A stretch of 64,000 nt of DNA from Lepidodermella squamata (taxonomy: Eukaryota > Animalia > Gastrotricha), in the NCBI GenBank assembly GCA_047495785.1, contig JBLDXI010000034.1, positions 1,054,001 to 1,118,000 of the forward strand, written 5' to 3'. A model generated the notes under the pieces. The model did not search any database. It was not told the origin of the DNA and was given only the letters and a program-made list of their open reading frames with translations. A program made the translations under genes and the position numbers. This document shows positions 1 to 64,000 of the stretch, in pieces (within the stretch, counting starts at the first letter, position 1; every line of letters begins with the position of its first letter).

Positions 1-2690
1 AACAAATTTAAGGAGGCGAGGGTCGATGATGGGATCGCGAAATTTTTCACGTAATACCACGGAATCCTGCGTAGCACCGCCGTAAATTTGAATGTTGAAA
101 CGTAAAAGCCCTTGTAGAAAACCTGACCTGTCGAATTATTGGTCGAGAACAAGGTCCAACTGTCCCCGGACTGTGAATGCTTGAAATCGAATAGAAGGGA
201 TGCGCTGTCAACACGCACAACGTTGACGTCTCGCTCAAGGGAGAATTCGAAACTGCAGTTTTGGGTGTCGAATGGAAACAAATGAAGGGATAGCTCGCAG
301 CTTGCCTCGAATAAGCCCTCTTTTTGCCAGTAAAATTCGAATGTTCGGTTAATTGTTGGCACCTTTGATGACATCATTATCAAATAATCGTCATTGATGA
401 TCATGTTTCGCATTTGGAGGTGTGAGTTGGCTGCTGATAGAAAGCGGATCTTCGGTAGCCACAAATTACTGAGATTGTCGATGTAAATGGTTTCGAAGTT
501 TCTACCGGTTGGTAGAGCGGGCGAAGAGAACCAGGGGCATGTATTCACTCGCCAATATAGAACCATCAGAGCTTTCACGGTTATGATTTCGTTAACTGTG
601 TCTATTTCATTCAACCCCGATACTTGAAAGCCAATCTTCACCTTGAGGGGAGCATCGTAATTTGTTGAATTTTCGAAATTGCGTGGTGCGTAGACGGAAG
701 AATTGAAATGCCCACATCTTCTCTGAATCGCTGTCATGTTATCGATGTAGTCGAATTGCGGGGTTTCGAAAATAGGTACCATTCTCTCTGCAATTGAGTT
801 GCCGCTTGAGTAGGTTGTATTCTCGGATACCAGTCGGCCACATGCGTTGCTCAAGTTGAACACTTCTTGCTTGTTTAAAGCAATGTTGTAGAAATAGAAA
901 CAAGCAAATTGCACGTCTCCCATCGGAGCCAGCAACTGACTTCCGTTTTCAAAGCCAATGCCTACGTCCATCGAAAGTTTGTCAATCCATTCGCCATCGA
1001 TTTGCGTCTCCCTGAAGAATAAGCAGTGATCTGAAACATAATTGTTAATTGTTACAGTAATTTCATAGATCACTACGTTCTCTATGAGTAATTTCTATGT
1101 GAAATGTTGTGCTTTGTGCGCCAGTAGGATCCCTGAACTAAGGGGCATTTCCTACCTAAAATTAATCAAAGGTTCCCCCTTTGGTTCATTTTGGGGTTTC
1201 CACCTTGTCCTTGGGAGTACGACATCTTCCATTACCCCGGTACTTCGTGTACTGATTTGCGCCTTTCGCTTCTGTGGTAATAATTACCGTAAATTCCCAA
1301 ATACAAGCCCAGAGTGCACTACAATGAACATCAAAGTGCCAAAAAGAAGTGCCGCCTGGGCTTGCATTTGGGAATTTACGGTAAATTAAATGAACTCACT
1401 TGGTGATCGAAGTTCCAATTCGTAGTTGACCGCAAGTGCGTAGAGCGAGCAGTTTGTCGCAAGGACGTTAGAAGTGATTGCAAAAAACGTCCAGGTTTCG
1501 AGGTGTTCATATAACACCCCAAACGATTTGCCTGCCCCATAGGCAAAATCTGTCATTGATAATCCGGTATCTGCTATGGGGGCGAAAACGACAGTCGGAA
1601 GAGAGCTGTTCGAACCACAGAACACAGTGAGTAAACCAAAAATAGTAACAATGCCATGTCCTTTCCCGCATGTCGATGACTTCATGTAGAATGCGAGCGT
1701 GAACCCGGAGCGCGGTCGTGGCAGGCCGTCGTAAGCAACCAAGCCACCAATTCGATTAATGATATATGTAGTCATATTTAACGCAATGCTACCCTGCGCA
1801 TATGGTCCTTCAAATTTCATCAGCTTCGTGTTGTAAGAGCTGGGTTGGCGAGGCACGATGATGTCACCAGCCCCGTTCCAGCCGAGTAGATTCGAATCGA
1901 ATGAAAGCGACCAAAATCCGATGAGATTCTCGCGACGTAGGATCTCCGTCATGTCTATTCCGTCGAATTTGCCCATCAATGCCCATCTAACTGCGTTCCG
2001 GCACGGCGTGAGAAACAACGCCTTCACCTCAACCTCAGTTAAGGCAGCTCTGTAAAACGAAACACAGGATACTCGATATTCTTGAAAACCAGATTCCATT
2101 TGTCCAATTATGAATTTTCGCGATGTTGCGTTCGTGTATATTTGATCTTCCATTGTGAAATCTATGCGTGACAGCTTGTGATCCGTAGTATTTATTTCAT
2201 AGAAAACCAAAGTTCTCGACGGGTCGTCGTAGGTTACAGCTATCATGCGGCTATCGACACTGTTCTTATTACACGAGTGACTCGATTGGGCGTCAAACGA
2301 CTCATAAGGCCCTATTCTCACACCAATGCTAGTGCAGTACAGCTGAAATAAGCCTTGGAATTCAATCTTTCCGAATGGGCCGTCAGCGTGCACGGAAACC
2401 GTGAACGACGTTATAATTTCTGGTATGAAATAACTCGCAATTCTCGATCCTTTCGTCGTGTAGTAACCAGTATTTACCACATTGTTCATCATGAACTCAG
2501 ATGAACTATCATCTGTTTGTTGCGGCTGAAGCTCTTCGTTTTCTCCCGTGAATCCAGTAAGACCGGAGTACGCGTCTAAAGGCCAGAATGCGATTAGATC
2601 GTACCAGCGGGGCATTTGGACAGCGGCAATTTCCAAACGGGCAGTGCATGCAAAAATGCAGCTGGCAAAGATAATCGCGTTATACTTCAT
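1..2690 (-). CDS. LamG/pentraxin-like x2 + Cys-loop ligand-gated ion channel, copy 1 (exons 2690-1400 and 1030-<1; runs off the window in M1)
   Basis: Signal peptide MKYNAIIFASCIFACTA. Donor A|GTGAGT at 1399 (phase 1) and acceptor TTTCAG| at 1031 give the in-frame join ..RSP-N-HCLFFRE... Exon 2 is collinear with 18510-19939 and includes the Cys-loop CELSLHLFPFDTQNC. Confidence 0.85.
1064..1086. mobile_element. 23-bp P-element-like micro-MITE
   Basis: CATAGATCACTACGTTCTCTATG flanked by perfect 8-bp direct repeats AGTAATTT (1056-1063, 1087-1094). Internally deleted relative of 17624-17657. Confidence 0.75.
1117..1254. mobile_element. degenerate hAT-like MITE in the channel-gene intron
   Basis: GTGCGCCAGTAGGATCC...CCCCGGTACTTCGTGTACTG resembles the termini of the 14664-14827 family. 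A related remnant lies in the copy-2 intron (about 20059-20188). Confidence 0.5.
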
Positions 2691-4764
2691 AGCTGAAAAC
2701 GTGAAAAATCATGTAAACCAATAAAATGAGGAAAAAAATCCCCGCGAACTATACATATGTTCTTATTTTAATTTCCTGTAAACGGGCGGGTTCTTTTTCA
2801 AGGGCGAAAAAGACCTGTGTTCGCCGAATTTTCAGTGTGAAAACGTGCTCATGAATTTGAATTATTTGCGCACAAAATCAATGATTTTTCCGTTGAGTTT
2901 CCGTCCGAGATCTTACCTGCAATCAAGTGAGCTGCGAGATCTGCAAATTAATTTGAGAATTAGACATAGTTTTTGAATATATGCCGGGGAACCCCGTACT
3001 GTCGCCGTTCGTGTCGTGGAAATCTTTGTGCCGGGGGAACCCCCGTACTGTCGCCGTTCGTGTCGTGGACATCTTTGTTTCTTTGTTTGTTTGTTTGTAT
3101 GCGCACATGTGCAATGCCTACGTACACGCCTAATGACTACAAGCCTACGTACACGCCTACGTAACGCAATGTGCAAACCATGACTACCCGCCTACATCAC
3201 TCCACAGCCAAAAAAGAAGTCATTCCAACCACTAGCCACTGGAACCTTAAATTGCCGGGTAAACCTTTGCGCACGGACGGAAAATAATTGATTCTTGCTT
3301 CGCGATTTTCGCGAGTTTCGCGAGTTTCGCGAGTTCACACTTCACCCAGCGCTCACTTCATACAAGAACATCATACAAGCCCACGTGATACGAACTAAAC
3401 CGTAAACCGTAGCCAAAGTTCATGCCGTCGTGAATGTTCGAATTTCGAATAGTTTAAGCAATGTAGTGGTGCAGGACAGCTCGTTCAGAACCCATGTGTT
3501 TTACCGCAGCTTTTCTTGCCGCTTGCCGAATTTTTACGAAGTATTACGAACGTTTGCCGTGAAAGCCTCGTAAAACTGCAGTAAAATTTGCATTACATAC
3601 GTGCGGGGCAGTAGCTCGTTCGAAACCGTGTACTTCGATGCTCCGGAGTCAACGATTTCCACTTTCGTTGCTCTGAGGTAACCATGGCGTCGCTAGGAGA
3701 CGTGTCTGCATTAGACTTGGTCCCAATCAATGAGGCTTTAACAGAAACAGCTAAAACAGAGGAACGATAATCTGGAAGTCGTTCGTGTTGCGACGTAAGG
3801 GACCGCCTGTACTAGCGCATATTTCTATATATCATTATACCGCTACATTGCGGTTGTTTACAACTGCGGAGCGGTTGCATCCCAAATTACTATCTTTGGT
3901 TCGAGGGCTATAAAATTGGCATTAGCTGCGATTGCTATCGTGCGTTCTTGGACTCTTGGAGAGAAAAGAGAAATTCAGCTTTTTCGCCTATCATTCCTAT
4001 AATTCTTCAAATTTTTCTCGCTTTCTTCTGGAATTCTTCGATTGCAGATTTAACAGGTAGCAAAAACGAGCTGCCGTGACCAATGAAAAACTATTATTAT
4101 CCGTGACTCGGTGCCGTAAATCTTTATTTTCAATGCAGCGAAATAATTGAAAATGAACAAAGGAAATGAAACTAAGAGAACAATTCATCACACTTTGTTT
4201 AACAGAAATGGCGATAACGGGTTGAATATATCGAAAGATCCAGCACTCTGCAATAGTATAGTAGCGACCTTATGCCGGAATTTTCCTTTTCCAATATTCG
4301 ATATCCAATCTTTATCCAATCAGCTATAACTCAAGTGTCGAATTCGAGTAAAAGTTGAAGTATAATAATCCTAATCAACAATGCAGAATTTGAAATTTAA
4401 CACAGCAGCTAATAGGATGTACTTTACTACTTTAATAGCAGCGGGAGATAATGAAATAAGATTTTAATGAATTATTATTACGTATTTTAGAAACGAGCCA
4501 TTCAAATTAAAAGTTCCTCTGATTTCTACGAAAATGTATAGAATGATATTCATGCACATGTAATATTATTGAAAGTAGATCTCGCCCCTGGAAGTTTTGG
4601 CGGATAAATCTTTGAATTAGGAAACAAGAGGTCTTCAAAGTTTTCTGAAAATGTATCACTTAAAACCGAAATGAACTAACAATTTTCGTTGACGGCGAAA
4701 CTCCATTGGTTAACTAATTAACTAAGTAACGATAACTAAATTGATAAGCCCCAGAAATGGCTTA

Positions 4765-4924
4765 GCGTCGTTGAATAACTCTGATTTGGGCATATTTACG
4801 TCAGTGACAAGTAAAAGGTGATAGCAGAGTTTTTATGTGAACGAAGACGGAAGCAAACTTGTCACCCGTCAACTGTCTGTAACTGACGTGAACAAGCCCT
4901 AATCCGAGTTGTATTCAACGACGC
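4765..4924. mobile_element. MITE, TA-flanked
   Basis: TIR GCGTCGTTGAATAACTC / GAGTTGTATTCAACGACGC. Related copy at about 36050-36222. Confidence 0.65.
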
Positions 4925-5211
4925 TAACGACTACGGTATGACTACGGCGCAGTGATGGCGGTTCATTCTGCTTTGACTGCTTTGGTTTAGCTTTTTTCTT
5001 CCATTTAAAATGTCTATATCTATTGGATACCAATTAAGTGTTAAATTTCAATACCTAGAGCAGATCAGATTTGTCTCCAAAAAGCTGCGCTTTGATTTAG
5101 GATCTAGCCTTGACAAGCAGAACAAACCGCTCCATTGCTCCAGAAATCTACCCGTAAACCCCATAAAGTACGCGCCACTTATTTGCCTTCAATTACTCTG
5201 AAACTCTGAAA

Positions 5212-5630
5212 CAGTGTGGTCCACGGCCGGAAAATGGCGAGTCACCAACCGGAGTCAAAATTGGGCCAAAGAGTCAAAACCATTAAAACGCCGATAAACC
5301 AGTAAATGTTACGTCTAAATATCACTCCAATTCCCGTTCTAGCTCGAAAATTGCTCTCTCTATATTCACCTGTCGCTGCAACGTTTCGGGGGTTCGACTG
5401 GTTTTTAACAAAATTCGTCATTTTTGCGCCTTTGTAACTTGTAGAAAAATAGCTCCCTGCGAGCGAAGCATCTCATTTTGGAGTCAAACTCAGAGCCGGA
5501 GTCAAGTTTAGCTAGGTTATTTGTGACTCTTTCCGGAGTCAAGCTCGGCTTAGTAATCGGAGTCACACATGAGTAAAAAAAATCCCAAAAGAGTCAAAAT
5601 GGCTTGGGAGTCACACTTTGGACCACACTG
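5212..5630. mobile_element. hAT-type MITE
   Basis: TIR CAGTGTGGTCCA/TGGACCACACTG, 8-bp TSD CTCTGAAA/CCCTGAAA, repeated internal GGAGTCA motifs. Confidence 0.75.
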
Positions 5631-6053
5631 CCCTGAAAGTTATTCTGCATTCTCGATTCTCGCCATTAGAAATGCCTGCGAGCTGCGAGATAATGGAGAA
5701 GGATATCCACAAAATAGTTTATAACTAATCGCGTAATAAGTGCTCTCTTGGCATTTTCATGTTAGTAGAAAAATTGGCTCATAGTCCATACTTCCGTAAT
5801 ATGCATTTTTCGTGATGATAACTGCATGGGTCGCATAAAATTATGCTCCGGGAATGGGAAACTAAAAAGTAAGCCCATTCGAACGCAGACTCTGGTCATG
5901 TTTGAACAATAAGTGGTGGATAGTCATGGTTCAACGTCACTATACAGAGAGAGTGCGAGAGAGAGACAGAGACTTTACCCTATGAGTTACCCTATGGATA
6001 TTGATAGAATTGATAGAATTAAATAATAAAAATTATATTATATATTATAATTA

Positions 6054-7307
6054 CAGTAAAAGTCGTCTAAACCGGAATTTCTCTAAACCGGACGGATTTC
6101 AGTGGCTCTTGCAGAAAGTGTGGACTTTACATTATAAATTTGTCGTCTAAACCGGACTCTGTAAACCGGACTTTTCCTAATTCGGAGCGATTTTAGACGC
6201 GGGAAGGTTAAAAAGTCCGGTTTGGACCGTTTTTTCCTTGTTTTCGTCATTTTCAAAACGGTTGGAACCCGGCTCTTCCGAGGCGTTAACCTTGGTGTTG
6301 CTTATGAATGACAGCCAAGTTTGGATGATCCACTGCGCCACCTCCGCTTATGAAATATAATGACGATTAACTCCTGCTTATATACCTTTTTGTGAATAAT
6401 ACGATATCCCTTGTTACAAGATCTAATTGATCAGTGAATACCTAAGTCAAGGTATTGGGTTGGGATTTTTGGGAGTTTCAGGAACTTCCGCGAATTCCAA
6501 ATGAAAAAATGCCGGCTCAATCGTAGGCCGAACCTAGCCGAAACATTTAGTTCGACATAGTTCGGCCAAGATTTAAAATTATTGACGTTGTAAAATGAAT
6601 CTAAAAAATGCGGACTCTAGCAGGTTCTGATATGTGTAGTTAGTTCGGCCAAGCACGACTATGTCAAAAATTGTTCGTCCACGATCCTCCACGCCCGAAA
6701 ATGTTTGACCACATCTCAAGACGTTCGGCCAGGTTCGACCAGGGAAAACGTGCTTCGACTAGGTTCCCGTACAGAAAAAATAAGGTGTTAGGACGACATT
6801 TTGCCATGTAGCGTTTTAACATGTCAATCCTTACCTTGGAGTATTGCTAATTTTGACACGTTAGCACACTCCATTAATTTTCCATGTCAAAATGGCGTGT
6901 CAGGACGCAAAATTCCATGTAGCAGTTTTGACATTTAACAACATGGCACAATCTTAACATGTTTTGGCGGAACATGTTAAATGCACATGTCAGGACGACA
7001 AAATAACATGGAAACAGGTTTACCATGTAGCTTCGGTGTCACATTGGTACTTTCCATGTTACTTTGTTGCATTCCAGCTTATTTTTTCTGTACGGGTTCG
7101 GGGTTCGGCCAAACTGGGTTCGACTAATTAGTGCCGATGGGGCAGGAAATATAGTTTTTTTAATTCTTAAATCTGCTATTAACCGTATTATCTAAGCGCA
7201 AATTTAGACTTCGATTTCCTAAGCCGGACTTAGTCCGGTGGTCGTATAGACCGGATTCGCTCTAAACCGGACGATTTTGCCTGGCGCGCTGCTAGTCCGG
7301 TTTACTG
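6054..7307. mobile_element. Tc1/mariner-pogo (Tigger-like) non-autonomous element with nested insertions
   Basis: TA|CAGTAAA...TTTACTG|TA termini and subterminal TCTAAACCGGA repeats at both ends. Confidence 0.65.
6766..7096. mobile_element. CMC/EnSpm-type MITE
   Basis: TIR CCCGTACAGAAAAAATAAG/CTTATTTTTTCTGTACGGG, 2-bp TSD TT, internal ACATG repeats. Interrupts a GTTCGGCC-repeat segment. Confidence 0.65.
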
Positions 7308-8756
7308 TATAAAATTGATAGAATTATCCTAGACTACGCTCGAAGGGAACGAAGGTGAAATCAAGAAGAGGAGGATAAATTTGGTTGATCTTAAGAATTT
7401 AGCCATGATAACGGAGAAATTGTCTGAAGCGTTTGTGCGTAGTACGCATTCTGCATTCTGGTAGCGTTGCAACCGTTCGGTATCGGATGCGCCGCAATAA
7501 TGATGCTATTACCGGCAAATAAAAAGTAGCTTATATTACCAGTACCAAGTATTTTATTACAAACAGCATGGAAGTACTGCCTAACGCGGTCTCTTACGTC
7601 GCAACACGAACGAAGTCGAGGGCCGTAAATCTTAGCGACATCTATTTCTCGCCGCATTCTCAAATCAAATACGTCCTTGATGATGAAATGCCCCTGGAAC
7701 TCAACGACATTTTGTGATACGCACAAATTTTGTGATACGACGAACGAATTCGGTCCAAGAGGGCCCTGTGTGGAGAAAAACGAAAGTGTATCGTTGACTC
7801 TGGAGCATTCAAGCACACGGTTTCTGAACGACCTGCCCCGCTCAACTTCATTGCCTACGATCTCAACGAGCGTGATGCGGCGACTTTTGCTCTATTTCAC
7901 CATATCGTTCGTGGCGCGGAAGAACCAGCACTTTAGGCAAAAAAACTCGTGTACACAAGAGTACAGTATATTTATTCTGTACAAACTGGTACAGTTTTGA
8001 TGGCCGTAAATGTCAGTACAGCTCATTCGACTGTAGATTGAGTACAGTTGACCAGGCTGTATATTAGATGTACAGCGTTTCATTCCTGTATCATGGCGTA
8101 CAGCTCAATGAGCTGTACGCCCAAGTACAGTCGAATGCAACGTACATGCTGAGTACAGGAGTGACAGCCGTAATGACTGTGTACGGTTCGTCTAAACCGT
8201 ACACGAGAGTACAGGAGATTCATTTTTATAACGTAGTCGATGGAAGTTACGGCCCGCAAACCCACTCACAATTAGATTGACGATTTTGGTGAAAGAGTGA
8301 GAATCGGACGAATGTGCAGGTAATTAATTATTCGACGCGACGATTGCGACGCGACGATAGACGCGACGATAGACGCGACTTCCATGTTTCGTTGCTCACA
8401 TAAGAAACTTGACAAATGATTTCAACCTCTACTCCACCTTCTCAGACAAATGAAAATTGGGCGTTGAGCAATAACGATTATAAGTAAGTTGTTTCCTTTT
8501 CAAACTCCTGTGAATAAAAAGTAGGACCGAAGTCACTTGTCACGTCTAATATTCGATAAATAAGTCATCGTTTTTGATGGTAATAAAGCGCATTTTTAGC
8601 AGAAAGAGCAACTCGTGTCAAAATAAGGAATATAATCACACTTCATATTTCCTTCATGGTGACGATATATCCTATTTTTTCTTCACAGCCCGTTGCCGAT
8701 ATTACCATTGCAAACGATTGTTCACATTTTTCGTGATTTTAGGTAAATTTTCTGAA

Positions 8757-10171
8757 ATGACTGACTCAATAGTAAAAGTGACTATCGGCGAGTCAAAGTG
8801 GGCACGTTGCGTTAGAATGAATAGTTCCGCGGAGAACCCTTTAGTATTTTTAAAAACGAAAATCTACCCCGTCTTCCGCAACATCTTTAAAGCTGACGAC
8901 TATGGCCTTTTTTGGCATGATGGTGATCATTTCGTCATCATTGATGACGATGATGACCTCCTGCTAGCGTTTCACTTGAATCCAGAGCGCCTTCATATAT
9001 CAGTCTTTTTTGGACGCTATCTCGAGGACCTAATGACGCTACAGCCATCTTTGTCGCAAAAGGTCGAGGACTTGACGAGAATGATTTCAGGTATTTGTGA
9101 ATATTTTTATCGAATATATCCTAGGTGGAAGTTCCTCTGATTTTCAAATTTTATGCTCAAAAGGAGAAAGTTTTCAGGACAGATCTTCCTAGTTTAGGTT
9201 AAATGTAAGCTGAATTGCTGGAAAAATCGCAAATTTATCCCAGTTTTTCGCAGCGCTAGGGTTCAGATTGTTTATGCATATTTCTTTAATTAAATGTCTC
9301 TAATTTTGCATAAGAATTACAAACCGAACCTAAGCCGTCGCCGGCCCAGACGCCTTTCAATGCGCCACCTCTGAGTTTAGGTGCGTCACAGTCTCACCTA
9401 CCCATTGTCACCGGTACCAGTGGCTCCAGAGCGGCACCGCAGACAGTTGTTGATCGGACTGGGTCACTTTACGACAAAGTCAAGGAAGTCCCGCTCCTAA
9501 AGGCGGTTGCTAGGACAATGGATGAGCGCCGGGACCTTGGGGAGCCAGGCTACGTCAGGTCAACAACTGAGCACTTCCACCAAATACTCAAGGAGATGGG
9601 TACTTGCTTCGAAGAGTCCTTTGGGGGACGTACCGTCACTAATGTGATGAGCAAAATGAACCAATACAGGGTAAGGCAGTCCTAGTCTTGCTGAAGGCGT
9701 GGTTGCGAGTTTTTGTGAGGTTTTAAAATGGAATGAGGTGGAAATTACTTTAAATCTTCTTTTATATAACCAATTTCTTAGAGGTTTTAAAATATCGAGA
9801 TGGCCGCCATGGAACTTGATGAAACTACTGCTGAGTCTGAGTTGCGCCTAACGCGAAGCGAATGGCTTGAGTTGGAAAAATCTAAGAAAAAAACATCTAG
9901 AAGCTTGAGAGTCAAAGGCCAACGACGAGTTATGGGTAAATTTGTTGGGAAAAAACCTCATCGAATCGGTTTTCGCCGAAAGTGCCGCTTGTGCGATAAA
10001 ACATTTTTCGATTCATCCGGTTTGAAAAAACATTTACAATTGTATTGCAAAAAAACAGGCAGCTTAGCTCTTACTGAGAAGGAAATTGAAGAATTGATTT
10101 ATTGGTCAAAAAAAAATTATTTTGTCAAACAAAATGAGGCACCCAAGAGGCGATCTAGTATGAAAAATTAG
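8757..10171 (+). CDS. transposon cargo gene: PB1-like domain, linker, Myb/SANT-like segment, C2H2-like finger (exons 8757-~9090, 9315-9670, 9782-10171; in-frame TAA at the third codon of exon 3)
   Basis: MTDSIVKVTIG...LFWHDGDHFVIIDDDDDLLLAF matches the PB1 basic Lys plus acidic OPCA-type motif. Exon 2 is fully open in the spliced frame and ends GRTVTNVMSKMNQYR. Exon 3 has CRLCDKTFFDSSGLKKHLQLYC. Confidence 0.6.
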
Positions 10172-10248
10172 CCGATGAGAACTAAAAATGATGCATATTG
10201 AACTTGATTATTGTTTATCTTTAGGACTTTATTTTGTCTACCTTAATA

Positions 10249-12460
10249 ATGTCGAGCAATTCTCATTCTGATGTTAGCGCGACTTGCTCGTCGTGCTTGG
10301 GCTCTGCTGTTGGCAATGTATTGAGCAGAATGCTGGACAACCTCTCAGTTGTTTCCGCAACGTCAACGCCTTCTCAAATGTCGAATATTTCAGAAATTTC
10401 GAATGCTGACTATTTGCCTTCATTCATTTGGCCGAAAACTGAAGAAAGTGACGCGACCCTAGACTCTTCCTCCGATATAGCTAGAAACTTGAAACCCGGT
10501 GAGCCAGATCGAAACGTCCTGTTTCCACCGCTTCGGCCATTTTTATTTTATCATTGCAAGTGCCCAAATCGTTGTAAAGACTATTTTCCTCAGCAAAATG
10601 TCCGCCGGCTATATGACGCTTTTCAAAACAGCAATTTAGATGACCGGCGCAGCTTCATAATTCGCCAAGTAATACCTCGACGTGGTCCTTCGAAACACCA
10701 CACTTTTCAATTCGATGGCGCGTTTTCGAACAAGGCTTCGGCCGGCAACATTCGCGTGTGTTCGAAGTTTTTCCACAGCGCCCTTGGCCTTTCCCCGCGC
10801 AACTTCGTCGAGTGGACTTTAAAGAATAAAATTGGCGATCTAGGTTTCGCCAAGCCGGATGAACGAGGTTGTCAGCCCAATCCTAACGCAATCTCAAACG
10901 AACAGTTTGATCACTGCTGCAGGTATTTCCTTCCGGTCGATTTATGAAAACATTTATTTGCAAATTATTACAGATTCATTGATAGCTATGAGCGTGCACC
11001 CGGTCATTATGTCCGAAAAAATTCCAGAAAAGTTTATATCCAAGGAGACATAACGCAGCGAGAAATGTTCGATGCATATTTGAGGCACTTTTCAACTCTC
11101 TCAGCGGGCCTATACCCACTTGGCTTCTCTTCCTTCAAACGGGTTTTACGCGAAGCCTACCCCGAACTGTCTTTGAAATTAACCAAGAAAGACAAGTGTT
11201 GCAAATGCAGAAAATTTAGATTGCGGCTACGCGAAAACAGAGTTGACGAGAGGCGCAAATCTATCTTCCAGGTGCATTTATACATGAAGAACGCTGCTAG
11301 GCGAGCTTGCAAGGCCGATACGAAAATGGCCCAAGAGAAATCGGAGGTTGTCGTGATACAGCTAGACTATGAAAAAGCATTGTTAAGCCCGGCTATTTCC
11401 GATGCAAACTATCACTACAGGAAAATGAAAACTTGGAATTGCGGTATTTTTGCGATGTTTATATATATTTTAAATATATATTATATCTGTTGCAGTGATT
11501 TATGAAATGGTGTCTAAGAATGCGTTTTGCTTCATGTCCGATGACATTGACCTTGAACACCCTGACGGTAGCTCCGCTGGATCTGCGTTATATGCCTATA
11601 TAACCAAGTATTTACCGGTTCACCATCCGAACTGCCGTACGCTGATCATATATAGTGACAACGGCACAGGGAACCACAGCAGCTACTTCGCAAACGCCAT
11701 CATGTTCGCATTGGAAAACACAACGTCACAGCTCCAATCGGTCCATCACAAATTTTTCCAAGCTAATCATACAATGATGGTCGTTGACCATTGTCATTCG
11801 TAATTTATGAATAGAAAATTGGCCGTTTTTCAACTTTTCAATTTTGTCAGATTGATTGAGCGAAGAGGCAGCCGGCATTCCATCAATTTCCCTACAGACT
11901 GGCGAGAAGTCGCCCGAATTTGTCGCCCTGAACAACCATTTTTCATTCACGATTTGTCTTGGGATGAGCTCCTGGATTTCCACGGCGAGCCAAGCTTCAC
12001 ATCAAAGCTTCGGAAGCCAAAAAACTGGAGAATGAGCAACAACCTCAACTGTGACCTTTTCGGGATTGGAACCAAGCCTAGCACAAAAAGCGATTATTTA
12101 CCATGGTCGGAAGGCGTTTGGTTCAGATATCGAAAGGGGACGAAAGCTGTCTTTGTTCGAGACGGCTACGAAGCGAAATGGCCTTGGAAGATGTACAGTC
12201 TATCGAAAAATTCGCTCAAAAAAGTACCAGTAGGAATTCCCCCGAAACTGAGAAAGTCCCCTCTTCCACTCCCTTACCCTTTGATGGCTGACATGCTTGA
12301 GATGCTGAAGAACGAAATTATACCGAGGTCATATACCGAGAAGATTCTTGATCTTCCTTATCAGCCGTGGAATGGCAAACAATCCGACAAGCGTGCAATA
12401 TTTGAGAGCTTCAATGTTAGAAAAAATTCAGTGCCTTATGATTCAGATTTTGATGATTGA
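10249..12460 (+). CDS. Sola1-type DDD transposase, ~685 aa (exons 10249-10922, 10974-11443, 11496-11799, 11851-12460)
   Basis: Three GT-AG introns of 51, 52 and 51 bp join four ORF-track fragments in frame. Motifs GHYVRK, KKDKCCKC, QLDYEKALLSP, YRKMKTWN, IYSDNGTGN and HKFFQANHTMMVVDHCHSLIER. Confidence 0.85.
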
Positions 12461-12964
12461 ATAAAAGATACCTAATTTCTATATTTGTATGATATAACAT
12501 GAGTAGGAATCTATATTTGAGTGAAGCACGAAATATAGATCGAGTAAAGCGAATGAAACGAGTGAAATCGAGGCGGAGCGAGCCGGTAGGCGAGCGGAGA
12601 CGAGATTTCACGAGGTGAATTAGTCGAACCTAATCACTAATCAGTCAATCAAATTACGTAATAGATAAAACCGCCGAATAACCACTATACTTTGCGTTCA
12701 CTTGCTGACGAAATATCGCGAAAAATGGGAATTTAAATTTGAGTAAACATTTGGATCGAAAATAATTGGTGGCATCCGCTAAGCTATAAGTCTAAGGTCT
12801 TCGCATCTGCAACTGCAGGGATCTGAAGCTGAACTGAAGGGATCTGAAGCTGAAAACTGCTATCCCGATCAAGATAAATAAACTTTACCAAAGAATACGG
12901 CACAGACCATATACCGTACTTGAAGTGCGACATCGTCTTCTGTATTTCGCATGTACACTATCTT

Positions 12965-13090
12965 CTCTCCTGTACCTGAAGTACAGTATCTCTCCTGTAC
13001 TTGAAGTACAGTATCTCTCCTGTACTTGAAGTACAGTATCTCTCCTGTACTTGAAGTACAGTATCTCTCCTGTACTATTAGTACAGTATT
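12965..13090. repeat. 25-bp tandem repeat (~5 copies) with palindromic core, in the Sola right subterminal region
   Basis: Unit CTGTACTTGAAGTACAGTATCTCTC with no spacers. Confidence 0.9.
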
Positions 13091-13663
13091 TGAGCCGTAT
13101 GCATGAGTACTGCCCGATCACTACAGTACTAAGCAGTACGGTCAGGCGTGCCGTACCGGGGTGTACAGCTAATTTCAGCTGTACAGCGAGTACAGCGCGC
13201 CGACTGTACTTTATTTTACAGTCGGTTTGAGCAGTACTGCTGTTTTACAGAGCCATGGACTGTACATTTCGGTACTGCTGAACAAAAAAAATAAGCAAAG
13301 TGCTGGTTCTTCCGCGACACGAACGATATATTGCCGGCTATTACCGAGCTTTTCCCGTGCTCTCATATAAAAACCAAATCTGCCGTGATTTTAATTTGTC
13401 GCGATTTCACGAGTTTGCTAAAACAATATTACTAGGTGATCGGAAGCAGCCGTCTGGTATGACAATAGGGCGTGAAACAAGTCTCTAAAAACATATCCGC
13501 TGTTGGTTTGAAATTATGCAAGTTTCGGACTTCCACGCATCAAGTGCGTCGACGAAGTCTCATTTTTGGACCCGGAACCGAAATACGGACCCTTCTCCTC
13601 TCGGCGACGGAACCATAGTTGTCGGCTCGTCAAGCTGCTTGTCGACTACAACCTACTGATAAT

Positions 13664-13860
13664 GGGGGAGCAAGTGGTCGAGCGGTCCAAGCACCTCACT
13701 GGCGGCGAAAAGGCACGGGTTCAATCCCCAGAACCGCAACTCTTCTACGCATTGAATGCGGCGTTTCTGGGACCGTTAATCAAGCTGACAGGAAGAAGTG
13801 TCGCCGACTACGGAGCCAAGGGCACAATCCTCGAGTGCGTACCTGCTGGTATGAAAATGG
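13664..13860 (+). mobile_element. tRNA-derived SINE
   Basis: A-box TGGTCGAGCGG (~13675) and B-box GGTTCAATCCC (~13718) at tRNA-like spacing, no proper acceptor stem, followed by an unrelated body. Confidence 0.6.
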
Positions 13861-14186
13861 TACAAAATGACGAGAAAATTCTGCTCGCGAACTGTGAGAT
13901 ATATTTTAATTTCCTGTGAAGCTCGAACCCTAACGCGCGGGTTGATTTCCAAGAGCAAAAAAGAATTTCGTGCGTGCAATTATTTTCATATATTGCCATT
14001 TTTGTCGCAAAAATCAATGATTTCTCCGTTGAGTTTCCGTACGAGATCTGCAAATTGGAAATGAATTTGAGAATCGTGAAAAAATTATTTCAATATTCAA
14101 ATTATCAGACAATTTCTCGTGGCACAGTGAAATGAAATCTACATATTAACAGTTTTATTTCCCGATTCGAATTATTTACAGGAAAT

Positions 14187-14507
14187 TCAACACTTTCTAG
14201 GCCAGTAGTAGCATCTAGAAAATAACGCTAGCGTGATCAGACCAGCCGTCGAACTGAAGGCAATACCAATCTTTCTCAGCGTGATCGATTCGTTGTACTC
14301 GTGTGTCTTTCGGTTCCTGCTGAGCCCGATGAGTAATGCCGGCAATGAGCAGCAAAACATGCCGAAAAACACTGAAATAACAGCTAAGATTAACGCCTTC
14401 TCCCTCAGCTCGTCGGATCCAGGTTGATGGAGAAGGTACTCAGGTTCATGGAAGTGAACTGTAGTAGACAAAGATTCACGCTTAGCGTTGCTATCGCTAC
14501 TACCCAT
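14187..14507 (-). CDS. small CD225/dispanin (IFITM-like) membrane protein, copy A
   Basis: LILAVISVFFGMFCCSLPALLIG...basic loop...IGIAFSSTAGLITLALF. Near-identical to 22256-22585. Confidence 0.55.
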   Translation of the reverse strand: MGSSDSNAKRESLSTTVHFHEPEYLLHQPGSDELREKALILAVISVFFGMFCCSLPALLIGLSRNRKTHEYNESITLRKIGIAFSSTAGLITLALFSRCYYWPRKC

Positions 14508-14554
14508 AATAAACCATAATTTATTATGAAGACACTTCAGTAAAGTTTTTGAGA

Positions 14555-14962
14555 CTTACTGAGCAATTTTTTGATTTCGCTGTACCCGTAAGTCGAGGCA
14601 ATTTGCAGCGCAGTCATGCAAGATTCATTCTGAACTCACTTACCAGCCATTTTCGACAGGAGTCAGTGTGCGAAGTAGGATCCGGGAGCTGAGGGGTTTT
14701 CTACCTGTTTTCTAGGCCCCAGCCGAAGAAACTAAAGGGTCCCCCTGTGGTTTTTTTGCCTTTCTCTGGTTTGAGTCCCGCAGCTGGGATGTCGCAACAC
14801 CCCAGCACCCCTTTACTTCGCACTATGACAGGAGTAAATTAACTGAGATTTAACTGAGAAATTTCTGAGATTTCCGAATCTCACTGCAGCCATTAAGAGC
14901 GTATTGCCCCCTATATCACGAGCATTCACATCCGCTCCATTCTCAGCTAGAGCCAGAGTTAA
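14555..14962 (-). pseudogene. 3' fragment of the secreted ankyrin gene, disrupted by a MITE and indels
   Basis: Homologous to 22643-22862, 5' truncated, with a hAT insertion at 14664. Confidence 0.85.
14664..14827. mobile_element. hAT-type MITE (164 bp)
   Basis: TIR CAGTGTGCGAAGTA/TACTTCGCACTATG and perfect 8-bp TSD ACAGGAGT. Empty site is visible in the paralog at 22744-22751. Second copy at 29739. Confidence 0.92.
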
Positions 14963-16159
14963 CCCCTAGCGAGTCTCACCATAGTTAAGGCGAATTGCAG
15001 TCGGGGAGGTGGTTTTTCACCCCACACACCTTTTCCCATTTTAACCGCACTATATCATCGGAAATCACCCGGAAAAAATCTGATATCATCGGGACATGTT
15101 AATCAATCAAGCTGGCTAATTTTCCCGACCTGAAAATTCGAAATGGCTTGCACAGAAAAAGTTATGTGCGCACTTGTTTTGGCCTAGTTTCCTGGCACGC
15201 ACACAGCCCACTAAAAACCCCAAAAACGCTACTCAATTCGCATTTTGCGAATACCCCTGAAGTTGAGAATTGTAACAGGGGAGTTGAGAAAATCAGCCAA
15301 AAAGACTGATTTTCAAAACTATGGCTTGAAGACCATACTGCCACCGAAATGCCACCGTGGTCCTACGGCTATGACCTCGGCAGACTCCTTTGGCAGCGTT
15401 TCGGGGCTCTGTGCCGATTATTTTGAATTGTAAATTATAAATTATAAAGCCATTGAAGTTTATGAAGATGAAACCAGTCGAAATCTTCAATCGGCCGAGA
15501 TGCCTGTTTTTGTGTTTCAAAACAGCCGCGTGTGAAAAGCTGACTTCGCTCAAGGCTGATGAAAATGTTGATTTTTGAAAACTGGTCTCAACTGATTCTT
15601 CAGAATGATAAAAGGAGATTTTCAGGGACTGTTAAGGGAGAGGCTTGGAACATGAAAATTCCATGTTGAAAGCATCTGATGCTGAAGCTATGGTGTTTGA
15701 AAAATTTGCTGAAATCAGCTGATCCGATAGGGCGATTTCGACCATTTTTGCACAACCTTCCGATGATATAGTACGGTGATGGATAGAGACAAGCAGGTTT
15801 CAAGCAGGTGATCAGCGACCCCTGTCTGATCAAATCGGCCGGGCCAGACAACAAAATGAGAATTTATCCCATTGTTTTATTAATTTTTAGAGGTTTTGAA
15901 CGTGTTTTGGTGGAAAATCTTCAAAATGTTCTCGCTTCCTTCCTTTTTTAGTTTCTGTATTTTCCAGCAAATCGCAAAAAGTGTATTGACTTGAAGAAGG
16001 ACGATTATTGGACTCACTTGTTGTTACTCAGTTTTTCTTGAGGATTTCAAATTTGCACATTTCAGACTTCTATGAGAGGTTACAGGTTACAGGTCTCGAG
16101 AGAAAAGTCTCGTGGATTCAGGTTGATTGGACAATGTTTCCGGCCGAAGCGGCCGAAGA

Positions 16160-16534
16160 CATGAGACGTACTATAGGACGCCGCGGCTTGCTGAGAATCT
16201 GAAAAAGTGTGATATTTTTAATGAGGTCCAAAGTCCAACTCGACCAATGAATCATCTCATTGCACTTTTTGCAATCATCTCAAGCCTCTTTTTTGCTTAA
16301 CAACACATCTTTACACAGCGTCACGCAGATCTTTTGCTGTAAAAGAATTCTCATCAGTTTTTAATTATTGACATTTAAAAAATTAAAATTTTATAAATTA
16401 AAATTTCTTTAATTTCGAAATTACTGGACTAAAATTTAATTCGTATGCACATTCCGATATGCACAGTCCGCGGCCCTCAAGAGGCCCATGTAACGGGAGC
16501 TTCGAAGCCGCGGCGTCCTATAGTACGTCTCATG
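16160..16534. mobile_element. P-element-like MITE
   Basis: Perfect 30-bp TIR CATGAGACGTACTATAGGACGCCGCGGCTT and 8-bp TSD GCCGAAGA/GCCAAAGA. Confidence 0.8.
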
Positions 16535-17623
16535 GCCAAAGATTGTATTTGCTTTTCAAGTTTCCTGACCGCCTAATTGAAGTAAAGACGATTTTTCATT
16601 TCTATTCCTTATTTGCGGTTTTACAATACAAAATAAAGTAATACAGTAAGTACATTCGGCGTGATTTGAGGTGACAAAAAATTCTGACGGGAAATCCGAG
16701 TTTGACGAGAAATCTAGGCATTTCCACGTACAATTTCCTTCTGCGGGTCGATGTCGCTTCTATATTTTTACATTCCCCCTATTTCCCGTCCAACGGAAAT
16801 CTGCTGATCGAGGTTCCACTGTAGCTCGATATCTTGTCACTTGTCACTGCTATTTAACAAGAAGTCATCGATTGATGACTAGACAGCCTGTAATTAGCTT
16901 CGCCTGCTAAGTAAGTAACAAATAGAAAGTAGCACGTGTCTTGTGGCTGTTTAACACAGAACTCAGCTATAAATAACAAGGCTAACGATGAAGAAGGGAA
17001 GTGGCTTTGCAAGCATGACTTGTAAATCATCACTGCCAACTGTCAAAATAGTGGATCAAATGTCTATTTTCTAAGGTCTAAGGCCAGCTTATAAGTAGTT
17101 CAAAGGACCCAAACTGCACCTTACAATAGTTCCACGCTCTTATCATTGGATTTTTTATTTTAAATGTCCTTAGTCCTAATCATATTTGCTGTATTATTGA
17201 TGTTTTTCAGAGCCTTAATTTGTTATTATGAGGGCCGTATCCTGGGCAGCTGTATCTCTCATTTGCCTCCTTAACGACACCGTGGCCTCGAAATTGCCGC
17301 CAATGGTTGAAAGTTTGTCACGTTGTTTTTGACCGTAAAGTTTTATTGCATTTCATTTGCATTTGATGCCCTTAAAGTAACTCGAGCCATGCTTTCAAAG
17401 GACGAGGCCTCTGCTCGGCAACTCGCCGCCACACTTCGCCATAGCCGCGAAGATTGTGCGATGAAGTTATGTAAGCAAGTGTTCAGCTCGTCGACAATAT
17501 GCCTATCCCAAGGCGCTTTCTACGTATGGGCGAGGATGTTGGCGAAACGACTGGCGAAAGACTGGGCGAAATGCGCATAACTTCTGGCTTCTGGGCCTGA
17601 GGTTCAATTAACTTCATCGCCTG

Positions 17624-17657
17624 CATAGAGAACGTAGTGATCACTAAGTTCTCTATG
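17624..17657. mobile_element. 34-bp P-element-like micro-MITE (TIRs only)
   Basis: Near-perfect palindrome CATAGAGAACGTAGTGATCACTAAGTTCTCTATG with 8-bp TSD ATCGCCTG/ATCACCTG. Confidence 0.75.
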
Positions 17658-18509
17658 ATCACCTGCGATCATTTGATAAACTTTTTATTCCACTTTTTAT
17701 TTCAAATCAATAAAACGAATTTGACTATTCTTTAATTGGTACTAATTTACGGAACCAGAAACTTCCCAGCTTCTTCTCTCTTCTTTTTTGGGACTTTCTT
17801 GAAATTTCTGCAATTGAACCGTGACAGTTGACCGTGAATGACATGTGAGCTTTTAATAAGTTATCCGCTTCGTTTGAGAGCAGTTTTTGTTATTGAAACT
17901 CACTTCCCGCACTCGCAATTGCATAATTCAAACTTAACAACCGCCTAGTTATCGATTCAAAGCTTGGTTTTGATTATGAAACTGTCGAGTTGGAACTAAT
18001 TTTATCAGCTGTTTCCAGCCTTAACTTGTGGCTTATGTTGTAATGCTCTTAAATCACAGACTTCTAGACAATTTCTTACGCCGACAGTTAATCAAACGAA
18101 ACCTTGCCATTCAATTAGTAAGTGACCCTTTTTATTCGTCGATGAAAAGCGTTTGAAGTCTGACAGACTACTCGGCCGTCAGGGGCCGAAAATAGTAATT
18201 TAAACCAGAGACAATGTCAATCATCCTCAACGTGGTCGACTCTTTCAATTCGTGCTGATGCGTGGAGTAATTCCGGCAACTTGCAGCATGACATGGCAAA
18301 TATCAAGACTCTCCAACCCAAACGCACACTTTATTCACTTGTAAATGAAGAAAATGGGAGAGGGAAAGTAAGACTGATTATAACAATAAAACTACAGGTT
18401 GAGAAGAGCTCAAACCAATGATCAATTAGAATTTGAAAGGTTGTCATAGTTAAACCGCTGGAACATCATATTTCATCCAAGTTGTATGAACATGGCGTGC
18501 AACCAGGCT

Positions 18510-21500
18510 TTAGGCGACAATGTTGAATGATCCGATGACGAAATCAAAGTCTAAATCCTTGTGGCGGAGCAGATAAATGTGAACAAACAAGAATACAAAA
18601 ATGCCAAATAAGAAAACGTAGAAATCAATAACACGAATCAAACCAATCCTCCCATTTAAGAACTTTCTCTGACGTCTGATTGAGGCGTTTGGATCATAGT
18701 AAGATGCAGCAATCCACAAAATCACCAGGCTGTAAATAGTCGCAGTGATGCAAAACCAAGTCAAACCTTGAACTAGCTTGCTGAGGAGAGTGTCGTAAGG
18801 CTTTTTCGGAACTTCATTCAAAATCGCACTCTGCATGACAGTCATTGTTAGAAGAACCGTGACAGAAAATGCTGCACGATCTGGTACATCTGGCGGCATC
18901 ATCAATAAGAACAAATTGAGAGAGGCGAGGGTTGATGATGGTATGGCGAAATTTTTTACGTAATACCACGGATTCCTCCGCAGCACAGCCGTAAATTTGA
19001 ATGTTGAAACGTAAAAGCCCTTGTAGAAGACTTGACCTGTCGAATTATTGGTCGAGACTAAGGTCCAGCTGTCGCCGGAATGCGAATGCTCGAACATGAA
19101 TAGTAAGGACTTTTCGTTTACACGCACAACGTTGACGTCGCGCTCAAGTGAAAATTCAAAACTGCAATTCTGGGTGTCGAATGGAAACAGATGAAGGGAT
19201 AGCTCGCAGCTAGCCTCGAATAGGCCTTCTTTTTGCCAATAAAATTCGAACGTCCGATTAATTGTTGGCACCTTCGATGACATCATCATCAAATAATCGT
19301 CATTGATGATCATGTCCCGCATTTGGAGGTTTGAGTTGGCTGCTGATAGAAAGCGGATCTTCGGTAGCCACAAATTACTGAGATTGTCAATGTGAATGGT
19401 CTCGAAGTTTCTGCCGGTTGGGAGGGCGGGCGAAGAGAACCAGGGGCATGTATTCACTCGCCAATAAAGAACCATCAGAGCTTTCACGGTTATGATTTCG
19501 TTAACTGTGTCTATTTCATTCAAACCCGTTACTTGAAAGCCAATCTTCACCTTGAGGGGAGCATCGTAATTGCGTGAATTTTCGAAATTGCGTGGTGCGT
19601 AGACTGAAGCGTTGAAATGACTACATTTCCGCTGAATAGGCGTCATATTATCGATGTAGTCGAATTGCGGGGTTTCGAAGATTGGTATCAATTTTTCGGC
19701 AATGGAGTTGCCACTTGAGTAGGTTGTATTCTCAGAGACTAATCGTCGGCCACATGCATTGCCCAAGTTGAACACTTCTTGCTTGCCTAAAGTAACGTTG
19801 TAGAAATAGAAACAAGCAAATTGTGTGTCTTCCGATCGAGGAAGTGGACGAATTCCGTCTCCGAAGCCAATGCCTATGTTCATCGAAAGTTTTTCTATGA
19901 AAACGTCACTTGGCGTCTCTCTGATGAATAAGCAGCGATCTGAAACATGATGATTACATGATAATTTATGCGAAATTGTGTTCAGATATTTCACCATCTC
20001 TTTTTAGCATTAACTTATATAGACGTGAATAAAGCTTACTATGATTAGTGATTAGCGCCAGTGCGCGAAGTGGGTTCCCTGAACTTGAGGTATTTCCGGC
20101 CAAAATTTATGAGCAAAGGGTTTTTTGGGATTTACACCTTATTTTCGTGGATTGAAGAAATTATTCAATTTCCCCCGGTACGCAATGATTTGCGCCTTCT
20201 TCATCGTCGTATTTCGCCTGTGTGGTAATAATTTAATTTAATTAGCTCACCTGATGATTGAAGTTCCAATTCTTCGTTGTCCGAAAGTGTGTGCAGCGAG
20301 CAGCTTCTTGCAAGGGCGTTATTATAAGTGATTGCAAAAAACTTCCAGGTTTTAAGTCGATCATCATTATCATATTGCACCCAAATCGATTTGTCTTCCC
20401 CATAGGCGAAATCTTTCATTGTTAACCCGGTATCTGCTATGGGGGCGAAAACGACACGCGGCTTGTTGGCACTCATATGACAGAAAACCGTGAGTAAAAC
20501 AAGAATAGTAATTAAGTCCTTGCCACTTTCACATGCTGCTATTTTGATGTAGAATGCGAACGTGAAGGCAGTGCGCGGCCGTGGCAGGCCGTCGTAAGCA
20601 ACCACACCACCAAATTTATTGATGTTACCATCCAGGGTCCTATTCAACGCAATGCTACCCTGCGCATAGGGTCCTCCGAATTGAATCCGCTTCGCGTTGT
20701 AAGAGCTGGGTTGGCGAGGCACGATGACTTCACCAGTCCCGTCCCAGCCGAACAGATTCGAATCGAAAGAAAGCGGCCAAAATCCGATGAGATTCTCCCG
20801 GCGTGGGATCTCCGTCATGTCTATTCCTTCGATTTTGCCTATCATTGCTTTAGCTGCGTTCCGGCACGGTGTGAGAAACAACGCCTTCACCTCAACCTCA
20901 GTTAAGGCAGCTCTGTAAAACGAAACACAGGATACTCGATATTCTTGAAAACCATATTCCCTTCCTCCAATTAGGAATTCTCCTATTGTCTCGTTCATGT
21001 TTATTTGTTCTTCCATTGTGAAATCTTTGCGTGACAGCTTGTGATCTGTAGTATTTATTTCATAGAAAACCAAATTTCTCGTCGAGTCGTCGTAAGTGAC
21101 AGCTGTCATGCGGCTATCGACGCCGTCCCTATTGCACGTGTGACCCGGTTGCCGCGTATACGAATCTGTTTTTAAACGAATGGTAGTTACTATCGCGCAG
21201 TACAGCGTGAATAAGTATCCGAAGCGAATCGAGCCGAATGGGCCGTCAGCGTGCACAGAAACCGTGAACGAACTCGTGAATGAACCTGATATTGAATAGC
21301 TCGCGATTCTCTCCGCTTTCGTCGATGAGTAGTAACCAGTATTTACCGCATTGTTCATGCTGAACTCAACTGAACTACCTAATGTTAGCGGCTGAAGCTC
21401 TCTGCTTTCTCCCGTGTATCCAGTAAGGCCGGAGTACGCGTCCAAAGGCCAGAAGGCGACCAGTTTGTCCAAGCGGGGCAGTTCGACACGGGTGACATCA

Positions 21501-21556
21501 AAGCCGGTAGCGCATGCAAAAATGGAGCTGGCGAAGAAAATCGCGTTGTGTTTCAT
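18510..21556 (-). CDS. LamG/pentraxin-like x2 + Cys-loop ligand-gated ion channel, copy 2, complete, 911 aa (exons 21556-20251, 19939-18510)
   Basis: Signal peptide. Donor CAG|GTGAGC at 20250 and acceptor TTTCAG| at 19940 are both phase 1. WLPKI motif, C-x13-C loop with FPFD, M1 YYVKNFAIP, M2 PDRAAFSVTVLLTMTV, M3, short loop, M4. Confidence 0.9.
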
Positions 21557-21823
21557 GGAGCTGCAATCGCGAAAATCAGTAAAACCAACAAAATGACGAG
21601 AAAAACCTGCTCACGAACTGTGAGATGTATTTTAATTTCCTGTGAAGCTCGAACCCTAACGCGAGGGTTGATTTCCAAGAGCAAAAAAGACCTGTGTTTG
21701 GCGAATTTCGTGTGTGCAATTATTTTCTTATATTGCCATTTTTATCGCAAAAATCAATGATTTCTCCGTTGAGTTTCCGTACGAGATCTGCAAATTGGAA
21801 ATGAATTCGAGAATTGTAAAATT

Positions 21824-22139
21824 TGGTCCCCCACAAAGCAGCACGAAGCACTAAACAGTCCCTCCAGCAGGCGCTCAGGCTTAGCCTCTGATTTTCAATT
21901 AATGGACTAACCAAAAGTTAGTAAAATGAGTCATGAAAACTCTGCAATGTAGCTCAGACCTCAATTTGGGCCAAAAATTGTTTTTTGAAAATTTATAAGC
22001 CGGGTTCTTAAAGTTACTATGAGCCCATATTCAGCAAATTTCGCAGCTTTTGTCTTAATTAATTCGATTTACTGTTGCGTGGCGTGAGCACCGCTATTTG
22101 GGTTTATCCGCTTTGAAGCCTTCTGCTATGTGGGGACTC
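21824..22139. mobile_element. MITE
   Basis: Inverted ends GTCCCC(C)ACAAAGCAG / CTGCTATGTGGGGAC. Absent from the duplicate at about 14080. Confidence 0.65.
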
Positions 22140-22255
22140 TTTTCCAATCATTCCAATATTCAAATTATCAGGTAGCTTCTCGTGGCACAGTGAAACAGTT
22201 TAACAGTTCTACATTTTAACAGTTTTATTTCCCGATTCGAATTATTTCAGGATTT

Positions 22256-22585
22256 TCAACACTTCCTAGGCCAAAAATAGCATCTAGAAAATAATGCTAG
22301 CGTGATCAGACCAGCCGTCGAACTGAAGGCAATACTAATCTTACTCAGCGTGATCGATTCGTTGTACTCGTGTGTCTTCCGATTCCTGCTGATTGCGATT
22401 AGTAATGCCGGCAATGAGCAGCAAAACATGCCGAAAAATACCGAAATAACAGCTAAGATTAACGCCTTCTCCCTCAGCTCGTCGGATCCAGGTTGATGGA
22501 GAAGGTACTCAGGTTCATGGAAGTGAACTGTAGTAGACAAAGATTCACGCTTAGCGTTACTATCACTACTACCCCGGTGATCCAT
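22256..22585 (-). CDS. small CD225/dispanin (IFITM-like) membrane protein, copy B
   Basis: Two hydrophobic segments, FCC motif, ORF preserved in both duplicates. Confidence 0.6.
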   Translation of the reverse strand: MDHRGSSDSNAKRESLSTTVHFHEPEYLLHQPGSDELREKALILAVISVFFGMFCCSLPALLIAISRNRKTHEYNESITLSKISIAFSSTAGLITLALFSRCYFWPRKC

Positions 22586-22642
22586 AGTAAAAAAAACGAG
22601 AATTTATACGAATTTATTATAATAAAGCTCTTCAGTAAAGTT

Positions 22643-25216
22643 CTAACTGAGCAATTTTTCGATTGCGCTGTACCCGTAAGCCGAGGCAATTTGCAGTGCA
22701 GTCATGCCAGATTCATTCTCAATTCCCTTATCGGCCATTTTCGACAGGAGTAAATTAACGATCCTGAGATTTCCTGATCTCACCGCAGCCATTAAGGGCG
22801 TATTGCCCCCCTCATCACGTGCATTCACATCCGCGCCATTTTCAGCTAGAGCCATAGTTAATAGGTAATTTTCGTTATTAACAGCATTCATTAACGGCGT
22901 GAGACCTGCTAAACCGATTGTGTTCGCATCAGCTCCCATTCCAATGAGGAATAAAGCGATTTCTGTCTTGTTCCAATAGGTCGCTCGGAAAAGGGCTGTG
23001 TTGTTGTTGTTATCCATCGCATCGATATTCGCGCTCCTATTCACGAGGAATCGAATCGTTTCCAACTGACCGTTATTCGCCGCGTAAAACAGCGGCGTAT
23101 CCCCGCTTTGATCTCTTGCCTCCAACTTCGCCCCAGCTGATAAAAGAACCCTCGCTAATTCGATGTGTCCAAACCAAGCTGCGTACATCAGCGGGGTTAT
23201 TGATTTCAAATCTTCCACGTCATCGACAGTTGCGTTTCTCTGAATGAGCCACCTTGCGATTTCAGCCCTAGATTCCGTGCTGTTTGGACACCTTGCAACA
23301 TGGTGAAGCAACGTTGCATTCAAGGCCGAGTAACATGTGCTATCAAGAGGTAAATTCCCAACGGAGATTTGGTTGGCATTAAGACCTTCTTTCGCGTTCA
23401 TTTCAATTGTCCCTATGAGTTGGCGAAAATTCTTCGAATCGCCGCGGCCGGCAGAGATTGCAAGTCGTTTGTACGCCTGGGAAATTCGTCCTTTTCGCAG
23501 GATTTCCACAATTTCCGGAAATTTTGCGTCGACTGCAAACCACTCTGCCGTAGCTCCAGATTTTCGCTCGACCGCGTCGATATCCGCCAAATTTTCAATC
23601 AAAATATTGACGATTTCTGTGTTCCGTCTTGCTACAGCGACCATTAGAGGGGTTAAGCCGTTTGAGTGCCTTAAATTAGGATCAGCCCCATTTTGTAACA
23701 GGGCAGTAGCTAAATCTTTAGTCCCGAGATACGCAGAGTTGATCAAAGCACTTTGGCCATCAATTTCCTGCTGGTTAACATTCGCGCCTCGTCTGATGAG
23801 CGTCATTGCTGATTCTGAGTAGCCTGAGAGGTAGGATGCTTTATTCAAAGCACTTTGCCCTAGTACATCGACGGTATTGATATCGGCGTTTTTGTCCAAC
23901 AGATGACCTGTGATCCAGGCGAAGTCGTGCCAGGCCGCGAACATGAGAGCTGTTTCGTTTTTGTAGTTCCTAGCATTAACGTCAGCTACGGATTCATTGC
24001 GGGATTCCGTCAGCTTAAATATCAGGTGGCGCAGACCAGTTCGTGCTGCGAACATAAGCGGCGTCATTCCATAGGCGTAATCTCGCAAGTTTACGTCCGC
24101 CTTTCTAGCCAGCATTAGTTCAGTAATATCTAAGCGGTCTTTTTCAATGTCGGAACATCGTGCGACGTGGTGTAGGCAGGTGCCTTTCTCGGCACGGTAG
24201 CACCCAGCTCGGGGAGGGTGGTCGTAGGTGACTGCCCAGTCTGGGTCGAATGAGTTATTGGTTTCGCGATCAATGTTTGCGATGATTTGACGCACCATGG
24301 CAATATCGCCTTTGGTACACGCCTCGCCAAGTTTATTGTGCCACTCAATTACAACATTGGAAAACTGTAGAAAAAAAGCGGAAAATTTACAAAAAATAAG
24401 AATTATTAAACCAACCGATGTAAAATTTCTCCTTCCAGCAGAATCAGCCAATTTTGCCTTGTGAACGGACGCCATTGGATTTGAGAAATTCGTCGAAATA
24501 TTAGACCGATCTCCCATTAGCTTAATCAGTCTCAGGGAAGCATTTGCAAGATCCTGTAGTGCTTCGATAGTTAAATTGCCTCTGACTGTTTGATTTTCAG
24601 GGCTGATTCTAAGGGCTCTTATCGACGTCATGCTGTAATATCTCGGCATTCTAGTCGCGTTTTTCCCGAGCCCAGATTTTATGGTCGAAGCTCTGTTAGT
24701 AACAGTTCTTTTCCATGGTTTAGTCGTAGTGGACGGCGTCACTTTCGTAACTTGCTTTTCGAGATAATTAACCAACTCGAAATGCCGAAATGTTGTCGCA
24801 AGCGTCTGAGCTGTAAACCCGAAAGCATCGTCGGTTGAGTTGACATGGATTCCTCGTTTCGTAAGCAGTTTAGCAATGTCAAGCCTCGAAGTACTGTTAT
24901 TCGGGCAGCGGGCTGTATGCACTAGGCAAGTCGCATTACCAACGGGGTGGCATGACTTTGGTGCTCGAGCGGTTCCTTTTCTGTTTGCGTCAAATGCTGG
25001 TGGCGCAGTTCGGTCGATTTTTAAAATCAGCGATCGAACCTGCTCGGCATCTCCGATTGCACATGCTTCAAAAAGAGCTGGGTAAAGCTCTTCTTCAGCC
25101 TGGGAAATATTAAAATTAATCGTGAAGAAATAGTTTTGGAAAAATCAGACTTGCGGTTTTACTAACGCGTGAGTAAATTTGAGTAAAACGAGAGAATAAA
25201 CAAAATTTAATAACAT
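22643..25216 (-). CDS. signal-peptide-bearing ankyrin-repeat protein, ~823 aa (exons 25216-25151, 25099-24416, 24364-22643)
   Basis: Exon 1 MLLNFVYSLVLLKFTHALVKPQ, two 51-bp introns, many G.TPLM.AA..G / GAD.N ankyrin repeats, numerous N-x-S/T sequons. Confidence 0.82.
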
Positions 25217-26497
25217 TTTACGAAAAACTGCAAAAAGATGCGGTTTCAATTGTCTCAAGTGTCGTGACGCGAAATGCTGGCTGTAAAACAAAGGCCTCAG
25301 ATGACAATAGCTTGTTCCTTTGTCTTCATTTTTTCAACTCTCACCTCGCATATGCGGGCATACCACCTCGTAAGTAGTGTAATAGAACGTGTAAGAATTG
25401 CTTGAATTTAGAGCCTTGCTGTTCACAAGCAAATGACTTTCGTCTGCGAGAATATTCATTGAAAAATTTGCCTTTTTGCATAGACAAGACCGACAAAAAG
25501 AGAACGGAGAGATTTGGCGTATTTTCTGATTTTTCCAGCTAACGGGAAATGGTGGTTTGACTTAAGGAGGGACGATTCTTCGATTCCTATATGTATTCAT
25601 TTAGTTCTTCTCGGGAATTTCAATTTTTTAACCGCAAATTTACAGCCCGCCCTAATATTTTACGCTGATTCAGAATACTAAATACTATCTAGTTAATCTT
25701 CCCGGAAGACTCTTCCGAAATTCCCAAGCTTTGAAGGCGCCCGAATCAAGGCAAATTTTAACATTTTTTAGACAACATAAAATAAAGATAAATGAGCGCG
25801 AAAATTGAATGAGGTGATTCATCTCGTTATTTTCAAAAAGTGACCTTTGACCCTAATTATTTCTGCAAACACTTTTCTCGTAAACCACCCAGCTGCGTCG
25901 TCCTAGCTTCGTCTCATGATTTTAATGGTTCGCACGACTGAATGTTTTACCGGGGAATCATAGCAATGATCCAGTGAACAATCAGTGTGCGCATTGGATT
26001 GGACTTGTAACGTGGTTCCACATTGGATCCACATTGGAGAGCTCAACGCTTAGCAGCCGCTGTATGACCTGGATTCATAAGTTTATTCATGCAAGAAACG
26101 TGTTTCCTAGATTGCTTAGAAAATCAGAAGCCCTTCGAAAGAAGACCTTTTACACCAACGGCTCAAATTCGAACAAGAGTTTGCACTTGATTGACCTGAA
26201 AAAAGTATCTGGAAAGTTTTTTGGTTCGGCGGAAAATACATGTAGAAGTTTTATGATGATCACGATATCACGATATATAAGTTTTATGATGATAATTGAA
26301 TTAATTATAGGTGATTGGCGTGCAGCAAAATCACGTTTTACAAGGGCGCCCCATATGTTCACAAAGCGAACAGTACGTGAATCACTGCGCATGTGCCATG
26401 TTGATATCTCGCCGAATCATCGATTCTTGTTTTATCAAGCTTGAGCTTCCTGATAGCATAGTTTAATTGCCATCATATTGCTCCGTTTCGTAGAAAA

Positions 26498-27110
26498 ATG
26501 GCCGATGTGAGATGTAATTACATAGGCCTGCCCTATAAAATAAAGTCTAAAATATTTCTTCTCATTCTTAACCGAGTCATTTTCATCATTAGTTCTTGGT
26601 GTGCAAACGGTATTTTCTGATCACTCTGATTGTGGAATTTTTCAATTCGAATTTTACTCATTCTTCAGCTGGCTGTCAGTGACTCGTTTTGGCAAGATTT
26701 TTGCAAGATTTTTAAGCCTGTGACATCAGGATAAGCACGAGATGATTGGTTTTTCGCGCGAAGAGATGAGTTTACTTGAAGCTGTACAAGAGATGAGTAC
26801 TCGTTTCGCGGAAGTCGCAAAAGTACGTACTAAACTATGCTGTTAGCTGATTCTCAATAAGTATTCCTGTCTTTCACAGGCACAATCGCTTGGCTTGAAA
26901 CTCGGAATATGCAGTTCAAAGTATTCAATAAACATGTTTTACGCGAGGCAAAGCAGCGGAAACGCACGTGTGCTTCCTGGTGACGGGATAGATCTCGATC
27001 AGGTTGGCTTCCTTTGCTCGGAATATCAACAGACTGAACTACTCCGACCTAAGCTGTGAAGCTCGTAATACTAAATTCTAAAATGATTCCTAGATGTCAA
27101 GTTCAAAATT
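26498..27110 (+). pseudogene. F-box gene pseudogene (paralog of 42917-43578)
   Basis: Same exon/intron layout as the intact copy, but a 1-bp deletion before the CKR codons and further indels or stops. Confidence 0.7.
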
Positions 27111-27236
27111 GAAACCGATTTTTCGCAAATTTTCCTATCTTTTCAATCAATTCAAGGCGAATATGGTTATCTCTTTACCTCATTGAGTGTATAGTCTAAC
27201 ACTGCTCATTAATTAGATCTTTTCCGTTCGTTTCAG

Positions 27237-28703
27237 ATAACAGATACAGAGTCTGCCATACAATTGGTCGTCGATCAAAATAGAAAACAATTAACCGCTT
27301 TACTAGAAAAGGGAACGGTAGAAGTAAACGGATTTCCCCTATTGCGACCTTTAATTGTCGCAGCTGGAGTTGGCGACAGTGAAATCTTGCTTCAACTGCT
27401 TCGTCATGGTGCCGATCCGAACTTGAGAGACATTGCGGAAAATTCACCATTAACATCGGCTATTGATGCCGGCCATTTAGATATGGTAAAGCTTTTGCTG
27501 GATAACGGTGCCTGGATTAACAACAAGTGGAAGCCTGCTCTTCATACAGCTGTTGCCAAAGGTAATATCGAAGCTATTGACCTACTCATACAGTACGGCG
27601 CCGACATCCATATCAGAAATGAGAACGGCGAGAATTCGGTCCACGTTTTTGCACTCCGTTTTGGTGCAAATTACATCCGCCCCTTTGACTACGGACGAAC
27701 TGATATGCAGGTGAATTATAAGAGTTTTTCAGCTTTCTTCCAAAATGCCGGTTATGATATCCTCAAAGCACTGAAAAAGCGAAATGTTGACTTTAATGCT
27801 GAATGTAAATACGGGTTTACACCTTTAATGATCGCCTGCAAACGATGTGATCTGGAAATTGCTAGCTTCTTGATTGAATTCGGAGCCGATGTAAATCATG
27901 TATCAAAGTCTGTAAAGAGGACGCCGATTCTAGCCGCGATAACTCATAAACCATTACTCAAGTTATTGTTTGAAAAAGGAGCTGGCCAAACTCTGGAGAC
28001 CCGCAATTCAGAAAATATGACACCGCTGATGGCTACAGCTTATCTGGGAACTGACGGCTTAGACAAGTTCGAAATTTTCAAAATTCTTATCGATCACGGG
28101 GCTGAAGTAAATGTGAAATTCGACAATGGCGATTCGTTGTTTTGCTATCTACTAACGCATATGTTGTTCAAAGAGGCTTCATTGATAGTCGATCGAACTT
28201 CAGACCCGAATGAAGTTCAAACTTCGACTGGAATGACTCTACTGATGTTAGCTGCAAAGTATGCGGTAGGCAATGTGAATTTGATCGAGTCTCTTCTCGA
28301 ACGAGGCGCTAAGATCAATGCGCAGAATACAATTAACGGCAAAACTGCACTCATTTACGCGTTGGAAGCAATAATTTCCGATAACAATGAAATACATGAA
28401 CTTTCATTTATTTTCAAACAATTTGGAGCAAAGGACCGAAGGATGCGCGAGAAAAAGTATCGTAAAATAATCTCAGCTCTACTGGTTCGTGGTGCTAATC
28501 GCCTGCTGCGAGACAAAAATGGGCTAAACGCTAACGACTATGGTTTGCGTACTCGATGGCCATTATTTAACTGCTGTTGTAGTCGCTTATTTACGGTATT
28601 TCCTGTAATAGCTTGCGGAAGGGGCATTGTAATTTCGAAGCTTTTAAGAAGGGGGCGTAATTTAGGAGTAATTCATTATACTAGATTAATAATGGGTGGC
28701 TGA
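27237..28703 (+). CDS. ankyrin-repeat protein (5' end unresolved; begins at acceptor TTTCAG 27236)
   Basis: Multiple ankyrin repeats (SPLTSAIDAGHLDMVKLLLDNGA, GFTPLMIACKR, GKTALIYA). No in-frame ATG upstream of the first repeat. Confidence 0.78.
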   Translation: MTDTESAIQLVVDQNRKQLTALLEKGTVEVNGFPLLRPLIVAAGVGDSEILLQLLRHGADPNLRDIAENSPLTSAIDAGHLDMVKLLLDNGAWINNKWKPALHTAVAKGNIEAIDLLIQYGADIHIRNENGENSVHVFALRFGANYIRPFDYGRTDMQVNYKSFSAFFQNAGYDILKALKKRNVDFNAECKYGFTPLMIACKRCDLEIASFLIEFGADVNHVSKSVKRTPILAAITHKPLLKLLFEKGAGQTLETRNSENMTPLMATAYLGTDGLDKFEIFKILIDHGAEVNVKFDNGDSLFCYLLTHMLFKEASLIVDRTSDPNEVQTSTGMTLLMLAAKYAVGNVNLIESLLERGAKINAQNTINGKTALIYALEAIISDNNEIHELSFIFKQFGAKDRRMREKKYRKIISALLVRGANRLLRDKNGLNANDYGLRTRWPLFNCCCSRLFTVFPVIACGRGIVISKLLRRGRNLGVIHYTRLIMGG

Positions 28704-28870
28704 GCGACCGTCGCAAGAAACTGAGTGAGTGTAGCAGAAACGTGAGTGAACATCGCAAGCATATCCAGTGTGTTGTAGCATAATCCCATGTAAAGTTTGC
28801 TACATTCACTCAACATTTGCGACGCTCACTCGGCTTTTTGCAGCGCTCACCATTTAACTCATTAATAATG
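28690..28870. mobile_element. palindromic MITE-like element
   Basis: Imperfect foldback GTGAGTG/CACTCA and GTAGCA/TGCTAC motifs. Confidence 0.4.
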
Positions 28871-29738
28871 TTATAAACAACAACAATCTCTCTATGCTTG
28901 TTATGACATTTCACAACTGTCACATTAATTATAATGAGATCAATAGACAAAAGACTTGAATACCGACCTAACATTGTAAGAAAGAGAGAGAGAGAGAGTT
29001 ACTTTCCATTTTGAAATTAATATCAGAATAAAAGAAGTAGTAATATCCTAACCCGCTGGGACTTTTGAACCCTCCCGAAGATCGTTGTCAGTTGTCAGTA
29101 GCGGGGAAAATCATCATTTAAACACCCGTCACGGGACATGACGTTAAAAAAACGAGCATGAGACTCTATTGTTTCAATGTTAGTTTTCAAGTGTTAAACT
29201 TGAGTAAAAACGAGAATAAGTTGCTCTTTTCTCTTCTCACAAAAAGCGCTAACTATTTTTATCAAAATTGAAAATGTCGATAGCGCTTGCCATTCTTCGA
29301 CAGCATCTTAACGTTCGGAGCGAATCTCATGCCATTATGGGCATTTCTAAACTTTAAATATATGTTTTCAAGTTATGTATGCCTGCAACTCTATGGGAAT
29401 TTTCGCTGCTTAAATTCTCTCACTCCGCTACCTATGCTCCTATTAAGCTAGCTATCACGTTTGGCAATTCATTGCTTCTGATTCAATTATTCACTACTCG
29501 TGATTGCGGAACTTTTATTACGTTTGAATTAAAACAATTAAGCGAAATTAATACTTGTTAACCATACTAACCACTTGTCTTTTGGCTTTGGAAAATTGAA
29601 AAATCACAGCATCACGAAAATTGATATTTCGGGAGATAACCAAATTGAATTTTGAGGAAGTACGGCCAATTCGTAGGGCTGTTTAGAATATGTCTCGCGA
29701 ATTACTGTCCAATGGTCACTTCATCTTCACCCCCTTGG

Positions 29739-29904
29739 CAGTGTGCGAAGTAGGATCCGGGAGCTGAGGTGGTGTTTTCTACCTGTTTTCTAGGACCCAG
29801 CCGAAGAAACCAAAGGGCCCCCCCCCTGTGGTTTTTTCAGCCTTCCTCTGGTTAGAGTCCTGGAGCTGGGGTGTCGCGATACCCCAGCACCCCTGTACTT
29901 CGCA
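29739..29904. mobile_element. hAT-type MITE, second copy
   Basis: Closely similar to 14664-14827, 8-bp TSD CCCCTTGG, right TIR clipped. Confidence 0.85.
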
Positions 29905-30305
29905 CCCCTTGGGAACCCGGTTTTTTCGGACTTTGATTTTTTTGATTGTTGAATGCGTGTGTATTAGATGCAGGCGAGGCGAATGATTTTACGTATAGAA
30001 ACTTCAGTCTCGGTGTCTGAAGCTTTCAAAGCCTATCCCCACGATTTCCAATCAATAAGAGGAAACTGAGCGGGGTTGATTAGACAGTTGAAAAGCTTCA
30101 AGAAACTCAAGGATGGCAATTATGTCAATCAGCGCATCATGCCTTAAACTGCGTGGAATGCCTGCGAGACATGTGCGAAAATGCGGAACGCCAGGATTCC
30201 TGCATTGTCTGCGCATCACAGCAAGTAAATCAATCAATTTTCAGCCTCAACCTTCTAGTTTAAAAGATGTTTTCACACTGATAAGCTAGGCTTACCCATG
30301 TCGCA

Positions 30306-31512
30306 ATGATTGATAACCACAGCAACTATTCGCTAGCCGTTATCGTCAACAGTGGATGGTTGTTAGCCAACTTAACCGAGCAAGGCTACGGTCGTGCTAA
30401 GGAGTATTTCGTTGGCTATAGCCACGATTTAACATCTATGAGCATGGCAGACCGATTAGGATTTCCAATTGTCTCCGGCTTATTGACATTGGCCCTGATA
30501 CCAACCTGCATCTTCAATTTGATCACCCTTGTCCGACGTGGGGTTAAACGGGATTTCCTAATGCTTGCCATATTTCTCCATATTCGAAGCATCCTATTCG
30601 CCATTGTCGCAACACTGCTCTTCACCGCTCCTGTTAGAACTGGAGGCTGGGACTGGCCTGAATGGACTTGTGGTACTTTCTTTGTCTTAGCGTGGGTCAC
30701 AGGAGTTTACGGAACCAACATAGAATCTCTTATATCATACGAGCGAAGGATATGTCTAACTTCAAAATCGATCAATTATCGAACAAATACGGTTAAGATT
30801 CTGGCCATAGCTCTGGCGCAACTCATTTCATGTACCTTGATGAGTCTCGCCTTTCTGATATGGCCATTCGGAACGATGAGGGTGAGAAAGTTTATTGTTG
30901 AGGGCTTCAACAACAATCAACCTGTTGCTCTCTGTTCGTGTTGGGATTTCAACTTCATCAACGATTTCGACACCTCATTTCTAATGATTCTCTACTACGC
31001 TTTGAACTACAATTTCGCTGTTTCATTTCTTGGTTACAACTATTGGATAGCATTTAAAAGCATTTCAAACCAAAATGATGTAGGAAGGAGTACTAATTTC
31101 ACTGGGTCATTGCAATCCTCATTGCCTTCGCGCAAAAACACTCTCTTCATGGAAAGACAGCGGCGAGAGATTTACCTGATGAAGTTGTCAGTTCTAATGT
31201 TCTTAGTTTTTGTAATTACCTTTCTGCCGGCTTTCTGGTCAACGTAAGCGACTGAACGTTTTTCATTTTTAAATTCAAATACTTCTTCATATTAGGCTTG
31301 CGGTTGCTACATGGCGGCTCGGTTCGTACCACATCGAAGTTGCATGGGTTCGGAAGTTTTCACTATGTTTTGTAATATTTGGCTCACTTGTATCGGCGAT
31401 TCTGCAATCCATATCGCCTGATTATCTCGAATCATGGTTTGATAGGTTTGGAAAATGGTGGACGCAAATTCGCGGCAAATCTTCTCGTGTAGATATTCTG
31501 CCTGATAAGTAG
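30306..31512 (+). CDS. orphan rhodopsin-like (class A) GPCR, copy A (exons 30306-31243, 31296-31512)
   Basis: Seven hydrophobic segments, W..PEWTC in ECL1/TM3, ISYERR (DRY-like), TM6 FVITFLP, 52-bp intron. Confidence 0.82.
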
Positions 31513-31658
31513 GCTTTGGATTTCAAGTTGGATTGGACTTGTCATATGCGGCTATGACATTCGAAAATTGTTTGACATAAAAAATGCTTACTCTTTTGCT
31601 ACAAGTAATATTAAAGGCCAGGTCAGCAGGGTGGAAGTCTAACAACCATCTTCAATAT

Positions 31659-32368
31659 TTGCACATTATCAGGCCCGCCTACGTTACGGCTCTGCGCGCG
31701 CCCCTATTGGCCGGCCATTTCGCGCACACTGTTACGCAACACACGCGCGCCGTAAGTGCGTGCGTGCACAACTGAATCAATTTTAACCCAAAAAAGTCGC
31801 GCATTTCGCATATATTCTATCAGATTTATAAAACATAATTTCAACCGAAAAAATCTTTATCTATCGATATAAAATGTGCATGGTAGGTACGAAAAATAAG
31901 CAAACGTGGCTAACTTTAGGACATATTTACAAGGCACGCTCACTCGCCCAAGTCGTGGCCACTGTTATTTATCGCTAATTTTACCGCGCGCGCAGTTGTC
32001 AAAGAGTAACTTGAACATTTTGTGGCGGTTTTTATGCCAAAATGAAGGGAATTTAATCCTCTATCGATTGAATATAGGGTTCTCGCTCGAAAAATTGAAA
32101 GGGAAAAAGTTTTACGTGCACTGAAAAATTAGGTCGGGTGACCTCACGCGAGCGCACCACCAAGTAAAAATTGTGCACGTCAAATGTTTAATTCCAAAAT
32201 TTCAATCGTAACAAATCTATATTCAATCGATAGAGAATTCAATTTACTTCAATTTGATGTAAAAGCCGACGTGAAATTCATAGATTGCCCTTTGATTTCA
32301 GTTCAAAATGAGCTGACCAATAGGAGCGCGCGCAGAGCCGTAACGTAGGCGGGCCTGAAAATGTGCTC
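31659..32368. mobile_element. MITE with ~50-bp TIRs (GAGCACATTTTC termini; possibly Sola2-like)
   Basis: CAGGCCCGCCTACGTTACGGCTCTGCGCGCGC inverted at both ends. Second copy at 59658-60205. Confidence 0.78.
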
Positions 32369-32572
32369 AATATTTACCCTAGACTTTGATAATTAAACTA
32401 CCTCTCAAAAAGGGCACCTCACCCCACAGGGAATCCAGGAAATACGATTTTTGGGGATGAATGGTATCTTCAACCCCAGTTCAACCCGAAAATACCGCCT
32501 AGTTCGAGGAATCTGCTCCGCTTACTGATTTGGACTTTTTTCTTGTCTGACCTAAAATATTGAATCTTGTTA

Positions 32573-32691
32573 TGTATAGATAGAGCCCTAGAGGAGGCCA
32601 GTTTCGAGGGAAAACTCGCATAATAAGACGAGGCGAATTGAAGGTGTGATTTTTTCGAGAAACTAGCCGTATCGTGGGCTCTATTTTACAT
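32573..32691. mobile_element. short MITE
   Basis: TATGTATAGATAGAGCCC...GGGCTCTATTTTACATA foldback. Confidence 0.5.
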
Positions 32692-35270
32692 AGTACTCGG
32701 GAGGAAGCTGTTACCCCATTCGTTTTGCGTGGGTTTTAACCCTAAAAAAATGCGGAAAGTCACATAGGAAGAGCGATTTCACAAAAATAAAAAATCCATC
32801 TTAAAACTAAAAAGCTCAAAGTTCGCAATCTGGTTATTCTGAACCGCTTTGCGCTTTGCTAAAAGCACATTTTTTCGGAGTTTCTCGGCCGTTTTCTGTG
32901 TCTGAAGCATAAACAAAATGAGCGAATGTTTGAGAATCATTCGCTTTTTAACTAATCTAAGCAGGGATGATTTACTCCCATATGCGCAACCTCCACATGC
33001 GCGACCCTTGACTATTATTTAATATTATTATTAGTGCGCGCGCGCTTGTTTCACGCAGTGTCACAGCAAATCAACAGGAGTATTGTGTCTGTGGTATGAT
33101 TACACTTTTATTTATTTATTTAAAAGCTATTAAACCCAAGAGAGGGAAGCTTGACTGATCACACTGATCACTGATCACACTGTCAATTCAGCGATGGTAA
33201 AAAAATTGTCATAATTTCCAGTTATTAAATAAATCATTATAGAAATGGCTCGGGTCTTCAAAAACCATGCAAAAACCCATGACATGAATCACCGTAAACT
33301 AGAGGCAGCTCCGAAAATTGAGCGCGGGTCTTAAAATCTTGATATATTTTATTGTCTCCCTGATGATGTGAAACAGCTACCGGGAGGGAGTGAGGATGAA
33401 CTACGGCAGTTGCCCTTGTCCATCTTTGTTAGTATAAACGTGGATTTCTTGGCGCGGTTTATAGGTCCCGCTATTGGCTTGAAATCTAAATATAACTAGT
33501 TCATAAAAAGTATCACTCGATGGGCTATATCGTCATTTTCAACGTCTATCATGAAACAGGGAGGTTAGCAACTGTCTTGCCATGCGGTGCATCACCAACC
33601 GCCGAACAAACTCAGCCTCTAGGCTCTAGACGTGGATTGCCGGGAATGCTTCTTGTTTGCCTTGAGTTAGTGTTGAGTTGTCAAACTTGCAATTGGAATG
33701 GGAGCTTAATCCCGATTTCGGTAATTAAGAGTCACTCAAGTGCCCGAGTAAACAAGATTGAGGAGGATTAATCCCCTTGAAAACGTCCTCGTCAAAGGCT
33801 CACTGCAGGTCGCGCGAGTGGATAAGGGATAAGGACTCGCTAGGATAAGGACAACTAGGGCAAATTATGTCCTACCTATTATATATGCTACTGTTTGGCT
33901 GTGTAGAGAACCAAAGCGGCTGTAGACCGGAAGCACTGTTCTTGTAAAAAGCTTGAAATATAACAGAAAGTTGCTACCTTAGGATGTGACGTAGGCCAAT
34001 TTTCTGTTTTTTCGACGCGCGCATCAGCCCTAAAATGTTACTGGCTATAACTGTTAGGTGAAGGCTGTTGTTCGGATATCGCGATGGTGGAGCTGATAAC
34101 GATTTAGTGCGAATGAAGTTGAGGGTATAGCCGAACAGCCCATAGCCGCATCCTTAGCGACCGGATGTAACGATGAACCAAAATTTCTTGCACCTCATTT
34201 CCGATTGCTGGTTACTCTAAACGAATCAGCCCTACTACGCCTTGAGAGTTGGGTCTTACCTAACCTATTATTGTTTACATTTTATTCTGCCTAATAGGTA
34301 GACGTTGGATTCATACAATAATTCATGCTAAATAAACAGTTCTAAATCTACCTACCAGGAATGAACTCGTGGCGCGAGAATTCTATATAAAGCCGCCATC
34401 TATAAAATTGATGATAACAGCCCTGAAAAATTACTTTTCACTGAAATTCCGCACGAAAAACTCGTTAATGCAAAAGAGTTTCAAAGTCCTTGAAGTGAAT
34501 GACAGCCTTTGCCGTCACATTGACCTAAAATGTGATTGAACCTAAAAACCGAGGTCACAAAAGACAATTTTGAACATATTTTCGACGCATCTGAGCGTGA
34601 ATTATTTGAACTGATTGAAGAATATAAAAAATGTATGATTTTACGAAAGAAAAAATATAATTTTAGATAACCTGAAAACCGCTTGAAAATAATTTACCCA
34701 CCGACTATGTCTTTTGGGGAAGTTTTGTAGTAGTGACCATTCTGAATGTGTCAATAACAATTGGCCAAATGCTTTATCTCTATATCCTTCTATATAGCCA
34801 GTAAAACGTCCAGGTCCAAAGAGTTGCTTTGCGTAAAATGTTCTCAAATTTGCATCTTTTCAGAATTTTACCACATTACAATGAACAAAGCGAGCATCAT
34901 TCGGATTAATTCATGCTAGAATATATCGGCAGACGCAAATCGATGATGTGATAGCTGTATGAAACGGGGGATTTCGATTTTGCCGATTTTTGGCGCCTTG
35001 AAATTTCATTCTTTTATCTTAAATCAGGGGGCGTTGTCACAAATGCCTCTGATTTTTGAAAATAAACCGCGATATAACACTAATCACGGACGGTTTATTG
35101 CTTTATTCCGAACAGGAACATTTAGTACGATGCAGGACTAGCGTGGATACACAATATCAATAACTGCCGAATCTTCTAAATATCGTTAATTAATTTTTTT
35201 AATGTCAGACAGTTGATGTTCTAGACTTGTTAATGTTAATGTTGCTGCATCGTGGTTTCATGAAGCGGCT

Positions 35271-38200
35271 TCACTGAGGCAATTGCTCGCACAGGCCGTG
35301 GTATGTGAGGTAGCAGAAGGATCGTTGAAGGGAACCATTAGAAAGAACAACACCTATGAAGCAAGACAAAAATATAAGCAACTAGCAGTGATTTGTGACT
35401 TTTGCATTGCTAACACATTGAACTGTCTCTTGCATTGCCGGCTAAATTGAACAGTGACCGGTTGAATGGCTCGCCTGATATCCATCTGTAATCATACACG
35501 TTCCGCCACTTCGCCCCAACGTATGCAGAACGGGCTAAGGCATGTGCAGCTTTGGCTGTCGCCTGGTCCTTGATAGAAAGCAGTGTCAATCCGAGGCCAG
35601 CGCAATAATCTTCCATGGCAACGCGTGTGCCTGAAGATGGGGAGGCTAAAATGTTGGCCGTTGACTAAAAACATTATTGTAATAATTGGCCATATATAAA
35701 GCATGCCATACTTACATTGCCACACAGACACCTCGTGACAGCCTTGCAAGTCGTATCCGACAGGATTCCGACTTCATCTGATGTCATCGCGCCTGTAAGC
35801 GGTAATTGATATTTAAATTCTAATTAGAGGTCACAACTTTGGTTTTTCGCGACGTCGGTAGACGTTGCTATCTAACATAGATGACAACAAACCGGAAAAG
35901 TATGATTACGACTGTCAGCATTCGGCCTTTGACAGTTGACGGGGAACTCTCCGGTATTTAAGCGGGCACTCATATCCTCCTTGACTTACGTACCGAACGA
36001 AAGACGGAACACGCTCGACGACAACGAAGAGTTCCCCTTCATATCATTACCGCCGTTGAATAACCGGATTTAGGCTTGTTTACATCCATTTGAAAAGAGT
36101 AGGTGACAAGTAAAACGTCTTTTGTTTTTGCCGCTTCATTTGCGTTGAAAAAGCCGCTTTTTACTGGTCACCCGTGACCTTAAAACGGAGGTAAAAAAGC
36201 CTAAATCCGAGTTATTCAATGCAAAGAAATGCTAGAAATGCAAGAAATGCATGGCCATCTACGGATTGTGTGTCACTGGGTTTGTGATCAATGCGATAAA
36301 AAGTGCAAAATAACTAACACGGGCCACTGTTTGCCAGGTAGACCGTCACGTTGATGACGGGGGTACCATCCTCCCACGTAAAATCCGGAATCAGTCCCAC
36401 ATGGGCCGTAGTGACATTGGCGGCATTAGCAAACAGCGCGGCTTCTGCTAGATCGGCGGGCGATGAAAACGTCGCTAAACGGCCGCCTTCGATGTTGCAC
36501 TGTAAACGCTGGTCATAATAATTACCGGGTCGATTGGATATGAAATAACGCGGTTTAGAATCAATCATGCACGATGCGTAGTTCTCAGAGAACTTCTTCG
36601 ACCCAGAATATGTTTTCACCTGAAATTAAATTACATCTGAGAAAGAGAATATAAGCCTGAATTCGATGCTCACCCAAGTTGAACCACCAGGGCAAATGTT
36701 GTAGCATCTCCTGCCATTTAGTGTATCGCATTGAGAAACATACTAAAAAAAAAAGAGATTTATATATCAATGATACTCGAGCTTATTGATCAGTCCCTAT
36801 AAAGGTTTTGATACCGTGAGGTTCGGCATATGTTAATTTTAATGAATGAATGAAAATAAAATGAATGAATGAAAAAACAGCTCTCTTACCCCTGATAGAC
36901 AGTTAGCTTTGTTCCTATAGACGCCAGTTGAAAACTCGTCGGTTTCATTGGCGATGCAACGCGAGGTGCTCAATCGGCAGGCGGTGAATTCTCGAGTGAC
37001 AGCGTTGAAGCAGCGGATGTGCGGCTTCACAGAATCAGCGACATCGCCTATATAAACAAACAAAATAAAACGCCAAAATCTGTCAGAATTCCTGATTCTT
37101 ATGATATGTTCTAATATCCGAATACATTGAAACATTTCATGAAAACGGTACGGCATAAAGATACAAGGATTGACCAACCCCAATCTTTACCCAGGACGAA
37201 CCCCATTGGAATTTGGTAGAATTTTCCTCATTTTGGAGTGATTCGAGTGATTTTCGAATAAACCGTCAATCCAAGTGACAGTTGTCTGCTATGAATCTTG
37301 TATCTTTTTTGTTAAAGTTTCAAATTTTATCACATTTCTTGTTTGAAAAATTAGATTTCAAGGTATGCCGTTGCGGGAGATTGCAAGAACTGCATAAGTA
37401 GAATCCAGTAGGAAGGAAGTAGGTCAAAAAATAATGCAAAGCCGAATTCAACTCACTGCTGGCGCTTTTCAGGCAGGCGTCCAAGCTCGAAAATCCAGTC
37501 TTATTTTTACTCTGGATAAGCGTAAATAAAATGGATAACTTAGATAGAAATAGTTTTATACTCACCCCGCTCGGGCAAGAAAATTCGCTGGGCACACAAG
37601 TGAGAAACTGCTGATCAACACACGAGTCGAATTTACGGTTCTGTAAATAAAGCAATATTGATATTCTGGAAAAAATTATTAATGGCGAAGAATTATCAAC
37701 CGCGAATGAGTTCAAGTCGATGACACAAGCCGCCAAATTAGTTTTGAACGGGAATGCGCCGTTGTAGGGTCCGCCGACCTTGAATTTATTGAAACAGAAA
37801 TAGAAAAATTCAGAAAATTGAAATAAGTCATGCCAGTGATTTTTTAGCAAACAATTCCGGTTTTTACATCCCAACACCAAATAAATGGAAAAATAGTTAA
37901 GATCTAATTTTCCGATTTTTTTTAGTGAGCTGTTCTGCTGACAAAGCTGACAAAGTTGACAAATTTGAGAAATTTAGTTCATCCATATTGAGAATTTTGT
38001 CTATCCGGCGATATAACATTTGTCGGTTAAATAATTTATTTCAATTTTCCGGTTTTTCTGGGCTCCTCAAATTATTTATGTCCAAGAACTTCTTTGAACC
38101 AAGCAACGCTTCAAGAGAAGTCAAAGTCCATGTAGCAAAGCCGAAAATAGTCGGAAATAATCGGAAATAAATTAATTAAAGGACAAATTTTATATCGCCG

Positions 38201-38783
38201 GATAGACACAATTCTCAATATGAATGAGCTAATTTTTTCAAAGTTTTCAACAAATTACCGGACAAGCCAACCGTGGCAGAGGAATGGCAAAATCACCAAA
38301 TCACCAAATATCACCAATTTCATGATTATTTATTGAAAGCCAATTTCACAAACCCGACAGATGAAAAAGAGCGACATATCGATGATTCAGGAACTAACCA
38401 TGACTTCAGTTGTTTTGCCACATCCAGGGTTTCCTGGCCGACATGTTGCTGCATAGGTATCGAATTTGTAGCACAGTCTAGCAGTCTATTTGGGTAAAAC
38501 ATATAAAAGCCGAATCGCTTAATTATAAAATCTCACAGCTTTCAAACAACTGCTTGCATCAGGAAGGCTGCTTCCGACCTTTCAAAGGAACAAAGAAATC
38601 AGATAGGCTATCAATCTATTCCGAACTAACTTGATACTCGGGGAATTGCTGGCAGCCGGTCGGCAGGTCGCGGCAATCGGTGAATTTGTCATCGAATTGA
38701 GAGAAGCAGCGAGCCCAATCGCCGCAAAGCACCGGTTTCACAACGGCTAGGCATATAACAGTTATCACAAATGTTTGCAGCAT
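35271..38783 (-). CDS. secreted protein: ~5 short 4-Cys repeats + two C-type lectin-like domains (~12 exons)
   Basis: Exon 1 (38783-38631) MLQTFVITVICLAVVKPVLCG is a signal peptide. CTL motifs CNIEGGRLATF..AHVGL..FTWEDGT and CAGLGLTLLSI..AYVGA..YRWISGEP. Last exon ends GLCEQLPQ*. Confidence 0.72.
37930..38255. mobile_element. intronic foldback MITE
   Basis: Inverted pair CATATTGAGAATTTTGTCTATCCGGCGATATAA (~37984) and TTATATCGCCGGATAGACACAATTCTCAATATG (~38190). Confidence 0.7.
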
Positions 38784-39405
38784 TTTGGTTTGCCAGAGAA
38801 AAAATATATCTAAACGCTTGAGATTTTAAAATTTGAAATGTGAATGATTATAAAAATAAGAAAAAACAGAAATGTATAACACCAGCACCGCACGTGCATC
38901 CGATGGCGTCGTAAGACTTCACGGACTAGAAAAGTAGCTGTTTTTCTCGCTGGTATTTTTTAAAACGCATTTTAAAGCTGAAAAACAACCCCGTATAGCT
39001 TGTGCCATTTGTTGGCTGTTGCCGTGCCCTCAAAACCAGACACGTTTTTACATGAATTCTCGATTGATTCAAAACAAGAATAAATTCAATTTTATTCGAC
39101 CTATTTTTTTCCGACATGAAAGTGCCTTGAACATGCCGATTTTTTGAAAAACATTGCAAGTATATTTCGTGTTCATTTCACGATTTATTCGTCCTTTTCT
39201 CATCCTTTTCTCATCAGGATAATCAGTAATCAGCAGCAATTGACTAGCAGTTATGAGATGCGACGGCTTTTCATAACGGGGAATCAAACGTCAATGAAAC
39301 ATGTTATTATTTAAACAACAATATTTGATGCAATCGAAAATGCAGTTTTGTTGCTTTACTGCGCCAGTGAATGAAAATTCATTAGATCGCATTATAGATC
39401 CAATA

Positions 39406-42359
39406 ACGTAAGCTGGTCTAATTTCGGACGGGGTAACTTCGGACACTTATGACTTTGAAATTAAATTCCTCCACAACCCGGGCGAATATGGAGGCCGTTC
39501 AAAATGCCGAAGATAGCCCTGAGTCTTGTCTTTCAAGTGACACCTGAAACATCAAAAACGGATATGTATGCGAGGAATGGCCCAACTTCTTCGCATGCAT
39601 GTCCCGCGACCCAAAATTGCTAACTTTTCACCAAGTAGGAATTTTTTGGTGGAAAGAAGCGGAAAAGATAGAGCGCCATCGATTTAGAAATGCTGTTATG
39701 TTCAAACCGTTTTTAAACGAAAATTTTGATCAGGAAATGCTTTAGAAAACCCATTTTGTCCCGGCTAATTTCGGACAGCTTCAAACTACAAAGAATTTAA
39801 AATGATGCCAATCGACCTTGACATTTTTTAAATTCCATATCTCAGTGAGAACAGCACCAGCTGCGTTGGGAGCAGTATGGTAGCAAATGATAAACTATCA
39901 ACTATCGAATCTTCACACAACAATCGGGGTCGGAGTTTTGTGGAAAAATAATAATATAATTAAAAAATAAAAATTTCTGAAAGCTCAGAATTTATTCCGG
40001 TTTATAATAAAAGAGAAAACCCGTTTTGAAGTCTTGCGGTTTGCGAGATCGCTGCGGTTGACGACTTGTGAGCTTTGCCTAAGGTGTGTTCTTTCTAACC
40101 TGTAACCTGTCCTCTTGGTTTGTGTTGGGCCTCGCCGAGTTTTATTTGCTTGCTATTTACTAGAAAGCATGTCGATTGGCACAAGCTGTTGCAGTATCTC
40201 TTTTAGCTTATTAAAACATGACACTCAGAACTCAGAATGCTTACTTGTCCATTCACCGGTCTCAAAACGTTTCAACAATAAGTCAAGCAGACTTGTGTAT
40301 TCTATTGATGTTTCTTATTTACATGATTTATTTTGGAGTCAGAGTCTGTTAGCCCTTTCTAGGCAATGACTTCCATTTGGCAGTTTGTTTTTATGCTTTA
40401 CGTTTACTTCAAGCGCCAGCTGATAATGCAAAATGGCATTTGTTTTCTTGTGTCGAGGGATTTATCACTCATTTATGAAGTTAATGTTGTTCCTAGAAGT
40501 TATTCACTTGGTAAAATAGAATACTGTGTGTTCTCGGTACACCTGTCTTCCCGTTGCAATGCTGAGAGCAATTTTCGCGATTTTGCAGATTGCTTAAAAT
40601 CACAAGAAGTTATGGTTGAGCAAGTCACGAAATCTGGCAGCCAGAAACCTAATAAATGCCTCCGAGACTACATTATTTCGATTTCATTTGCCAATGTGCA
40701 AGCAGCCATCATTCCTGATGGCTAGACATTACTGCCATCAACTCAATCTACTCTACGATTTGAGGAAATTACGGTCGAGCCTAAGAAATCTCTGTTGAAT
40801 CGAATCTTGGTGCGATTACACGAATTCGAAAGAAATGCAAGCTGATTGTAAAGTTCAAAGCGCAGTTATGGATTACTGGCATAGCTGACCAGTTCATCTA
40901 ATGAAATTCAGCTCAATAGTCGGACGATCTAGGGAGCGAACGTTAATGTGTTTCTCAAAATACATATTCCAGCCATCGCTTATTCCGTTCATTCGTGCTC
41001 TGTGTTCAACGCCTAGATCTATTTGCATCTGTTGCTGTCATGAATTAGGCAGGCTTGAATGAATGAAGACATCTATTCTTCCTTCCTGCTATGGCTGTAA
41101 CTCATGATCATTGGAGTCTTCTGAAATTCATCACTGTCAGTGATCAGTGATCAATGTTTCGCGCCTCCTTTGGTGGTCGCATCGTCAATCATTTGTAAAG
41201 AAAATGCTGTTGACAAACTGGAAGCCCAAGATCGTGTCCAGATCCAGGAATTTCTCGCGATTTTAGGCAACAATTCTCGATTTTTTCTTTTGGCCGGCAT
41301 CTGTGAAGTTAACAAGATCTGCAAATCACTGGACGTTGATCGCTGATAAGAAAATGAAGTTTGCTTTCAAAGGATCGTCCTGCAAGAAAGCTGACTATTA
41401 TGAACTAATCTCGGTGCATCCGATTTTTTATTCAATTTTACTGATTATTATTGATGCTTATTGATTACGGTTATGATTACGAATGCCATGTAACTGAGCA
41501 ATCATCACATTGTGACGCTTTGAGTTGTTGGTACGCATAACAGTTGAGCATTAAGCAATAAAAGAACATCCTTTTTGAACTGAAGCCGAGTAGTGTTGTT
41601 TTATTACTGACGAAAACCATTTGTGAAAGCAGCAGAAAGCCAGCCGCAGAGCCGAGACTTCGCATAATTGTTTCATGATCTCTTGCTGCAAATGACCGAG
41701 AAAGAGTTGCTATATGAACTTTAAGCCTTTCCCTAGTCTCGGTAAATCATAGTGAGCGTTCAAGTAAACAATCCGGGACCCATCCGCCCCGCCGCCGCCC
41801 AGCTTAAAAAAATAAATAAACAACCACGCGTTCCCTTGACAACACTGCGACAACACTAGCCAGAAATTTCATTTTCGAAAACGGCAACGCTAGCAGGGGT
41901 TTATTTATTGGATTTAAATTTATTATTGAATGTTAATAATGATTTTTAATATTAAAAATTCGACCTTGAAATCCTGAATTGTGTCGATCCAGAGCTACCA
42001 TACTGAGCACAATTCACGATCGAGGGTTCGAATCCCTCTCATGCTTTTTCTTGTTTTTTTTTAATTTTTTTTACTTTAAATCTGCTCACAAATTTTATTT
42101 CGCTTTAATGCGAACTTTGGCCCCAATCTAAATATTCACACTGAGCTGTCCGAAATTACCCCAGTCGTGTCCGAAGTTAGCCGGACCAGTTTTCCTTCAA
42201 TACCTGTACGGGAAAAATTATTTTTTACCGGAGTTGATACTAGAATATGCAGTTTTTTCAAGGCGCATCTTTTGACATAAAGCCCGTCAAAAAATTCGTT
42301 CACCTCGAAAAACTAAGCCCCAAAAACACGTTTTTGTCCGAAGTAAGACCAGCTTACGG
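39406..42359. mobile_element. decayed Tc1/mariner-pogo-type element, ~2.95 kb
   Basis: TIR CGTAAGCTGGTCT(A/T)A(T/C)TTCGGAC with TA flanks and subterminal TTCGGAC repeats. Only weak traces of a decayed DDE coding region on the minus strand. Confidence 0.7.
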
Positions 42360-42916
42360 TATTTTGTCGAAAGTGAGCCCAGGTCATATAATGATTTGGA
42401 GCAGATAACTATGAACTATGAGATTGGTCTCAAAAACCAGGATAGAATCGGACTGACGCAAACATGCGTAGTGTAATTGAAATCATAATGAGTTTTTGAT
42501 ATGGCCAACTGATGTTGTTGGCATACAGCAAGATCACGTTTCAAAATGGTTGCCCATATGTTCACAAGCGAATGAACATGACGTTATTCACCATGCATTT
42601 ATCAATCTGGCCATATCGATATCTTTCAGAATCATTGATTATATGGAATAATACCTATATTTATCCACAAATTTTGTGCTAGTAGCTCACTTGCATATAC
42701 ATAAACATGTTTCGATACATGCCCGAACACTCGATTGTATTTGTATGTATTTTAATGTCATTTTCTACAGTCTAAAGTCATTGAAGTTGCCACTCGCCAG
42801 AGTCAAAGGAAGCATACATTTGGAATGTTGAGATTGAATAGCTGGTTTATTTATGCTGCCCCAACACTGCTATATTGTGTGGTCCATCTAATTGTGTGGC
42901 TTTGTATCGTAGAAAT

Positions 42917-43578
42917 ATGGCTAATATGATCAGCAGCCTGCCTTATGAAATCAAGCCAAAAATAGTTCTTCTCCTTCCGAACCGAGTCATTTTCATCAAT
43001 TGTTCATTGGTTTGCAAACGGTATTTTCTGATCGTTTCACATCTGATCAATTCTTCTAATCGAATTTTACACGTTTTCAGCTGGCTTTCAGTGATAAGGT
43101 CCGAGACTTTTTGGCGAGATTGGTTAGCCCGTGACTTCAAGACAAGCGATACTTCTAAAATTGGTGGGTCGCGCGAAGAGATCATCAGCTTGCTCAGATG
43201 GGACGTTGAATTACACCCTACGTTGGTCGCAAAAGTGTGCAAATTATGCTAGTTAGTTGTTTCTGCTAATTCTTACGTCGCTGTTTACAGGCAAAACCCC
43301 TTGGCTTGAAACTCGGAATATGCTGTTCAAACTGGTCAAGGAATACGTATTACTCGGTACTAAATAACAGCAACGTCCGCGTGCCTCTTGGCGGTGGTAT
43401 AGATAACTTGTGGGCGGTAATCGACCTGGATCAGGTTGGCCGTCTTTACTCGGAAGAAGGCGAGTTCAGGCATATTCTCACTACTCCGACCCGAGCTGTA
43501 GAACTTCAAAAACTGAAGGTGAACAAGATTGCTTGGATTATTAATTCGATTTTGACAGTTAAAATGGGGTTAGTCTAA
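42917..43578 (+). CDS. F-box protein (exons 42917-43020, 43081-43234, 43291-~43578)
   Basis: The spliced product ISSLPYEIKPKIVLLLP...NCSLVCKRWLSVIRSETFW matches the F-box consensus. Introns are 60 and 56 bp. Confidence 0.72.
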
Positions 43579-43612
43579 CGGCCGAATTTCAAAAATGAAT
43601 CTATATTTTCCG

Positions 43613-43980
43613 ATGTCCGACACTGAGTCCGCCATTCAAATGGTCTTGGATCAAAATAGAGAGCAATTAACTGCTTTAGTAGAATCTGGAACAGTGGCAG
43701 TAAACGGATTTCGCAAAAAGCGGCCTCTAATATTTGCAGCTGGACTTGGCGACAGTGAAATTTTGCTTCAACTGCTTCGACACGGCGCCAATCCGAACCT
43801 GAAAGACATTGCTGGAAATTCACCATTAACAGCGGCTATCGAAGCCGGTATGTTGAATAACGCAAAGATCTTGCTTGATAACGGCGCCTCGATAAATAAT
43901 GACTGGAAACCTGTCCTTGATATAGCTCTTGTCAAGGGTAATATCGAGGCCATTGACTTGCTCATACAATACCGCGCCGA
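43613..43980 (+). pseudogene. truncated ankyrin-repeat paralog of 27237-28703
   Basis: Homology ends abruptly after LLIQY.A at about 43980. Confidence 0.75.
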
Positions 43981-45058
43981 AATCGCTGAGTTGTTAACGG
44001 TTTTCACAACATTTGTTAATGGGTGGTTTTTACCGGTTTTTACCAAGTGTTTATTTTTGTCCGTTTTTTCAACCGAGAAATCCCGCCTTCTTCATCAATA
44101 GTATCTGGACTGGGAAGATCTTATAAGCAGCGAATTATTGAGAGAATGACGAATGACGAAGATTTTTTGGACCATTGCTTAATTGAGTAAATAAGATGAA
44201 ATTATTTGCTGAAATCTTTGATTATTTTTAGGTCGGTGTTTCGAAGTAGTAAGTCGTTGAAAAATTTTGAGCGAATGACTTGACCCACGCTCAAAAAATT
44301 TTCAGTCGCTTCAGCGATTTATGGAAAATTTCATAACAAAGGCTGTCAACCGCGAGTTTTCGGAAAAATGAGGCATTTCGATTGTAGTTTCAAAAAATGT
44401 TGACTACCAGCTGACAATTCATAGCATAATAACGGGCGATAGCACAAACAAATCAGGCGAGAGTCCTCTATCGAACATTGTCCAAAACTCCAAGAATTTG
44501 AAAAATAGAAGGTCACAACTTTCACATACATTTCTTGACAACACTGTATCGCTAACCAGCACTGACGCGAGCTGAATCCAGACACACTGTCGCAACTTTT
44601 GAGGCTAAGCTGACAGACTGATCACGGTTTTCGAATTTATTAGCTCTTCTTATCAAATAAGTCGGCGAGTTGACGTAGTTGCCTAACACCTTACAACACA
44701 GTGAATGAGCTTCAAGAAACCTTATGATGGCAATTACCACTTCAGTCTTCAGTCAAATCAACACAACTGTAATCACGTAGCTCGTACTGAATACTGAACT
44801 CAATGACTACTTATAAGAGGGAGGGCGCTTGAAGCACTGCATTACCTTGCAAATGACTATCGTGAATCGCGAGTCCACAACTTTATTGACATATTTTCCT
44901 AATAAATCACATTTCAATGAGCACTCATTTTGCAGGATGGTAAAAATATGTTTGTTAAGGTCAATATAGTTTTTGAGAATTATGGTTTCAATATGTTCAC
45001 AGTTTCTAATTTTTCCCATTCAACTTTCTTTCAACATTGAATGCTTTTTTAGGTTTCA

Positions 45059-46258
45059 ATGAATAATCCTCCACAAAACTACCCCGTTGCTGTGATCATC
45101 AACAGCGGATGGTTGTTAGCCAATTTTACCGAGCAAGGCTACGGCCATGCAAAAGAGTATTACGTAGGCTATGCCCATGATCTGACTTCAAAAAGCATGG
45201 CAGACCGACTAGGGTTCCCAATCGCATCTGGCCTGTTAACTCTTGCCCTGATACCAACCTGCATCTTCAATTTGATGACATTATATCGACGCAAAGTGAA
45301 ACGTGATTTTCTAATGCTTGCAACCTTCCTCCATATTCGAAGCATCCTATTCGCCGTCAATACAACACTGATATTCATCGCCCCCGTTCAAAATGGAGGC
45401 TGGGACTCACCTGAATGGACCTGTGGCTTAAGCTTCGTCTTAGCTTGGCTAACAGGAATATACGGAGGCCACATTGAATCTTTGATATCCTATGAACGTC
45501 GGCTATGTTTGTCCTCAAAATCGATTAATTACAGAACTAATAGAGCGAAAATCATAGCTGTAGCTCTGGCTCAGCTGATTTCATGTATTCTGATGAGCTT
45601 AGCACTACAGATATGGCCCATCAATACCGTGAGTGTTAGAAAACTTATAGTTGAAGGTTTCAACAGCAATCAACCAACAGCTATATGTTCCTCCTGGGAT
45701 TTCAACTTCATCAACGATTTTGACACATCATTTCTAATGTGTCTCTACTACACTTTGAATTACAGTTTTTCGAGCTCATTCCTCGGCTACAATTACTGGC
45801 TAGCTTTTAAAAGCATTTCCACGTTTCGAACTAGAACCGCTACGAATAATACAACGTCGAGAGATGCTTCGCCTCAGACCGCAATCTTTCGAGATGGGAA
45901 GCGCCGTGAAATTTACTTGATGAAGCTATCTATTCTCTTGTTTGTAGTTTATATAATCACCTTCCTGCCGGCCTTCTGGTCTACGTAAGCTGAATTTTTG
46001 GTCTAATTTAATGACAATTTATTGATATTTCAATCAAGGTTTGCGGCAGCTACCTGGAGACTCGGATCGTATAAAATTGAGATGACATGGGTTCGGAAAT
46101 TGGCATTTTGCTTTATCATTTCTGGCTCACTTCTATCAGCAATCTTGCAGTCGTTATCGCCGGATTACCTTGAAGCTTGGTTTAATACATTTGGAAAATG
46201 GTGGAATAACAAGCGAGGCACAACATCTAGGATAAATGTTTTGCCCGCAGTTGCTTGA
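45059..46258 (+). CDS. orphan rhodopsin-like GPCR, copy B (exons 45059-45984, 46039-46258)
   Basis: Paralog of 30306-31512 with the same intron position (54 bp). Confidence 0.82.
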
Positions 46259-46536
46259 TGAAAGATTGGGCACATCGGAATTTGAGAAAAATCATATTAT
46301 TGCCAAACAAATATGTGGTATTTCTCAACGATCTGCGTGGCGATAAATTACAAACCCTTAGATACATCGTAAATACAGTTGTTTTTTATTCTCATGCACT
46401 TGAACCCTTATTTTACTACTCAATCACTGTTTACTCAATCGATCACCGCCGGTGTTTGGGCTACAATCTCAGATACAATGTTGCATAGCATAATTAATCT
46501 CTATGAACCACTCGAGTGCATAAGCGAATTTGGAGA

Positions 46537-47620
46537 ATGTTCGTCGGGTATCAGTTCCTTTCCCATCAGCTATTTGAAGAGGTATCCCATTTAAACAATT
46601 TCAAACATTTACGCAAATTGTCTTTATCAGGCCCTGACAAACGCGGCGGTAGTTTGCTCGAAAAATGACGGAGGCATAGTTCGAACTATTCTAGAGCCGA
46701 TCAAAACCGACTACGGAGAGAAGATCTATGAAATAGTCACGTCAAACAGTTTTCTAGCCTCTCTACTACTGAAGCACATCGATGTCGAGAAACACTTGCT
46801 CGACGCAACATCTGGCTCTGAAATTCTTGAATTTTCCCGAAAATTCGGCAATGGAAAACTGTTTCATCTACCATGCTATCAACACGCTAGCAGTAAGTAT
46901 GAAGCTGTCAAAATTCCAGAGGAATTAGGGACGATTTTTGAGGCGCTATGCTACAGCGTATTCATGGACATCTGCCTCAGGCTCGACAAAGGCGAAATGG
47001 TATGGACCGAGGAAAATCACACTTTATTCAAAGAAAGGCCGAGATGGGCTCTTTTTTGCAACAGGCTACTATTGGAGGTAGCTGGTAAGTTTAGGATAAA
47101 TTCATGTCACAAAACCTAATTTTTTTGTCTCGTAGCCTTCTGTGAGCAATATCAGTGGCTGGATGACGCTGTTTCCTTAGCCCGAGAACTCAATGAAAAT
47201 ACCTTCATTGAAATCGAACAGGCTCTTCAAAACAGCGTAATTTTCGATGGAATCCAATGCTTGGGGTCCACAGTTGAAGATCGAGTGATAGCCTACAGCG
47301 TTGCGATGTTCGAATCCCGAGCTGGAAAAAACTGGCCATTTCTCGTGGACCTAACGCCACCTACAGTTAACCCAAAGTCAGAGGAAAAGCCAGTAGATGG
47401 TCTCCGGCGTCGAAAGAATAACAACGAGGCTGAAACTAAGAAAGTCGAGCTCGTTGTCAAAAGTGAAGTCATCCCAGGGGAGAAATTCGAGCGGCCAGCT
47501 ATATTGCAACGATCGTTTTTCCAAATTTTACTCTTAGCATCTCTGTTTTGCGCAGTTTATGTCTTGTCAGTTACTCTTCGAGCCAAAGTGGAAGTCATAG
47601 CTAAGGAACTGTTGCAATAA
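46537..47620 (+). CDS. unknown protein with a C-terminal transmembrane anchor (exons 46537-46581, 46631-47084, 47136-47620)
   Basis: 49- and 51-bp introns join ORF-track fragments in frame. Hydrophobic FFQILLLASLFCAVYVLSVTL near the C-terminus. Start codon uncertain. Confidence 0.6.
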
Positions 47621-48139
47621 ACAATAAAAATCAATCAAAGTTAAAACTGAATCATCGATTGCTGGAGGGCAAATGAACTACTTGGCATTCATAAAAGCAC
47701 CACTGTACCGTTTAATCAATCTAATGCGTCTTGGAGATGCGCTGTATAAGTAACTGCTATGGTCTAGACGTTCTCTTTAACCTACGTTCCTATGAAAAAA
47801 CGAACGTCTGAGCTCAGGAAAATGTGGAAATTCTTGACTAGAACACGATTGCACTATGCAATTTTCTTGATGAAATCAGCAATTTCTATGGCATGTACTG
47901 ATTAGCAGTATGAAGGACTGTTAAAGCTCGCTGGAACTCATTAATTCATACTCGGATCGATCGCTATGTACATAGGGGTAGTATGTACACTTCGAGCTAG
48001 TAAGGAAGAAATACGCACGACCTTTGGCGGATTAGATTTGTCTTCAGATTCAAGTCTACATTTGTCGTAGTTCATATCTCCAAGTTCAAAGTCAATCTAC
48101 TTATTTTCCTACATTTTGAAGCAATTTTCAAAAAGTTGA

Positions 48140-50637
48140 ATGCCCTCGAGTTTTAAAATTTTCGTATGGATCCGAATCGTGCTTCAGACTGTGGCACATT
48201 GCCAGCTTGCTATGAAGCCATTCACTCTCAAAGTGCCTATGATAGCCCCTTTGGGAGGGAAAATACAACCAATGGGACCGCTATGCACGGAATCGATGGA
48301 GATAGCACTGAATGCTGTGAATTCGAACAAAGCAATTCTGCCCAACTACAACTTAGTTTTGGATGTTAGCGATGACGAGTGCCTCGATTCAGTGGGCCTG
48401 AAAAAAGCTATGGGAATCTTCAACAATAAGGAATTCGTCAGTACCCTGAACCAATCTCTTGGGCTGAGAATTCCAGCTGTATCCAACGCAAACGAAGGTG
48501 CGTACTCGATTCCATTATTTCTAGGAGGAATCTGCTCCTCGGCTTGCAAAGCTACGGCAAAATTCGCCCATCACTTCGGTTACATCGATGTTTCTGGGGC
48601 TTGTACTGACAACAGTTTGGACGATCGGAGAATTTATCTTAACTTCTACCGATTCGCCCCGTCTGGCAGCGAACTCTCACAAACACGTCTCGATCTTATT
48701 CGGTTCTTCAACTGGACAAAACTCGCAATCCTATCTGATGTTTTTCAATTCCAGTACACGGTGAGTCAAATTTTCCACATTTTGTCGCATCATAGAAACA
48801 GCAATCTTAAATAGGACTCAATTTACTTTCTAAACATTGCACAACGAGGCGGAGTTGAGGTATCAAAGGAGGAATTTTTCAGCTCGGATCCCAGTGAATC
48901 TATAGGCAGGCTCAAAGCAGCTGATATCAGGATTATTTTTGCCAGTTGCTACGTCGATTCATGCCCTGTTATTGCTTGCTCAGTAAGTTTATTCCTGCGT
49001 TATATTTTGACCATTCCAACTTTTCTCATTAGGCTTATTCAAAAGGTCTATACGGCCCTAGAATCGTATGGATTTTCAACAGCCAGGTGGATTTACTATC
49101 ACCTGGTCTTTCCCGCCCTCAAGGTTGCACTAAAGCTATGACCGATGAGTTTGCGGAGCAGTCCATCTTCATAGGTGGTGATTACTCAGGAATTTCGCTA
49201 TCAGCAGATACGAGAAGTGACTCAGGCGTCACGTTTTCTCAATTTAATGAGATCCTAAGCTTGAAGGCTCCTAATGGCAGTTCATCTCCAGCTTACGGAT
49301 GGCGGCTAATTTGCCACGATATGGCTCACGCAGCTGCTCGGATTCTTCACGATACAGAACTGGCTTTGAACGCAGTTAATGAAACGATTAGAAACTTCAT
49401 CTCCGATTCAGATAAGCGAAGTAGTTTAGTTGAATTGGTAAGACGGGCTACAACTGGCCAGAATTCAACCGGGCTTTATGGAAGAATGGGCTTCCTTCCT
49501 GGAACTCTCATTTCCCACAGCCCTCAGATCGTAGTCGAGCAAATACAAGGTAGCTCGAGGAGATTAACGCTGAAGAGACGGGCTAGTGGCAGTTTTGAAT
49601 ATATCGGAAGCTTCCACTGGGTGAATCCAGATGACTCAATACCTAAGACTGGCCCACTATTTCTTAGGGTAGAAGTATCACTCGCGAGGGACTCGTTTGT
49701 TGTTGGTCACTGTTTGGTCAGTTTTTCAGCTCTATCACTCATCTTCTTCGAGCTGTTGTCATTGAAAATGGAGAAGGAAAATATACGGAATAGACTGACG
49801 GAGATTATCCAAGCAGTGTCATGCGGCCTAATCGCAACGTTTCCGCTATGTTACCCAGCTCAGTTCGATAATTCATACTTTGATTCTTACTGTCGGTTTC
49901 TTTCCTTCTCAATTCCAACCAGTTTTGGACTATTGATCTCTTCTCTGGCCCTCAAAATTGCTTTGACTTTGGGTTATCGTCAATCGAAAGTTCTAGCTAG
50001 CCTAGCCGTTTGGAATTGCATTTCAGTGGGTGTTTCGTTGGCTGGGGCGCTGAACGGGTCTATTCTTAGGTCGGAGGTTAAGGAATCGCAGTTCTACAAG
50101 GAAGAGATAGACACAGTCATGAGCAATATCTTTCAATTATGCGGCATTGCATCTAATGACTCATTGTTTCTTGCCGAGATCAGCCTTTTAGCAGCTTTAG
50201 TTTTCACTGCGTGTCTGCTTGGATTTCTAGTCCTACGCCATTCTAAAAGGCTGAAATTGTCTCAACCTAAGAATCCCAAATCGAAAGTCTTGCCATCGGA
50301 GTCTTTGTCTAGGTTGGACACAGCAAACCGCGATCCTCCAATCAGCCAAGAATTGGATCTTAGAAGTGCGCTGAATGTACTTGTGGTCATTTCGGTAACT
50401 GCTGTAATGATGTTCGCGAGTTCACTCCTCGTTGGCAGAACTTCATCTTCGTTATACATCATACTTTCAGCTAATGCTATTGCAGTAATAGTTTGCCATA
50501 TTGTGACACAGAGGAGAGGCACAGTGAAGCAGCTATGCCAGCCATGGCTCAAATACATTTGTTGCAGGCAAATTAGGGAAATACGCCCAAATACCGCATC
50601 TAATCGACCGACATCAGTCGAGCTTGGATCCTGCTAA
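48140..50637 (+). CDS. class C GPCR, GABA-B receptor-like (exons 48140-48760, 48815-48982, 49033-50637)
   Basis: Signal peptide. Venus-flytrap motifs ALNAVNSNKAILPNYNL..DDEC, GGICSS, LDDRRIYLNFYR, FFNWTKLA and GLYGPRIVWI. Divergent 7TM. Introns are 54 and 50 bp. Confidence 0.82.
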
Positions 50638-50832
50638 ACATAACTTATATTTTTACTGAAAACATCAATTAATCAATTATAATTATAATTTAGAAATCCA
50701 TGAGGATTTAGGAGGTGCAGACTATGATTCGGAACGAACACGAATATTTAAGGCTGAAGTCGTATATGTCAAACACTCAACTATCGATGTTTTCCTTGGG
50801 AGACGTGGGAAGAAAACAAGAAATTATTATGG

Positions 50833-52209
50833 CTACAGCATTTGTTTCAAAATTTCCGCAAAAATCACCGCGAAACTGTGAACGTCAGTAAATGAGCAGT
50901 ACAGAGGCGCCATTGAAACCCTGACTATGTCAGGAGCCCTGATATCGCAGAGAACACCTCGATTTTCCAACGCATCACCCAAGTCAGCAACACCAGGCGG
51001 GCTGGGAATTCGAATCGACAGCTGGTTCCCACGTCTTTCCGGGTCCCGAGGGGTCACAATTGTGAACCCGGGCAATTTTTGTCGAATAGCCGAGAATAAG
51101 TCCGATTTATCCACCAACCATTCGAGGTAACCAGTCAATAGGATCGATTTGTTGCGTAAACGATCAAACCCAGCTTCTTTGAACATTTCAAGACTAGCGG
51201 CTAAGGTCTTGATAAGAATAGCGTTTTGATGCCCAGTTTTCCAACCTTTCGCGCCTGTATCGCAATCAAAAATGTTCGTCATAGCGAAACGAGTGTCCGG
51301 TTTATGAGCCATCCAACCTAAGAGATGCGGCCGCTTGAAATGGCGCTCGTTAACATAACAGAACCCGACTGCACCTGGGCCGCCATTCAAGTACTTGTAG
51401 CCAACACCACAGGCGAAATCGACATTCCATTTGCTGAGCTGGAGCGGAACACTTCCAGCTGCATGGGATAAGTCGAACCCTACAAATGCTCCAATATCAT
51501 GGCCAGCCTTTACGATAGCTTCCAAGTCGAAAAATTGGCCAGTTCTGAACGGAACAGCCGACATGAAAATCACAGCGAGTTTCTCACTCTCCTCATTAAT
51601 CCTGCTCAAAATATCTTCGGTCCTTAGAATGTGTTCATTAGGACGAGGGTTTAGGATGATCAAGTCATCTTTCGCATTGAAACCATGAAGCTCGATCTGG
51701 CTCTCCATTGCATATTGGTCTGTAGGGAATCCTGCTCCTTCAATCATCATTTTGTACCTGCTTTCTGTGGGCCTGTAGAATGAAGATAGCAGTAGATGGA
51801 TATTCGTTGTTTGGTTGTTCATCGCGATGACTTCATCCGGTCGGCAGCCGAGAAGCGGGGCGAGCAACTCATTTGGCTCGTCATCACATGTTAGCCAGCT
51901 GCGTTCCCCTTTGAAGTAAGCTGTAGCACCACAATCGGACCACTTCTTATATTCTTCATCGATAACTTTTGCAGTTCTCTTTGACGCAAGGCCTAAAGAC
52001 GCTGCGCTAAGATAGATGAATGAATCGTTCGAGTCGTCATGGTCTCCTAATTTGCCTTGTAAAGACGCCACGGCTGAGCGTTTAGGGAAGTTGAATTCAC
52101 TGCGAAATTGCGATAATTCGTCTTTGCAATCCAGATAAATCGCAGTTGATTCATCGCTCGATAACTCGATGCCTCTTTCGAGCAACATTTCTTCAACAGG
52201 CTTAAACAT
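50833..52209 (-). CDS. KYNU: kynureninase-like PLP enzyme, intronless
   Basis: SLGL, SFYRPT..RYK, FPTD.YA, VGFDLSHAAG, DFAC..GYKYLNGGPG (PLP Lys), TPRDPERRGNQLS, PLYCSFTDV. Confidence 0.9.
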   Translation of the reverse strand: MFKPVEEMLLERGIELSSDESTAIYLDCKDELSQFRSEFNFPKRSAVASLQGKLGDHDDSNDSFIYLSAASLGLASKRTAKVIDEEYKKWSDCGATAYFKGERSWLTCDDEPNELLAPLLGCRPDEVIAMNNQTTNIHLLLSSFYRPTESRYKMMIEGAGFPTDQYAMESQIELHGFNAKDDLIILNPRPNEHILRTEDILSRINEESEKLAVIFMSAVPFRTGQFFDLEAIVKAGHDIGAFVGFDLSHAAGSVPLQLSKWNVDFACGVGYKYLNGGPGAVGFCYVNERHFKRPHLLGWMAHKPDTRFAMTNIFDCDTGAKGWKTGHQNAILIKTLAASLEMFKEAGFDRLRNKSILLTGYLEWLVDKSDLFSAIRQKLPGFTIVTPRDPERRGNQLSIRIPSPPGVADLGDALENRGVLCDIRAPDIVRVSMAPLYCSFTDVHSFAVIFAEILKQML

Positions 52210-52964
52210 TTCAGTCTAGTGGTTTGGAGTTTACTTATGAATGAGCTAGAAATTAAAAATTACACGTATGAGAGCTTATAGTCAGCGTGAATAAATTGTG
52301 TTCATTGAAGCATTATATACAGTTTATAGCGGCTTTCACGTTAAAAGTGTTCCTGTATTACGAAACGTGCAACATTACTTTTGAAATTAAAATCACGAGG
52401 ATTTGTAAACGGAGTGAGCAGCTTCCAGCTTCGCTCAAAGATCTGTTGAAGCAGTAAATGGGTAATGAAAATCAGAGCTTTTATTTATGTTCAGGAATGA
52501 ACGATTCATGAAATTCGAGAAACCTGTGTTTAAAATCTCAAAGGTTCAGTGAACAAAGTAGGCTCCTCGGGAATTTTTTGAACCCTAGGCTTCTTCGATT
52601 TCCCTATCCAGCCCGTACTTTGCGCGCAGCAAAAGCTGTGAAAGGGGGTAAATTATTTTGAATTTTGCTTTCAAGAAAACAAGAACATCTCATTTACAGT
52701 TTTCGAACCAATGCCAAAGGTTCGAATCAGTTTTTTCATCAAACAAAATTAACCTCTTGTTCTTATTCGAGTAAGTTCTACTGTGAAATATTTTATACAT
52801 TTTATAAACCAAAGTAATTTGCCACCTTTGTTTTTGATGGGTGCCGAACCGATTTTCGCCTCCAAGCAAATTGCTGACAACCGAGCGGTTGCAGATGGCG
52901 AGGTAGGTCGAGCATTTCAATGGAGTGCTCAACATGCCGGAGCCGGAGATCAAAGCTCAGCCAT

Positions 52965-53440
52965 CGCCTATCGAGGAGTCGACCTTGAAATCTTGACTGG
53001 ACCACCAACTCTCAGCGAGATCAAGGAGGCTATTCTGGCAATGAAGAACTGGAAAGCTCCCGGATGCGATGCGATCAAGGCCGAAATGCTCAAGGCCGAT
53101 GTTGTTACAACAGCCAGCGCGCTTGAATGCCTGTTTCGTGAGATCTGGAATGAAGAGCGAGCGCCAAGCGATTGGCTACCGGTTTGATTGATAGAATCCC
53201 GAAAAAAGGGGACCTGACCAGCTGCGACAACTGGCGTGTTATCACCCTTCTTTCTATTCCCAGCAAGGTGTTTTGTCGGGTCATCTTGTGCCGCATACGA
53301 GACGAGGTGGATAAGCTGCTGCGCGAAGAACAGGCTGGCTTTCGCTCGCTTCGTGGGTGTATAGACCAAATCTTTGCCCTGCGGAACGTCGTGGAACAAT
53401 GCCTCTGATGGAACTCGCCGGCGCGCATCAACTTCGTCAT
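52965..53440 (+). mobile_element. RTE-clade LINE reverse-transcriptase fragment (frameshifted)
   Basis: MKNWKAPGCDAI.AEMLK, IPKKGDLTSCDNWRVITLLS and LREEQAGFR..RGCIDQIFALR split across two frames. Confidence 0.9.
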
Positions 53441-53478
53441 CAGAAGCATTGAAAACCCATTATAATGATATTCTATAT

Positions 53479-55054
53479 CGTTAGCGACGCGCCAAAACAA
53501 CCACTTGGATGATTCATCTGAACGTACTTCATGAACGTAATTCAGCTTGTACGTTTGGTTTTTTCATGACCTGAACGTAATTCGGTTTTACGATCGACAT
53601 GTAAGCGATTTTACGAGTCGAGGGTAATTAACAAGTACGATATTTTACGAATGTAAAACGCGTGTACGATAGGGTCGTGAACAAGGTTTACCTTCGAGAT
53701 GTACTTAGAGCTGTGCAGCCTGAAGCATGAAGACGTCCTAAATAACCCATGAATGAAATCACGCATAATTTATGAGTTGCAGGAGCCACGATCGTACATT
53801 TTGATTACTTTCACATATACAGGGCGTTCGCGTAATAATACTCTGGGTGAGCTAAAAATAGCTACAAAAAAGCTCAAATGAATGCAAAAAGTAGCAAAGC
53901 TATTTTTAGAAGAGTATTATTACGCGAACACCCTTTTATAGTACTACAATTTACGTTCGAATCGGTTTAAGCCCTAACGTCAGGAATGTACTTGTTCGCT
54001 ACCTTGGGATAGTACCACATACGTTCGGATGGTTAGTGGCTTTTACCGTATTCCCTTGCAAACTGTGACACTGCCGTTATACAAGAAGCGAGCTGGCATG
54101 CAACTATACCCCGGGGGACAATGGCATGCCTTAAACGGATGGGGTGAATTGGGAAAAATTGAAGTTTTCAATTGAGATGATTAACGCTGTAATGGCGCTC
54201 ATTTTTACATTGCGATGCGCATTCTTCGTGGTTATGGCGTATTTCGAAGTTGATTGGAGACTCCTAAGGCTTATGGCATCACCGACTTTCAATCTCGACT
54301 GACCAAATCCTCCTCGAAAACGAGTCCGAAGATGAAGAACCTGCCTGCCCCTGAACCTACTGGCATCACTGACGACGAGAGCAACGACAATGGTGTCAAA
54401 TTTCTCAAATAAATGGTTTAATATTAAGGGGAAATACTATCAATTTTGCGGTTTCACCGTCAATTTTGGGGCTTACGCCATCAAACCGGAAAATTCTAAT
54501 TTCAGCGTCGATGATGGGGTTCATCATCAAATTGTGACTTTCGCCAACTACTTTTTTTTAATTTTTCGACTAAAATTCGTAAATATATTTTAGTCATCTT
54601 CTACAACCGATATTTCTATTAACTAATCAAAGAAAATTTTTGGCTTCTGCTTTCGCGCATCAAAATAGACAAAATCACAATTTTAATCCTGCTTCGCTTA
54701 TTATGCCAGTCCCTTTCGGGTAGTGGCACTGCCATACTTAATGAGGGATTTTGATAGCCAATTTTTGATGTGCCAGCGTTTATATTGGCTGCCGCAGTTT
54801 GCAAGAGAATACGGTACATCAGACTCGTAATTTTACTTTACGTGCCGGACGTAATTGATTGTACGTTCAGAATTTTACGTTCTGTTCGTAAATAATAATT
54901 AAAACTGTATGGTAACACATCATTACGTTTAGCGCTGATTGTAATATGCTATTTACGTTCAGCGGCCTGCAGAGCCGTTCGTACTTTCCTTTCGAGAGAC
55001 TTTCCTGAAATGATCTAAAAATAGTAAACTGGTTGTTTTGGCGTGTCGCTAACG
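53479..55054. mobile_element. non-autonomous Sola1-like element (1576 bp)
   Basis: 25-bp TIR CGTTAGCGAC(G/A)CGCCAAAACAACCA, TSD ATAT, ACGTA/GTAC-rich subterminal regions. Confidence 0.82.
53820..53935. mobile_element. Tc1/mariner-type MITE nested in the Sola-like element
   Basis: AGGGCGTTCGCGTAATAATACTCT / AGAGTATTATTACGCGAACACCCT with TA flanks. Confidence 0.7.
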
Positions 55055-57658
55055 ATATGTTATCTTCAACAGAAAACATATTCGGCCGCGAAAGGGGAAA
55101 ATCCCGCTACTTGCATTTATATGATTGAGCTTCTCCTCGTTGGCAGGTCATCGATTTCGTTCCAATAAAAATCGAAGGTTGACAATAAAAAGGGAATAAT
55201 TGCAATTTACGATTGCGATTGCACAGTGAAATCTCTACGAACTAATGTTTGCCCTTGGGAACTCGCTCCGATCGCACAGGAAATTAAAGTACAACACATA
55301 GTTCGTCAGAGTATATGTTATTTTTCGCGAAATTTTTCGCGATAATCTTTGTTTTTAGCCATGAAACGCAGCTTCATAGTAACCTTTTGTTTAGTTACAT
55401 GCACTACCTGCTTGGATGTTTCAAAGCTTCAGTTGCCACGGTTGGACGAACTGATCGGCTTCTGGCCAATGGACGCATACTCCGGTCTTACTGGATTCAC
55501 GCGAACAAGCAAAGAGCTTCAACCGCTACCATCAAACAGCACAGCTGAATTTCGGCGGAACGGCGTGGGAAATACTGGTTACTACGTGATGAAAGGACGA
55601 AGACTAGCAAGTTATATGATACCAGAGATTCCGAGTTCGTTCACGGTTTCCGTTCATGCCGATAGAACTGTCAGCGAAAGCTTTCGGATTGTATTCGAAG
55701 GCTTATTTGAGATCACAGACGACATGCACTACACTGGCATTCTTCTGAGAACAGGGCCAAATAGCTGGAATTGGGCAGAACGTCATCCTATAAGAGATAA
55801 GACTGATTGGCGAATGGTAGCTGTCACCTACGACAAGCAATCGAGCACCGTCGCTTTCTATCGAATAAGCAACACAGATCACAAACTGTCAAGCAAAAAT
55901 ATCACAATTTGGGCTAAAGTTCAATCCAATCATACATCGCGAGAATTCGTGATTGGAGAAAGGGACGATATAGCGAAGGAGCGTCATTTGTCTTGTGTTT
56001 CATTTTACAAAACCGCCCTTGCAGAGGCTGAAGTTAAGGAGTTGTTTCTCACGCCGTGTCGGAACGCTTTCAAGCAATCGATGAGTGAAATTGATGGAAT
56101 AGACATGACGGAGATCCCACGCCGGGAGAATCTCATCGGATTTTGGCCGCTTTCTTTTGATTCGAATCTACTCGGCTGGGACGGGACTGGTAACGCCATT
56201 GTTCCTCGCCAACCCAGCGCTTACAGCGCGAAGCGGGAGAAATTTGAAGGACCATATGCCCAAGGAAGTGTTTCGTTGAACCTACCAGACGCCACACGTA
56301 ATTTAGCTGGCGGTTTAGTGGCTTACGACGGCCTGCCGAGACCGCGCTCTGATTTCACGTTCGCGTTCTACATGAAATCTTCCACATGCGGTACGGAAGG
56401 GCACGGTGTGGCTACTATTCTTGGTTTCCTGACCGTTTATTGTCCTCCGAAACGCTCTAACCTATATACCATTGTCATGTTCGGTCATATATATAGCGGA
56501 TTTTCGCTGACAGAATTTGTGGCGGGACCTCTATCTATCCAATATAACCACAATGGAACATGGACTTTCTTTGCCATCGCCACGAACGCTCTCGAAGAAA
56601 GCACCACGCTACACTCGCTTGCGGTCAATCACGCGCTGGAACTCACATCACAGGGTACGTTTATTTGTTTAAATCAATAAGACCAAATTCCAGCTGTTAA
56701 ACCTGGGTTAACAAGCATGCCCTTCTTCTCCCGCTTTATTATCATTTGTTCTGTTTTTGAAAACGTGGATTTATCAATTTTAAATGCTTCATCGGCACAA
56801 AATACATAAATGCTTTACGAATGGTTTGCCAATCTGAATGTGAAACGCGTCGAATTTCCGAGAAGACGCTTGCATTCAAGAAATTCAAATATGTTTTGAA
56901 AATTGTCAAGGATGGCACTGTTGTCTGAGGTTTTCTGAGAGAGCTGTTGTGCGGCAATTGCCAGCGTTTCGATGCATTCCGATGTAAAAAAGCACGAACT
57001 GTATTTTCCAAATTTACGCCACTTTACCAAATTACTTTACACGGTATCTCCAGTGCGCGGATAGTCATAATGCATCGCTGAAGCTATGCCTTTTTCAGCT
57101 GAAATTTCCCCGCTAAGGTAACCTATGAATAGTGGCTTGCCGTGACATTATTGTGGGACATGCCTGGCTTTTACATACATAATACATATAGGAGGTCTGT
57201 TGACAATTCTCTGAGAATAGTTTAAAAGGAGGCAGCTTGGCAGGCTTTCATTCGGGCAGCAAAAATTGGCCGTAGGAACAAAAATTTCTCTGAAAGATCC
57301 AGAAAGATCTGCCAGCATTTTGTCCCCACTTTGCATGAATTCGGCAGCAATTCAGGGGTCGGATAGCGCAGAAGATCCTCGAACAGATTCGGTCAGCAAG
57401 TCGCCTCCGAAAGCACCGGGAACACCGCGCAGAAGATGCAGAAAATCCGACAGCATTTGGTCCCCAACTCGCAGAAATCACCACAGCGCAACACGAAACA
57501 CCGAAGTGCGGCACATAATTAACAAGCGTAACACGCGCATCAGTATTTACGCAGCGTGCAACCCAATTCAACAAAAGTGCAACACGATTTAACAAGAACG
57601 CAGCATTGCTGTTTATTCCCGTAAAAAGAGTTGAAATTCAAAATTTAACAACGGCGTT

Positions 57659-59447
57659 TCATAAATGTTTACAATTTTTGCACCGGCATTTTTCCTGGCA
57701 CTGGCAATGCCTGCCTCGGCCGCTTTTCTTGCAACCCGTCTTACAAGCACAGCCGCTGTCTAGACGAGAACGCTTGTTGCGAGCAGTAGCAGAACTATTC
57801 TGGACGACGGCATCGGAGTCGATATCGGCTTCGTCAGCAACCCCGTCGGCAAAAACCAACGGCGCAGCCTTAACTGGGGCCGGAGTCCGGGTGAGAGCGG
57901 ACGCCGCCTTCGACTGCCTGCGTCGCTTGCGCTTGCCTCCAACGACGGTCATTTTCCGTGCAGCGTAGTCGGGAAGTCGCCGGCGGCCCGACTGCAACTC
58001 GAAGCGAATGACAGCAGTGATATTTCTTCTGAAATTCTCCGCAGCAGCACTCGAACGTCTTCGAAGCGCGACGTAAAGCAGTAGGTCCTCGCGAACTCGC
58101 GATAGGTAGGCCGGTCACGGTGCAAAAATTCGGTTACGGCCGGGCAGATCGGCGGTTGAGAACTTGCGGACAGGGAAATCATGTCCATTCTGGTAGAAGA
58201 AAAATCGATGAAATCGCCTAGAGTCCAGGGCTCTTGATTTATTTTGCCGTTTCTCTTCCTCTCGAGCCATCTCTCAATGCGGCGCTCGGGAATTGGTTTC
58301 ATTCCATCCTTCCTCTTGGCTATAAGGGCGTAGTCAATTACCGTAGTTACCGAAATATAAGCCCCCACTCGTTTAGAAGCCTGTCTCGATTAGAAGCCTA
58401 GGTAAATTGAAATTCGTCGATGCATAGTCCTATCTCGAATAGTAGCCTAGGCTACTACGGCACGTGTGCTCTGCTGCGCTGAACGGTATTTAAAAACGAA
58501 AAATTCGTGAAGATATGCAATAATCTGCGACTTACGATTACTTTATTTAAAGCATTCCTTATTATTCTTAATTTTCAGCTATTAGACGACCTAGCTAATA
58601 ACTAATAATGAAAACTTTGATGAGTTTTGAGATTGAAAGACAGAAAGTAAAGTCAGGTCTCCGTTGCATAAGCCTATCTCAAATAGAAGCCTAGTCTTGA
58701 ATAGAAGCCTACTTTTCCCCATTTTTAAAGGTATCATTTTTGTATAAGCCCGGGTTAGTATTTCGGTAACTACGGTATTTTCTTCTTGGTTTTTATTCCT
58801 GCCGCCCAACCTTCCTCCAACGCCGCGACGATTTCACTGGGAATAACCAGAGCCGTAGTCTTATCGCGGTGTTCGATTGAATTATGTTGAAGCATATATT
58901 TCGGTTCAGGCGAAGAAGCATCGGTAATGATTCGGTAATTACAACGACAGTGTCGCCGCCGGTCACCTTTTCGGCAGTAATAATCTTCGATTAAACCTGC
59001 CGCCGTCTCGCGAGGGCTACGAGAGCTAGCCCATTCTCCGCGCTTTTCCATTTCAGCGATAATTTGCTGCCGATCTGATACCGGAGTGTCCAAAACGTTC
59101 ACCCAAATCGTCGACTGCTCGCGGTACAAACGGGTCTCCTCATCCTCCTCATCCTCATCATCATCATCATCAATATCACCATCGCACGGGGTGTCTTCTT
59201 TCGAACTGCCACCATCACCGCTTGATCCCGTAAAATGACGGGGTGGACTTAACCAGTCATCGGAATCGTTGACGAAAACCATGCCGGTAGCAAAGATGAC
59301 CAACAAAAGCGTTGTTTTAAGCAGTTTGAGATTCATGTTACAACTTGGGTTAAATTGGGTTTCAAAATTATTAATTTCTGTTACAGTTTGGTTGAGTTCG
59401 ATGTCGCGTTGTTTATTCATGTTGCAAGTCGCGCGCGCGTGCGCCAC
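57659..59447 (-). mobile_element. Mutator-like (MULE) transposase deletion derivative inside the channel-gene intron
   Basis: YYCRKG..HCRCNYRI..HNSIEH (WRKY/FLYWCH-like finger), SWIM motif CCCGEFQKKYHCCH, KRKRRR..KAASAL and a C-terminal CACKTGC..CRCKNC. No DDE core seen; frameshifted. Confidence 0.62.
58341..58775. mobile_element. pogo/Tc1-type MITE inserted in the MULE ORF
   Basis: TIR CCGTAGTTACCGAAATA and TA TSD. Removing it restores the frame ...KKKI-IDYAL... Confidence 0.88.
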
Positions 59448-59657
59448 CTTGTGCTCTCACGCGGCACACGCCTCATTTGTGTTGCGTAATCGCTGCTGCA
59501 GGTGGTGTGTTCCTGTGACGCTTGGTGGTGAGCGCTCGCTGTACTCGTTTCGATTCGTAAATCTAGGCCGACTCCGTTCAGATATAAACACTTTACTCAA
59601 GTTATAGCATGCAAAAATAATGTGGAGACATCCACTTTGCGCTTGTTAGTCCTAAAT

Positions 59658-60205
59658 GATCATTTTCAGGCCCGCCTACGTTACCGCTCTGCGTGCGCTC
59701 TTATTGGCCAGCTCACTCTGTACTTAAATCAAGCTCTGAATTTCAAATCGGCTTTTTACAAAAATCAAGTGAGTTGAATTCTCTATTGATTTTTTTACTT
59801 TTCATGCGTTCAAATGTTTATGATGAAACATTTTACGTGCATGATTTTTACGCGGAGACGCGCTCGCGTGAGATCAGACGTCAAACGCCGTAATTTTTCA
59901 GTGCGCCTAAAACCTTTCCACATTTACTTTTTTGAGCGGGAGCCATATATTCAGTCGATAAAGCATTAATTTGCAAACCGGCACAAGTAACTGTCTTACA
60001 CATTTTATACCGGCTGATACAGATTTGTCCGTTAAAAAATGTTTCATAAATCTGAAAAAATAAAACTAAAGTGCGCTATATTTTTCGGTTAATATTGTGA
60101 GCGGGTGTACATATGGCGTGCATGTGTTGCGTAGCCGTGCGTGAAAAGGCAGGCCTGTCAGCGCCCGCGCAGAGCCGCAACGTAGGCGGGACCGAAAATG
60201 TGCTC
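59658..60205. mobile_element. MITE, same family as 31659-32368
   Basis: Same TIR CATTTTCAGGCCCGCCTACGTT; internal sequence in the opposite orientation. Confidence 0.75.
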
Positions 60206-60947
60206 ATTCTACACCAAATGACGGTTCTAAATATTTACAGAAAGCTACTCATACGTTAGACAGCATCCAATCGATGGCGAATGGAAAGACAAGCTTTCGC
60301 TGGAAATAGGTATTGGCTATGAGAACGGCTACAATACTTTTCACCGACATGAAGACACGCAATATGCTTGTTTCTATTTTTACAACGTTACATTGAGCCC
60401 TGGAGAAGTCTTCAACTTGAGCAACGCATGTGGTCGACTTGTCTCCCAGAATACAACCTTCTCGAGAGGCAACTCCATCGCTGAGCGAATGATACCGGTC
60501 TTCGAAATCCCGCAATACGATCACATCGACAACATGACAGCTATTCAACAAAAATGTGGCTACTTCAACGCTTCAGTCTACGTTCCTCAAGCGCTGATGG
60601 TTCTATATTGGCGAGTCAATACGTGTCCTTGGTTCTCTTCACCCGCTCTCCCAACCGGTAGAAACTTCGAGACCATCTACATCGACAATCTCAGTAATTT
60701 ATGGCTGCCGAAAATCCGCTTTCTATCCGCAGCCAACTCAAACCTCCAAATGCGGGACATGATCATCAATGACGATTATTTGATGATGATGTCTTCAAAG
60801 GTGCCAACAGTCAACCGAACATTCAAATTTTACTGGCAAAAAGAAGGCCTATTCGTGGCAAGCTGCGAGTTATCCCTACAGTTGTTCCCATTCGACACAC
60901 AAAACTGCAGTTTCGAGTTCTCCCTTGAGCGAGACATTGACCTAGTT

Positions 60948-61259
60948 TATTTATTTATTTATTTATTTATTTCAAAGCTATGACACCCAGAGAGGGCAGC
61001 TCGACAAAGTTAAGTTTGAAAGGAAACAGATAATTGCAGGACAGTTACAAAAGGATAGGACAATTGGAGATGACATAAATTTGAGTCAACGATAAGTAAA
61101 ACGAAACAATATTACAACAACGGCAGCTCACCGTTTTTTTACCGTGGATAAGGAAATATAAAAATAGAATATATAGAGCTTCATTTTAATTTCAATTTTG
61201 CAGCATTTTTTTCGTAGAAGTGCGAGTAGGTGGCGAGTAGGTGGCGAGTAGGTGGTATT
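60948..61259 (-). mobile_element. retroposon 3' fragment with (TAAA)n tail inserted in the channel exon
   Basis: (TTTA)n followed by AAAGCTAT..ACCCA.AGAGGG.AGCT.GAC, also seen at 33106-33155. Splits codons D-L-V / R-I-D-K. Ends in 11-bp GGCGAGTAGGT repeats. Confidence 0.65.
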
Positions 61260-62011
61260 CGAATTGATAAGCAAACCCTTCTATTTGATTTCAAGCATTC
61301 ACAATCCGGGGACAGCTGGACCTTGATCTCGAACAATACATCGACCGACAAAGTTTTCTACAAAGGATTTTACGTTTCAACATTCAAATTTACGGCGGTG
61401 CTTCGGAGAAATCCGAGGTATCACATAAAAAATTTCGCCATTCCATCATCGACCATCGCCTCCCTAAATTTATTCCTATTCATGATGCCACCAGATTCAC
61501 CAGACCGTGCTGCATTTTCTGTCACCGTTCTTCTAACAATGACCGTCATGCAGAGTGCAATTTTGAATGAAGTTCCGAAAAAGCCATATGACACTCTTCT
61601 AGGCAAGCTGGTTCAAGGTCTGACTTGGTTTTGCATCGCAGCGACTGTTTATAGCCTTCTAATTTTATGGTTTTCTGCCTCCTTCTACGATCCAAATGCC
61701 TCAACTAGGCCTCAGAAGCGGTTCCTTAATGGGAGAATTGGCTTGGTTCGAGTTATTGATTTCCACTTTTGGATATGTTGCATCATAGTATTCTTTCTGG
61801 TTCATAATGTGTCTTCTTCGTGAACAGGATTTAGACTATAATTCAGCCATCAGATCGTTCAATATTGTCGCTTGAAAGCTGCGCTAAATATGTTATTTTG
61901 TTTTAATTTTCTCATAGGTGCTTTCCAGTTGTCTTTTTTCCAGTGTGAATAATAAGTTGTGAGTTGAAGAAATACTAAACAATGTCCAAGGAGTCCTTTT
62001 GCAGACTTGAC

Positions 62012-63050
62012 AAGTTTTGAATATATCGGAAGCTTCCACTGGGTGAATCCAGATGACTCAATACCTAAGACTGGCCCACTATTTCTCAGGGTAGAAATAT
62101 CACTCGCGAGGGACTCGTTTGTTGTTGGTCACTGTTTGGTCAGTTTTTCAGCTCTATCACTCATCTTCTTCGAACTGGTGTCAATAAAAATGGAGAAGGA
62201 AACTATACGGAATAGACTGACGGAGATTATCCAAGCAGTGTCATGCGGCCTAATCGCAACTTTTCCGCTATGTTACCCAGCTCAGTTCGATAATTCATAC
62301 TTTGATTCTTACTGCCGGTTTCTATCCTTCTCAATTCCAACCAGTTTTGGACTATTGATCTCTTCTCTGGTCCTCAAAATTGCTTTGACTTTGGGTTATC
62401 GCCAATCGAAAGTTCTAGCTAGCCTAGCCGTTTGGAATTGCATTTCAGTGGGTGTTTCGTTGGCTGGGGCGCTGAACGGGTCTATTCTTAGGTCGGAGGT
62501 TAAGGAATCGCAGTTCTACAAGGAAGAGATAGACACAGTCATGAGCAATATCTTTCAATTATGCGGCATTGCATCTAATGACTCATTGTTTCTTGCCGAG
62601 ATCAGCCTTTTAGCAGCTTTAGTTTTCACTGCGTGTCTGCTTGGATTTCTAGTCCTACGCCATTCTAAAAGGCTGAAATTGTCTCAACCTAAGAATCCCA
62701 AATCGAAAGTCTTGCCATCGGAGTCTTTGTCTAGGTTGGACACAGCAAACCGCGATCCTCCAATCAGCCAAGAATTGGATCTTAGAAGTGCGCTGAATGT
62801 ACTTGTGGTCATTTCGGTAACTGCTGTAATGATGTTCGCGAGTTCACTCCTCGTTGGCAGAACTTCATCTTCGTTATACATCATACTTTCAACAAATGCT
62901 GTTGCAGTAATTTTTAGCCATATTTTTACTCAGAGGAGAGGGACGTTGAAACGGCTTTGGCTCAAAGCCATATGTTGCAGGCAAATTAGGGAAATGCGCC
63001 CGAATACCGCATCTAACCGTCCGACATCAGTCGAGCTTGGATCCTGCTAA
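62012..63050 (+). pseudogene. 5'-truncated near-identical duplicate of the GABA-B-like gene (7TM region only)
   Basis: Matches 49591-50637 almost base for base. No signal peptide or Venus-flytrap domain; the frame is still open. Confidence 0.75.
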
Positions 63051-63203
63051 ACAGCTTCATTCGATGTACTGATTCAAAATTGATAAATTTATTTATTTAC
63101 TGAAAAATAATTGTAACTTGAATTTAGCGATCCTAAAATCGTTTGTCTTCGAACAACTATCGATGTTCTGCTTGGGAGAAAAGGAAAGATATGGAGATTA
63201 TTG

Positions 63204-63335
63204 CTACAGCATTTCTTTCAAAATATCCGAAACAGTCACTGCGAAACGTGAACGTCAGTAAATGAACAGTAAAACGGCGCCATTGGCCATGTCAGGCGTC
63301 CTGATATCGCAAATCGCAGAGAACACCTCGATTTT
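63204..63335 (-). pseudogene. kynureninase 3' remnant
   Basis: Degenerate copy of 50833-50965 with indels. Confidence 0.8.
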
Positions 63336-63768
63336 CCGAAGTATCAAAGCTGTCTGAGCTCTTCTGGATTTCATAGAGAGCGGAACGATTTTTGCTTATT
63401 TGATTTTAAACGTAAAGGGAATCATTAAAATGCTGCCAAATATTTTATCTTTCACAGAGGCGAAATTCTACGGCGAAAGGGCAAGAATGCACATCTCACT
63501 ACTTGCATCTATTTGTATATGTATATGACTGAGCTTCTCTTCCTTGGCAGTTTTCAACCATCGTTTTTGTTCCAATAAAAAATCGAAGCAAAACAAAGCA
63601 AATAATTGAAATTTATGATTGCGATGAACAGCAAAATTTAAGCGAACTAGCGTGTGCCCCTGAAAACTCGCCCCAATCGCACAGGAAATTAAAGTACAAC
63701 ACATAGCTGGTGAGATATCTCTCGCCAGAGTGTTTAATTTTTCGCGAGAACGATCCTTGGTTTTTGCC

Positions 63769-64000
63769 ATGAATTGCAGCTTGATTTTTGTAGTCTTTTG
63801 TGTGGTTGCATGTACAACCTGCTTGGATGTTTCAAAGCTTCAACTGCCACGCTTGGACGAACTGATCGCATTCTGGCCTATGGACGCATACTCCGGTCTT
63901 AATGGGTACACGCGAACAAACAAAGAGCTTCAACCCCTTCGATCAAACAGCACAGCTAAATTTCGCCGGAACAAATTGGGAAATACTGGCTACTACGTGA
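63769..64000 (+). CDS. LamG/pentraxin-Cys-loop channel family copy 4, 5' end (truncated by the window)
   Basis: MNCSLIFVVFCVVACTTCLDVSKLQLPRLDELIAFWPMDAYSGL..., closest to copy 3, with the upstream region also duplicated. The channel exon is not visible. Confidence 0.78.
   Translation, partial: MNCSLIFVVFCVVACTTCLDVSKLQLPRLDELIAFWPMDAYSGLNGYTRTNKELQPLRSNSTAKFRRNKLGNTGYYV

Follow-up and report, generated by a model that had tools for sequence, protein, structure and literature searches.

Eukaryotic Cys-loop receptors are usually described as beginning with their ligand-binding domain, and those with a chemotactile role in cephalopods are reportedly treated in work by van Giesen (2020) and Allard (2023). 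In the American lobster genome, 66 genes encode pentaxin-, C-type-lectin- and LDLa-bearing Cys-loop receptors, termed 'pentaxin-lectin-LGIC' (Polinski et al. 2021, Sci Adv, PMC8221624). These chimeras were called unique to lobster and related crustaceans by the authors (PMC8221624), and no functional follow-up of them was present in the literature that we searched. Prokaryotic pLGICs with N-terminal domains, DeCLIC among them, have also been described (Tasneem et al. 2005; Hu et al. 2020; PMC9897478, PMC12664993); accessory N-terminal domains have been discussed for prokaryotic relatives only, with DeCLIC as the single characterised case (PMC12664993). In molluscs, intronless nAChR-like expansions include a few gene models 'with other functional domains' (dynamin, GAIN), which were left out of that analysis (Jiao et al. 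2019, PMC6896357), and terminal regions were deliberately discarded by Jaiteh et al. (2016).

We analysed a stretch of DNA of 64,000 nucleotides (the window), in which one locus, here locus B, is most likely a genuine two-exon gene in a small tandem family and encodes a Cys-loop subunit behind two lectin-fold domains. Like locus B, the lobster chimeras are eukaryotic Cys-loop subunits (PF02931 + PF02932) with extra extracellular recognition-type domains that form a large lineage-specific family, and pentaxin belongs to the ConA-like fold superfamily. However, their CLECT, PF00354 and LDLa domains are seen by Pfam, whereas the domains of locus B are Pfam-invisible, tandem and Laminin_G_3-like; indeed, no CLECT, pentaxin or LDLa domain was detected by Pfam in its N-terminal region. 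In each DeCLIC subunit, too, the extracellular domain is preceded by a tandem pair of beta-sandwich ('jelly-roll') lobes; the intracellular loop is minimal, and the N-terminal domain makes up about half of the subunit mass. Yet DeCLIC comes from a bacterium, its lobes are 8-stranded and bind calcium, and the disulfide of the Cys-loop is missing, whereas locus B is a eukaryotic gene with signal peptide, intron, a true Cys-loop subunit and larger, predicted ~13-strand ConA-like sandwiches. The cephalopod and mollusc families share with locus B tandem, intron-poor, lineage-specific nAChR-like expansion, the loss of acetylcholine-binding residues and a sensory role that was proposed or shown; in contrast to locus B, their specificity lies in the canonical extracellular domain, they have no accessory N-terminal domain, and dynamin and GAIN are not lectin-like. 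An earlier note on this DNA had been unable to say whether the architecture is undescribed. Since the lobster chimeras were reported in 2021 (PMC8221624), novelty is reduced, although this genome annotation is so far the one place where we find a comparable design: the idea of the fused domain is not new, but the Laminin_G_3-like domain type and the lineage are, and locus B looks like an independent variant.

Joining the two exons of locus B yields an uninterrupted ORF of 911 aa, in line with the ~910 aa expected in the earlier note. Exon 1 (1306 nt, i.e. 435 codons and one base) ends in a phase-1 GT donor and contains the start codon, the signal peptide, domain 1, a linker and most of domain 2, while exon 2 (19939-18510 on the minus strand, 1430 nt) opens at a phase-1 AG (acceptor tttcag/) and closes with a stop codon at 18512-18510 on the same strand. 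The features of the locus and of its paralogues are collected in Table 1.

Table 1. Coordinates of locus B and its paralogues, in positions of the window.
Feature	Position	Strand	Content or basis
Locus A, paralogue	1..2690	-	exon 1 2690..1400, intron 1399..1031, exon 2 1030..1
Candidate polyadenylation signal AATAAA	18330..18335	-	~175 nt past stop codon; direct sequence reading
Transmembrane domain M1-M4	18513..18974	-	hydrophobic segments 791-809, 824-850, 865-896; M1-M3 aligned to nAChR alpha1 (HMMER)
Cys-loop ligand-binding (extracellular) domain, residues 561-757	18975..19565	-	PF02931 match
Cys-loop CELSLHLFPFDTQNC, C680-x13-C694	19164..19208	-	regular expression on spliced protein
Connecting segment, residues 499-560	19566..19751	-	dN/dS 0.09-0.15; three N-glycosylation sequons
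Domain 2, last strands and helix, residues 437-498	19752..19937	-	exon 2; aligns to end of domain 1 and to contiguous P0001 repeats
Locus B intron, within domain 2	19940..20250	-	311 nt, GT..AG, phase 1; direct sequence reading
Locus B exon 1	20251..21556	-	451-aa ORF; donor cag/gtgagc
Domain 2, exon 1 part, residues 250-435	20252..20809	-	homology to domain 1
Domain 1, ConA-like/LamG-type jelly roll (predicted), residues 25-232	20861..21484	-	AlphaFold model and fold searches
Predicted signal peptide MKHNAIFFASSIFACATG, ~residues 1-18	21503..21556	-	polar n-region then hydrophobic run, judged by eye
Locus C, paralogue	55361..61875	+	tblastn and three-frame translation; exon 1 55361..56654, exon 2 from 60241
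Locus D, fourth copy, signal peptide and domain 1 start	63769..64000	+	tblastn 53% identity over 76 aa (63769-63996); cut by window end

Compared with locus B by tblastn, locus A shows 65% identity in exon 1 and 87% in exon 2, the latter being incomplete as it ends at the window edge. Locus C has lost ~44 aa of the ligand-binding domain, has gained ~290 bp at 60950-61235 and is frameshifted close to its C-terminus; because of these three lesions it is probably a pseudogene or a misassembly. In the genomic run, word depth over the ligand-binding domain and the inter-domain linker rises to ~5-10x baseline, the excess coming from 90-95%-similar contigs.

The N-terminal half of the protein consists of two homologous domains of ~210-250 aa each. 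BLAST aligns their first strand alone (E 1e-5), and the remainder is shown by profile comparison, where hhalign matches domain 1 to domain 2 with a probability of 97.7% and E 1.3e-12 over 192 columns. This span pairs SCVSFYRAALTEVEVKAL of domain 1 with FACFYFYN..L..QEVFNL encoded by exon 2, so that the first ~62 aa of exon 2 complete domain 2 and mirror the end of the first, just as the earlier note had read it. For domain 1, AlphaFold predicts 13 strands followed by a helix at the C-terminal end; the model is of medium confidence (mean pLDDT 61.3, pTM 0.68), its loop regions falling below pLDDT 50; a prediction for the whole of exon 1 with two domains was unusable (pLDDT 43.8), and the fold searches used the domain 1 model alone. 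Foldseek returned 162 PDB matches at E<=1e-3, the best 50 of which are all ConA-like lectin folds, with DeCLIC not among these best 50. Furthermore, VIA-align superimposed the model on solved ConA-like members with Z 12-14 over 165-184 of its 208 residues (best match: Z 14.0, rmsd 3.2, 182/208 residues aligned), and the ESM Atlas shape search gave TM 0.64-0.73 to Laminin_G_3 clusters. By language-model features, 79 of the 100 nearest ESM Atlas clusters carry Laminin_G_3 alone (score 0.96), and most of the others carry Laminin_G_3 together with another ConA-like family.

At the level of sequence profiles, exon 1 has no Pfam match at E<=1, and no family HMM of the ConA-like superfamily reached threshold, Laminin_G_3 being the best at a sub-threshold E of 0.026 in two of the eleven domain pieces; a profile search of PDB sequences with the N-terminal domains gave nothing at E<=10. 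The Concanavalin clan of Pfam comprises LamG/LNS, pentraxins, legume and L-type lectins and the HcN domain of clostridial neurotoxins. Domain 1 is like the Laminin_G_3/ConA-like superfamily in predicted fold and language-model features, with no significant HMM match, and it resembles the lectin-like HcN domain at the fold level only. Altogether, the model points, with medium confidence, to a ConA-like/LamG-type beta-sandwich for domain 1, a similarity of fold at the superfamily level only. Where the earlier note had spoken of LamG/pentraxin-like domains, and had named Foldseek and structure prediction as the check, the LamG part is thus borne out by the predicted sandwich of domain 1 (pLDDT 61 model) and the pentraxin part is not: a PF00354 match is absent and the signature H-x-C-x-S/T-W-x-S is missing in A, B and C.

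Downstream of these domains, Pfam, PDB and motif evidence identifies the product of exon 2, by sequence comparison, as a genuine Cys-loop subunit, which agrees with the channel assignment made before. PF02931 (Neur_chan_LBD) matches over profile positions 18-215 of 216 with E 1.5e-15, its 57.7 bits exceeding the cutoff of 26, and nAChR alpha, alpha7 and 5-HT3A chains of the PDB align to the ligand-binding domain at E ~1e-14. The Cys-loop itself, with its FPFD, aligns to the C128-C142 loop of nAChR alpha1. Of the four transmembrane helices, M2, M3 and M4 are supported by hydrophobic segments, the pre-M1 Arg and the M1 Pro align to nAChR alpha1, and M2 carries Asp and Leu at -1' and 9', respectively. 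Between M3 and M4, the intracellular loop spans only ~15 aa, which is probably the reason why PF02932 stays at 22 bits, under its cutoff of 28.1, and the C-terminal tail measures 18 aa. A counterpart of the pre-beta1 helix probably lies within the connecting segment. Furin-type cleavage between domain 2 and the channel was rejected, given GRRL in B and a single Arg in A and C, and hence no conserved site.

In the alignment to the nicotinic agonist site, Tyr93 is replaced by Leu, Trp149 and Tyr198 fall in gaps and Cys192-Cys193 is Gly-Phe, while the equivalent of Tyr190 in loop C and the conserved Trp of loop D are retained; the residue numbers are the nicotinic ones, counted along chain 9avu_A as a check. 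The alignment thus suggests that the nicotinic agonist site is not preserved: it shows no counterpart of the loop A Tyr, of the loop B Trp or of the vicinal Cys pair, which makes acetylcholine an unlikely agonist.

The two halves of the protein evolve at different rates. Across paralogues, the N-terminal domains show 54-66% identity and dN/dS 0.3-0.9, whereas connector, extracellular domain and pore show 86-95% identity and dN/dS 0.04-0.15 (0.04-0.12 for the extracellular domain) at similar dS. Between A and B, dN/dS is 0.56-0.89 in the N-terminal domains, with the maximum of 0.89 in domain 1, against 0.07-0.12 in the channel at dS 0.3-0.7; the end of domain 2 encoded by exon 2 has 0.56, like the N-terminal region and unlike the channel. 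Hence the rate changes at residue ~498, which is the domain border inside exon 2 and not the exon border. The A-B values of 0.6-0.9 fit relaxed constraint as well as diversifying selection, between which three sequences cannot discriminate, and the lower values of 0.28-0.48 in the older B-C and A-C comparisons indicate real constraint on the N-terminal domains. Within domain 1, B-C identity is 42% in predicted loops vs 60% in strands (p 0.012). Gene conversion was rejected as an account of why the channel half is conserved, since dS is similar in both halves (A-B, 0.25-0.40 vs 0.34-0.74).

We thus favour, as probably correct, the explanation that the two exons of locus B make up one gene, coding for a pentameric Cys-loop subunit of 911 aa with two lectin-fold domains in front, which would act as a crown for recognition. 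Five subunits would form a pore that, with Asp at -1' and Leu at 9', is probably cation-selective. To our knowledge, the N-terminus lies above the extracellular domain in every pLGIC, and ten lectin-fold domains would then form a crown over the extracellular domain of the pentamer. This fast-evolving crown may be the part that determines specificity, and its ligands may be large or surface-bound; glycans, proteins, and the surfaces of microbes or of conspecifics are examples. The crown could trigger the gating of an invariant transducer or modulate it, the latter being what the N-terminal domain does in DeCLIC, or it could instead tether the channel to large or surface ligands. Gating by glycans, proteins or matrix, as proposed in the earlier note, is purely conjectural. 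The elevated word depth and the variability of the loops, which we read as family size and diversification, were counted for this explanation.

The same architecture could, however, serve a small soluble agonist that binds at the usual inter-subunit pocket, with the lectin-fold domains only anchoring, clustering, assembling or trafficking the channel. Extracellular partners of this kind are neuronal pentraxins for AMPA receptors and the CUB-domain protein LEV-10 for nematode acetylcholine receptors, and the domains of locus B might, by analogy, be a built-in version of them. The extracellular Cys-loop domain is indeed complete and under strong purifying selection, the loop C tyrosine and the loop D tryptophan are kept, and in DeCLIC the N-terminal domain modulates gating and does not cause it (PMC12664993). 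Yet if the domains did no more than anchor, one would not expect them to outpace the channel several-fold in evolution within a tandem family, the principal-side nicotinic aromatic box is mostly gone, and no candidate agonist can be named. We consider a merely anchoring role rather unlikely.

A further alternative assumes two separate genes, a secreted two-domain lectin-like protein that ends just inside the 'intron' and an independent channel gene. Its support is an in-frame ATG 19 codons 5' of the acceptor in locus B, the only locus with an upstream in-frame Met for exon 2; this ATG is missing from A and C, and the peptide that it adds to exon 2 is not a signal peptide. Nor is there a signal peptide at the exon 2 start itself, and at all three loci a stop in the exon 2 frame lies 4-25 codons 5' of the acceptor, while read-through of the donor meets a stop after 4-16 non-conserved codons. 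The junctions 1400/1030 (A), 20251/19939 (B) and 56654/60241 (C) are all GT..AG, phase 1 and at the same aligned codon, and in each the downstream exon opens at a phase-1 AG, which upholds the earlier note on the shared donor and on the downstream exon without a signal peptide of its own. Donor and acceptor position and phase are thus conserved in three paralogues whose introns measure 369 nt (A), 311 nt (B) and 3586 nt (C), those of A and B being alignable in patches only (~67% over 157 nt). The intron of locus B contains no AATAAA and is present in the genomic-DNA contigs of the one public run that covers the stretch. That it lies within domain 2 is backed by a metagenomic protein, P0001, whose copy of the module runs through that point without a break, and by the position of the dN/dS step at the domain end inside exon 2. 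Exon 1 alone would give a domain 2 without its last strands, which evolve at the rate of the N-terminal domains although exon 2 encodes them. Since domain 2 is incomplete without exon 2, and exon 2 has no conserved start or signal peptide by itself, one gene is supported over two, and on this comparative evidence the exons of locus B are most likely joined by splicing at 20251/19939; we regard two genes as very unlikely. Finally, it is highly improbable that the family expanded recently and that locus B is one of its copies in decay, without function and with an N-terminal dN/dS that reflects lost constraint: the A-B value of domain 1 and the lesions of locus C are what such decay would leave, but the ORFs of locus B (435 and 476 codons) and its splice signals are intact, the low dN/dS of its channel half at that dS would not be seen in a pseudogene, and the N-terminal dN/dS falls in the older comparisons.

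Among 1.8 billion representative proteins, phmmer with exon 1 found one weak match, P0001 from a metagenomic eukaryote, whose N-terminal module runs unbroken across the point where the intron falls; as the sole match, it leaves the N-terminal region with no arthropod relative in that set. When P0001 and exon 2 served as queries in word-indexed searches, the sole sequences returned were the query itself and a canonical channel of 466 aa (P0002), and of the 206 pattern matches that the two-domain alignment produced in a metagenome scan, none was confirmed. Because arthropod sequence relatives are absent from the representative set, the domains are invisible to Pfam, a kynureninase in the window has no crustacean affinity and the authors limited their chimeras to crustaceans, it is likely that the family of locus B, which has its design principle in common with the lobster chimeras, arose independently of them. 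A more far-reaching reading, which we hold to be doubtful, is that ionotropic pattern-recognition receptors were built independently in a lineage unrelated to crustaceans, in which a hypervariable ten-domain crown directly gates a near-invariant minimal cation channel and recognition has moved from the inter-subunit pocket to an accessory domain.

A second, apparently independent family would make lectin-fold heads on pentameric channels a recurrent solution and not a curiosity. Distinctive of this family are the Pfam-invisible ConA-like domains, a fast head on a conserved channel and a very simple gene structure. With two exons, 911 aa and almost no intracellular domain, it would offer a compact system for finding out if accessory domains are able to gate or tune a pore of the Cys-loop type, and further, if animals or protists use such channels to detect glycans or surfaces fast.

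Two minor observations may be added. The kynureninase encoded in the window is 41% identical to that of Daphnia, which is no closer to it than vertebrate or bacterial enzymes are; its best matches, at 41-51% identity, are bacterial as well as animal proteins. In the ESM Atlas, one arthropod protein cluster combines Neur_chan_LBD with Ldl_recept_a and Lectin_C.

At locus B, the gene under study, an ORF scan of the window gave two long ORFs in head-to-tail order on the minus strand. A donor of consensus type (cag/gtgagc) directly follows base 20251, and after the acceptor (tttcag) exon 2 begins at base 19939. Since exon 1 is 1306 nt long (435 codons plus one base), the junction is in phase 1 on either side, and the joined exons form a 911-aa ORF without interruption, which ends with TAA at 18512-18510 and is followed by AATAAA ~175 nt 3' of the stop codon. 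With the spliced protein as query, tblastn detected three more copies in the window. The introns of loci A (369 nt) and C (3586 nt) are bordered by GT..AG at the codon and phase found in B; hence, the coordinates and junctions proposed in the earlier note are correct, with B read directly.

Positions of the channel gene, its relatives and neighbouring features (window coordinates, except for P0001)
Feature	Position	Strand	Remarks
Locus B, ORF 1	21556-20201	minus	451 aa
Locus B, ORF 2	19997-18510	minus	495 aa
Locus A, exon 1	2690-1400	minus	tblastn
Locus A, exon 2	from 1030, past window end	minus	tblastn
Locus C, exon 1	55361-56654	plus	tblastn
Locus C, exon 2	from 60241	plus	tblastn
Locus C, insertion	60950-61235	plus	~290 bp
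Locus D, fourth copy	start 63769	plus	tblastn
High-copy repeat	21752-22000
Ankyrin-repeat ORF	22643-24922	minus	single exon, 759 aa
Ankyrin-repeat ORF	27264-28703	plus	single exon, 479 aa
Kynureninase ORF	50833-52209	minus	single exon, 458 aa
ORF without Pfam match	49087-50637	plus
ORF without Pfam match	45059-45988	plus
ORF without Pfam match	30306-31247	plus
ORF without Pfam match	62007-63050	plus	between loci C and D
Region with ORFs	7906-13325		ORFs of 188-237 aa
P0001 gene	L001 7045-10155		single-pass membrane protein; no channel part

Locus C is damaged: its ligand-binding domain lacks ~44 aa, and the frame shifts close to the C-terminus. Its channel exon also contains an insertion with simple repeats, starting with a (TTTA)n run and ending with three tandem GCGAGTAGGTG copies. 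As this insertion has GT..AG borders whose use in splicing would restore the frame, it could be a young insertion-derived intron and not a disabling lesion. In the genomic run, the ligand-binding domain and inter-domain linker are covered by 90-95%-similar contigs at ~5-10x baseline depth, which points to several further gene copies in other parts of the genome. The 5' flank of locus B adjoins a high-copy repeat, as indicated by a word depth of ~2800-3700 vs ~60-70 across the gene in the same run; several contig joints and loose ends lie there. Two ankyrin-repeat ORFs adjoin the channel gene.

Exon 2 matches Neur_chan_LBD well over threshold (E 1.5e-15) and the start of Neur_chan_memb below threshold, and among solved structures it comes closest to muscle and alpha7 nicotinic subunits and to 5-HT3A (E ~1e-14). 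It is remote in sequence, with a single channel, 24% identical, retrieved by word-indexed search. The locus B channel has the Cys-loop CELSLHLFPFDTQNC, keeps the pre-M1 Arg and M1 Pro, carries Asp at -1' and Leu at 9' of M2, and has two more hydrophobic helices beyond M1 and M2; its M3-M4 loop of merely ~15 residues resembles that of bacterial homologues. With an acidic residue at -1', the channel is probably cation-selective. The alignment to nAChR alpha1 shows no conservation of loop A Tyr, loop B Trp, Tyr198 or the vicinal cysteines, which makes acetylcholine an unlikely agonist; the predicted product is an orphan receptor and not an acetylcholine receptor.

For the N-terminal half, neither a Pfam match in exon 1 nor a match of its profile to PDB sequences was found. 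In language-model features, however, this region falls among Laminin_G_3/ConA-like clusters (scores 0.95-0.96), Laminin_G_3 appearing alone in 79 of the 100 nearest clusters and with a related family in most others; it was also detected below threshold in 2 of 11 domain pieces (best E 0.026). Modelled in full, exon 1 gave a confidence too low for use (pLDDT 43.8). The AlphaFold model obtained from an 11-row alignment of domain copies covers domain 1 alone (pTM 0.68, mean pLDDT 61.3) and comprises 13 strands and a C-terminal helix. Foldseek gave 162 PDB matches at E<=1e-3 for this model, and the best 50 are all ConA-like lectin folds, including legume lectins, arcelins, sialidase lectin-like modules and the lectin-like sub-domain of clostridial neurotoxin binding regions; the resemblance to toxin binding domains is a common fold, nothing more. 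AlphaFold DB matches are concordant and add VIP36, the collagen V TSPN domain and the DEK1 LamG domain, VIA-align yielded Z 14.0 over 182/208 residues at 3.2 Å, and an ESM Atlas shape search gave TM 0.64-0.73 to Laminin_G_3 proteins. At the fold level, these data argue with medium confidence for a ConA-like/LamG-type sandwich. The proposed "LamG/pentraxin-like" nature is thus accepted, as a fold, in its first part, whereas the pentraxin family assignment is rejected, as both a PF00354 match and the pentraxin signature are absent.

A search of 1.8 billion representative proteins retrieved a single relative, P0001, a protein of 1036 aa from a eukaryotic metagenome contig, with four tandem module copies (pattern FWPLD...FT...W..A.TY...C) and a C-terminal TM helix. 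Since it has no channel and lies on a metagenomic contig, the module occurs beyond channels and beyond this genome. Neighbours of the P0001 gene include tetraspanin, MORN and CEP76 genes.

Paralogue identity amounts to 54-66% in the N-terminal region (dN/dS 0.56-0.89 for A-B, 0.28-0.48 for older pairs) and 86-95% in the connector, extracellular domain and TM domain (dN/dS 0.04-0.15). Synonymous divergence is alike in both halves, excluding gene conversion of the channel half. Within domain 1, predicted loops are less identical than predicted strands for the B-C pair (42% vs 60%, p 0.012), and the difference is not significant for A-B. We propose that five subunits would form a pore, probably cationic, and that the pentamer would carry a crown of ten lectin-fold domains, since in all known pLGICs the N-terminus leaves the extracellular domain at its top. 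With variation concentrated in the crown and the transducer constant, it is likely the crown that sets specificity, for ligands that are large or bound to surfaces, and it may act on gating by allostery or by tethering. The main rival leaves the architecture unchanged and takes the crown as an anchoring or assembly module of a channel gated by a small agonist, which we consider rather unlikely.

That exon 1 and the channel ORF are independent genes is highly improbable in the light of five independent comparative observations, which argue for a single gene. First, the intron sequences of the three paralogues have largely diverged, yet place and phase of donor and acceptor are kept. Second, exon 2 has no conserved start: its frame meets a stop 4-25 codons upstream of the acceptor at each of loci A, B and C, an upstream in-frame ATG exists only in B, where the added peptide is no signal peptide, and read-through of the donor stops within 4-16 codons, none of them conserved. 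Third, the profiles of domains 1 and 2 align over their full length (hhalign 97.7%, E 1.3e-12, 192 columns), the tail encoded by exon 2 pairing with the domain 1 tail, and domain 2 is incomplete unless the ~62 residues at the start of exon 2 are included. Fourth, the module in P0001 is unbroken across the point matching the intron position in B. Fifth, the evolutionary rate steps where domain 2 ends (residue ~498, within exon 2), away from the exon border. The sole public run containing the stretch consists of genomic contigs, intron included. Two earlier statements, that exon 2 has no signal peptide of its own and that its start completes the second domain, mirroring the end of the first, are borne out here.

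Prokaryotic pLGICs are known to bear accessory domains at the N-terminus, DeCLIC being the sole characterised example, and a 2025 paper treats such domains as a prokaryotic trait (PMC12664993). The survey of Jaiteh et al. 2016 left out terminal regions, and Jiao et al. 2019 noted a small number of gene models from molluscs and cnidarians whose extra domains are unrelated, and left these out (PMC6896357). The decisive prior art for a channel with recognition domains is the American lobster genome paper, reporting 66 Cys-loop receptors that bear C-type lectin, pentaxin or LDLa domains and are expressed in brain and antennules; its authors named them "pentaxin-lectin-LGIC receptors" and claimed their restriction to lobster and related crustaceans (PMC8221624). 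No later follow-up was found in the literature searched, and an arthropod ESM Atlas cluster has an architecture similar in kind. The locus B family shares the design principle of the lobster chimeras but lacks their recognisable domains. The search of 1.8 billion representative proteins gave no arthropod relative of its N-terminal region, and the kynureninase encoded in the window is 41% identical to that of Daphnia, which is no closer than vertebrate or bacterial enzymes; together, this makes an independent origin, in a poorly sampled, intron-poor lineage unrelated to crustaceans, likely. The observation in the earlier note is confirmed, and its interpretation is partly supported, in that architecture and fold hold, with the splice predicted from comparative evidence, whereas the pentraxin assignment does not hold and gating through the N-terminal domains is a hypothesis.

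The kynureninase carries KYNU_C and Aminotran_5. In database searches it reached no more than 41-51% identity, with top matches from both bacteria (Acidobacteriota, KSB1) and animals, so that either the lineage is deeply isolated or the gene was acquired horizontally. Four further ORFs (309-516 aa) have no Pfam match, one of them situated between two channel gene copies, and shorter ORFs are present at 7906-13325.
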